The position numbers were made by a program, and so were the translations under genes. The notes beneath the pieces were generated by a model. That model saw only the letters and a program-made list of their open reading frames with translations. It did not search any database and was not told the origin of the DNA. A DNA stretch of 35,952 nt from an uncultured Mycoplasmatota bacterium (GTDB taxonomy: Bacteria; Bacillota_I; Bacilli_A; RF39; UBA660): positions 1 to 35,952 of the forward strand of contig CAMYRF010000002.1 of NCBI GenBank assembly GCA_947296775.1. The letters are read 5' to 3'. Shown piece by piece: positions 1 to 35,952 of the stretch. Positions within the stretch are counted from its first letter, which is position 1. Each line of letters begins with the position of its first letter.

Positions 1-55
1 CATGTTCCATCTTTCTTTTCATATACAAATCCAAGATTAAAACTATTAGAAGACT
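1..55. repeat. Terminal overlap copy 1, identical to 35898-35952
   Basis: catgttccatctttcttttcatatacaaatccaagattaaaactattagaagact is present at both window ends, compared by eye base by base. Confidence 0.95.
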
Positions 56-3000
56 GGTCTTGCCAAGCGTAAGTTGAAAAATAATACTTATCTCCTGCTG
101 CTACTGGAAACCATTTTCCATAGTAACCGTCACGATGATTGATCCCACCATAGTATTTTGATGGACTTGACCTATTTCCAGTTGAAGACGAAACGTTTTC
201 CCATCCATTAGTACTTCCATCCATAAAATCTGGATTACGGCAAATGTTGGATAAGTCACCTGCTGTTCCAAGCATTAAATTAATATTATTGGCTTGGGTC
301 GTGATTTGACCATGCAATCCATTAACTTTATCAGTTACTTCTCCTCTGAGCGTTGTAGCCGTTTGATTAATTTGTGATTGAAGATTTCCGTAGTTACCTG
401 AAACAGTAGATTGTAAACCTTGAAGAGTAGCGTTCAAGTCAATAATATTTTTAGCAACATCGTTAGGGTTTGATGACCATGTTCCTGCATATACACCTTC
501 AACTAAACGTTCATCTTTAACTTGAATAGTATGTTGCCCATTTTGACCACCCGACGAATAAACTGCTGATTGCAAGTACCATGTATTACTGTCTATTGAA
601 CCAGTAAGAAACACACGGACATCTTTTTGCCCTGGGTAAATGTAAGCAGATATTCCCAACATTCCATTAGATAATCTATTCTTGTTTTGATCACATCGCC
701 AGACTTGTAATTCAACCGGGACATCAGAAGTGTTATTGATAGTTGCCGCATAAGTAAACTGATCACCATTATGATAGTTTGCGACAGAGGTATACTCATC
801 AGAGCTTGTGTGAACTCCCATCCAACCATCGCCAGTTAATGTTCGATATTGGTCACTCGTATTATGAAGAAGATTACGAGCGCCTATTTTCAAATTTGTA
901 ATTTTAAGACTTAAGCTATCAGCTGTAGAAGTTAATTGATTCTGTACACCATTGACTTTATCTATAAGTTCAGTACGAACAGTAGATGAACTCTGGCTAA
1001 TCTGTGACTGCAAGTTTCCATAATTACTACCAACTGTTGAACGCAACCCATCTAATGATTGTGATAGTTCGGAAAACGAAACTTGAGTGGCTAAATCAAA
1101 AGGAGATGGCGACCAAGGAGTATCCACATATCCTTCTTCAATTTTGACATGCTTAATTTTTAACAGCGTTGAATTGGCTGCATAAATAACCCAATTTCCA
1201 CTAATTTTATTAACATGAATTGTATTTGATATTCTTTGCCAATTATCAGTTAAATCAACCCGATTTAAAGTACTAGAATCGTTTCCTTCATAGCGAAACC
1301 AATCTCCTAAAATATATCCGTTGCCTGCAACATCAGCAGAAATTGTATACGTTTTTCCTATTTCTGGAGTAAATGTTCCAAACCAAGGACCAATAAAACT
1401 TGGTTGACTAGCAGTATGCTGAATATAATTTGTTTCATTATCGTATTTTTGCAACGATTGTACTCCACCATTGCTTTGAAGTGGAAAGTTAAATTTTGCT
1501 GTGCCTTGAACTAAATTCACTCCACCACCATTGAACATAGGGATAGTGGTTTGTTGCACCTTTCGAAGAAAACCATCAGCAGTTTGTAAGAATCCTGAAT
1601 TCGTAAGAATATTACTTAGCCCTTGCCAATTACCGTCACTCTTGATCGCGTTAACAGCATCATTTTTAGCGACATCAGCTTTAGTATCAGTCTCTGATTT
1701 GGTGTAGTAGCTACTAAATTGTTGGCTAGTAACGTTAACCCGAGCAGATAATTCATTTAAGTCATGATTTATATCACTTGCATTAGGCCCCCAAGTTCCA
1801 ATTGTGTTACCAACAACAGCAAAGGGTAAAGCTACATAAATATTTCCCTTGTTACCAACGCAGCCCCACAAATAAAAGTCATGGTGATTAATATCTCTAT
1901 GACCAGAAAATTTATAAGCTTGCCATTTGGTAGTGAGGCTTTGATCTGTATAACCTCCACCTCCCCATAATTCTGTATGCATTTTATCTCCAGCATTATC
2001 TGCTTTGGCATAAACTACCCATGTTACTAGATCATCGTTATATGGACCATCTAAATAAGTAGTAAGTTGTCCGCCGTCTACACCAGCGCCTCCAAGAATA
2101 GCAATTCTACCATCAAGATATTTGTCCGCTGTAACAGTAACTGAATAACCTTTAATCCATCCGTCAAATGTGTCTGAATGGTGGAGAAGATTACTCGTTC
2201 CAATTTTCAAATTATTCATTCGGTCAGTAACGCTATTTAAATCAAATCGTAATCCATTAGCCGTAGCCTGCACATCTACAGTTTTGGCGTAACCATTCAA
2301 GTCACTAGCAGTTAACCGAGCATTCAAGGCTTGATTAGTCAGATTAACAAAATTCGTGTAGGTAGTATTATCAACTTTACCAGCCAACATCGTCTGTAAA
2401 TTCTGTGCATCAAGCTTTAACTGGGCAATATCGCCGTTAGCAGTACCAACAGTGGTCTGTAGACCTTTTACGTCAACTTTTGTGGAATTAACATCTCCTG
2501 CTAAATTGGCGTAATTGATGTTTAAGCCTTTAACCGTGTTAGACACATCAGCAATATCTTTGCCTTGTTGTTGTGCCTGCTTAGTTAAATCAGCAATTGA
2601 ATTTTGAGCAGAGATATACTTTTGCAGTGCATCAGACGCATCAGCCATTACCTTATTCAAGTTAGGAACAACACTGTTATCATACTGGCCTTGCAGATTA
2701 GTTACCGAATCGTTTAGCTTTTGCAAGCTTTCATCGGCAACTTTTTTATTGTCCTCAATCGATTTATTGAGGTTCTCAATGTCAGTATCGGCTTTTTGCT
2801 TGTTGTTGATGATGTCTGCTTTGGCTTGATTGAGGCCTTGCTGAGCTTCCTTGACTTGGTTCTCCACTACATGTAAATCACGAGTAGATTGAATAAACAC
2901 CCAACCACCATTGTGATATTGATACATATCAGTTTCACTATTACCTAAGTCTTTATACCAAATATCACCTTCAACTGGTGCTAATGGCTGAACACTAGAA

Positions 3001-4190
3001 TAATAATTATTGTTTTTCCCATTAGCAGCAATAGCAGCATGACCAGCAGTCTCTCTGGCCTCGTTAGCAATTTCATCAACTTTAATCAGCGAGCTAGTAA
3101 TACTATGACTGCTAAAATCATCTCCTAGTTCAATCTGGTTATCATTTTCATTGAGTAAGTTATGCTTGACCTTGTAGACCCGTGTGAAATACTCAATTTT
3201 TAAGTCATGGCGAATAATTGCAACTGTATCGCCAAGACCTAATTGGCCCACATCAGTAACATCAGCTTTAAAACTTACTTTGGGACGCTTTAATGATTGC
3301 AAGGCCTGCCAAGTAGCATTGATTAACTCAACTGGATCTTCAATGTCTTCAAAAACAGTTAAGCCAATCCGAGGATTACCATCACTAAAGCCATAAAGTG
3401 CTGTTGCTTCTGGATCAACCAAATACTCCTGACCTGCTGGCTTGTCGACTGGATGACCATCCTTTTTAGTCCAAACTACATCGGCAAAAGTAATTCGCCG
3501 TCCATAGCCATCAGGAGTATCATCGTGACCTTCTGAAACTAACTCACCTTTACCGCGACCAACCAGTGCCGTGATTAATTCCTGGCTATCCTGTTCTTGT
3601 TGTACTGTCAGCAAGTTAGAGCCATATTCAAAGCGTTTACCCGTTCGCTGTCCTTGTTCTGTATAGACATTAACCTGACGACGAGTAATTTTATTGCTCT
3701 TGGAATCAATCGTGACCTCAAAAGTTAGTTCAATATTAAAAAGCCCTACAATTTTCTGTAGAGCTTCAAGATAACTAATATAGTAAAAATTTGTTGACTG
3801 GTGATTAGTCTCCGGAACATTACCCAGTGTCCAACGTGTTGGTTCAAGAACCATCTTTAGCATTTCTTCAGCGGTTCGGTCATTCGGGCGAATATCTTTA
3901 ATATAGCCGTATTGCTTTAATTCATCGTACGCTTCTTCAATCCCTTGGTACTCAATTCGATCGTTTTGTACCCGTTCACTAAGAAGCTTAAACAATAAAT
4001 ATTTTTGCTTACTGTGTGGTGTTGGAATTGCAACATAGTAAATGTTATCCGCAATACAATCTTTTAAGGGCATGGAGAAATTGATCTGATTAGCTGCATT
4101 AATTTCTTCCGTCATTTCAGCTTCAATGAAATCATTATCCTTGAGCCAACGTCTGACACGTTGCTTTTTATCTAATAGATACATTCTCAT
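1..4190 (-). CDS. Tal / baseplate receptor-binding protein, N-terminal 1396 codons of a 1855-aa ORF that continues across the circular junction into 35897->34520
   Basis: The ATG at 4190-4188 overlaps the Dit stop as ATGA. Hand translation of the minus strand stays open from 4190 to position 1, and (4190+35897-35710) is divisible by 3, so it is in frame with ORF 34520..35710. The track lacks it only because no stop is reached before the window edge. The N-terminus (MRMYLLDKKQRVRRW...) looks like a siphovirus Tal domain. It is followed by a long coiled coil and repeated jelly-roll/CBM-like modules. Confidence 0.85.
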   Translation of the reverse strand, partial: MRMYLLDKKQRVRRWLKDNDFIEAEMTEEINAANQINFSMPLKDCIADNIYYVAIPTPHSKQKYLLFKLLSERVQNDRIEYQGIEEAYDELKQYGYIKDIRPNDRTAEEMLKMVLEPTRWTLGNVPETNHQSTNFYYISYLEALQKIVGLFNIELTFEVTIDSKSNKITRRQVNVYTEQGQRTGKRFEYGSNLLTVQQEQDSQELITALVGRGKGELVSEGHDDTPDGYGRRITFADVVWTKKDGHPVDKPAGQEYLVDPEATALYGFSDGNPRIGLTVFEDIEDPVELINATWQALQSLKRPKVSFKADVTDVGQLGLGDTVAIIRHDLKIEYFTRVYKVKHNLLNENDNQIELGDDFSSHSITSSLIKVDEIANEARETAGHAAIAANGKNNNYYSSVQPLAPVEGDIWYKDLGNSETDMYQYHNGGWVFIQSTRDLHVVENQVKEAQQGLNQAKADIINNKQKADTDIENLNKSIEDNKKVADESLQKLNDSVTNLQGQYDNSVVPNLNKVMADASDALQKYISAQNSIADLTKQAQQQGKDIADVSNTVKGLNINYANLAGDVNSTKVDVKGLQTTVGTANGDIAQLKLDAQNLQTMLAGKVDNTTYTNFVNLTNQALNARLTASDLNGYAKTVDVQATANGLRFDLNSVTDRMNNLKIGTSNLLHHSDTFDGWIKGYSVTVTADKYLDGRIAILGGAGVDGGQLTTYLDGPYNDDLVTWVVYAKADNAGDKMHTELWGGGGYTDQSLTTKWQAYKFSGHRDINHHDFYLWGCVGNKGNIYVALPFAVVGNTIGTWGPNASDINHDLNELSARVNVTSQQFSSYYTKSETDTKADVAKNDAVNAIKSDGNWQGLSNILTNSGFLQTADGFLRKVQQTTIPMFNGGGVNLVQGTAKFNFPLQSNGGVQSLQKYDNETNYIQHTASQPSFIGPWFGTFTPEIGKTYTISADVAGNGYILGDWFRYEGNDSSTLNRVDLTDNWQRISNTIHVNKISGNWVIYAANSTLLKIKHVKIEEGYVDTPWSPSPFDLATQVSFSELSQSLDGLRSTVGSNYGNLQSQISQSSSTVRTELIDKVNGVQNQLTSTADSLSLKITNLKIGARNLLHNTSDQYRTLTGDGWMGVHTSSDEYTSVANYHNGDQFTYAATINNTSDVPVELQVWRCDQNKNRLSNGMLGISAYIYPGQKDVRVFLTGSIDSNTWYLQSAVYSSGGQNGQHTIQVKDERLVEGVYAGTWSSNPNDVAKNIIDLNATLQGLQSTVSGNYGNLQSQINQTATTLRGEVTDKVNGLHGQITTQANNINLMLGTAGDLSNICRNPDFMDGSTNGWENVSSSTGNRSSPSKYYGGINHRDGYYGKWFPVAAGDKYYFSTYAWQDQSSNSFNLGFVYEKKDGT

Positions 4191-4978
4191 AATTTCTTCA
4201 CCCTATACCTAATTTTATATTTTCCGTTTGTCGAAAAACGAATCGTATCACCGTCCTTGATATAGAAATCGCCAAGGTTACTATCCAAAGTGACATTCAT
4301 TAATGCCGAAACTTCATTAATAACAACATCAAGCGCATTAAAATCAATCAACACCTTGGCATTAGCAGTAATTCCTTGATTAATCTCAATCTTCTTATCC
4401 CCGTTTGAAACAGTCAAAGAACCGATGTCAGCACTAGGATTAAAAATAATCGTTTCTGGAGTTTGACCATAATTTATTCCTGCATTTGGAAATTGGAAAC
4501 TATTACCGGTTCCCGAAGCGAGTTGGTCACTACTATAAGCAAACGGGTCACTGCATTCGATTGTTATCGTCCCAACATCGTTTAAAATATCATTTTCCAT
4601 TTTAATTTCAGTCACTGTTCCGGTATAAACAGCTTCTGGATAATCAGCAAAATATAACCGTTGATGTGGTTTCGATAAAATGATATTTAGCTGCTCCATC
4701 TGTCTGTTATATTCAGCGATGGATTCTGTCTTAATCAAAAACTTAACTTCGATAACTCGTCGTTCTAGTTTTGATGATAAATACATATTCCCATCGCCAG
4801 TTAAATCTACATCATTAATTTTCCGGGAAAACGTATGTCGACCACTCACGACTAAAGTGGTATAGCCAGTAATTTCATCATCTAACCAGTGACCACCGTA
4901 ATTAATTGCTTCCACCGGGCGAGTGGGACTATTAATTGATGGATTAATATCCATGTTAGTAAAACCATACATAACCAT
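4187..4978 (-). CDS. Distal tail protein (Dit)
   Basis: A 263-aa ORF lying directly between the tape measure and Tal, with SD ggagg upstream and an ATGA overlap with Tal. Called on position and size. Confidence 0.75.
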   Translation of the reverse strand: MVMYGFTNMDINPSINSPTRPVEAINYGGHWLDDEITGYTTLVVSGRHTFSRKINDVDLTGDGNMYLSSKLERRVIEVKFLIKTESIAEYNRQMEQLNIILSKPHQRLYFADYPEAVYTGTVTEIKMENDILNDVGTITIECSDPFAYSSDQLASGTGNSFQFPNAGINYGQTPETIIFNPSADIGSLTVSNGDKKIEINQGITANAKVLIDFNALDVVINEVSALMNVTLDSNLGDFYIKDGDTIRFSTNGKYKIRYRVKKL

Positions 4979-4984
4979 TACCTC

Positions 4985-7900
4985 CTAAAATCTATACTTA
5001 TTCAATGAAGTTTGCGCACCTTGTTCACGGCTAATATCATCAACAAATGCCCTATACTCTGTTCCGCCCAGTGAAAGGTTAATATAGGCCGGTTGTTGAT
5101 TTATATTAAGTTGGTGGTCGATTGTCCCACCAATGTTATTACTAATATTGCCGTGGCTAAGTACGCCGTTAATTGAACTACTAATATCAACAGATGGCAT
5201 TGCGTGAGCAGCAAGATTATTAGCTGCCTTATCAATCAAATTGGTGTTATCGTTCATACCTTTGGCGAATCCAGCTACAACATAGTACCCAACCTGGTCT
5301 CGCATAACACGGGATGGTGAATGGATTCCTAAAGCAGATTTAGCAGCGTTCATCGCAGAACGAGCCATATTTGCAGCTGCACTAGCAGCAGCGCCAATAG
5401 CCCCACGAATACCATTTACAAATCCCATAACGAAATTGCGACCTGCAGAAACCATTCCGCTTGCTGCTGATCGAACAACATTAACAGCACCATGAATACC
5501 GCTGGAGGTTACAGAACGAGCTGCATTCCATCCAGAACTAAATACAGAACGAACAGTACTCATCATGCTTGATACAACGGATCGAATTCCACTCATACCG
5601 CTTGATACAACTGATTTAATTCCATTCCAAACTGAGGAAGAAATACTCTTAATCCCGTTCCAAGAAGAACTCCACATCGATTTAATTCCACTAAGAATGC
5701 TATTAATTACTGACCTAACTGCATTAAAGATCGTTGTAACTATAGTTTTAATACCGTTCCAAACAGTCGAAACGACACCCTTAATTTCGTTCCAAGCACC
5801 GGACCAGTCTCCTTTGATTGCTGCAGTAACAGCCCGGATAATTCCGGCCACTGCATTAATAGCAGTAGAAACAATTGTTGAGATAACTGTCCATACAGCT
5901 TGGACCACAGTCTTAATCACGTCCCAAGCGGTTGACCAGATAGTTTGAACATTCAGCATGGTTGTTTGGATGATTTGTGAGATAACTTGAATTGCGGTCT
6001 GAACCACAGTCTTAATATTGTCCCAAACTGTTTGAATTACGGTTACTAATGTTTGCCAAATTGCTTGAGCTACTGTGACTATTCCTTGCCATAACTGACT
6101 AAAGAATGGTTGTAATGCCTGCCAAGTGGCCTTAATTGTTTCAATAATCGGTGTAAAGATAGTGACAAGTGTGTTCCAAATACCTTGAGCAACCGTCACA
6201 ATACCCTGCCATAGCGTACTAAAGAATTCACTAAGAGCACTCCATAAGCTCTTAATAGATTCAATAATTGGAGTCATTCCCTGAACAAAGCTATTCCAAA
6301 CACCTTGAGCGGTAGTAACTATTCCTTGCCACAATTGACCGAAGAAATCTTTAATACCATTCCAAATATTCTTCACCGCTTCAACTACGGGAGCAAAGAA
6401 TTGTGCAAATCCATTCCACAATGACTTAGCAGTAGTGACAATATTTTGCCATAACTGACTAAACCAATTAGTCAACCCATTCCACAATCCTTTAATTGTT
6501 TCAACAGGATGTGTTACTGCTTGACCTATTGCATTCCAAACGGTAGAAGCTAGTTGTTTTAAACTAGCCCATGCTTGCTTTAACCAGTTTACAAAGTTAG
6601 ACCATATTTGTTGACCTAATTTTGTTTTAGTAAAGAAGAGAACCAAAGCGGCAACTACAGCGGCTACAACAGCGATAATTGCCGTTAATGCTGCCGCGCT
6701 AATACCGAGAGCCGTAGCAAGAGTAGTAAATGCCGCCCCTACAGCTCCAACGACAGTAGATAGACCTGTAAATATCGCACTAACAACCTTAAAACCCATC
6801 AGAGCAGTTTTAACTATTAGTGATTGAGATTTAAGAGCCTCCAACGCCGAAATTACCTTAGTAATACTTCCGCCAGACTGTCCCAGAACAACTAGCACTC
6901 GGCCAATATTACCAATTGTTCCAATTACCTTACCACCAAGGCTAATCATCTTCCCATAGCCGGAAAGAATACCACCAATAGCAGTTGCAGCAGCACCAAT
7001 TACCGGTGACAAACCAATGAAGCTTCTAATTACTCCTGCTGTACTGCTTTGCGATTTAGTAGCCCAGTCTAAAGTATTTTTAATCATACCAAGATATTGA
7101 TTATTAATCCTTTGAGCAGATTGCATTGAAGTATTGCGAAGTGATTCCCAAGCACCTCCAACTTGTTCTAACGATGCACCAATATTCTTTTGCATTTCTG
7201 AAGCTTGATTTTTCAAATAACTTGTTGCTGCCGCAGTGGAGATTGCTGCTTTGTCTTGTTCGGCAGCGTACGCAGACCAACTATTTTTAGCATCACCAGT
7301 TGTATTAGTTACAGCTTCTAGTAACGGGACGATAGCTTTCATACCTGCTGCACCAAACATGGCTTTCAATGCTGCCGTTTTTTGAGCATCACCCATTCCG
7401 TTAGTTTTATCCGCAATTTCTTGAAGAATTTGTGGAAATGGTTTCATCTTTCCAGAACTATCAACAAAGGAAAGTCCTAACGCATCCATTTGCTTCTTGG
7501 CAATAGAGGAAGGAGCTAACATCTGAGTAATAGCATGGTTAAGATCATCTGAAGCCTGTGCAGCCGAGAAACCACGATTGGTTAATAACCCAATCGCTTC
7601 AGCTGTTGTACCCATATCCATGCCAGCCATCTTAGCAGTCGAACCAATAGTGGCAAGAGCTTGTTGCATATCCTCAATTGACGCATTAGAAGCATTCGCC
7701 GTCTGAACTAAAATAGCTGCAGCTTGTTCTGGTGACTTTAAACTATCACTCCAGATGTTCATTGATTGTTGAACAACTCCAGCGGTAGTTTGCAAGTCTG
7801 AGCCAGCAGCTGTTGAAGCTTCTGCGATTGCTGGAAACTGCTTTTTGATGTCATCAAGCGATGCACCATTTCGCGCCATTTCTAGCATCGCATTGGCTGC

Positions 7901-8218
7901 TTCTTGAGCACTCAACGGAAGGTCTTCACCCATCTGATTTGCCACATCGGCAAGCCCTTTGATATCTTTTGAAGTTCCACCCGCGACAACTGCAGTAGTG
8001 TTCAAAGTTTGTTGGAAATCACCAAAACCCTTTAACGCTTTAGTACCCATCGCAGTAGTAGCAGCACCAGCAACTTTCATCGCAGTACCAACACCCTGCA
8101 TTTTAGAATTTACAGCGTTTCCAAACGATTGAGTAGCCTGTCCAGCTCTAGCCAACGTTGAACTAAAGGATTGATCGACTGCAGATAAAATCGCTCTAAC
8201 ACTATAACTATCAGCCAT
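4985..8218 (-). CDS. Tape measure protein (1077 aa) with internal 40-aa tandem repeats
   Basis: Called on size, position after the chaperone pair, an Ala/Gly-rich N-terminal half, a hydrophobic central segment and W/F-periodic repeats. Confidence 0.9.
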   Translation of the reverse strand: MADSYSVRAILSAVDQSFSSTLARAGQATQSFGNAVNSKMQGVGTAMKVAGAATTAMGTKALKGFGDFQQTLNTTAVVAGGTSKDIKGLADVANQMGEDLPLSAQEAANAMLEMARNGASLDDIKKQFPAIAEASTAAGSDLQTTAGVVQQSMNIWSDSLKSPEQAAAILVQTANASNASIEDMQQALATIGSTAKMAGMDMGTTAEAIGLLTNRGFSAAQASDDLNHAITQMLAPSSIAKKQMDALGLSFVDSSGKMKPFPQILQEIADKTNGMGDAQKTAALKAMFGAAGMKAIVPLLEAVTNTTGDAKNSWSAYAAEQDKAAISTAAATSYLKNQASEMQKNIGASLEQVGGAWESLRNTSMQSAQRINNQYLGMIKNTLDWATKSQSSTAGVIRSFIGLSPVIGAAATAIGGILSGYGKMISLGGKVIGTIGNIGRVLVVLGQSGGSITKVISALEALKSQSLIVKTALMGFKVVSAIFTGLSTVVGAVGAAFTTLATALGISAAALTAIIAVVAAVVAALVLFFTKTKLGQQIWSNFVNWLKQAWASLKQLASTVWNAIGQAVTHPVETIKGLWNGLTNWFSQLWQNIVTTAKSLWNGFAQFFAPVVEAVKNIWNGIKDFFGQLWQGIVTTAQGVWNSFVQGMTPIIESIKSLWSALSEFFSTLWQGIVTVAQGIWNTLVTIFTPIIETIKATWQALQPFFSQLWQGIVTVAQAIWQTLVTVIQTVWDNIKTVVQTAIQVISQIIQTTMLNVQTIWSTAWDVIKTVVQAVWTVISTIVSTAINAVAGIIRAVTAAIKGDWSGAWNEIKGVVSTVWNGIKTIVTTIFNAVRSVINSILSGIKSMWSSSWNGIKSISSSVWNGIKSVVSSGMSGIRSVVSSMMSTVRSVFSSGWNAARSVTSSGIHGAVNVVRSAASGMVSAGRNFVMGFVNGIRGAIGAAASAAANMARSAMNAAKSALGIHSPSRVMRDQVGYYVVAGFAKGMNDNTNLIDKAANNLAAHAMPSVDISSSINGVLSHGNISNNIGGTIDHQLNINQQPAYINLSLGGTEYRAFVDDISREQGAQTSLNKYRF

Positions 8219-8669
8219 TGTTCATCCCCCTTTCTTTAAGTGGGACGATTTTTCCAGTCGCTTTTAGTTTCTTAAATTCTTCCAGTCGACGATTAAAAAT
8301 TTGTGCTCGGTCAATCGCTTTAGTAGCACTAGCTCGTGGACTATAATCAGCTTCAAAACTAGAACGAATTTGATCAATCAGTTTTTGAGAATCAAAAAAG
8401 TCTTTAAATTCACTAAAGACGGGTTTAGGATGCTTTGCACTTCCTTTAGTTGCCTGAACGCTTTGAATCCACCAAGCAAGAGTCGCAAGATTTTCCTGCT
8501 CTCTAACCTGATGAATCTTATATGCTTCAAGTCGCAATTGATACTCTCTTAAAGTCATTCGTTCAATATCTTCAATATTAGAAAAGCCTAGAAGAGCTAG
8601 GCCATTTAGCAGTATTTCGTGATACTGCTGTTCACTTGTCTGCGGCTCTTCTAGGGCTTCATGTTTTTT
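8211..8669 (-). CDS. gpT-like -1 frame extension, the C-terminal part of the G-T fusion chaperone
   Basis: The frame of ORF 8211..8558 stays open upstream (…HEALEEPQTSEQQYHEILLNGLALLGFSNIEDIER-MTLREYQ…) back to the slippery site. No convincing SD precedes the track's Met. Confidence 0.7.
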   Translation of the reverse strand, partial: KKHEALEEPQTSEQQYHEILLNGLALLGFSNIEDIERMTLREYQLRLEAYKIHQVREQENLATLAWWIQSVQATKGSAKHPKPVFSEFKDFFDSQKLIDQIRSSFEADYSPRASATKAIDRAQIFNRRLEEFKKLKATGKIVPLKERGMNNG

Positions 8670-8983
8670 GCTGCTACCTTAACAGCATTTGAGTCATTAA
8701 TTTCCTTTTGAACTTCGTCAAATACCTTTTCTAAGTTTTCACAATTATCAATGAAGTCATCGATTGTATTCTGCGTTGGCCGTGGCTTTACTCCATAAGC
8801 GGCAGAGTAAATTACATCACTTAAAACTGCTGGATCATAAGCTTGTAAAGCAGGCAAAGACTTAGTTAATCCAAAGCCAAAAGATTGGCCATTAACTGAC
8901 ATCCCCGCAACCTTATCAAGTTCACGAACAAAACGCACACCAAAGTTTAATTGAACTGTCTTATCGTTTAATTTAATTTCCAT
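8651..8983 (-). CDS. Tail assembly chaperone (gpG-like)
   Basis: A 110-aa ORF between the major tail protein and the tape measure. It ends 12 nt after a slippery heptamer. Confidence 0.8.
   Translation of the reverse strand: MEIKLNDKTVQLNFGVRFVRELDKVAGMSVNGQSFGFGLTKSLPALQAYDPAVLSDVIYSAAYGVKPRPTQNTIDDFIDNCENLEKVFDEVQKEINDSNAVKVAAKNMKP
8663..8669 (-). promoter_or_regulatory. Programmed -1 frameshift slippery heptamer A AAA AAC
   Basis: The minus strand reads GCA GCA AAA AAC ATG AAG CCC TAG. The heptamer is in the X XXY YYZ register of the G frame. The -1 frame is open from here to 8211. Confidence 0.75.
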
Positions 8984-9013
8984 AATTATTCTTCTCCTTC
9001 ATTCTTTTCTGAA

Positions 9014-9598
9014 TTATTTACTCGCTGGGGCTGTATCTGAACCTTTACCAGCATCTTCAGCAGTAAAGGCAGTACCACCACCAGTCTTATCTTGTTCTGT
9101 AACTTGACCGATACCTTGGAAGACATAAGATAATTCTTCTTCCGCATCATCTGGTAGTGTTAACCATCCACGTTGGGGTTCGCCTTTGATGGTGAAAGTT
9201 ACATCACGAGTTGAGTTGTCATCCGGATCGTTCTCATTTTCATCTTCGGATACAATCCCACGCATGTACCAAGCAAAATATTGACCTTGTGGATTGCGCC
9301 GCTTCCGGTATACAATCCATACTTCAATATCCTTATTCTTCAAGAGCGAGGTCATTAGATCATCCGACACCTTACTAATGTTATGCACAAACTCAATTTC
9401 TAAATCAGTTTCTAATGAAGAAGTAGTAGGAACCCCTCCCTGTTTAGTTTGTGTAGTATCTGTATCACGTTGTGGATCAAAGTCCAGTGATGTTTGGTAA
9501 GGGATAAGTTGGCCACGTTCTTTTGCCGCATTTTCAAGCAAACGAACGTAAGCAACTGTATCAATACCTTGTAAATATTGAATATCGTTATTTGCCAT
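9014..9598 (-). CDS. Major tail protein
   Basis: A 194-aa ORF just upstream of the chaperone pair with a strong SD. The sequence resembles TP901-1/phi13-type major tail proteins, recalled from memory. Confidence 0.8.
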   Translation of the reverse strand: MANNDIQYLQGIDTVAYVRLLENAAKERGQLIPYQTSLDFDPQRDTDTTQTKQGGVPTTSSLETDLEIEFVHNISKVSDDLMTSLLKNKDIEVWIVYRKRRNPQGQYFAWYMRGIVSEDENENDPDDNSTRDVTFTIKGEPQRGWLTLPDDAEEELSYVFQGIGQVTEQDKTGGGTAFTAEDAGKGSDTAPASK

Positions 9599-9613
9599 TT
9601 ATTTTCATCCTTT

Positions 9614-10012
9614 CTAAATTAAACTAAATTTCAAATTAACAATTGCATGATTTAATACTGTATCTGGGACACTAGTATCTTGAATAATTTGATAATCACT
9701 ACCAGTCATTCGTCCACGATAGCGATAATCTAACGTTTTAAACGACAAAGAGGCAATCATTAACAACGAACTAGCGATTGTATCAACCATTAGTCGTTGA
9801 TCTTGATTGCCCCATACGTTAACAGTAAGGTTTATTTCAGCACCAATGCTCATTTTATTCGGGATTGGTACTAGGTTCATATTTTCAAGCGTCACAAAAG
9901 GATAATTCACGTTTTCAGAAGCCATCGGTAAATGATCGTAAGTGTCATACCCTTTGTTTAGTGATTCTAGAAATACATAATCATACAATTCTTGTTGTGG
10001 AGATTTCATCAT
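9614..10012 (-). CDS. Tail completion / tail terminator protein (SPP1 gp17-like position)
   Basis: A 132-aa ORF directly upstream of the major tail gene, with an ATGA overlap with the preceding gene. Confidence 0.55.
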   Translation of the reverse strand: MMKSPQQELYDYVFLESLNKGYDTYDHLPMASENVNYPFVTLENMNLVPIPNKMSIGAEINLTVNVWGNQDQRLMVDTIASSLLMIASLSFKTLDYRYRGRMTGSDYQIIQDTSVPDTVLNHAIVNLKFSLI

Positions 10013-10377
10013 TGCATCAACCTTTTCAATTCATTGATAAACATTTGTGACTGAACATCAAAAGCTGGTTTCAAAGTAGGCATGGCCGACATAAACCGAG
10101 TACCGTATTCCAAATAAGGGAAGTAATCAGTAGTCGGGCCAACTGAAACAGTCATTCCACCATCACTAAAGATAGGCTTAATTGATCGATGAGTCTGTCC
10201 AGTTGAATAACCATGAGTATAGGCAGCCTGCATATTAGATTGAGTACGACTAGACAATTGTGCGCCATGTTTCTTTACGATTTGGGGTACTTCAGTAAGG
10301 TTCATCTTTGTTTCTATTGCTACAGTTAAATCATCTAATCCTTCAAGCTTCATCCTAGGTTTTCCCAACATCTTCAC
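10009..10377 (-). CDS. HK97 gp10-like neck/tail component
   Basis: 122 aa. The motif YSTGQTHRSI...GPTTDYFPYLEYGT resembles the HK97 gp10 family, and the position fits. Confidence 0.65.
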   Translation of the reverse strand: MKMLGKPRMKLEGLDDLTVAIETKMNLTEVPQIVKKHGAQLSSRTQSNMQAAYTHGYSTGQTHRSIKPIFSDGGMTVSVGPTTDYFPYLEYGTRFMSAMPTLKPAFDVQSQMFINELKRLMQ

Positions 10378-10714
10378 CTACCAATATAGAAACATTCTTT
10401 AATGGAACAGTAGTTGTCCTCATTCGATATTTAGTAGGACCATCATCGATTGTTAAATAAGCCCACTGTTTTTCGATTGGTTCTACTATCCGAATAATTT
10501 TAACTCCTTGGGTAATACTTCCGAGGAGCCGAACCGTCCGATCAGCACCAACGTCGGTAACATTTCCCATCATGCTAGCAACCAGCTTAGATCCACAATC
10601 CGTTTGAGATGTTAGCGGATTATAGTGCTTACTTTCCTCTGTGTAAAAGTTAATTTCATGATCGAACCGCACGGCTATCACCCCGATATGGATTAAAGAA
10701 TTGAACACGTCCAT
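10355..10714 (-). CDS. Head closure / head-tail joining protein (start uncertain)
   Basis: The track ORF 10355..10873 overlaps the upstream gene by 218 nt. Internal starts at 10726, 10714 or 10681 give the usual 108-123 aa. No start has a clean SD. Confidence 0.5.
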   Translation of the reverse strand: MDVFNSLIHIGVIAVRFDHEINFYTEESKHYNPLTSQTDCGSKLVASMMGNVTDVGADRTVRLLGSITQGVKIIRIVEPIEKQWAYLTIDDGPTKYRMRTTTVPLKNVSILVGEDVGKT

Positions 10715-11042
10715 GCGACTTAACATTCTTACCGTTTTGATCTCGCCAGGCATTAATATCGGCTTCAAAGTCATCAAAATCAGACGAGTTAAAAGTAATT
10801 GACTGTCCTTCTTGTGAATAAGAAGCCATTCCTTCATTGGAGATACGATTATACCGTCGTACACAAACTTCAAGAGAGATAAAACCTAGCTCACTAGGGA
10901 AAGGGGTATCCTGTCCTAAGCCAAGCTTAAATCTTAACGCCTGTTCCGTATTATCAATAATCAGCGATAGTAAGGCATTTTGTTTGTCAGTTTTTAACTG
11001 GAGCATCGTTTTTAGATTTTCAAGTGTTACAGATTGTTCCAT
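10656..11042 (-). CDS. Head-tail connector (gp6-like adaptor)
   Basis: MEQSVTLENLKTMLQLKTDKQNALLSLIIDNTEQAL... is typical of the Phage_connect_1 type. The ATG at 11042 follows the SD aggtgag. The track's GTG at 11051 lies inside that SD. Confidence 0.7.
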   Translation of the reverse strand: MEQSVTLENLKTMLQLKTDKQNALLSLIIDNTEQALRFKLGLGQDTPFPSELGFISLEVCVRRYNRISNEGMASYSQEGQSITFNSSDFDDFEADINAWRDQNGKNVKSHGRVQFFNPYRGDSRAVRS

Positions 11043-11043
11043 C

Positions 11044-11136
11044 TTACTCACCTAACTTTGCTAATAAATCAGGCTTATTGTCGGTAGAAGTATAACTGAT
11101 TCCATGCTCATCCATATACTTCTTGATTTCGTCCAC
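11044..11136 (-). CDS. HeH/Rho_N-like small ORF, or C-terminal frameshift extension of the capsid protein (see finding)
   Basis: The frame encodes ...TVDEIKKYMDEHGISYTSTDNKPDLLAKLGE*. The only in-frame starts are a GTG at 11136 with no SD and an ATG 8 codons later. Confidence 0.35.
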   Translation of the reverse strand: MDEIKKYMDEHGISYTSTDNKPDLLAKLGE

Positions 11137-11195
11137 CGTGTTAGCGGACGTTGGTTTTACATCATTATCGCCCGCTTCTGAATTATCGGGCGGTG

Positions 11196-12062
11196 TTATT
11201 TTGACGCAGAAGCCTCACCAATGGTTGCAACTACAATGCCGTCAAGTCGTTCAGGGAATAGCACGCCAGAAGTCAGTGACATAGTTTCATATGAGGCATT
11301 TTCGGTCAGAGCATTATGAACAACACCAATCAAACCAGTTTCATCGGTCGTTAAGTTAAATGCTTGGCTTAGACTACCATTCATTGCAGCATAAGCGTAG
11401 TTCAAGTTTTGACTAGCAGTAGCAGCAATTGTGCCTTGTTTGATTGCACCGGTTAAAATAATGGCGTTAAAACCAAGGTAGTTTTGAATATAAGTCAGAC
11501 CAAAAGCAGTTTGAGTGGTGATATCTGAATCGCCCAAGTAGTCGTAAAAATCTAGTGGGTTAGCAAAGAGAACTGATTGAACGTCGTCATCTTCCCACTT
11601 AATTGTTAATTGCCCAAGTGCATGAGCAGCGGCTTTCTTAAAGTCAGTTCCATCTGTTTTAGTAGTACCAGTTTGAACAAAATCAAAGAAATCCTTTTTA
11701 ATATCACCTTGAATAGCACGAAGTAACTTACTATCAGTGTCATTTACAGCCGGACCAAAACCAGCTGATTGAATCGATTCAGCGGTGGTTTGCTTACGGT
11801 ACTTCTTATAAACCAGTTCCTTAGTACTAGCTAGCTTCTTAGTTACTTTGCTAAGTGGAATAACTTCACCTTCAGCGACGTTACCATCTGCCTTGCTTAC
11901 TTCTGACTTGTAAATCTTAATCTGTGAACCAACAGCCATTGGTTGCATTCGTGTTACGTTCATTGCTTGAAGCAAAGTACTAATTGAACCAGTAAATCGT
12001 TCTGTAAAATCAATAGATTGTGCAATTAAATCCTTTGATGTAGTAATATTTTCTGTTGCCAT
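11196..12062 (-). CDS. Major capsid protein
   Basis: A 288-aa ORF directly after the scaffold gene with a strong SD (aggagg). Called on position and size. Confidence 0.8.
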   Translation of the reverse strand: MATENITTSKDLIAQSIDFTERFTGSISTLLQAMNVTRMQPMAVGSQIKIYKSEVSKADGNVAEGEVIPLSKVTKKLASTKELVYKKYRKQTTAESIQSAGFGPAVNDTDSKLLRAIQGDIKKDFFDFVQTGTTKTDGTDFKKAAAHALGQLTIKWEDDDVQSVLFANPLDFYDYLGDSDITTQTAFGLTYIQNYLGFNAIILTGAIKQGTIAATASQNLNYAYAAMNGSLSQAFNLTTDETGLIGVVHNALTENASYETMSLTSGVLFPERLDGIVVATIGEASASK

Positions 12063-12074
12063 AAATTATTCCTC

Positions 12075-12677
12075 CTAATGCTGATATAGGCTTAAATTAT
12101 CTGCAATGGCTTGTTGCCGTTTGATTGGATCCTTAATCTTGTTGATTTCATCCTTAGTCATTGTTGGCTTGCCATTCGTTCTAGGTGTAGAACCTTTGAG
12201 TAAGTCCTTCTTAACTCCACTTTGAATTTGATTAGTGTATTTAATTAGTGCTTGAACATTTGCATAAGTTTGTTTTTCGTCATCAACTACAACCATGTTG
12301 AGCACATCATCACTAACAGTTAGACCAGCTTCCTTAAAGACTTCATCTGTTTGCTTAATATTGTCACGGCGGGCAATTTGAGCACGAAGAGAAGCGATTT
12401 CTTTATCTTTCTCGCTTTCTTTTGACATAGTTGCCTCTATATCTAATGAATCTTTATTTGCCTTGCCAGATTGAAGCTCTTTAATTTTCGCATTAGCCTT
12501 ATCTAACCGTTCTTGGAGAGAATGCTTCTCGTTCTGTTCCTTACCAATTCGTTTTTGAAGTTTCTTAACTAATTTGTCACCATCTAATTTGTTATCTTCC
12601 TTTGGATCGGTACCAGTATCCTTTGGTTGATCAGTAACTTGTGGTTCTTGAACTTCAGTGTTGTTATTTTCGTCCAT
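12075..12677 (-). CDS. Scaffolding protein
   Basis: An acidic, coiled-coil-rich 200-aa protein upstream of the capsid gene. The ATG at 12677 follows the SD aaaggagg. The track start at 12701 contains that SD. Confidence 0.75.
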   Translation of the reverse strand: MDENNNTEVQEPQVTDQPKDTGTDPKEDNKLDGDKLVKKLQKRIGKEQNEKHSLQERLDKANAKIKELQSGKANKDSLDIEATMSKESEKDKEIASLRAQIARRDNIKQTDEVFKEAGLTVSDDVLNMVVVDDEKQTYANVQALIKYTNQIQSGVKKDLLKGSTPRTNGKPTMTKDEINKIKDPIKRQQAIADNLSLYQH

Positions 12678-12772
12678 GTTGTGGACCTCCTTTACTCGCA
12701 TTTAATGTCCTGGGAGACTGCTCGGGTTTTGTTTAACGTCCACTACACACGGAACGGACATAATTTAGTTAC

Positions 12773-12807
12773 GAAAAAAGAGAACCCTTGAAAATAAAGG
12801 ATCCTCT
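12773..12807 (-). terminator. Second intrinsic terminator after the packaging operon
   Basis: The minus-strand RNA forms an AGAGGAUCC...GGGUUCUCU 9-bp stem with 2 G-U pairs, followed by UUUUUU. Confidence 0.5.
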
Positions 12808-12827
12808 TTGAAAATAATTTAATTAAG

Positions 12828-12859
12828 AAAATAAAAAACACTCAGAATTAATCTGAATG
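12828..12859 (-). terminator. Intrinsic terminator after the small ORF that follows MuF
   Basis: The minus-strand RNA forms a CAUUCAGA-UUAAU-UCUGAGUG stem with one G-U pair, followed by UUUUUUAUUUU. It begins 2 nt after the stop at 12861-12863. Confidence 0.7.
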
Positions 12860-12860
12860 T

Positions 12861-13085
12861 TTAATAGATAATATCTGATTGCATTTCTTTTGAAAGCTTT
12901 GGTAAAGGCTTCCCACTTCTAATTGCATCATTCAAGATTTTAATGCCTTCTTGAATATTATGAATATCTGGGTTTACTGGATCAAAATAAGAAATAGCAT
13001 TATCAAGACTACCAACGCCAAATTTCTTTTCGTAATTATCATGGGCTTCTTTTAAATTCTTTAACTCAGCATTCAATTTACTCAC
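12861..13085 (-). CDS. Small protein (74-77 aa) translationally coupled to the MuF-HExxH gene; candidate partner or immunity protein
   Basis: The GTG at 13094 overlaps the MuF stop as GTGA. An alternative GTG at 13085 lies 5 nt after aaggggtga. No family was recognised. Confidence 0.6.
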   Translation of the reverse strand: MSKLNAELKNLKEAHDNYEKKFGVGSLDNAISYFDPVNPDIHNIQEGIKILNDAIRSGKPLPKLSKEMQSDIIY

Positions 13086-13090
13086 AATAA

Positions 13091-14941
13091 TCACCCCTTT
13101 AATAATAATCCTAGTATTAGATTCAAATATTCTTCATCTTCATTAATTTTAACATATTTATTCTTACCATCTTTGCCAATCGATTTTAATTGTCCTTTTC
13201 CTGGCTCAAATAATGATTCCAAACCAATCGAAAGTACTTCTGTTCCTTTAGGATATTCTTTACCGATATATGGATTAATAAAATTATCTTTCTTAGTAAT
13301 TTCACTTAGTCGGTAATTAATAAAACCATTGTAAATATCATATAACCGGCTTGTCTGTTCACCTTTGGTCCGCTCTTTAAGAAACTCTCTTTCAATCCTT
13401 TCAACATCTTCATTATGAGTTTCAACGAAGTGGCCTAACTCATGCCAAGCTGTAGTAGGACGACCCGATGAAAAGATTGTATTATATTTACCAGCTTTAT
13501 CATCTTGAAGATATTTTGGAATGTCAGACTGGGTCTTTATTGTTGAAGGTGCCTTAAATCTACCACGTGCATCAACATAATGTCTTGTATAAAATCCACG
13601 CTGATTTTTACCAGCATACATAAATTCGCCATTATTTAAATAATTAACCCAGTCACTGGGGTAGTGATTAAAAGCTTCATTTAATGCTTTCTTCACACTT
13701 GCATTTGACCGTGGCATCCACTGACTCTTTTCAACCGTACCACCAACTTGACGATAATTGGCAATAATTTTAGCAATTCCGTCTTTATCACCTAGCATTC
13801 TATCGATATGGTATTTTTCATTAATTGCTTTGCCAAGATATTCAATATCATCTTTCTTCAACTTAGTAATATCAGTATCCATCAGCTTCTGAAAGTTATC
13901 TTTATCTGATGACTCAGAAGTTTTCTTACTACTATTTTTACCTAAATTATCCTTGCCCTCAACCCAATAAGCACTAATACTACAACGACAATTCGGATGG
14001 ATAGGAATTTGAGGAACTTCATCAACTGGAAAGACCCCATAACCAAGATCATATTCATCGTTATCGGCAATTCGTTGGCAAACATGACAAGCTCCAGGTT
14101 CAGCATACCATTTTACGTATTTATAATCAGCAGCCTTGATACTATCAATTTGTGCTTGATATTGAACACGTGCCGTTTCAGTTCTTACTAATCTTTCGGC
14201 AACATATGCATGATTATTAATTGTACTCTTAATCTGATTGCGCAACTGACGAGCCATTGCTTGATTGCTTTGACCAGTGATAAACCCAGTAGAAAGAACT
14301 ACATCTAGCTGAGCTTTTAATGCGTCTTGATTAAGCCATAGGCGTTGACTCCAGTTTGCTCCAGCAGTTTGAGCCATGACAATCTTGGCAATGTTAGTAT
14401 CTTCAATCAAAGCATTATTAAATTTAAGATTACGTCCAAGAATACCGCTTTGCCGTTTAACCTCATTGATATAGCTGTCGGTTAACTTCAATCGAGTGGC
14501 ATTTTCGATATTCATGTTAGCTTCTGTAAGGTGTAAACCAACTTGGCTTTTTAGATATTCCAAGCGGTTAATTCTCATCGTTGCATTGTACACCTTCATT
14601 CGACGATTTACATCATCACCAAACGAACTATAAGTAACCTTTTTGCCTTGCGCTCTCATTTGTGCAGCTTGCATGACCACCTTTTGTGCTTCGGTTTCAT
14701 AATCTGCAATATCAGTCATGTCAACGGTAGAATAAGCATTACGAAGACCACCCACAGACTTAGCGAGAGATTGATACTGATGATCAATTTCTTTATTGAT
14801 TTGTGAGATAGCCTGATTATAGTATCTTTCAATTAAACGATTAAAAGCTTCATCACTAGCAATATTTTTCTTTTGCCACTTTCGCTCTTCATCTTCTCGT
14901 TTCTTCCAGTAATCACTATTCGGCATCGCCATCTTCATCAC
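13091..14941 (-). CDS. Minor head protein: MuF/SPP1 gp7-like N-terminal domain fused to a C-terminal HExxH (zincin-like) domain
   Basis: Lies after the portal gene. The MuF-type ending is CHVCQ...IHPNCRC (aa 285-320), followed by a Ser/Lys-rich linker and then about 260 aa containing WHELGHF (aa 499-505, nt 13430-13444). Confidence 0.8.
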   Translation of the reverse strand: MMKMAMPNSDYWKKREDEERKWQKKNIASDEAFNRLIERYYNQAISQINKEIDHQYQSLAKSVGGLRNAYSTVDMTDIADYETEAQKVVMQAAQMRAQGKKVTYSSFGDDVNRRMKVYNATMRINRLEYLKSQVGLHLTEANMNIENATRLKLTDSYINEVKRQSGILGRNLKFNNALIEDTNIAKIVMAQTAGANWSQRLWLNQDALKAQLDVVLSTGFITGQSNQAMARQLRNQIKSTINNHAYVAERLVRTETARVQYQAQIDSIKAADYKYVKWYAEPGACHVCQRIADNDEYDLGYGVFPVDEVPQIPIHPNCRCSISAYWVEGKDNLGKNSSKKTSESSDKDNFQKLMDTDITKLKKDDIEYLGKAINEKYHIDRMLGDKDGIAKIIANYRQVGGTVEKSQWMPRSNASVKKALNEAFNHYPSDWVNYLNNGEFMYAGKNQRGFYTRHYVDARGRFKAPSTIKTQSDIPKYLQDDKAGKYNTIFSSGRPTTAWHELGHFVETHNEDVERIEREFLKERTKGEQTSRLYDIYNGFINYRLSEITKKDNFINPYIGKEYPKGTEVLSIGLESLFEPGKGQLKSIGKDGKNKYVKINEDEEYLNLILGLLLKG

Positions 14942-16298
14942 CGTCCGGCTTATCTTGGTCTAATGCGGCAGGGCCATATTTAAGAGCTTGTTGCATATCC
15001 TCTTGTTTCTCTTTGCTAATCCGTTTGATTTCCTCTTGAGGATCGTCAACAAATGGCAAAATAGACAATAGTGTTTCTTTTGATACCATCCCCTGTAACT
15101 TCTGAGCGATGTCTGCATCGTTTGAAATGTCATCTGGTAAATTCCTCTTGAAAGTAAATTTAAGCTCTCTCCAGTCCTCTGAATGTACCTCAGGCAATAC
15201 TTGACCGACACTAAACACAATTCGGTATAAACGCCGCAAAGCTTGTCGAAATTTACGTTCTTTATTCGAGGCCATATTCCGCATTGGCAAGAGTTTATAT
15301 TGCAGAGCAACACCAGAACTATTGCCGGCAAAGGCCTCATCGTTAAGATTAGCCACCATGCTTATCTGATAAATCATTGAGACTAGACGATCAATAATGT
15401 GTTCTTGCATGTTATCTCCATCAGGCTTACTGATAAAGTCAACAGTTGCATTAGTAGCATCAGCATCCGGACTATAAATCATCTGGTTACCAATTAAATC
15501 CGCATCTGGTTTACCGTCGCCATCCTGATCTAGGTCTACTCCTAGTATCTTCAAATAAGCATTATCAAAATACTCAACCTGATTAGCTTTTTGCGATAAT
15601 ACCCGGTCTAACTCATCAATCAGCGTTTTAACATTATCAAAAACACCTTGTCTTTCTTCGTTACCGTAAAACTCAACGGCCGGTACTAAACCATAAGGAT
15701 TAGTTGTCTCATCTACAAACTTACTGCCTTCAAAAGAAATGGTCTTATCACTGTAGTAAACCATTCCGACTTGAACACTATTTGTATTCTTCCAATAGCG
15801 AACAAAAGCCATCGGTTGTCGTGATACCGTATCATCGTAAACCATGAAAGAATCCACTGGAGATGAATAAGCAATCCGTGTTTGACTATCTTCATCCTGA
15901 TAAACAAAAGCAAGTGACCGTCCGAAGATGTCCGCTTGCTTACTAATCTCACTTAATTTATCTTGTAATGAATTCTCATCGTTCCATTCTTGCAATAAGC
16001 TATTAGTTTCTTTATCATCCAGTGTTACCTTAGGCGGAATACCCGCAAAGAAACCATTGTACGTATCAACAATATAGTGTGGCAGGTTGACCACCAACTT
16101 ATTATCTGGTCCAAACTGTCGTGGTTGCTTGGTTAAGATATCATGATTACCTTTATACATTTCAAGGTTATGCTTATATTCTTCTGCCAAGCTTTTATTC
16201 TTACTAATAAATTTAAGCAAGTCTGGCATTGTCATTTCATCGTCTTTAGGATAGATAAACACGTTTCCTTCAACTACTTGCCCTTTAATTTCTGACAT
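14916..16298 (-). CDS. Portal protein
   Basis: A 460-aa ORF directly after terL with an acidic C-terminus. Position and size match SPP1 gp6-type portals. Confidence 0.85.
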   Translation of the reverse strand: MSEIKGQVVEGNVFIYPKDDEMTMPDLLKFISKNKSLAEEYKHNLEMYKGNHDILTKQPRQFGPDNKLVVNLPHYIVDTYNGFFAGIPPKVTLDDKETNSLLQEWNDENSLQDKLSEISKQADIFGRSLAFVYQDEDSQTRIAYSSPVDSFMVYDDTVSRQPMAFVRYWKNTNSVQVGMVYYSDKTISFEGSKFVDETTNPYGLVPAVEFYGNEERQGVFDNVKTLIDELDRVLSQKANQVEYFDNAYLKILGVDLDQDGDGKPDADLIGNQMIYSPDADATNATVDFISKPDGDNMQEHIIDRLVSMIYQISMVANLNDEAFAGNSSGVALQYKLLPMRNMASNKERKFRQALRRLYRIVFSVGQVLPEVHSEDWRELKFTFKRNLPDDISNDADIAQKLQGMVSKETLLSILPFVDDPQEEIKRISKEKQEDMQQALKYGPAALDQDKPDGDEDGDAE

Positions 16299-16310
16299 TC
16301 AATCACCACC

Positions 16311-17585
16311 TCAAATGTAAATATTTTTCATTACAGTTGCCTTTGGACTAGCCATTCCGTTATATTCAGAACTTCCATATCTCAAACTATCAATGCAGTG
16401 ATTATAAGCATCAACAGGTTCATTGATATATTCACCAGTCTTACGGTCTTTCTTATATGTATAGTTTTCCAATTCTTCAATTGTTTTGACACAACGATCA
16501 TCAACAATCCATTCAAATTGCTGTAAAAATTGAATACCCTGAATAATTGAGTCCGGCCCTTTCTTTGCTGGCCGAATACGATATATCCCATCACGCTTTA
16601 ATTCAGCAATTGACTTTGGTTCTGCAGCATCAGCCGTAATAACTTCTTTGGTATAACCCATTTGTTTAATTACATTGGCTATTTCATTATTGAGCATTCC
16701 TTTTTTGACATACTCTTCCAGAACATAGAAACGTTTATTTTTCATGTCAATCTTGGAATGAGTAAAGGCAGAAGGATCATTGCTATAACCAAAGTCCAAG
16801 CCAAACAAATCAGGTAAATCACGGAGTTGTGGTTCTTCCGGATATAATCGACGTTTAGTAAAGGTTGGAAAGACCAGTTTATCCAATGTAGCAAACTCGC
16901 CTAGCGTATAAATTTTATAGTAGGCTGGGTTAGTTTGTTTTAAGTTCTCAATCGTTGCAATGTTATCAGCGTCCAAGAAGTGATTATCCTTGTAAGTTGA
17001 TTGATGAATTGATACTCGTTCCGGATTAACCTTTGCTTTCGGATCAAACCATTGCTTGTAGGTCCAGTTCAACTTACTAACCGGATTAAACATACAGAAC
17101 AATTGTCGTTTCTTATGCTTAGGTTCACGTAGACGAAGAGTAAGCTGCGTAAAATCATCTTGATTAAACTCAGACGCTTCCTCCATGACAACATCAGATA
17201 ATCCTTTAATTGATTTAATTTTTTCCGGATCATCCATTCCTTTAAATAGAAAAACCGCACCATTCGGTAAATGAATAGTACGGTTTGATTTATTAACTCT
17301 ACATAACGGAAGAAGTTGCCAGTTAGATAAACAATCAATTACATCAGCAAAGATGGATTCTTGAATTGTTCGATCAACTTTCCGAAGCCATAGCACTTTA
17401 CGGGGATGTTTCCAGTGTTTGAGTGATTTAAGTACCACCTTCTGCACCACACCATGAGACTTACCAGAGCTTGCTCCTCCGTACCAGACTTCGATGAAAT
17501 GAGAATAATCGAAAAGGTTATCGTAAATTTGTTTATTAAATACATTAGCAGGTTTGGGGAAATTAAGATTAATCTTCGTCATCAT
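16311..17585 (-). CDS. terL: Terminase large subunit
   Basis: Walker A motif WYGGASSGKSHG. The probable ATG at 17585 or 17582 follows the SD gggggatt. The track start at 17618 lies inside terS. Confidence 0.95.
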   Translation of the reverse strand: MMTKINLNFPKPANVFNKQIYDNLFDYSHFIEVWYGGASSGKSHGVVQKVVLKSLKHWKHPRKVLWLRKVDRTIQESIFADVIDCLSNWQLLPLCRVNKSNRTIHLPNGAVFLFKGMDDPEKIKSIKGLSDVVMEEASEFNQDDFTQLTLRLREPKHKKRQLFCMFNPVSKLNWTYKQWFDPKAKVNPERVSIHQSTYKDNHFLDADNIATIENLKQTNPAYYKIYTLGEFATLDKLVFPTFTKRRLYPEEPQLRDLPDLFGLDFGYSNDPSAFTHSKIDMKNKRFYVLEEYVKKGMLNNEIANVIKQMGYTKEVITADAAEPKSIAELKRDGIYRIRPAKKGPDSIIQGIQFLQQFEWIVDDRCVKTIEELENYTYKKDRKTGEYINEPVDAYNHCIDSLRYGSSEYNGMASPKATVMKNIYI

Positions 17586-18003
17586 AATCCCCCATTCCCA
17601 CATCAATCTGAACATCACCAGAAATAACCTTTTTATCAGTCCAAGCGCCGTGTCGCTTACCGATTAATTCCGCCGCTTTAATACGATCTTTTGCTGACAC
17701 TTCAACATCTTCATAAACACCTTTAGCAGTAGCAACCGATTCTGTTTGCTCACCACGCATAACCGAAGAAAGATATTCCATCACTTCGGTCATATCAGCA
17801 GTCTTTTCGGACTTAATTTCAGCATTGCGTTTTTCGATAGCAGCTTTAATGACAGGTTTTGACAAGTTTTCAGTAGCTATTCGATTAGCCGTTTTCTTAG
17901 AATATCCAGCTTTAATCGCAGCTTGAGTAGCATTACCCGAAATAATGTACTCATCGACAAATCGTTGTTGCTTCTGTGTTAATTTTTGAGTAATGCTACT
18001 CAC
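17569..18003 (-). CDS. terS: Terminase small subunit (Terminase_2/HTH type)
   Basis: LTQKQQRFVDEYIISGNATQAAIKAGYSKKTA is the typical terS HTH. The start codon is ambiguous (see finding). Confidence 0.9.
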   Translation of the reverse strand: MSSITQKLTQKQQRFVDEYIISGNATQAAIKAGYSKKTANRIATENLSKPVIKAAIEKRNAEIKSEKTADMTEVMEYLSSVMRGEQTESVATAKGVYEDVEVSAKDRIKAAELIGKRHGAWTDKKVISGDVQIDVGMGDYDDED

Positions 18004-18039
18004 CTCCTTAAAAATAAAAAAACCAGCTGTTAAGCTAAA

Positions 18040-18564
18040 CTAATTAAATTTTTTTGAATTCTTTTCTATAACTTGTAAAGCCGAAGGATGTAATACAAAA
18101 AGAAATTCCGGATCATTTATATCCTCGACTTGGCTTTCTCTTACTATAATTTCATTATTAAGTTCCATAATTACATCCATATTAACTAATTCAATAACAT
18201 TAGTATCATTTTCTCTTAAATATCCTTGGTGATATTCATTAGCGTAAAATTTCTTTACAATTGCCAACTTTTTATCAGACAAACCTAAAATATATTTTTC
18301 GTAATCTCTTTCAGCTTTCCATCTGTTATATTTGTTTTTACTCCATTCGCATACTTCAATTATTACTTCTATTGTTAATGAGGCTGCAAAAAATAAAGTA
18401 ATTAAAATAATAATCCAAGAAAACTTATTGTAAAACCAGTTCATATTATATTGAATTAAAAATGGTTTTAAGCATAAAAGCACTATTCCAAAAACAACTC
18501 CAACAAATTTAGTTTTTGGCTTCATACTCAAAGCCTCCAAAAATGTTTTTAAGTATTCAATCAT
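18040..18564 (-). CDS. SieB-like (superinfection exclusion protein B family) membrane protein; moron
   Basis: Two N-terminal TM helices, then ...LSDKKLAIVKKFYANEYHQGYLRENDTNVIELVNMDVI...FLFVLHPSALQVIEKN, a pattern recalled for Pfam SieB. The ATG at 18564 follows gggtgat. The gene is very AT-rich. Confidence 0.55.
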   Translation of the reverse strand: MIEYLKTFLEALSMKPKTKFVGVVFGIVLLCLKPFLIQYNMNWFYNKFSWIIILITLFFAASLTIEVIIEVCEWSKNKYNRWKAERDYEKYILGLSDKKLAIVKKFYANEYHQGYLRENDTNVIELVNMDVIMELNNEIIVRESQVEDINDPEFLFVLHPSALQVIEKNSKKFN

Positions 18565-18589
18565 ATAAAAATCACCCAACTAACTATAA

Positions 18590-18617
18590 TACAAAAGCCT
18601 AGCTGCAATAGCTAGAC
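18590..18617 (-). terminator. Intrinsic terminator downstream of arpU
   Basis: The minus-strand RNA forms a GUCUAGCU-AUUGC-AGCUAGGC stem (8 bp, one G-U pair), followed by UUUUGUAUU. Confidence 0.6.
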
Positions 18618-18716
18618 TTCTTTCAGGAGATTAATATATGAATATCGAATCATTCGACAATATCATTATCACATTTTTATCAAGGATTGCTCATTCAACA
18701 ATTACCCATCAATTTA

Positions 18717-19175
18717 TCATTCCTCATCTGGATAAACGTGTAAGTCATCTATTTCAGTGTGAATACCATGCTTAACTAACTGAAATTCAAAACGATCAGC
18801 AAATTCACACAATGCTTTTTCTTGTTTTCGACTATATGTTGATGAACTAATACTTAATTCCCTGGCAATGTTATACGTTAGCATTTGATCTGAGTAACGA
18901 CTTAACAATATCCGTTGCGATTCCTTTGTCATGTTACGCATTGCACAGCCCACACAATCGACTACTTCTTCTGCCAGCCAAATATTCAACATTCGGCTTT
19001 CACTTCCATTACCATGACTGGGCGCTTTGGGCATTCCGTCCATTCCAGGTGACTTCAAATCAAATCGTTGTTTCCCGGATAAAGCTAGATAGCGATCCAG
19101 CTTCTTTTCCAGAAACTCAGTAACCTTCCGTGCAGTTTTCAAACAATCTATATCTAAGTTCAAATCTGTTTGCAT
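18717..19175 (-). CDS. arpU: ArpU-family late transcriptional regulator
   Basis: 152 aa. The sigma region-4-like C-terminal part is QRILLSRYSDQMLTYNIARELSISSSTYSRKQEKAL. It sits just upstream of the packaging genes. Confidence 0.7.
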   Translation of the reverse strand: MQTDLNLDIDCLKTARKVTEFLEKKLDRYLALSGKQRFDLKSPGMDGMPKAPSHGNGSESRMLNIWLAEEVVDCVGCAMRNMTKESQRILLSRYSDQMLTYNIARELSISSSTYSRKQEKALCEFADRFEFQLVKHGIHTEIDDLHVYPDEE

Positions 19176-19209
19176 GATGTACCCCCGCTATCTGCTATAA
19201 TGATTAAGG

Positions 19210-19237
19210 TTAATATTTTTGAGTAAGGACACATCAA
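19210..19237 (-). promoter_or_regulatory. Possible promoter for arpU (TTGATG-16-TATTAA)
   Basis: Read on the minus strand, the -35 is at 19237-19232 and the -10 at 19215-19210. Confidence 0.3.
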
Positions 19238-19256
19238 GCGCGGTGGGCCCTTTTTA

Positions 19257-19328
19257 TTATGGATTTTTCTTACCAAGAAGGAATCCAAAAACAAAAACAG
19301 CGAGTAAGAGTATTGATAATAAAATCAT
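19257..19328 (-). CDS. 23-aa hydrophobic peptide (MILLSILLLAVFVFGFLLGKKNP)
   Basis: The ATG overlaps the stop of the upstream ORF as ATGA. It is below the size cutoff of the track. Confidence 0.35.
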   Translation of the reverse strand: MILLSILLLAVFVFGFLLGKKNP

Positions 19329-19510
19329 GATAAATCCTCCGGCTGAACATCAACTGGAACGGTAAAATATGGATTCCCACTAAGTTCCCGAATTGTAAAC
19401 TGTTCAGTTAATTCGTTATGACCAATCACATAATACTTTCGGCCATTATAAAAGACTGGCACATTGTTTTCTTCATGCTTTAATGCTTCTTCAAATGTCA
19501 TATATCTCAC
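19325..19510 (-). CDS. Hypothetical protein (61 aa)
   Basis: ORF packed by a 4-nt overlap into the minus-strand gene train. Confidence 0.55.
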   Translation of the reverse strand: MRYMTFEEALKHEENNVPVFYNGRKYYVIGHNELTEQFTIRELSGNPYFTVPVDVQPEDLS

Positions 19511-19905
19511 CTCGAATTAAATAATAAAACAAGCGCTCCAATTAACCATACTGCAAAAGCAAGGACATACAGAACTCTTTTGAGTGTAATTTTCTTTTTG
19601 GGTCTAGTCTTAGTATTTTTCTGAACTTTAGGCTTAGTGTTTTTGAATTCTTTGATATATTCACCGGGATAAGTTCTTTTCTCACCTAATTTAATTGCAA
19701 TTATTTCTGCTTTAATTTGTTCGTCACTAATAGGTATAACGGGAATTTTTGTAATTTTAGCCGAACTATTATTCATGTGCAAATTCGACCCAAAAGCATC
19801 CCAAACATCCTGATAAAATTCTTTCTTACCATTTGTCGCTACTTCATAAATAAATGGCTCAACTGGATAAGCTTCCAGTTTTTGGTTACCGCATTTAATT
19901 TCCAT
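19507..19905 (-). CDS. Hypothetical tail-anchored membrane protein (132 aa)
   Basis: A Lys-rich segment followed by a C-terminal TM helix (VLYVLAFAVWLIGALVLLF). Confidence 0.6.
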   Translation of the reverse strand: MEIKCGNQKLEAYPVEPFIYEVATNGKKEFYQDVWDAFGSNLHMNNSSAKITKIPVIPISDEQIKAEIIAIKLGEKRTYPGEYIKEFKNTKPKVQKNTKTRPKKKITLKRVLYVLAFAVWLIGALVLLFNSR

Positions 19906-20141
19906 TAATTAATCCTCTCATAAGTCCGTTCAAATATATCTGGTTCAATTCTCCAGTGTTCACCATCAATTCCAGTAGCAATCCAATCGCCTATATTTAA
20001 TATCGAAGCTCCCTCTTTTGTGTAAAAACTATATTCATCACCTGGAGAATAGTACTTAATGTGATACTTTCTTATCATTTCATCAGAACCATCAAATTGT
20101 TCAGCTTCAATTAAGGCTGTTTTTTTGTATTTGTGTAACAT
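19905..20141 (-). CDS. Hypothetical protein (78 aa)
   Basis: ORF with a 1-nt overlap on each side. The motif GDWIATGIDGEHW is reminiscent of small PGDYG-type phage proteins, a weak recollection. Confidence 0.55.
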   Translation of the reverse strand: MLHKYKKTALIEAEQFDGSDEMIRKYHIKYYSPGDEYSFYTKEGASILNIGDWIATGIDGEHWRIEPDIFERTYERIN

Positions 20142-20329
20142 TAGATATCACCTTCATTAAGAATTTGACCAGACGCTAATGCTAAAGCTTCATCAGCCAA
20201 TTGGTGAAGTTCCATAATACAACCACCGTCAAACGCATATGGGTCTGATTCGTCATAATAAACTTCGTCTAGTTCAGCTTGCTTCTTGCGTAATTCAGCA
20301 AGCTTTTTATCAAATCCTTCTTTAGTCAT
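20141..20329 (-). CDS. Hypothetical acidic protein (62 aa)
   Basis: ORF packed into the operon. Confidence 0.5.
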   Translation of the reverse strand: MTKEGFDKKLAELRKKQAELDEVYYDESDPYAFDGGCIMELHQLADEALALASGQILNEGDI

Positions 20330-20777
20330 TATTCTTCACCTCCACTAATTCCTTCATTGTATCAATTGCAGGTGCAAGAGATGGATTATCATCCTTAAGC
20401 TGTTCTAGTTCAGACTCGGTAAAAGTTCTAGCACGTGTTCCCCATTCGACAGTCCAAGCCCCTCCCTCATTATCTAAATAATTCTTACCACCGTCAGAAT
20501 CATCAATCCACCGCAAACGGAACTTCTTTTCTGGAAAACGATCCTTAATAGGTGTTCTAAGAAATTTATTAATTTTATTAGAAACAGTAATCTTGATACC
20601 ATCTGGAAGTTCTTCAAGCTCGTCATTAATTCTGCAATCAAATATTGTTTTTGCATTAAAAGGGACTTTTACAAAAGTCCTCGAATTATAGGTAATCCAT
20701 AACGATTTAGGATACTGATAAACATTTAACTGCTTATCAAAATTACGAATACTATTAATAAATTCATCAATTTTCAT
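20322..20777 (-). CDS. Hypothetical protein (151 aa)
   Basis: ORF with an SD (ggtggaag). It may be DUF1642-like, a weak recollection. Confidence 0.6.
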   Translation of the reverse strand: MKIDEFINSIRNFDKQLNVYQYPKSLWITYNSRTFVKVPFNAKTIFDCRINDELEELPDGIKITVSNKINKFLRTPIKDRFPEKKFRLRWIDDSDGGKNYLDNEGGAWTVEWGTRARTFTESELEQLKDDNPSLAPAIDTMKELVEVKNND

Positions 20778-21024
20778 TATTCTTCCACCTCTTTGGCTTT
20801 CTAGCGCTTCGTTTCCACCATTGTGACCACTCGTAGCTAGTATGATCGTGTAAAGCCATCATATGCTTAACCTTAGCAATCTATCGCTTACGAGTGCGCT
20901 TGATTGGTTTAATTCTGGTATAACCACCTAAAGTAGCGTGCAAATCCTTAAACAATTTAGGACAAGATATTAATTTGAACTCTAATGTCTGATTAGTAAG
21001 CGTTCCAAAATGTACCCTATTCAT
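20767..21024 (-). pseudogene. Small basic ORF interrupted by an in-frame TAG (47 aa + 37 aa), or two separate mini-ORFs
   Basis: The ATG at 21024 follows the SD gaggag. Translation is MNRVHFGTLTNQTLEFKLISCPKLFKDLHATLGGYTRIKPIKRTRKR*IAKVKHMMALHDHTSYEWSQWWKRSARKPKRWKNNEN*. The TAG is at 20883-20881. Confidence 0.3.
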
Positions 21025-21346
21025 TATCAAAGCTCCTCATTTTCTCACTTATTATCTTTTTTTGTTTTAAGCCCTCGTATAATCGCTCAATTGAGCGAAA
21101 TAGTGCTAACGAAATAGCATGTAATTTTTGATGCTCTGTGTGAAGTCCATAGGCTAAAGAAAGAATTTGACTTTCTGAAAGCTGGGAAAAGTTTTTTTCT
21201 TCTAAATCTTCATCACAATAGATTTTTTCTAAAGTATCATCTAGCAATGAAACCAGGCCCTTTGTCCCTAATGACTCTAATTTTGCTTGCTCAATCGTAT
21301 CTTCTAAATTATTTAGTTTCTGAATTGTCTTTGAATCCATAACCAA
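21017..21346 (-). CDS. Hypothetical protein (109 aa)
   Basis: ORF in the minus-strand train. No family was recognised. Confidence 0.55.
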   Translation of the reverse strand: MVMDSKTIQKLNNLEDTIEQAKLESLGTKGLVSLLDDTLEKIYCDEDLEEKNFSQLSESQILSLAYGLHTEHQKLHAISLALFRSIERLYEGLKQKKIISEKMRSFDNE

Positions 21347-21665
21347 TCAATCCTTCCTCAACAATTTTTACTGCATCTCCAGCAGACCTAGCGATTCCAT
21401 GAATGATTTCTCGCTTAGTTAGCATCTCATGAAATCTAATTTGATCCGCTCTCGGCTTGCCTTTTTCATTCTTCACTTCAATGTAAAATACTTGATGATC
21501 TAACCAACGAAATCCATATAAGTCCGGGTGGCCACTTGGTACACCAGCTGAGAAAAATCTTCCATCTGGTGTTTTTACAGAACCAACATTTACTCGGAAC
21601 ACTGTGCACTGGTGCTTTGACAGCGCAACTCGGATATCGTTCTGGATTTTATGCTCACTCGTCAT
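21309..21665 (-). CDS. VRR-NUC domain nuclease
   Basis: The motif GHPDLYGF...FYIEVKNEKGKPRADQIRFHE is a PD-(D/E)xK core of VRR-NUC type. The ATG at 21665 follows the SD ggag and overlaps the upstream stop. Confidence 0.65.
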   Translation of the reverse strand: MTSEHKIQNDIRVALSKHQCTVFRVNVGSVKTPDGRFFSAGVPSGHPDLYGFRWLDHQVFYIEVKNEKGKPRADQIRFHEMLTKREIIHGIARSAGDAVKIVEEGLIGYGFKDNSETK

Positions 21666-21861
21666 CTTCAAACTCCATAATGCTTTCAACCGCAGTAACT
21701 GGAATAATGACGCGATGAGGAACTGTTTGTAAATTCCGCATTGCTAATCCATAGATATATAATCCAGTTGTTCCGTTTAACTTAAATTTTCTGAGGATAT
21801 CATCAATACCGCCCTCAGCTTCATAGAAATTTCCATTAATTGTAAAAACTTTTGTGTGCAC
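21655..21861 (-). CDS. Hypothetical protein (68 aa)
   Basis: A GTG start lies 6 nt after the SD aggaggg (21868-21874). Confidence 0.55.
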   Translation of the reverse strand: MHTKVFTINGNFYEAEGGIDDILRKFKLNGTTGLYIYGLAMRNLQTVPHRVIIPVTAVESIMEFEDDE

Positions 21862-21876
21862 TGTTTTCCCTCCTAA

Positions 21877-22107
21877 GGTTTACACTAGGTTGTCACTACT
21901 AAAAGTTACGATATGCTTACTCTACCAACGACTTAGACCTCGGTTTACAGGTTTACACTATATTTCAACTTTTTATAATGCATAATATAGTATTTATATA
22001 TATTTATTTTTATTATTAAATAGTGTAGTAGTGTAAACCTACCTCTCACAAATGTTGATATAACAATAACCATGGAGGTTTACACTAACGAATCTTTTAT
22101 GTAAACC
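21877..22107. repeat. Putative origin of replication: GGTTTACA iterons flanking an 8% GC stretch
   Basis: GGTTTACACTA occurs at 21877, 21950 and 22077. GGTTTACAG occurs at 21942. Inverted copies are TAGTGTAAACC at 22029 and TGTAAACC at 22100. Positions 21961-22020 contain 5 G/C in 60 nt by hand count. Confidence 0.65.
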
Positions 22108-22115
22108 AGTGACAA

Positions 22116-23354
22116 CTACTGTAAACTTTCCAATCTCCGATAACCGCGATGTACTATTCCTTTCATCTTCTTATATCCAGGTTTCCAATCATGCCGGTTA
22201 TCCATTACATACTTAATCTTCTTTGCTAATGAACGATTCTTAACCAAATTATCTTCACCTAATTGATGAGCAATTTCTGAACTTTCAATCCAATCATCGT
22301 CCCAAGTGCTAAGAACCCGTTCAATCTGATTTTCAGTTTCATCAATATACATAAACGACTTCCGATTATCCTCGATGAGCTTCTGCTGCTCCTTCGTCAA
22401 TTGAAAACTAAAACCCTCTTTGTAAAGTGCCACAGCTTCGCCCCAAAGATGGTCAACCATAGCATCATCAAGATCAGTTACTGGATTAGCCATTGCTCTG
22501 GACTTATCAGCCATGTTGGGTAAGAATCGTCGTTCACCAGTCTTATCTTTCAAATAAGTTGATTCGTTAGTTGTCCGGGCCATAACAAAATTCTTTGGCC
22601 GGCGGATTGTATGTCGTCCATAGGGTGGCCGAAACTCTAATTCTTCAGCTGAAATAAACTTTTTCAAATTCTCAAAGTCAGAATTATTAGTAGCGGTCAT
22701 TTCATCATCATTAACAATTAAAGCCCGGAGCATGTTAGCAAAGTTATCTTTATCCTTAAAATCGGTGAATTGATCTGTATACCAACCATGCGCTAACTTT
22801 TTCAAGAGTGTGGTCTTTCCTACACCTTGGCCACCGACTAAATCAAACACCCAATCAAATTTACTTTCCGGCTTATAGACTTTCATCACTGCTCCGACTA
22901 AAAATAATTTTGTCTGCAATGTTGTTACTTCGCCACTGGGTACTCCCAAATAAACTGGCAAGAAATCTTTAATTCGTTCTTTGTGGTCCCAATTCTTGTA
23001 GCACTTCTCCATATACTCTTTTACGGGATTATAGGGATGTTGCCTTGCTTCAACTGTGATTGCCATATTCAGTAATTTTTCTTGAAACATTACCGCATAT
23101 TCGTCTTCAATGTAACGAAGCATAATTGCCATGTAGCTATCATCAAGCTGGCCGTTTTCAATAAAAAGTTGCGGAATGTCTTTTACCACGTCAATTGAAT
23201 AGGCAAATTCGTTATATCGAAAAGTGCCGTGCAACAACGGATCACCGTTAAGAATTAAGCCAACGTTTTTAAGGCTGTTCGTTTTGGGATTACCTTGTGC
23301 ATTTAATTCAAATTCAATCGGTTTGCGAATCACATTATCCGCCACGTATTTCAC
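22116..23354 (-). CDS. VirE-like P-loop primase-associated helicase/NTPase
   Basis: Walker A motif LVGGQGVGKTT and a Walker B-like IVNDDEM. It is adjacent to PrimPol. Confidence 0.75.
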   Translation of the reverse strand: MKYVADNVIRKPIEFELNAQGNPKTNSLKNVGLILNGDPLLHGTFRYNEFAYSIDVVKDIPQLFIENGQLDDSYMAIMLRYIEDEYAVMFQEKLLNMAITVEARQHPYNPVKEYMEKCYKNWDHKERIKDFLPVYLGVPSGEVTTLQTKLFLVGAVMKVYKPESKFDWVFDLVGGQGVGKTTLLKKLAHGWYTDQFTDFKDKDNFANMLRALIVNDDEMTATNNSDFENLKKFISAEELEFRPPYGRHTIRRPKNFVMARTTNESTYLKDKTGERRFLPNMADKSRAMANPVTDLDDAMVDHLWGEAVALYKEGFSFQLTKEQQKLIEDNRKSFMYIDETENQIERVLSTWDDDWIESSEIAHQLGEDNLVKNRSLAKKIKYVMDNRHDWKPGYKKMKGIVHRGYRRLESLQ

Positions 23355-24126
23355 CCCCGTTTCTCAAATCACGTCTTAGCATTGACTGGAATGTCCGGTT
23401 CACTTCTTCTTCTGGTAGTGGATCAGGCGTATTCTCATTACAAATCATCGCTAATTGATAAGCGGCCTTAGCCTCAACACCTCGAAATAGTAGTGCGCCA
23501 ATCATGCCGGCCAAAGTTTTATTTCGCATTCCTTTATCGCCTAAACCATTAGCAATTGTTTCTAATAAATCAGTGGTCGAATTCCGTTCACGAGGCTTAA
23601 TCACAAAATCATTTGGAGTGTTTCGCCGGTTACTCGCCCGCATCTGATTAATATTGACTACTAATGATTTAGGAGCAGTAACGATTGGATTCTTGTTTAA
23701 CCATTCGTAACCCTCTGAAGGAGCGACGACAACATAATTGTTCTGATGAGCCTTAATGTCGACACCTGGTTGATAACCAATTAATTGATTAACTCGCATA
23801 TCTGGCCGTTTCAGATAAAATAATTGACGGCCACTATGCTTGGTGGTTTGGGTTAAAGTTTCTGGAAAATACTTCGCTGGTAATTGCTTAATTGATTCAA
23901 AACCATCAATGTTATTGGCATGATTGCGATCAATATCAACTACGAAGAATTTATCTGTCCTTAAAGCAATCTGAGCATAGGGATGTTTTTTCCATACAGC
24001 TTTGATTTGTTCTGCAGTTAAAGCTGGTTTATCAGCAAATTTAATCAGTGGTTGTTTACCAGCAATGGGGAGGACACTTAATCCTTTAGCTTGATAAGCC
24101 AAAGCGTAATTAACTAAATTTTTCAT
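23335..24126 (-). CDS. Bifunctional DNA primase/polymerase (PrimPol) domain protein
   Basis: Carries LSVLPIAGKQP, VVDIDRNH and VVAPS motifs typical of the PrimPol N-terminal domain. Confidence 0.7.
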   Translation of the reverse strand: MKNLVNYALAYQAKGLSVLPIAGKQPLIKFADKPALTAEQIKAVWKKHPYAQIALRTDKFFVVDIDRNHANNIDGFESIKQLPAKYFPETLTQTTKHSGRQLFYLKRPDMRVNQLIGYQPGVDIKAHQNNYVVVAPSEGYEWLNKNPIVTAPKSLVVNINQMRASNRRNTPNDFVIKPRERNSTTDLLETIANGLGDKGMRNKTLAGMIGALLFRGVEAKAAYQLAMICNENTPDPLPEEEVNRTFQSMLRRDLRNGGEIRGG

Positions 24127-24284
24127 TTTGACCTCCTAAATAAATAACGGGCATTCCACCCGCTCGGTGTTTAGGTCACTGCCTTAAATAGAATCAATAC
24201 CAGTTATGGTAATATTCGTCCCATTCCTCTTCGTCTTGAATTTGTTGCTTTCTTTTTGCTTCTAATGCTTTCCGCAGCCCACCC

Positions 24285-24800
24285 TTAAAAGGGCATCTCA
24301 TAATCTGTAACTTCCGGAGTTTCCGGTTGTTCTGCTTCATCAAAGTCATAATTACGGTATGGATATTGGGGGTTCTTCTTGTTTGGTCGAACCTTCAAAT
24401 CCATAATCATGGTCTTTCCTACTGCCGGTGCAAATGCTTTAGCCAAGTTTTCATAAATTAAAGTATCGTCATCCCAAACTTCATCAGGAATTTCAACACC
24501 TAGAATTGCTGCTAACTTAGAAACCAATCGTAAATTAGTTTCTAGCATTGGATTAGGATTACCCTTAGAAGTTAATTCATCTAATCCAATTTGTAAGAAT
24601 TCTTTTTGGCCGGCTGATTCTCCATCGACAACTTCTAATTCAAAGTTAAGCTGTTCAGCATTCCAAGGGGTTTCATGGTTTTCTACTTTTGCAACTACAA
24701 CAGTATACTTACCGCTTTCCAGTCCCTTAAATTTATTAACCGAATCATTCTTTGGATCAAAACCTTCAGTAGCTTTATTCATTGCATCTCGTAAACTCAT
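24285..24800 (-). CDS. DUF669-like phage protein (possible ssDNA-binding partner of the ATPase)
   Basis: Sits between the AAA_24-like ATPase and PrimPol and has an acidic C-terminus. The family is recalled from memory. Confidence 0.5.
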   Translation of the reverse strand: MSLRDAMNKATEGFDPKNDSVNKFKGLESGKYTVVVAKVENHETPWNAEQLNFELEVVDGESAGQKEFLQIGLDELTSKGNPNPMLETNLRLVSKLAAILGVEIPDEVWDDDTLIYENLAKAFAPAVGKTMIMDLKVRPNKKNPQYPYRNYDFDEAEQPETPEVTDYEMPF

Positions 24801-24806
24801 AATTCA

Positions 24807-25571
24807 TTAACCTTCCTTTACATTTTGCTTTTTAATTTTGTTAACAATTTCATTCTGTTCTTTTGTAGTGGTCTGCTTGGGTTTGTCAAAGACACCATTT
24901 ACATGTTCCAGCACTCGCAAAATTGCCGGATCAGTAATATCATCTTTGACATAATGAATTCGCCGATCTTTAACCATCCGGATATAACGGTCACCATAGC
25001 GCTTAGTTTCAATTACTAAATCACAATTACCATTAACCACGTTGTAATATTTCTGCTTTAGTGATGGTCGGTCTTCAGTGTGGCCAGAAGATTCATCAGT
25101 TAGCATCATTAATCGGCTAATATAAACCGTATTAAGTGGCAAGGCTTTTAGTTCAGTAACAAATGCTTGAAAGACGGTATTAAATTGTGCATATCCCTTG
25201 CCGTAAGGAACATCCCCCAGCGTTTCCACTTCATTGTCATAACAGATAGCTTGTTCAATTAATGTGACAACATCATCAATCACATCAATAACCACTGTTT
25301 TGTAACCATGTTTTTCAGTACCAAGAGCAAGAATAATCTTGTCTAGTTGATCAATCACTGACTCTTTTAAGCTTCCATCGCTCTTTCGGATATTCTTTAA
25401 TTGAATACTTGGTGCGGTGTTCATCTCGCTATTACCATCAGTGTTAAGAAATAGTGGACTTGGAAAACGTTCAGCTAGATATGATTTTCCGGACATTGTA
25501 TCTCCATAGATAAAGTAATTTCTCGGAACTCGCCGTGCTTTCTGTGGTTTATTTGGTGGCAAAATACTCAT
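24807..25571 (-). CDS. AAA_24 / Sak4-like RecA-fold ATPase
   Basis: P-loop motif YGDTMSGKSYLA. The ATG at 25571 lies 10 nt after the helicase stop. Confidence 0.7.
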   Translation of the reverse strand: MSILPPNKPQKARRVPRNYFIYGDTMSGKSYLAERFPSPLFLNTDGNSEMNTAPSIQLKNIRKSDGSLKESVIDQLDKIILALGTEKHGYKTVVIDVIDDVVTLIEQAICYDNEVETLGDVPYGKGYAQFNTVFQAFVTELKALPLNTVYISRLMMLTDESSGHTEDRPSLKQKYYNVVNGNCDLVIETKRYGDRYIRMVKDRRIHYVKDDITDPAILRVLEHVNGVFDKPKQTTTKEQNEIVNKIKKQNVKEG

Positions 25572-25581
25572 AATATCAACC

Positions 25582-26949
25582 TCACTTCTTAATAAATCCA
25601 CGCTGTTTAGCGTAGTGGTAAGCCCAGCCTGATTTGTAACCTTTTAATTTGGCATAGGCTTGTATTTCTTTTAGATTCTTCAATTCGTTTGGACGCTTGC
25701 CAGCAACATTATTCATAATTGCTGACGATTGAATTTTCTTAATAATCGCTAGTCGTGACTTAGTAACTTTTTTAAGTTGAACATTATCAACGACTTCAAT
25801 TTCTTTTTCTTCTCCTAATGTTGCCCCGCAATAAGGACAAATATCACCTGTCCGATAGAACGATGCAAAACATGTCGGACATACTGAGACAGGTTTAAGC
25901 GTTGTCCCCGATTGTTTATTTTTACCATTGCCTTCTAATGTCCATTGCCGTTTATCAGTAGGCAATCCGAATCGCTCAACGTTCCCCACGTGATCGATAA
26001 TTATTGCAGTCTTACCTTCACGTGGATTCATTGAGCGCATTGCAAATTGTAAATATAACGATAGCGATTGGGTCGGTCGTAGCATAATGACACAATCAAC
26101 ATTTGGTAAGTCTAGGCCCTCTGTAAATAATTCTGCATTAGTTACAATTTGAATTTTTCCTTGGCGATAGTCCTCAATGATTTTATTCCGTTCTTCTTTG
26201 GGCGTTTTTCCGGAAACGGCCCTTGCAGTTATCCCATAGCCATTAAATGCATTAGCTAACTTAATTGCACTATCAACGTTATAGGTATAGGCAATTGCTT
26301 GCATTCCCTTAGCAAGCTTCAAATAGTGCTTAACCGCATTCCCGTAGATTTTAGGTTTCATTGCTTCTTTGATTGAATCAGTGTCATATTCACCAGTTCG
26401 TTTTACTTTTAGCTTGGCAGTATCAATGTAAGAAGGAGCGTAATAATCAACTGGTGCTAAAAAGTGATGCTCAATTAACCAAGGAACTGATTTACCAACG
26501 ATTAAATCATCAGCAACATCAGTAAAACCCTGTCCGCCTAACCGATAAGGAGTAGCGGTAAACAATAACTTATAAGCCTTCGGAAAAGTATCAAGAATTC
26601 TGCGATATGATTTAGCCAGAACATGATGGGCCTCATCAACAAAGATTATCGCCGGTAGGTCTAGATTATTAACGTGTCGGGTAATCGTTTGAACCATGCC
26701 GATTTTAGCTAAATCCATATTTACATCATTAGCTTCAAACGTCTTGATAACCTGCTGGACAATTTCTTGCCGATGAACCACGAATAAGATACGGTTGCCC
26801 TTTGCCGTTGCTCGTCTAGCAATTTCAGCCATGATAACTGTCTTCCCCGTTCGTGGCGGTTGTTGAACCATGACGGAACGGTGACCAGCACTTATAGAAT
26901 TCATGATGTTATCAATCGTTTCTTGCTGATAATCACGGAGTTCAAACAT
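25582..26949 (-). CDS. SF2 DEAD/DEAH-box helicase with C-terminal zinc ribbon
   Basis: Carries QQPPRTGKT, FVDEAHH, TATP and CPTC...CPYC motifs. Confidence 0.9.
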   Translation of the reverse strand: MFELRDYQQETIDNIMNSISAGHRSVMVQQPPRTGKTVIMAEIARRATAKGNRILFVVHRQEIVQQVIKTFEANDVNMDLAKIGMVQTITRHVNNLDLPAIIFVDEAHHVLAKSYRRILDTFPKAYKLLFTATPYRLGGQGFTDVADDLIVGKSVPWLIEHHFLAPVDYYAPSYIDTAKLKVKRTGEYDTDSIKEAMKPKIYGNAVKHYLKLAKGMQAIAYTYNVDSAIKLANAFNGYGITARAVSGKTPKEERNKIIEDYRQGKIQIVTNAELFTEGLDLPNVDCVIMLRPTQSLSLYLQFAMRSMNPREGKTAIIIDHVGNVERFGLPTDKRQWTLEGNGKNKQSGTTLKPVSVCPTCFASFYRTGDICPYCGATLGEEKEIEVVDNVQLKKVTKSRLAIIKKIQSSAIMNNVAGKRPNELKNLKEIQAYAKLKGYKSGWAYHYAKQRGFIKK

Positions 26950-27428
26950 TATTTAATCACCGTATTACGGTTAGCTTTTAAGTGTGCTCCTGGTACTTCT
27001 TCTCCAGCTTTGAGTGCTTGGTAAATGGCCTGCTTGTCTGGCTTAGTAGTCGTCTCAGTGATTTTGAACTTATCCGGAAGTTTCTTATCACTATCGATAA
27101 TGGTTGAGGCCTTGAAGTTCCGAGCACTAAGCAAGTGATTTTCAGTAGCTATTTTCTTAATACCGGCATCATCAAGAACATCAGTAATATATTTCTTGAT
27201 CCAAGTAAGTTTATTTTTTCGGTAAGTAATTTCTTCTTCCCATGACTTCTTTTTGTCAGTCATAAAATCAATTTCTGACTTCAATTGATCCGCCCATGAG
27301 GCAAGATTGTCCAACTTGGTATTCCGATCATCCTTAATTGATTCCAATGTATCCTTTAGAATAGTTGGATCTAAGTCATCCCGGCTAGCAAGTGTTTTAT
27401 AATTGTCGTTTAATTCAAATAAATTCAT
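26949..27428 (-). CDS. Sipho_Gp157-like protein
   Basis: 159 aa, coiled-coil, placed upstream of the helicase as in Sfi11-type replication modules. Recalled from memory. Confidence 0.6.
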   Translation of the reverse strand: MNLFELNDNYKTLASRDDLDPTILKDTLESIKDDRNTKLDNLASWADQLKSEIDFMTDKKKSWEEEITYRKNKLTWIKKYITDVLDDAGIKKIATENHLLSARNFKASTIIDSDKKLPDKFKITETTTKPDKQAIYQALKAGEEVPGAHLKANRNTVIK

Positions 27429-27700
27429 TAGTCTTTACCTCCTAAAAGAATCGGTGCCAAAATGTCTGCTATTGGATCACTAGTTAAATGTGGGATCCCA
27501 AACTTAACCAATGATGTTGCCTGTGGGAAATTCTCAAGAGCAGTTAACATCATACCGGCCATTGCGCCCTGATCCGCGTCATTTAAGACAAGCACCCGTT
27601 CAACGTTTGAGTTCTTCGCGTTAGCAGCTAGGACTACTACATTTTCATAGTCAGGGCCTAAAATCTTCTTAATCTGTTGTTTCTTCTCTTCATTAGTCAT
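27428..27700 (-). CDS. Hypothetical early protein (90 aa)
   Basis: The ATG at 27700 follows the SD ggaggtaaag. Confidence 0.55.
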   Translation of the reverse strand: MTNEEKKQQIKKILGPDYENVVVLAANAKNSNVERVLVLNDADQGAMAGMMLTALENFPQATSLVKFGIPHLTSDPIADILAPILLGGKD

Positions 27701-27881
27701 TATCTTTACCTCCATAAATTCTATTTAGAAATTCCTCAAACGTTTTTTTGAATAATTCTGGATGATAGGTTAAGCTAGCAACGATCATCTTTGTCAAAAT
27801 ATCAATATCTCCAGAGATCCTGCCATCAAATTTATTTGGATCGTTTGAATTGGTTACAAGGTTGATTTCAGCTTTCTTCAT
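27693..27881 (-). CDS. Hypothetical early protein (62 aa)
   Basis: The ATG at 27881 follows the SD ggaggtgg. Confidence 0.5.
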   Translation of the reverse strand: MKKAEINLVTNSNDPNKFDGRISGDIDILTKMIVASLTYHPELFKKTFEEFLNRIYGGKDND

Positions 27882-28089
27882 TGCTTCCACCTCCGTAAAC
27901 ATTCTTAGTTTCAGTAGCCAGACGTTCTGCTGCAATTCTTAACATAGTTGCCGCATTCTCCATTTTGATGGCCATTGCCATTCGTTCTTCGGGAGTAGCA
28001 GCACTTTGATAGCGAACTGCCAAATTCGATACAAATACACAATTATCGCCAACCCTGGCATTTAATTTTGATAAATTAAACTCATTCAT
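27868..28089 (-). CDS. Hypothetical early protein (73 aa)
   Basis: The ATG at 28089 follows the SD gaggtaa. Confidence 0.55.
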   Translation of the reverse strand: MNEFNLSKLNARVGDNCVFVSNLAVRYQSAATPEERMAMAIKMENAATMLRIAAERLATETKNVYGGGSNEES

Positions 28090-28096
28090 ATATAAT
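28068..28096 (+). promoter_or_regulatory. Near-consensus sigma-70-type promoter on the plus strand (TTGATA-17-TATAAT)
   Basis: The -35 is at 28068-28073, the spacer is 17 nt by count and the -10 is at 28091-28096. Confidence 0.55.
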
Positions 28097-28102
28097 TACC
28101 TC

Positions 28103-28153
28103 GTAAAGTATTTATTTATCGGTACGACTGTTTGCGGCGGTCGTACCTTTTTT
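28103..28153 (+). ncRNA. Predicted ~50-nt antisense RNA
   Basis: The promoter above is followed by the hairpin GGTACGAC (28121-28128) / GTCGTACC (28140-28147) and then TTTTTTATTT. There are no plus-strand genes nearby. Confidence 0.5.
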
Positions 28154-28279
28154 ATTTAGTGGATCAAGAACCACTAGCAGAAGATAAAATGCTAGGATCG
28201 TCATCGCTCCATCATAAGAGCCAATCATTGAACAATACATGATCCAAGCACCAACGATTAGCGCAATTAACTTACTCAT
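28112..28279 (-). CDS. 55-aa double-TM peptide with polar C-terminal tail
   Basis: The ATG at 28279 follows the SD aaggagg. The sequence is MSKLIALIVGAWIMYCSMIGSYDGAMTILAFYLLLVVLDPLNKKGTTAANSRTDK. Confidence 0.55.
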   Translation of the reverse strand: MSKLIALIVGAWIMYCSMIGSYDGAMTILAFYLLLVVLDPLNKKGTTAANSRTDK

Positions 28280-28293
28280 CCCCTCGCCTCCTT

Positions 28294-28422
28294 TCAATGT
28301 TTCTTCCGATACTTCTCTTTCAGTAGCAATGGTTTATTCCGCTCATACAATAAGCTGTACACCAATGCATATAACAAACACATTGCAATAATTAATATTG
28401 GTAATCCGATTAACAACGCCAC
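28294..28422 (-). CDS. 42-aa single-TM peptide with basic tail
   Basis: The GTG at 28422 lies 4 nt after the SD aggaggtgg. The sequence is VALLIGLPILIIAMCLLYALVYSLLYERNKPLLLKEKYRKKH. It is below the track cutoff. Confidence 0.45.
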   Translation of the reverse strand: MALLIGLPILIIAMCLLYALVYSLLYERNKPLLLKEKYRKKH

Positions 28423-28433
28423 TTAACCACCTC

Positions 28434-28760
28434 CTAACGTGGCAAGGATTGGTTCCAATCAATATCTGCTTGATGAGACACAATCCAGGGTAATGCTTTG
28501 GTTACATTGACTCTGGCCGGTCGTCCTTGGCCAGCGTTTAAGTTAATTACCCACGGCTTGAAGACTGGTAACGGCAGGAGAAACATTCGGACCCATTCCT
28601 TATCCTTTATAACGGGCAACTGACTCGTAAATTCCTTGATGCCGACCCATTTATCAGCTTGAACATCTTGCTTAGGTACTAAGTTGTAACATTCCTTAAT
28701 GCGCCTAAGAACCTCATCGGTAATTACCTGGTAATCTTGTTCATCTAGTGATGCTTGCAC
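28434..28760 (-). CDS. Early protein, DUF771-like (excisionase-like DNA-binding protein?)
   Basis: A GTG start lies 5 nt after the SD gagaggtgat. It is the second gene of the rightward-to-leftward early operon. The family is recalled weakly. Confidence 0.45.
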   Translation of the reverse strand: MQASLDEQDYQVITDEVLRRIKECYNLVPKQDVQADKWVGIKEFTSQLPVIKDKEWVRMFLLPLPVFKPWVINLNAGQGRPARVNVTKALPWIVSHQADIDWNQSLPR

Positions 28761-28785
28761 TCCATATCACCTCTCTTAGCCTTTT

Positions 28786-28800
28786 GTTCCAATACGGAAC
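28786..28800. promoter_or_regulatory. Operator-like palindrome GTTCCAATACGGAAC
   Basis: Has the same GTTCC-N5-GGAAC architecture as the site at 29012. It lies between the cro-like stop and the next SD. Confidence 0.5.
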
Positions 28801-28995
28801 TTACGAGGCAAAAAAAATAGTGTCAATATTAAGATCAAATAATTTACTAATAGCAAACATTTCATCTTGAGTAAATTGATTTTTACCATTTTCCTTATCA
28901 CGATAAGCTTTGACACTAATATTTAGATAATCAGCCATTTGTTGTTGAGTCATTCCTTTAACATGTTTTCGTAAATCATATAATCTTGACTGCAT
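28801..28995 (-). CDS. Cro-like XRE-family HTH protein (64 aa)
   Basis: HTH motif MTQQQMADYLNISVKAYRDKENG. The ATG at 28995 follows the SD ggaaaggagag. The track's TTG at 29028 lies inside the operator. Confidence 0.8.
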   Translation of the reverse strand: MQSRLYDLRKHVKGMTQQQMADYLNISVKAYRDKENGKNQFTQDEMFAISKLFDLNIDTIFFAS

Positions 28996-29011
28996 ATTAT
29001 CTCTCCTTTCC

Positions 29012-29026
29012 GTTCCAAATTGGAAC
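29012..29026. promoter_or_regulatory. Operator palindrome GTTCCAAATTGGAAC
   Basis: Perfect 7+1+7 inverted repeat between the -10 of the leftward promoter and the cro-like SD. Confidence 0.65.
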
Positions 29027-29032
29027 AATTAT

Positions 29033-29061
29033 ATATTAAAACCATTCTGGAACAAATGCAA
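29033..29061 (-). promoter_or_regulatory. Early leftward promoter (TTGCAT-17-TAATAT)
   Basis: Read on the minus strand, the -35 is at 29061-29056 and the -10 at 29038-29033. The half-conserved operator GTTCCAGAATGGTTT (29053-29039) fills the spacer. Confidence 0.55.
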
Positions 29062-29088
29062 CTATTTTTTCCGAAAAAGATAAAAAAT

Positions 29089-29118
29089 ATTCCATTTCGG
29101 TAACACAAGTTATATAAT
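29089..29118 (+). promoter_or_regulatory. Candidate repressor-gene promoter (TTCCAT-17-TATAAT) overlapped by a degenerate operator ATTCCATTTCGGTAAC
   Basis: The -10 TATAAT is at 29113-29118. The -35 is weak, which would be expected for an autoregulated maintenance promoter. Confidence 0.4.
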
Positions 29119-29143
29119 TAGTTACATAAGAGAGGTACATAAA

Positions 29144-29785
29144 ATGGAACTAAGTAAATTCATTGGTCAAAAAATCAGAAATTTTCGTGAACAACGTGGC
29201 CTTTCAGTAGAACAACTTGCAGACAAACTTGATACAACAAGAGCAACTGTGACTAGATATGAGTTAGGATCTAGAAAGGCAAATCAAGATGTTTTATTTA
29301 AATTAGCTGAAATTTTTAATGTAAATGTTGATGACTTTTTCCCTACAAGAGAAAAGAAACCTTCTAATATTATTTATCCTAAAGAAGGATTAGAAGTTGT
29401 TTCAATTCCAATCATTGGTGAAATTGCTTGTGGCGATCCGATTACTGCTGAAGAAAATATCGAAGGTTATACTGATGAAATCTTTGAAAAACCAGTTCCT
29501 AGTGGAACACTTTTTGGTCTTCGTTGTAAAGGTGATAGCATGGAGCCTACCATTCCTAATGGCGCATTAGCCATTATTAGAGAGCAACCTGAAGTTGAAG
29601 ATGGTGAGATAGCTGCAGTTCTTGTTGACGATGATAACGAAGCTACTTTAAAACGTATTAAGCATCAAGGTAATTTAGTTATGCTAATGCCAGATAATAA
29701 AAACTATGATCCAATAATTCTTGATGAAGAGCATCCAGGTCGAATTGTTGGTAAATTAGTTAAATATTCAGTGACAATGGAATAA
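29144..29785 (+). CDS. CI/LexA-type repressor: XRE HTH + S24 autopeptidase
   Basis: HTH motif LSVEQLADKLDTTRATVTRYELG. The S24 catalytic motifs are GDSMEP (Ser) and ATLKRI (Lys). Confidence 0.9.
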   Translation: MELSKFIGQKIRNFREQRGLSVEQLADKLDTTRATVTRYELGSRKANQDVLFKLAEIFNVNVDDFFPTREKKPSNIIYPKEGLEVVSIPIIGEIACGDPITAEENIEGYTDEIFEKPVPSGTLFGLRCKGDSMEPTIPNGALAIIREQPEVEDGEIAAVLVDDDNEATLKRIKHQGNLVMLMPDNKNYDPIILDEEHPGRIVGKLVKYSVTME

Positions 29786-29795
29786 GGTGATCCAA

Positions 29796-30674
29796 ATGAG
29801 TAAAAAGAGATGCTTCATATGTAATGATGCCTTAGGAATGTTAAAGGCTTCTTGCATTACCAAAGATGGATATTTAATTTGTGGCAAAGATGCCAACAGA
29901 CTTGATCCCAAACGTCCAGCAAATACTTACCGTGTTCCAATTAAACTTAGCAATTTCATTAGTTCCCATACCGCTAGTGAAATTGAAAGTTTATTAGGGA
30001 TTTCTTCTATCGTACCTTACAAAGAACATCCTGATTTGTATAAGTCAAAGCTATCTAAAGTAACTGAAAAACTTGATTCGATTGCTGATAGCGCTGGTAA
30101 AAAAGCTGATACTTTACAAGCAGCAATTGACGAAATCAACAAAGACGAACAAGAAAAATCGGATGTCATTAAGCAACAGTTAAAGGATGCCAATGTAGAA
30201 AATCTATTTGGTACTAAAAAGGAAATTAAAGCTTTACCAGACATAATAGATATTGATGGTGGAGAAAAAATACTTTATGCAGCTAATGCTTTTATTGAAA
30301 CTCATTCTATCCTTGCAGTATGTACCAATAAGCGTGTAATTTTTCTTGATCACGGTCTAATTTATGGCAGTAAATCAACCGATATTCCCCTTGATATGAT
30401 TAATGGTGTTTCATATTCTAACGGGTTAATGTTAGGATCCATTTCAGTAACTAACGGGGCTATTACAACTCAAATAGAAAACATGCAACCCTACCCTGCT
30501 AAAAAAATGGCCGAGATTATTAAACAGGCAGCTGCAGACTTTAAGCAGACATCAGTACAATCCAATTCTAGTAATGACCTTTCGCAATTAAGAGAATTAA
30601 AGCAACTACTTGATGATGGAGTTATTACTGAAGAAGAATTTACCGCTAAAAAGAAACAAATTTTGGAAATATAA
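29796..30674 (+). CDS. Lysogeny-module cargo protein: N-terminal Cys4 zinc-ribbon-like motif, coiled coil, bacterial PH-like domain, C-terminal SHOCT
   Basis: The ATG lies 4 nt after the SD aaggtgat and 11 nt after the repressor stop. Recognised segments are CFICNDALGMLKASCITKDGYLICG, EKILYAANAF...NKRVIFLDHG...INGVSYSNG and LRELKQLLDDGVITEEEFTAKKKQIL. Confidence 0.65.
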   Translation: MSKKRCFICNDALGMLKASCITKDGYLICGKDANRLDPKRPANTYRVPIKLSNFISSHTASEIESLLGISSIVPYKEHPDLYKSKLSKVTEKLDSIADSAGKKADTLQAAIDEINKDEQEKSDVIKQQLKDANVENLFGTKKEIKALPDIIDIDGGEKILYAANAFIETHSILAVCTNKRVIFLDHGLIYGSKSTDIPLDMINGVSYSNGLMLGSISVTNGAITTQIENMQPYPAKKMAEIIKQAAADFKQTSVQSNSSNDLSQLRELKQLLDDGVITEEEFTAKKKQILEI

Positions 30675-30685
30675 GGAGTTAAAGA

Positions 30686-31120
30686 ATGAAGAAACTTTTA
30701 AAAACACTTTTTCTTATCTTAGGAACTGTAATGATTTCAATAACACTCCTTATAGGTAATATTCATAGCAGTTCAACTAGCTATCCAAATATAACAACTA
30801 AATTTAACGTTGATAAAATGTCTAGTTATAACGAAGATGATTTATTTGCTAGTGTAACTTTAAAAAAGTTCTATGTTATTGGGGTAACAACTGACAATGT
30901 TAATCAATATCGCTTAGTGCTGACACCCAAGCCAAATAGTAATCAATACTTTTACATGACAACCAGTAAACATAAAAAGATTAGTGTAGGTCAGAAAATT
31001 ACGGTAAAAGGGCAACTCAATGGTCGATTAACTATTCCTGATGACAAATATAATAGACACCTTCAGTCTAATGTATTAAATAAGAATGCAACTATGGTCC
31101 TTGTCAAATCTTATAAATAA
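30686..31120 (+). CDS. Lysogeny-module cargo protein: N-terminal membrane anchor + extracytoplasmic OB-like domain; superinfection-exclusion candidate
   Basis: The ATG lies 7 nt after the SD ggag and 11 nt after the upstream stop. The TM helix is LFLILGTVMISITLLIG, with no lipobox Cys. VGQKITVKGQLNGR is reminiscent of tRNA_anti-like OB proteins. Confidence 0.6.
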   Translation: MKKLLKTLFLILGTVMISITLLIGNIHSSSTSYPNITTKFNVDKMSSYNEDDLFASVTLKKFYVIGVTTDNVNQYRLVLTPKPNSNQYFYMTTSKHKKISVGQKITVKGQLNGRLTIPDDKYNRHLQSNVLNKNATMVLVKSYK

Positions 31121-31160
31121 TCTTTTGTCCAACTACTTGATGACGTAAAAAGCTAGTAAA

Positions 31161-31239
31161 TAAAAAAGCCCACCGACAGCTGCAACTGTCAGTGGACCAA
31201 GGGTTGATATTAATTGCGTCCAAACAAATTTTATCAACC
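31161..31239 (-). ncRNA. Predicted ~78-nt two-hairpin RNA antisense to the region just upstream of int
   Basis: The minus-strand promoter TTGTCC-18-TATAAT has its -10 at 31250-31245. Stem-loop 1 is GGGTTGATA/TATCAACCC (31240-31232 / 31209-31201, perfect 9 bp). The terminator stem pairs 31195-31186 with 31179-31170 (10 bp, one G-U pair) and is followed by UUUUUUAUUU. Confidence 0.5.
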
Positions 31240-31244
31240 CTTTC

Positions 31245-31274
31245 ATTATACACAATTTAATAATGGAGGGACAA
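31245..31274 (-). promoter_or_regulatory. Minus-strand promoter overlapping the int SD region
   Basis: The -35 TTGTCC is the reverse complement of 31269-31274. The spacer is 18 nt and the -10 is a perfect TATAAT. Confidence 0.45.
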
Positions 31275-31276
31275 GT

Positions 31277-32401
31277 ATGCCAATAAGTATTAAAAAAGTT
31301 TACGGTAGTTGGCAAGCAAGAGTTCGCTGGACTGACACTAATGGCAAAAGACACTCGAAGTCAAAAAATGGTTTCAAGACCAAGGCTCTCGCTCGTCAGT
31401 GGGGTAATGACCTTGAAACTAAAGTCAATCAAGGTATTGATATAAAAAAAGAGATTAGCTTCTTAAATTATTACAATCAATGGGTGATAACATATAAAGA
31501 GCCAAAGTTAAGTTCAAAAACTCTTAATCGATATACCGTTGTTGGTAATATATTGCAAAAACACTTTAAGCAAACAAACATCAAAAATATTACCAGAACT
31601 ATGTACCAAGAATTTATTAATAGTTATGGTAGTAATCATGCGATTTCAAGTGTAAAAAAATTAAATTCTATCATTAGAAGCTGTGTTAAATCTGCAATTT
31701 TGGACGATTACCTAACTAAGGACTTTACTCAAAGAGTGACATTAACTGCCGATAAGTCTAAAACTTTAGAAGTGCAATATCCAAATGTCAATGAAATAAA
31801 GAAGATACTTAATCAAACTATTAATGGAATGACTGACAGAAGGTACACCAGTCGATACATGATCATTACTGCTATTTATACTGGTATGCGTAAGGAGGAA
31901 ATTCAAGCATTGACCTGGAATGATATCGATTTCTTGCACGATACCATCAAAATAGATAAAGCATGGCGAGAAACCAAAGACAAAGGTGAAAGCAACAGTC
32001 ACTTTATAACTCACCGTTTTAAACCAACCAAAAATAAAGCCTCAATTCGGCAGATTAAGGTTAATCATAAGTTGATCAGAATATTAAGCAGATTAAAGAT
32101 CAATGCAACAAGTAATCTAGTATTTATGGACCAGTTTGGAACTATTCCTACAAGTGGTCCACTAAATGACAAACTGCGCGAAATAATGGCAGAGCTTAAC
32201 ATAAAAAAAGAAAATTTTCATTTTCACAGCTTACGACATAGTCACGTTGCACTTTTGCTTGCAAATGGTATTGACACTTATGCAATTAGTCGAAGATTAG
32301 GACATAATGACATCACAACAACGATTAATACTTATGCTTACCTTATTGATGAATATAAAAATAAGTCAGATAAAGATATCCTCAAAGCACTAGATTTTTA
32401 A
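31277..32401 (+). CDS. int: Tyrosine integrase
   Basis: The ATG follows the SD ggaggg. The C-terminal catalytic pattern is HSLRHSHVALLL...LGHNDITTTINTYAYL. The track start at 31214 has no SD. Confidence 0.9.
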   Translation: MPISIKKVYGSWQARVRWTDTNGKRHSKSKNGFKTKALARQWGNDLETKVNQGIDIKKEISFLNYYNQWVITYKEPKLSSKTLNRYTVVGNILQKHFKQTNIKNITRTMYQEFINSYGSNHAISSVKKLNSIIRSCVKSAILDDYLTKDFTQRVTLTADKSKTLEVQYPNVNEIKKILNQTINGMTDRRYTSRYMIITAIYTGMRKEEIQALTWNDIDFLHDTIKIDKAWRETKDKGESNSHFITHRFKPTKNKASIRQIKVNHKLIRILSRLKINATSNLVFMDQFGTIPTSGPLNDKLREIMAELNIKKENFHFHSLRHSHVALLLANGIDTYAISRRLGHNDITTTINTYAYLIDEYKNKSDKDILKALDF

Positions 32402-32409
32402 CTAAAGCC

Positions 32410-32429
32410 CGTGACCAATTCGTGACCAA
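32410..32429 (+). repeat. Two tandem CGTGACCAA repeats (candidate Int arm-type sites, P arm)
   Basis: CGTGACCAA occurs at 32410-32418 and 32421-32429. Confidence 0.5.
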
Positions 32430-32490
32430 AGTTCACAAATTTGCACCATTTTATACCATTTCTTCAAAAGCAAAATTTAAACTAAAAAAT

Positions 32491-32522
32491 AGGAGAAAGC
32501 CTGCAATAACAATCTTTCTCCT
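32491..32522. terminator. Bidirectional intrinsic terminator after int
   Basis: AGGAGAAAG/CTTTCTCCT is a 9-bp stem with a 14-nt loop. An A-run lies upstream and a T-rich tract downstream. Confidence 0.7.
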
Positions 32523-32626
32523 ATTTCATTAACTTAGCTGACAATTTTGTACCAAAGTACTAATATGCCTCCGGTGAGTATTTCTTACCCTCTTATATCA
32601 ACGATTACAAGGAAACCGTGACCAAT

Positions 32627-32644
32627 CCATGACCTTTTTCTACT
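32627..32644 (+). repeat. CGTGACCAA plus a degenerate CATGACC copy (candidate arm-type sites, P' arm)
   Basis: A perfect 9-mer lies at 32627-32635 and CATGACC at 32638-32644. Confidence 0.45.
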
Positions 32645-32652
32645 ATTATATA

Positions 32653-32695
32653 TAAACAAAAAAGATGACCATTACATTCAATGCAACAGTCATCT
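32653..32695 (-). terminator. Intrinsic terminator after the lysis cassette
   Basis: AGATGAC/GTCATCT stem (32663-32669 / 32689-32695), followed on the minus strand by UUUUUUGUUU. Confidence 0.6.
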
Positions 32696-32733
32696 ATATG
32701 TTAATTACAAGAGAATTTTACCTCTTTTTTTAT

Positions 32734-33645
32734 TTATTCAAATTTTCCAAAAGGTTGGTTAGTCTTAGCATCACGAACTGCCATGTAGCCATAGCCATTT
32801 TCTCGTGGTTGACGAATCCAAACATAGCCAGCGTGACGACTAAAGGCATCATACTCAATAGTAGATCCTGCTGGTAGAGTGGCAATAATATTAGATGTTG
32901 TTCGGGCACCATAGCGCAAATTAACCCCTACATCTAGGGTAAACTTGCCCTCTTCTTTAAACCAAGTATCACCCAATTCATCAACAAACGATAACTCTTT
33001 TTCATCTTTGTGTTCTTCTGCTGGTTGAACAGGAGATGGTTCTAGAATGGAAATATTGTTATTAGGGTTAGCCATCTTTAGCCAACCTTCTTTAGTTGTA
33101 TTAACCATGTTTCGGTCCATATCTGAACCAGTAAATTGATGGACAGTAAAGACTTCCCAAGGTGCAATATTGAATCCAGCTCCCTGATAATTCCAGTCAA
33201 GAGATTGAGAATACTTGTAGTAAGCAACCCATAACGGACAATCATTTACACAATTTGCAACCTGTTGAATTTCAGACTGAGATACATAAACCATGCACCA
33301 TACGCCTGTTAACTCATGAACACGGTTAACAAATTGACGTACATAACCGTAATTACCCCAACTAGCATTCTGATACCCTTCCCAATCAACCGCTAAGACT
33401 GCTTCACCTACATAGTTTTTAATATTATTGATGAAGTAATCAGCTTCGGCAATTGGATTACCACCAGCACAATAGTGGTATAAGCCTAGTAACTTTCCTG
33501 CTGCTTTTGCATTAGCATAATCAATATTACATGCTGGATTAACATACCCAGTTCCTTGCGTGGCTTTAACCATTGTAATATCAGTTTCTGGCAATGTCGC
33601 AAAGCTACGAGGACTTCCAGAGAATACATCGACCATTTTTAACAT
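32734..33645 (-). CDS. Endolysin: GH25-like muramidase + C-terminal SH3b cell-wall binding domain
   Basis: The N-terminal region has VKATQGTGYVNP...LGLYHY...LAVDWE. The C-terminal region has LRYGARTTSNIIATLPAGSTIEYDAF...GYVWIRQ. The ATG overlaps the holin stop. Confidence 0.85.
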   Translation of the reverse strand: MLKMVDVFSGSPRSFATLPETDITMVKATQGTGYVNPACNIDYANAKAAGKLLGLYHYCAGGNPIAEADYFINNIKNYVGEAVLAVDWEGYQNASWGNYGYVRQFVNRVHELTGVWCMVYVSQSEIQQVANCVNDCPLWVAYYKYSQSLDWNYQGAGFNIAPWEVFTVHQFTGSDMDRNMVNTTKEGWLKMANPNNNISILEPSPVQPAEEHKDEKELSFVDELGDTWFKEEGKFTLDVGVNLRYGARTTSNIIATLPAGSTIEYDAFSRHAGYVWIRQPRENGYGYMAVRDAKTNQPFGKFE

Positions 33646-34079
33646 TACTTTTTACCTCCTTTATATTTACCAAGAAAGTTGTACTTAGATGGATCATAAT
33701 CTTCTTGATCTTTTGCTAACTTTGCTTCAAAGAAATCCATGATTGGTTTAGGCAACCACCACCCCATCTCTGTCCAATTTTCAACAATTGAAATCAAATA
33801 TTGATAAATCCAAGCAATTAAAAAAGTGGTAGCCATTGTGCTTGCTCCGATCGTATAAAGATACGGATAAGCGATTACTACCACTAAATAAATTATTGTA
33901 TGTTTGATTAGGCCTGGAATCCCAACAGAGCTATTAGTTTTTCGTACCGTTTTCTTTGCGTAATATGGTTTTACCATACCGGTAATTAAATCCACAATCA
34001 TAACAATGGTAAATGCCCACATCAACTTATCATCAATTAGCGCTTGCATTTGATGAAGCATAAATAAATGGTATGGCAC
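33645..34079 (-). CDS. Holin
   Basis: A 144-aa protein with three hydrophobic helices and a charged C-terminus, directly upstream of the endolysin. It has a GTG start after the SD gagggga. Confidence 0.75.
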   Translation of the reverse strand: MPYHLFMLHQMQALIDDKLMWAFTIVMIVDLITGMVKPYYAKKTVRKTNSSVGIPGLIKHTIIYLVVVIAYPYLYTIGASTMATTFLIAWIYQYLISIVENWTEMGWWLPKPIMDFFEAKLAKDQEDYDPSKYNFLGKYKGGKK

Positions 34080-34096
34080 AACTATCCCCTCACTTC

Positions 34097-34357
34097 TTAT
34101 GCTTTGTCAGCTGTTGTTTCTTCGATTTCACTGAACGCTTCATCTTCTTGACTGCGGATATATGTTCGAAATTCATCAGAGTCCGCTCGTACCTGTTTTA
34201 AGTTTTTGCGGTAAAGTTCTTGATTATAAATGTAAGTATTAGTTGTAGTTTGTGCATTCAAATCTGTTGCAATTTGAGCATTAAAACGCGCAACCTCAGT
34301 TCCATTAATTGTTGAGTGTCCTACCAATGTGATGTTCTTTTCTTTGGTTAAAGCCAT
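34097..34357 (-). CDS. Hypothetical protein (86 aa) between tail and lysis genes
   Basis: ORF with an ATG start 2 nt after the upstream stop. Confidence 0.55.
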   Translation of the reverse strand: MALTKEKNITLVGHSTINGTEVARFNAQIATDLNAQTTTNTYIYNQELYRKNLKQVRADSDEFRTYIRSQEDEAFSEIEETTADKA

Positions 34358-34359
34358 AA

Positions 34360-34530
34360 TTATTTACCGCCTTTCTTATTCTTTAAGGATTCATTTTCTT
34401 GTTTTAATTGCTGATTTTGTTGTTGAAGCGTTTCAACCTGTGCTTCTAGAATCGAATTGTTATATTCTTGCAAAGCCAATTTATTAAGTAATTTCTGTGC
34501 TACTTGATTCATATCTGTATTATTGTTCAT
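34360..34530 (-). CDS. 56-aa coiled-coil protein (MNNNTDMNQVAQKLLNKLALQEYNNSILEAQVETLQQQNQQLKQENESLKNKKGGK)
   Basis: The ATG at 34530 lies 9 nt after the SD ggagg and overlaps the Tal 3' end by 11 nt. It is below the track cutoff. Confidence 0.5.
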   Translation of the reverse strand: MNNNTDMNQVAQKLLNKLALQEYNNSILEAQVETLQQQNQQLKQENESLKNKKGGK

Positions 34531-35952
34531 TTAATTTTTCCTCCAATTCTTGAACTTTCTTTTTTAATTTTCTAATTACAGGGATAAGCGCTGGAGCTAT
34601 TCGTTCATATTGAATACCTTCTATTTCGTGAGTTTGTGGGTTACGGCTGACGAAGAGATCTAAGCCTGCATCCGCTAGGTCTTCGGCAATCATTCCAAAG
34701 TATTTATTCGGTTTGATGTGCCGTTTACCTTCCTGATAACGTTCTTTTTGTCCCTTATCAATCCAGGTTGCTGTCGGTAACTCTAATAAACGATCACCGA
34801 AATTAGTTGAATAATCACGATGAATTTCAGTCTTGTACTTTGATGCAGAAGTAGAACGAACTAATGCACCATCAGAAGCAACGACAAGGTTTGGAGCACC
34901 ACCAGTAGTATGCCGCCAAGCTGTCGGAACATGAAGATATTCTCCGTCAATTACAATTCGATTTCCCCACCAATTATTATTGGGTCCATCTACGCCCACA
35001 GAAATAAACGGAGAACCGGTTACAAAAACCCCTCCATCGTTAGGGTCCATAACGTTTTGCTTTATGCTCATTTGGTTACCACCTTTAATGAACACACCTC
35101 GTTCTGCACCGCCTAAGATTGTCGGCATCCAATTGTTAGTTCCTTTTCCTGTAAATAAACCAGAAAAAGTAGCCGTCCCCATTGGACTAGATGTAAAACC
35201 TGTTGTTCCTTGTGCATTGGCTTCATTAGCAACAATCACACTATCACGACCAATTAAACTAGCTCCGGCCCAAGCATCACCAGCACCACCACCATTAAAA
35301 AGGCGGAAGTACCAATTACCATTAGTGTCAAAAAGATTAGGCTGAGTTAATTGAAGTTCCCCATCTTTTAATAATGCTCGTGTGGTGTAATTAGCAGTAG
35401 AAATATAGTTTTGATCAAGGTTAATATCCACTGTATTACTAAAATTATGAATACGACCGTGCTGGAACTCAACATTTCCAGTATTCAAATCAATTTTCAA
35501 ATTTTGTCCGTTAATTGTCCCAGTCGTAATATTATTTGCATTCAGATTAACAACATTAATTCGACCAGCATCTAGTGTCCCAGCAGTAATCTTGTCAGCC
35601 GAAATATTGGTTATGGCCGCATCAGGAATAAATGCTTTACCAGAGAAGATAGTTGATGAAGAATCCATGTAGATTTTATCGTTTTGGATTAATGTTGTGC
35701 CGGCTGACATGTTGATTTGAGCGAGAGTATCGTTTTTTCTGACATTAACATTAGTGAACCACCAATTACCAAAATTAGCGGTAGCTTCGATTTGTACCCA
35801 AATTCGAGCTTTTACTACAGTGTTAGGAATAGTAATCGAACCATATTTAGTTTTGAAGCCCTCATTCGGACTAAAAGAGACAGCTGATTGCCAATTCCAT
35901 GTTCCATCTTTCTTTTCATATACAAATCCAAGATTAAAACTATTAGAAGACT
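34520..35952 (-). CDS. C-terminal part of the same Tal/receptor-binding ORF: CBM-like module end, glycine-rich fibre region, peptidase S74-type intramolecular chaperone
   Basis: The frame is open upstream of the track's Met at 35710 through to the window end. The last 109 aa (SASKYKTEIHRDYS...GIQYERIAPALIPVIRKL..., 34520-34849) match the tail-fibre C-terminal autoproteolytic chaperone pattern, recalled from memory. Confidence 0.8.
   Translation of the reverse strand, partial: SSNSFNLGFVYEKKDGTWNWQSAVSFSPNEGFKTKYGSITIPNTVVKARIWVQIEATANFGNWWFTNVNVRKNDTLAQINMSAGTTLIQNDKIYMDSSSTIFSGKAFIPDAAITNISADKITAGTLDAGRINVVNLNANNITTGTINGQNLKIDLNTGNVEFQHGRIHNFSNTVDINLDQNYISTANYTTRALLKDGELQLTQPNLFDTNGNWYFRLFNGGGAGDAWAGASLIGRDSVIVANEANAQGTTGFTSSPMGTATFSGLFTGKGTNNWMPTILGGAERGVFIKGGNQMSIKQNVMDPNDGGVFVTGSPFISVGVDGPNNNWWGNRIVIDGEYLHVPTAWRHTTGGAPNLVVASDGALVRSTSASKYKTEIHRDYSTNFGDRLLELPTATWIDKGQKERYQEGKRHIKPNKYFGMIAEDLADAGLDLFVSRNPQTHEIEGIQYERIAPALIPVIRKLKKKVQELEEKLNEQ
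35898..35952. repeat. Terminal overlap copy 2, identical to 1-55
   Basis: Same 55-mer as positions 1-55. It lies inside coding sequence of the tail gene. Confidence 0.95.

Follow-up and report, generated by a model that had tools for sequence, protein, structure and literature searches.

Introduction

Antisense control of the OOP type is textbook knowledge for the lambdoid phages. The oop gene of lambda encodes a short, self-terminated RNA directed against the early operon, with its promoter in the intergenic spacer or where the next gene begins and its terminator inside the last, dispensable codons of the upstream open reading frame (ORF) (PMC3349717). The last 17 residues of the CII protein of lambda are dispensable for activity and are needed for regulation (PMC3349717).

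A second group of described systems is found on the prophages of Bacillus subtilis. In the type I toxin-antitoxin pairs txpA/RatA, bsrG/SR4, bsrE/SR5, and yonT/SR6, the gene for a small hydrophobic peptide is opposed by a convergent antisense RNA that pairs with the 3′-end of the toxin message, and the resulting duplex is an expected substrate for RNase III (PMC6562991). The toxin in these systems has its own promoter and a monocistronic mRNA, and the antitoxins measure 100–220 nt. Other prophages encode antisense RNAs against lytic or exclusion genes, among them sar and sas of P22 and STnc6030 of the Salmonella phage BTP1. The latter is a 786-nt transcript that is found opposite structural genes and acts on incoming phage (PMC7067206).

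In the literature searched, no description of OOP-type antisense control in Lactobacillaceae phages was found, in keeping with a remark to the same effect in a preliminary description of the locus presented here. This locus is contained in a stretch of DNA of 35,952 nucleotides, denoted below as the window, which is a temperate phage or prophage of the Limosilactobacillus reuteri group. We consider it likely that the early lytic operon of this phage carries a self-terminating, constitutively promoted gene for a cis-antisense RNA of ~51 nt that is built like lambda oop.

Results and Discussion

Prophage Setting and Gene Order

A gene for a CI-like repressor of the HTH + S24 type (29144–29785, plus strand) faces a Cro-like HTH gene (28801–29028, minus strand). 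The order of genes on the minus strand is the cro-like gene, a gene for a protein of 108 aa, the genes for peptides of 42 and 55 aa, a gene for a protein of 73 aa, and further small ORFs, beyond which are found a Gp157/Gam-like protein and a helicase. The locus is thus located, as is oop in lambda, between the immunity region and the replication/recombination module. It had been assigned earlier to a block of about 9 kb with all genes on the minus strand. This estimate was too small. The block extends over ~25 kb, since every ORF of at least 90 aa in 4187–29028 is on the minus strand except for one (5565–5948, plus strand) that is nested inside a minus-strand ORF of 1077 aa.

The 55-aa ORF (28112–28279, minus strand) has an ATG start and the Shine–Dalgarno (SD) sequence AGGAGG, and it starts 14 nt after the 42-aa ORF (28294–28422, minus strand; GTG start, SD GGAGGTGG), inside the early operon. 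In the ORF listing for the window the 55-aa ORF is extended to a TTG at 28297. The 73-aa early gene occupies 27868–28102 on the minus strand when its SD is included, with the SD at 28099–28102 and the ATG at 28087–28089. The preliminary description had placed the two peptide ORFs, this next gene, and the promoter, hairpin, and U-run described below correctly.

Predicted Antisense Promoter in the Window

The translation-initiation region of the 73-aa gene is interleaved with a predicted promoter on the opposite strand. The −35 hexamer TTGATA (28068–28073, plus strand) coincides with codons L6–S7 of the 73-aa gene on the minus strand, and the −10 hexamer TATAAT (28091–28096, plus strand) is within the SD–ATG spacer of the same gene. 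A sigma-70/SigA-type promoter is recognized by hexamers at 16–18 nt or by an extended TGn −10, and TTGATA-17-TATAAT has this form. The pair scores 11/12 and is the top promoter-like site in 24000–35952. The hairpin described below begins after a further 24 nt. The pairing of a promoter with a terminator is beyond chance, since a promoter of at least 11/12 with a terminator within 10–60 nt was expected only ~0.01 times per window in 200 first-order Markov simulations of the window.

Palindromes of the form GTTCC-N5-GGAAC, which resemble CI operators, are found at 29012–29026 and 28786–28800, and there are none near 28060–28110. The antisense promoter is therefore probably not controlled by the repressor.

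Terminator Hairpin and Predicted RNA

The predicted terminator hairpin (28121–28147, plus strand) has a 12-bp stem and a 3-nt loop. Its arms, GGTACGAC (28121–28128) and GTCGTACC (28140–28147), form eight Watson–Crick pairs, and these are followed by three U·G pairs and one G–C pair. The U-tract TTTTTTATTT (28148–28157, plus strand) abuts the hairpin and, when read on the minus strand, provides the KK codons of the 55-aa peptide. The site thus has both parts of an intrinsic terminator, a G+C-rich stem-loop and a U-run on the transcribed strand. The segment 28103–28156 (54 nt) folds at −18 kcal/mol (z = −3.8), and none of 200 shuffles was as stable. The free energy of the hairpin itself is −16.6 kcal/mol on the antisense strand versus −10.6 kcal/mol on the sense strand.

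With a transcription start placed by inference ~7 nt past the −10 hexamer, the predicted antisense RNA has a length of ~51 nt (28103–28153, plus strand; both ends as inferred from the DNA). It would begin with a single-stranded, A/U-rich leader of 18 nt, continue into the terminator hairpin, and end in a U tail. In agreement with the OOP-type position, the RNA overlaps the terminal codons of the upstream ORF, which are the last 14 codons of the 55-aa ORF including the stop (28112–28153); nine of these are encoded by the hairpin. The predicted complementarity in cis is perfect and covers 42 nt of the 55-aa ORF and 9 nt of the spacer, and the 5′-end of the RNA is read to pair up to 1 nt from the SD of the 73-aa gene. 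The 42-aa ORF is not overlapped. The earlier proposal of an antisense unit opposite both peptide ORFs is thus upheld for the 55-aa ORF and not for its neighbor.

An Rfam scan (E ≤ 10) returned sub-threshold noise only, with no family at E < 1 at this site. Within the window, the possible trans targets of the RNA were limited to A/T-rich 10–12-mers, consistent with chance.

Conservation of the Hairpin

Searches with the DNA of the region and with an 18-kb stretch against 50,697 GenBank phage records gave no match, and the relatives were therefore reached through proteins. A total of 75 distinct junctions, each from the 3′-end of the peptide ORF to the next gene, was collected from IMG/VR, GTDB genomes, metagenomes, contigs encoding divergent family members, and phage LR1. 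Exact-pattern scans for two of the hairpin types added junctions to this set. The hosts are represented by genomes of L. caviae, L. agrestis, L. rudii, L. pontis, and L. reuteri and by gut metagenomes. Phage LR1 of L. reuteri ATCC PTA 6475 also carries the cassette, and its GenBank record (MH837542) is without an annotation of the peptide. In this record the −10 is at 6494–6499 and the hairpin at 6434–6460, and an RNA of ~60 nt is predicted on the strand opposite the early genes. All of these relatives belong to one genus of mosaic, recombining phages. Part of the conservation is consequently due to shared ancestry, and the junction counts are not independent events.

A stable hairpin is present in 74/75 junctions. 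In 73/74 a T-run (5–8 residues, with a threshold of at least 5) abuts the hairpin without a gap, on the antisense strand only. The hairpins comprise 31 distinct sequences of several types that differ by compensatory changes, including GGTACGAC...GTCGTACC, GGACACGAC...GTCGTGTCC, GCCAYCGG...CCGRTGGC, GCGTTGGTGT...ACACCAGCGC, and others. Of the two strands, the antisense one gives the more stable fold in 73/74 junctions, with a mean difference of 6.3 kcal/mol over the unique hairpins (Wilcoxon p = 1e-4). The sole exception is L045, where a segment of the loop is flipped between the stem arms and the sense strand folds better.

The wobble pairs within the stems are specific to the antisense strand. 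For the 15 sequences of type 3, all 150 of 150 cells are paired on this strand, and in three of the pairs both sides have changed. Covariation was scored at 0.33 versus 0.12 in shuffles, and none of 500 shuffles reached the observed score. There are 19 cells with antisense G·U or U·G pairs that would be A–C or C–A mismatches on the sense strand, and the reverse case was found 0 times. In types 1/2 (eight sequences), 97.9% of the cells are paired on the antisense strand, and three U·G pairs are conserved. This asymmetry in wobble pairing and in folding argues for an RNA made from the antisense strand, rather than for a DNA cruciform or an RNA element of the sense strand. A sense-strand role of the hairpin was rejected on account of the strand-specific wobble pairs and the T-run.

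The Lys–Lys codons offer another explanation for the A-run on the sense strand. At junction L082, a gene for an HNH endonuclease is inserted in the A-run; the HNH ORF ends in the hairpin-coded tail, and the hairpin is degenerate.

Conservation of the −10 Element

In 44/45 junctions, an antisense −10 element (at least 5/6) was found between the SD and the ATG of the next gene. The controls were 301 other SD-preceded gene starts from the same loci, of which 34 (11%) had a 5/6 antisense −10 (Fisher p = 5e-33 versus the junctions). A perfect TATAAT occurs in 48/74 junctions versus 1/301 controls. Over all junctions, 73/74 have a −10 of at least 5/6, and an extended TG is present in 50 of those. 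The forms encountered are TATAAT, TGnTATAAT, TGnTATACT, TGnTAGAAT, and TGnTAAAAT. One relative (L019/L044/L110) has only a weak CATACT.

The genes downstream of the cassette begin with at least a dozen unrelated N-termini, and from this comparison the −10 element travels with the cassette rather than with the gene that follows. L097 lacks the 73-aa gene, and TTGATA-17-TATAAT persists together with the hairpin in a noncoding spacer. The explanation that the −10 element is an ordinary A/T-rich ribosome-binding spacer was rejected from the control of 301 gene starts and from L097. The −35 hexamer TTGATA is invariant in all relatives with the promoter type of the window, and synonymous sites nearby vary. 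Most of the other types have a weak −35 (3–4/6) and would rely on the extended −10. The spacing from the −10 to the hairpin clusters at 23–25, 32–38, or 42–46 nt in the relatives, and the predicted RNAs are 50–73 nt in length, with a median of 60 nt.

From these alignments the cassette is a conserved module, bounded on one side by the KK codons of the peptide and on the other by the start codon of the gene that follows. The location of this module exactly at a mosaic boundary might suggest instead that the hairpin is a DNA palindrome or recombination linker, or else a processing, stability, or attenuation site of the sense strand, and that the antisense promoter is coincidental. The flipped loop of L045, for which the sense strand is the better fold, would fit such a role, and SD–ATG spacers are A/T-rich, as reflected in the 11% of controls with a 5/6 antisense −10. 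The wobble pairs, however, are found on the antisense strand only (19 versus 0 in type 3, and the three U·G pairs of types 1/2), as is the T-run; a perfect TATAAT is common at the junctions versus a single control; and L097 has retained the promoter in DNA that does not code for a protein. We regard this explanation as very improbable. The preliminary description had proposed a complete, self-contained antisense unit and had suggested that conservation and covariation be examined in relatives. The hairpin (74/75), the −10 element (73/74), the covariation in type 3, the strand-specific G·U pairs, the abutting T-run, and the traveling −10 all agree with that proposal. That an antisense transcription unit at this position is under selection is strongly supported by these patterns in the DNA.

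Transcription from the same promoter would also have a different outcome if the hairpin were read through. The plus-strand transcript would then be antisense to the peptide genes, the 108-aa gene, and cro, and would enter cI in the sense direction, where it would aid the establishment or maintenance of lysogeny. The PRE promoter of lambda follows the same logic. The promoter and cI of the window share a strand at a distance of ~1 kb, and the terminator-like sites in the interval are all weak, although this is an argument from geometry only. Against read-through, a strong terminator (−16.6 to −21 kcal/mol for the isolated hairpin, with U5–U8) directly follows the promoter in 73/74 junctions, which argues that termination is the selected outcome, and no antiterminator was identified. 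A PRE-like function gated by the terminator is exceedingly improbable in our judgment.

Small Hydrophobic Peptides

The 55-aa peptide (family A) has a GRAVY value of 0.68 and two hydrophobic helices. In the AF2 model, for which an alignment of database proteins was the input, the helices are at residues 2–19 and 22–38, and residues 43–55 form a disordered tail of low confidence. Its only profile match is phrog_19314, a family that gives no function. Family A comprises 344 clusters at 90% identity, all of which are named hypothetical, and the named members are all from Limosilactobacillus. The second family of peptides at these junctions, family B (MNEPALICTGLTAAM...), is found in about 15 of them. 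The hydrophobic bodies of families A and B have no detectable similarity, and homology between the two was rejected since hhalign aligns only the hairpin-coded tail. No family match was obtained for the 55-aa or the family B peptide in Pfam, NCBIfam, and PADLOC at E ≤ 1. The 42-aa peptide has one hydrophobic segment and the basic tail KYRKKH. It gave no match at E ≤ 1 in NCBIfam and PADLOC, and the only match in Pfam (E ≤ 0.1) was the sub-threshold family BTP at E = 0.022. Homologues that end in KYRKKH are found directly upstream of the family A or B peptide in approximately half of the upstream contexts.

The tail of family A always begins with KK and continues with ~9 residues that are dictated by the hairpin. 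The stop codon is downstream of the hairpin in 73/74 junctions, and the ORF therefore reads through it. A frameshift in L048 and the flipped loop in L045 change the residues of the tail entirely and leave the hairpin intact, which argues that selection acts on the RNA and not on the tail of the peptide. Of the exact matches to the hairpins in IMG/VR, 46/48 are located at the 3′-end of an ORF for a small hydrophobic peptide.

These properties raise the question of whether the locus is a type I toxin-antitoxin module, in which the 55-aa or family B peptide would serve as a membrane toxin, countered by the short RNA as a labile antitoxin. Viability of the lysogen, prophage maintenance, or abortive infection would then depend on the RNA, as for txpA/RatA and bsrG/SR4. 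At 55 aa, the peptide is within the size of a small hydrophobic toxin (under about 60 aa), and an antisense RNA complementary to its message is predicted from the sequence. Irrespective of the next gene, the cassette accompanies an ORF for a small hydrophobic peptide, and it is common to two unrelated hydrophobic bodies. The ORF extends through the hairpin in nearly all junctions, and the overlap at the 3′-end and the prophage location are those of the B. subtilis systems. In contrast to those systems, the peptide is encoded by an internal cistron within the early operon, and no sense promoter of at least 9/12 was found within ~100 nt upstream of it in the window and in most relatives. In L034 and L043, however, the peptide gene comes after an insert in reverse orientation and may require its own promoter, so such a promoter, not found near the ORF in the window, may exist in these relatives. 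The predicted RNA (50–73 nt) is shorter than the B. subtilis antitoxins, the peptide forms two helices where a single transmembrane helix is usual, and there is no significant profile match to the known type I toxin families (Fst/Ldr, TxpA/BsrG, Hok, and others) in Pfam and NCBIfam or to a toxin family in PADLOC. Membership in the type I class is not claimed, because the peptide gene is internal to the early operon, in most loci without its own promoter, and the peptide matches no toxin family. The resemblance noted in the preliminary description is therefore retained for the hydrophobic peptide and the 3′-overlap, and not for a separate promoter or a toxin family. We consider a toxin-antitoxin function possible but rather unlikely.

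Comparison with Lambda oop and Other Prophage RNAs

The OOP-like architecture that had been proposed for the locus agrees point by point with the published description of lambda oop (PMC3349717). In both cases an early operon is opposed by a short, self-terminated RNA, a predicted one in the window, whose promoter is found where the next gene begins, and the terminator is inside the last codons of the upstream ORF. The counterpart of the CII tail is the disordered tail of the 55-aa peptide, which is altered by a frameshift and by a flipped segment in relatives. In both phages the mosaic boundary is inside the promoter, so that the −10 is kept and the −35 depends on which gene is downstream. 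The two RNAs do not resemble each other in sequence, however, nor is there any Rfam similarity, and the RNA from the window is an analogue of oop rather than a homologue. The host is a Firmicute, the −10 is positioned in an SD–ATG spacer, and the overlapped ORF encodes a hydrophobic peptide of 55 aa, whereas that in lambda encodes a transcription activator.

The sar and sas RNAs of P22 and STnc6030 share with the predicted RNA an origin in a prophage and an antisense mode of action, but they are without a peptide-linked cassette and have no homology to it. They differ from it in position and in size as well.

Proposed Function

In the mechanism that we favor, the antisense RNA would pair perfectly with the early polycistronic mRNA, from within the peptide ORF to a point 1 nt short of the next SD, and the A/U-rich leader would be the likely site of first contact. 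The resulting duplex of 45–60 bp could be cut by RNase III, could block the access of ribosomes, or both. The OOP/cII duplex of lambda is a substrate of this enzyme. Duplexes that overlap at the 3′-end are cleaved by RNase III in Firmicutes (PMC6562991). Cleavage within the ORF would produce a nonstop message for the peptide and would leave the downstream replication/recombination genes open to 5′–3′ decay, and the duplex could hinder the binding of the 30S subunit at the adjoining SD. Regulation may be directed at the peptide, at the genes downstream, or at both. In sum, leaky early expression would be dampened in lysogens, and the membrane peptide would be kept in check during infection. From the considerations of pairing, RNase III, and the adjoining SD, we therefore favor an OOP-like damper that would act on the peptide first and have polar effects downstream.

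A broader role for the cassette is doubtful but can be formulated. It may be a portable antisense plug that silences any small membrane peptide to which it is fused and that, when expressed constitutively from a prophage, confers type-specific RNA immunity in trans. If so, Limosilactobacillus phages with the same type of hairpin and leader would have their early transcripts knocked down, whether they are incoming or co-resident, and the discrete types of cassette would behave as immunity groups. The trans activity by itself, which would amount to cross-immunity or superinfection exclusion by a prophage RNA against phages with the same cassette type, has a precedent in STnc6030 (PMC7067206). 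The cassettes occur as several discrete hairpin/leader types that are common to many otherwise different phages. Single genomes, such as IMG genome 2684623011 (contigs _000005, _000006, and _000008), contain several prophages of differing types, and a promoter without CI operators is probably active in lysogens. An RNA of 50 nt directed at one junction of the early transcript may not, however, block an infection, and no additional target was found in the window. We judge such a trans-acting role to be improbable and retain the OOP-like damper as the working model.

Implications for Limosilactobacillus Phages

The predicted RNA is a previously unannotated member of the class of phage cis-antisense RNAs. 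The strand-specific G·U pairs and the traveling −10 element make the locus a clean example of how an antisense gene can be identified from sequence alone. With 344 clusters in the family of the overlapped peptide, the module is widespread in the prophages of Limosilactobacillus.

L. reuteri ATCC PTA 6475 is a genetically tractable probiotic, and the induction of prophages affects fitness in the gut. Because the cassette is present in phage LR1 of this strain, the module is directly testable there, and it could provide a lever on spontaneous induction.

Peptides Associated with the Antisense Cassette

The deposited record for Lactobacillus phage LR1 (MH837542.1) was found to contain, within positions 6284-6499, a family A peptide (a relative of the 55-aa hydrophobic two-helix peptide of the window), the hairpin of the antisense cassette, and the antisense -10 element, all of which are unannotated. 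The peptide is 67 aa in length (6284-6487), the hairpin is located at 6434-6460, and the extended -10 element, TGGTATAAT, has the complement of its hexamer at 6494-6499. The next annotated CDS in this record begins at 6502.

The KK-hairpin tail and antisense cassette of family A are shared by another small hydrophobic peptide, which constitutes family B (MNEPALICTGLTAAMLISLFYGSGLCLVFGFVLFWQILGALGDPDNPNKK...). The family B loci, all from IMG/VR, are L111, L114, L123-L134, L138, L142, and L144. Using hhalign, similarity between family B and the peptide family of the window was detected solely in the hairpin-coded tail.

In approximately half of the loci, the family A or family B peptide is directly preceded by a 42-aa peptide that has a single helix and ends in a basic tail, KYRKKH; it is encoded at 28294-28422 on the minus strand of the window and is conserved in the relatives. 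This peptide looks closer in shape to a classical type I toxin than does the 55-aa peptide, but its gene is not overlapped by any antisense unit.

Rearrangements in Related Prophages

In some related prophages, a gene on the strand opposite to that of the early genes is inserted between the genes for the 42-aa and 55-aa peptides (L034, 2443-2940; L043, 2723-2938). One of these inserts encodes a multi-TM protein of 165 aa, the other a protein of 71 aa, and the inserted gene looks like a moron. In this arrangement the 55-aa gene would need either read-through or a promoter of its own.

In the related locus L082 (1468-2260), a gene for a 194-aa HNH-type endonuclease is inserted exactly in the A-run (the sense-strand complement of the antisense U-run), which separates the body of the peptide from the hairpin, and the HNH open reading frame now terminates in the tail encoded by the hairpin (…GAGNTDGKIQ). 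Behind this insert, the stem of the hairpin is interrupted by a U-U mismatch and its U-run is shifted by 4 nt, which suggests that the terminator decayed after it was uncoupled from the peptide.

In one further relative (L045 / L106), the inner 11 nt of the hairpin are flipped between identical stem arms, as though the inverted repeat had mediated an inversion. It is then the sense strand that carries the G·U-extended stem, and the tail of the peptide reads GTTVCGGRT.

Elements of the Lysogeny Region

The palindromes GTTCCAAATTGGAAC and GTTCCAATACGGAAC (29012-29026 and 28786-28800) are probable CI/Cro operators. One is in the cI-cro intergenic region, and another is just past cro, ahead of the 108-aa gene.

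A second promoter-plus-terminator mini-unit is found on the minus strand at 31160-31274, between the 144-aa gene and the start of the integrase (ATG at 31277), and is directed away from int. The promoter, TTGTCC-18-TATAAT (31274 to 31245), scores 10/12. The predicted RNA of ~80 nt would form two hairpins followed by a U-run (-38 kcal/mol, z = -7.2); on the plus strand the hairpin lacks a T-run. The segment, of ~110 nt, is near-identical in five other prophages, among which the integrase N-termini differ. The unit is a candidate for an sRNA belonging to the lysogeny module.

Follow-up and report, generated by a model that had tools for sequence, protein, structure and literature searches.

The three consecutive plus-strand genes described here, a phage repressor gene followed by two cargo genes (ORF2 and ORF3), are best read as an operon headed by the repressor gene and belonging to a temperate Limosilactobacillus reuteri siphophage. 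For the cargo, the likeliest role is exclusion or defence. Taken as a whole, we give somewhat better than even chances to the explanation that this operon carries a phage-exclusion locus made up of two separate lysogeny-module genes, with ORF3 as the superinfection-exclusion (Sie)-like member. L. reuteri is in wide use as a probiotic and serves as a gut-model species; its prophages affect fitness, and phage resistance determines how stable a strain is. Our results extend a known pattern and leave current concepts unchanged, and they propose a testable Sie-like role for ORF3, a "hypothetical protein" whose exact sequence is present on 335 contigs.

The window, i.e. the whole stretch of 35,952 nucleotides that was analysed, carries the repressor gene at 29144-29785 (213 aa), ORF2 at 29796-30674 (292 aa) and ORF3 at 30686-31120 (144 aa), all on the plus strand. 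The repressor, the first gene of the operon, is of the LexA/CI type, with HTH_3 (Pfam, 7e-16) and Peptidase_S24 (2e-27, the autocleavage domain) matches, and belongs to PHROG 4, transcriptional repressor (1e-44). The gaps are 10 nt between the repressor gene and ORF2 and 11 nt between ORF2 and ORF3, and SD-like motifs precede ORF2 (AAGGTGA) and ORF3 (AAGGAG), in agreement with the close spacing and separate SDs given in the initial annotation. The longest mechanical ORF for ORF2 begins at a GTG at 29787; database proteins that are 100% identical have 292 aa and begin MSKKRCF, corresponding to the ATG at 29796. From the repressor start to the ORF3 stop the only terminator-like site on the plus strand is a weak 5-bp stem within the repressor gene. 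Upstream, a divergent regulatory region (29029..29143) separates the repressor gene from a cro-like gene on the minus strand (28801-29028), and downstream a tyrosine integrase gene, int (31277..32401, plus strand; Phage_integrase 3e-23 and Arm-DNA-bind_4 1e-7, Pfam), ends the lysogeny module. The divergent region contains a perfect TATAAT at 29113-29118 on the plus strand with a weak -35; at its threshold the consensus promoter scan listed no plus-strand promoter there. The palindrome GTTCCAAATTGGAAC at 29012-29026 is one of three GTTCC-N4-5-GGAAC sites in the window, where 0.05 would be expected.

From this layout ORF2 and ORF3 would be co-transcribed with the repressor gene, and thus be lysogen-expressed cargo. 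In S. aureus phage 80alpha, the cargo of the cI operon is transcribed in lysogens as a cI-tha-1 transcript (PMC11087260); there the defence cargo is transcribed from the repressor promoter, as would be the case in the window. Both cargo genes are under purifying selection (dN/dS 0.10-0.25, and 0.17-0.25 for ORF2 alone). Their GC contents are 34.0% (ORF2) and 29.4% (ORF3) against 37.2% for the whole window, and the approximately 32% GC counted by hand for 30721-30780 was recomputed as 31.7%. When the locus was compared by Megablast with 50,697 phage records, no match was obtained.

ORF2, named "PH domain-containing protein" of L. reuteri in the databases, is best read as a long-form member of its family, in which a zinc-ribbon, a helical linker, a PH domain and a SHOCT motif follow one another. 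A bacterial PH domain (bPH_3, PF14470, E 3.3e-18) spans residues 156-243 (30261..30524) and a C-terminal SHOCT motif (PF09851, E 3e-11) residues 264-290 (30585..30665). Both matches exceed the Pfam cut-offs, and in the AF2 model (pLDDT 79.8) a PH-type sandwich is seen, with the bacterial PH structures 3dcx and 3hsa as best Foldseek matches in the PDB (E ~5e-4), so that the PH-like and SHOCT assignments made at first reading hold. Within the SHOCT motif K269, L271, G275, K285 and K286 are invariant across 31 homologues. The coiled coil proposed earlier appears as a single long helix at residues 86-131, modelled with modest pLDDT. The N-terminal zinc-ribbon (residues 5-31, 29808..29888; Cys 6, 9, 20 and 29) should be treated with more caution. 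In ORF2 itself the DUF4428 (PF14471) match is weak (E 0.18, 12.1 bits against a cut-off of 27.8 bits); several homologues, however, carry significant DUF4428 matches, C6 and C29 are nearly invariant among homologues (at least 90%) with the fourth Cys less fixed in position, and the region is modelled as a small beta hairpin (pLDDT 81-89). ORF2 has no TM segment (maximum KD19 1.27) and is predicted to be cytoplasmic.

Sequence comparison places ORF2 in a family spread through temperate phages of Firmicutes, always directly after a repressor or ImmA gene; an ORF2-type gene lies between the immunity genes and int also in TP901-1, L. gasseri JNU_P11, S. pyogenes Javan526, S. aureus 321c and metagenomic relatives. 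ORF2 matches PHROG 2700 (3e-46), as does ORF2 of TP901-1 (2e-60), and the two proteins are 33.9% identical over 183 aa (BLASTP, E 1.3e-33). In tblastn searches ORF2 matched orf2 of TP901-1 and of bIL285, and no Bacillus phage was among the matches. A search of PADLOC-DB 2.0 gave no families for ORF2 at E up to 1, and a PDB sequence search with the ORF2-family profile returned nothing meaningful.

These matches connect a protein found throughout Firmicutes prophages, the "PH domain-containing protein", with little-cited lactococcal data on SieF7/2 and sie285. The published account gives TP901-1 ORF2/3 as 100% identical to SieF7/2AB of L. lactis F7/2, and the cloned pair confers phage resistance: expressed from pNZ44, orf2/3 lowered the EOP of two skunaviruses, made their plaques smaller and gave complete resistance to P087 and WRP3 (PMC7693887). 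Lactococcal members of the family are produced in lysogens: orf2 of bIL285 goes under the name "sie285", and its product was found in the proteome of the lysogen (PMC6127208). For sie285 alone there is no reported phenotype. The homology covers the C-terminal 180 residues of ORF2 (PH and SHOCT), and TP901-1 ORF2 occupies the same place, on the same strand, between the immunity genes and int. Consequently the claim that this domain combination is not one of the characterised systems is not supported for its PH-SHOCT part, and ORF2, originally called uncharacterised like ORF3, does not merit that description. The likeness has its limits. At 181 aa the lactococcal proteins represent a short form, with neither the DUF4428 zinc-ribbon nor the long helix. 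Moreover, the SieF7/2AB partner is an upstream ImmA-like zinc metalloprotease, whereas the window phage, since its repressor is of the S24 type, has no M78 gene between repressor and int (the relatives L013, L015 and L050 do carry one); the neighbor of ORF2 is instead a downstream, putatively exported OB-fold protein. Resistance for the ORF2 family is known only jointly with the metalloprotease gene, and the family is not known to give a single-gene phenotype.

ORF3 was first described as a membrane-anchored, extracytoplasmic OB-like protein with no lipobox, and the present analysis bears this out in its main features. Residues 3-25 (30692..30760), which follow a K-rich N-region, are hydrophobic (KD19 2.31) and form a helix in the AF2 model (pLDDT 87), and since ORF3 has no Cys there can be no lipobox. 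Residues 31-144 (30776..31117) form a five-strand barrel modelled at pLDDT >94 and predicted to be extracytoplasmic; against the PDB, Foldseek matched the barrel to OB folds only, and against BFVD the matches were phage lipoproteins, tRNA_anti-like and CcmE-like proteins (best E 1.9e-4). At the N-terminal position homologues bear SPase I-type sites, lipoboxes or TM anchors, and both close and remote homologues have AXA-type sites (IQA|S, ASA|K, AFA|Q) immediately before the domain, so the N-terminus of ORF3 may either stay on as an anchor or be removed as a signal peptide. ORF3 gave no Pfam match above cut-off, no PHROG match, no PADLOC-DB 2.0 family at E up to 1 and no tblastn match in the phage records, and a PDB sequence search with the family profile returned nothing meaningful. 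The family shares the motif YPDIxxKFD...MSxYS..DLF...QYHLLLTP..NSDQYF...LNG and includes 43 remote relatives; a degenerate DNA pattern search returned 23 stretches, of which only 6 were true family members. Judged from sequences and models, ORF3 founds a previously unannotated family of putatively exported OB-fold proteins that recurs after repressor or ImmA genes in many Lactobacillaceae prophages.

A close parallel in arrangement is Sie2009 of Lactococcus phage Tuc2009 (PHROG 8545), encoded in the same slot between repressor and int. Sie2009 (173 aa) consists of a TM segment, a linker and an OB-type tRNA_anti-like domain (PF12869, 3.5e-11, 43.3 bits), and ORF3, as modelled, likewise combines an N-terminal hydrophobic anchor with a small extracytoplasmic OB-type domain in its 144 aa. 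No homology between the two was detectable with hhalign (ORF3 family against Sie2009, probability 0.3), and ORF3 scored 16.4 bits against PF12869, below the cut-off of 23.5 bits, with no match to PHROG 8545 or any other PHROG Sie family. Unlike Sie2009, ORF3 has no Ser/Thr-rich linker, and cleavage might release it from the membrane; Sie2009 has a demonstrated block of DNA injection, an activity that ORF3 may share. Ltp of S. thermophilus phage TP-J34 is the product of a lysogeny-module gene that is active in the prophage; the protein is exposed on the outside of the membrane and keeps phage DNA from being injected (PMC3952083). ORF3 differs from Ltp (PF07553) in having neither a lipobox nor the helical repeat domain, its fold being a beta barrel.

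Under the explanation we prefer, a phage-exclusion locus of two separate cargo genes, ORF3 would most likely stay at the outer face of the membrane, or close to it, and act like Sie2009 or Ltp: superinfecting phages would still adsorb, but the entry of their DNA would be disturbed. Its target could be the tape-measure or tail-tip proteins of these phages, or else a component that the host contributes to entry. From the cytoplasmic side ORF2 would probably make a separate contribution, perhaps as a membrane-proximal oligomer or a sensor. We put forward only tentatively, and consider rather doubtful, the more specific proposal that the ORF3 family represents new surface-exposed OB-fold superinfection-exclusion proteins, common across the lysogeny modules of Lactobacillaceae and structural analogues or very remote relatives of Sie2009, which in L. 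reuteri would form a membrane-spanning device with the PH-SHOCT protein.

An exported protein could also serve the lysogen itself. It could be hypothesized that ORF3 is a lysogenic-conversion surface factor, binding a cell-wall or mucosal ligand or changing the envelope, with no anti-phage role. An ORF3-family gene is found in a conserved, non-prophage chromosomal locus with TetR and GNAT neighbors in three Companilactobacillus species, and the domain is therefore not phage-specific; in larger relatives it is joined to Big_6 or CarboxypepD_reg surface-protein modules. Furthermore, lactococcal lysogens of prophages with PH genes show altered lysozyme and nisin sensitivity (PMC6127208), from which it follows that lysogeny-module cargo can alter the envelope. 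The genomic context of the domain argues in the other direction, since 10 of the 11 contexts inspected are lysogeny modules or prophage remnants. The remote relatives P0130, P0134, P0126, L041 and L030 all lie directly after a repressor or ImmA gene and before int, and L043 adjoins a broken int. In addition, in sibling phages with the same int module the slot between repressor/ORF2 and int holds genes for Ltp-type, DUF5067 surface or Abi_2 proteins, including a TM-anchored Ltp-domain protein (PF07553, 7e-51) between ImmA and int in L058. With Sie2009 in the corresponding slot of Tuc2009, the expectation that Sie- and Abi-type cargo sits here proved correct, and with defence-like genes in this slot we consider a purely host-serving role for ORF3 unlikely.

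Sequence comparisons indicate that ORF2 and ORF3 are two separate, independently exchangeable cassettes in a hot spot with the immunity genes on one side and int on the other, rather than the pair originally proposed. Four observations lead to this conclusion. First, in the sibling phage L072, which has the same repressor and ORF2, positions 30675-31115 of the window are precisely replaced by a gene for a TM-DUF5067 protein, with flanks 95-98% identical. Secondly, at least five other arrangements are seen downstream of ORF2 homologues, where the next gene may encode a 4-TM protein, a lipoprotein or a DUF5067 protein, may be an 89-aa gene together with Abi_2, or may be int itself. Thirdly, remote ORF3-domain proteins occur in lysogeny modules without any PH gene. 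Finally, the window and L056 differ unequally at synonymous sites, with a divergence of 0.02 for the repressor gene, 0.11 for ORF2 and 0.43 for ORF3.

The same observations weigh against an obligate two-component exclusion or defence system, in which a cytoplasmic PH-SHOCT protein would work with a surface OB-fold partner. Such a system would gain support from the two genes remaining neighbors in each of four diverged lineages: the window with L056; L050-55, where the immunity genes are swapped and the two genes retained; L057 (60%/72% identity for ORF2/ORF3, with a 2-nt gap); and L010-12 (45%/64%). Every member examined of the close ORF3 clade sits behind an ORF2 homologue, and the gene 3' of ORF2 homologues usually encodes a membrane or surface protein. 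Against it, beyond the observations above, the products are predicted on opposite sides of the membrane, with only some six cytoplasmic ORF3 residues for contact. On this evidence we regard an obligate pair as improbable.

ORF2 could, alternatively, be an accessory of the lysis-lysogeny switch, for example a signal sensor or a modulator that works with the repressor or with ImmA, and have no part in defence. Its position immediately after the repressor or ImmA gene is conserved across phages of Lactococcus, Streptococcus, Staphylococcus and Lactobacillaceae, in L013 and L015 with a start/stop overlap with the ImmA gene; the lack of a PADLOC match would fit as well, as would the need for the ImmA-like metalloprotease gene in the reported resistance. 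We nevertheless think this role a poor prospect, because the family occurs with both S24-type and HTH+ImmA-type immunity modules, because ORF2 is absent from most siblings that share the int module, several of them with homologous immunity genes, and is therefore dispensable for the switch, and because the TP901-1 orf2/3 clone gives resistance outside the prophage context.

Between ORF3 and int, at 31157..31238 on the minus strand, lies a conserved two-hairpin antisense element, a candidate sRNA of ~80 nt with an intrinsic terminator, which closes the cargo slot on its 3' side, immediately ahead of int. The hot spot is thereby mapped to the interval between the immunity genes and this element, and a search of it might yield more exclusion or defence genes. 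A minus-strand terminator with a T-tail is found at 31198..31167 and a promoter-like site at 31274..31245 on the same strand. Rfam gave no match for 31157-31238. One metagenome contig has a 37-codon minus-strand ORF (31246..31133) called as a gene here; we rejected this candidate, as the terminator lies inside the ORF and the frame is not conserved, with a stop after 5 codons in L058. The cI operon of 80alpha (tha-1 and antisense ith-1; a "noncontiguous operon") likewise has a small convergent antisense unit between cargo and int, but the unit in the window is non-coding and there is no HEPN effector. The fold of the element has an MFE of -38 kcal/mol (z -6.65), and 11 of its 22 pairs show compensatory changes, with G-U pairs on the minus strand only.

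The region between the immunity genes (repressor or ImmA) and int, the tyrosine integrase gene (31277-32401, plus strand), is a cargo hot spot. We surveyed this slot in 24 IMG/VR contigs (L058-L081), retrieved via a conserved element 5' of int. Homologues of ORF2, the gene for a 292-aa PH-SHOCT protein, are accompanied by ORF3 (a 144-aa exported OB-fold protein), by a TM-DUF5067 protein, by an 89-aa gene and Abi_2, by a four-TM protein or by a lipoprotein. Slots without ORF2 hold a TM-anchored Ltp-type protein (PF07553, 7e-51), a DUF5067 lipoprotein, Abi_2, a DUF4428-only zinc-ribbon protein, or a putative ATPase with a second gene, in which case a 603-aa ATPase-like gene precedes a 310-aa, putatively methylase-like gene. 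DUF5067/DUF4352 surface proteins and several unannotated lipoproteins with long Ser/Gln-rich linkers were also seen among these contigs. In two other phage lineages the gene 3' of the ORF2 homologue encodes a membrane or surface protein: a 114-aa lipoprotein in L015 (4888-5232, +; PHROG 9078, weak TRAM/S1-type beta-barrel matches) and a 119-aa four-TM protein in L013 (4936-5295, +; PHROG 9418).

The initial annotation had read ORF2 and ORF3 as a candidate exclusion or defence pair. An obligate pair remains a rival explanation, and it accords with the close ORF3 clade, whose members always lie behind an ORF2 homologue (the window and L056, L050-55, L057, L010-12). The two genes are retained in L050-55 although the immunity module is swapped to an HTH plus ImmA-like gene, and they stand together at 60%/72% identity with a 2-nt gap in L057 and at 45%/64% in L010-12. 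Against linkage, ORF2 homologues also occur without ORF3 and take several different partners in these contigs and other loci. In L072, ORF3 is exactly replaced: identity to the window is 95% as far as the ORF2 stop (30674) and 98% again from 31116. The homology of L081 and L050 to the window breaks at 29788, in the ORF2 ribosome-binding site. Synonymous divergence between the window and L056 rises from 0.02 in the repressor to 0.11 in ORF2 and 0.43 in ORF3, and the two products are predicted on opposite sides of the membrane. ORF2 and ORF3 are modular cassettes, each with a history of its own, and as such the pair does not form a system.

ORF2 adds a new long-form member to a family that is already known and in part characterised. 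Pfam bears out the PH-like domain (bPH_3, 3.3e-18) and the SHOCT motif (3e-11) of the initial annotation. The AF2 model (pLDDT 79.8) consists of an N-terminal hairpin, a long helix (86-131), a PH sandwich (159-230), a long C-terminal helix and the SHOCT helix, and its top PDB matches in Foldseek are the bacterial PH domains 3dcx and 3hsa. No TM segment was found in ORF2. The proposed Cys4 zinc ribbon is weak in ORF2 itself (DUF4428, Pfam E 0.18) but is carried by homologues, with C6 and C29 nearly invariant. The PH-SHOCT part is matched in 45-51 phage records (tblastn), all or nearly all temperate, from Staphylococcus, Lactococcus, Streptococcus, Lactobacillus and similar hosts; in TP901-1, JNU_P11, Javan526 and 321c the homologue lies, as in the window, 3' of the repressor or ImmA gene and 5' of int. 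ORF2 and TP901-1 ORF2 share PHROG 2700 (34% identity, E 1e-33). TP901-1 Orf2/3 was stated to be 100% identical to SieF7/2AB by Ruiz-Cruz et al. (PMC7693887), who also report that a plasmid with orf2/3 gave complete resistance to P087 and WRP3 and, with skunaviruses 62601 and 66901, a lower EOP and smaller plaques. The bIL285 homologue, listed as sie285 by Aucouturier et al. (PMC6127208), has a bacterial PH domain and was detected in the lysogen proteome; injection blocking was reported there only for sie309 and sie312. Because of this homology and these published data, the PH-SHOCT core cannot be called an uncharacterised combination, as had been claimed. ORF2 differs from TP901-1 ORF2 in its long N-terminal extension (zinc ribbon and helix), also present in JNU_P11 and many Lactobacillaceae relatives, and the window phage lacks the metalloprotease partner of SieF7/2AB. 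ORF2 would probably act alone, from the cytoplasmic side; a role in the lysogeny switch remains as an alternative.

ORF3 represents a new family that occupies a functional slot already known. Its N-terminus bears a strongly hydrophobic segment, it has no cysteine and so, as described initially, no lipobox, and residues 31-144 are modelled as a five-strand barrel (pLDDT above 94) that matches OB folds only, as had also been suspected. Searches of Pfam, PHROG, PADLOC and PDB sequences returned no family covering ORF3. In BFVD it is closest in structure to phage lipoproteins and to proteins annotated as tRNA_anti-like, CcmE or host cell surface-exposed lipoprotein (top match E 1.9e-4, query-normalised TM-score 0.56). 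A word-indexed search gave only 8 close relatives, and exhaustive phmmer over 1.8 billion representatives gave 43 (16 with E no higher than 1e-10). The domain (YPDIxxKFD..MSxYS..DLF..QYHLLLTP..NSDQYF..LNG) is always preceded by an AXA-site signal peptide, a lipobox, or one or two TM helices with a Ser-rich linker, and in some relatives it is C-terminal to Big_6 or CarboxypepD_reg modules. All three remote relatives with retrieved context (P0130, P0134, P0126) are encoded directly 3' of the repressor or ImmA gene and 5' of int, near Abi_2, HipA-like or DUF5067 genes and with no PH gene. Two more such lysogeny modules, both in Companilactobacillus, and one family gene beside a broken int in Bombilactobacillus came from a pattern scan of 185,579 genomes. 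The same scan found standalone family genes at one conserved, syntenic chromosomal locus, free of prophage genes and flanked by genes for a TetR-family protein and a GNAT acetyltransferase, in Companilactobacillus huachuanensis (L047), sp. HBUAS59544 (L048) and formosensis (L049); the domain therefore also has host-encoded members. A surface role that serves the host remains an alternative for ORF3.

Sie proteins of Gram-positive phages are usually anchored by an N-terminal helix or a lipid. Sie2009 of Tuc2009 occupies the same slot as ORF3, with a similar architecture (TM segment, linker and a tRNA_anti-like OB domain at 43 bits in Pfam), and Ltp-type and Abi_2 genes occupy sibling slots, as the initial annotation had expected of this position. 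ORF3 scores 16.4 bits against the tRNA_anti-like family, below threshold, and a profile comparison of its family with Sie2009 gave no relationship; it is therefore like Sie2009 in architecture and position but not assignable as a family member. By analogy with Sie2009 and with Ltp, which blocks DNA injection (PMC3952083; see also Bebeacua et al.), ORF3 would most likely work from the cell surface to keep phage DNA from entering. The features of the locus are real, and loci of this kind are commonplace among lactic acid bacteria's temperate phages.

The repressor (29144-29785), ORF2 (29796-30674) and ORF3 (30686-31120) are separated by 10 and 11 nt, each behind an SD motif, exactly as initially annotated, and no plus-strand terminator-like sites were found between them. 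This anatomy, together with the cI-tha-1 transcript of S. aureus phage 80alpha, a precedent for cargo transcribed with the repressor in lysogens (PMC11087260), makes it plausible that both genes are transcribed with the repressor. Both are under purifying selection (dN/dS 0.10-0.25). GC content is 29.4% in ORF3 and 37.2% in the window; the line counted by hand at about 32% recomputes to 31.7%. Palindromes of the form GTTCC-N4-5-GGAAC lie just downstream of the cro-like gene (28786-28800), over the 5' end of that gene, bordering the divergent promoter region (29012-29026), and inside the repressor gene (29495-29508). The three, with 0.05 expected by chance, are likely operators in a three-site arrangement that resembles OR/OL/OD of TP901-1.

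The element that marks the 3' border of the slot in the 24 IMG/VR contigs is a conserved stretch of about 80 nt on the minus strand (31157-31238; MFE -38 kcal/mol, z -6.65), with two hairpins, a U-tail and an intrinsic terminator; a promoter-like site (31274..31245, minus strand) overlaps the int RBS. Compensatory changes affect 11 of its 22 pairs (18 distinct copies), and its G-U pairs are specific to the minus strand; on the plus strand they would be C-A mismatches. Rfam gave no match for the element, a candidate antisense sRNA that would counter read-through of the repressor operon into int. An overlapping 37-codon hydrophobic ORF (31133-31246, minus strand; L007 7338-7451, minus strand), called in one metagenome contig, was rejected as probably not a gene because the terminator lies inside its frame and it is interrupted after 5 codons in L058.

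The window is a temperate siphophage genome whose lysogeny module occupies the plus strand; its structural, holin and lysin genes are encoded on the minus strand. One tail-fibre stretch matches L. reuteri phages LR1 and LR2 at 96% identity. Proteins identical to ORF2 and ORF3 are on record for Limosilactobacillus reuteri and L. agrestis under the names 'PH domain-containing protein' and 'hypothetical protein'. The lysin gene follows int, and this is the circular or excised junction (32402-32733), with attP between the two genes; elsewhere the same genes are integrated beside chromosomal genes. Among loci L005, L006 and L007 the lysogeny module borders two distinct chromosomal regions, a dNK/permease side in L006 and a TIM/PsiE side in L007, which suggests that the integration context or the host gene order varies.
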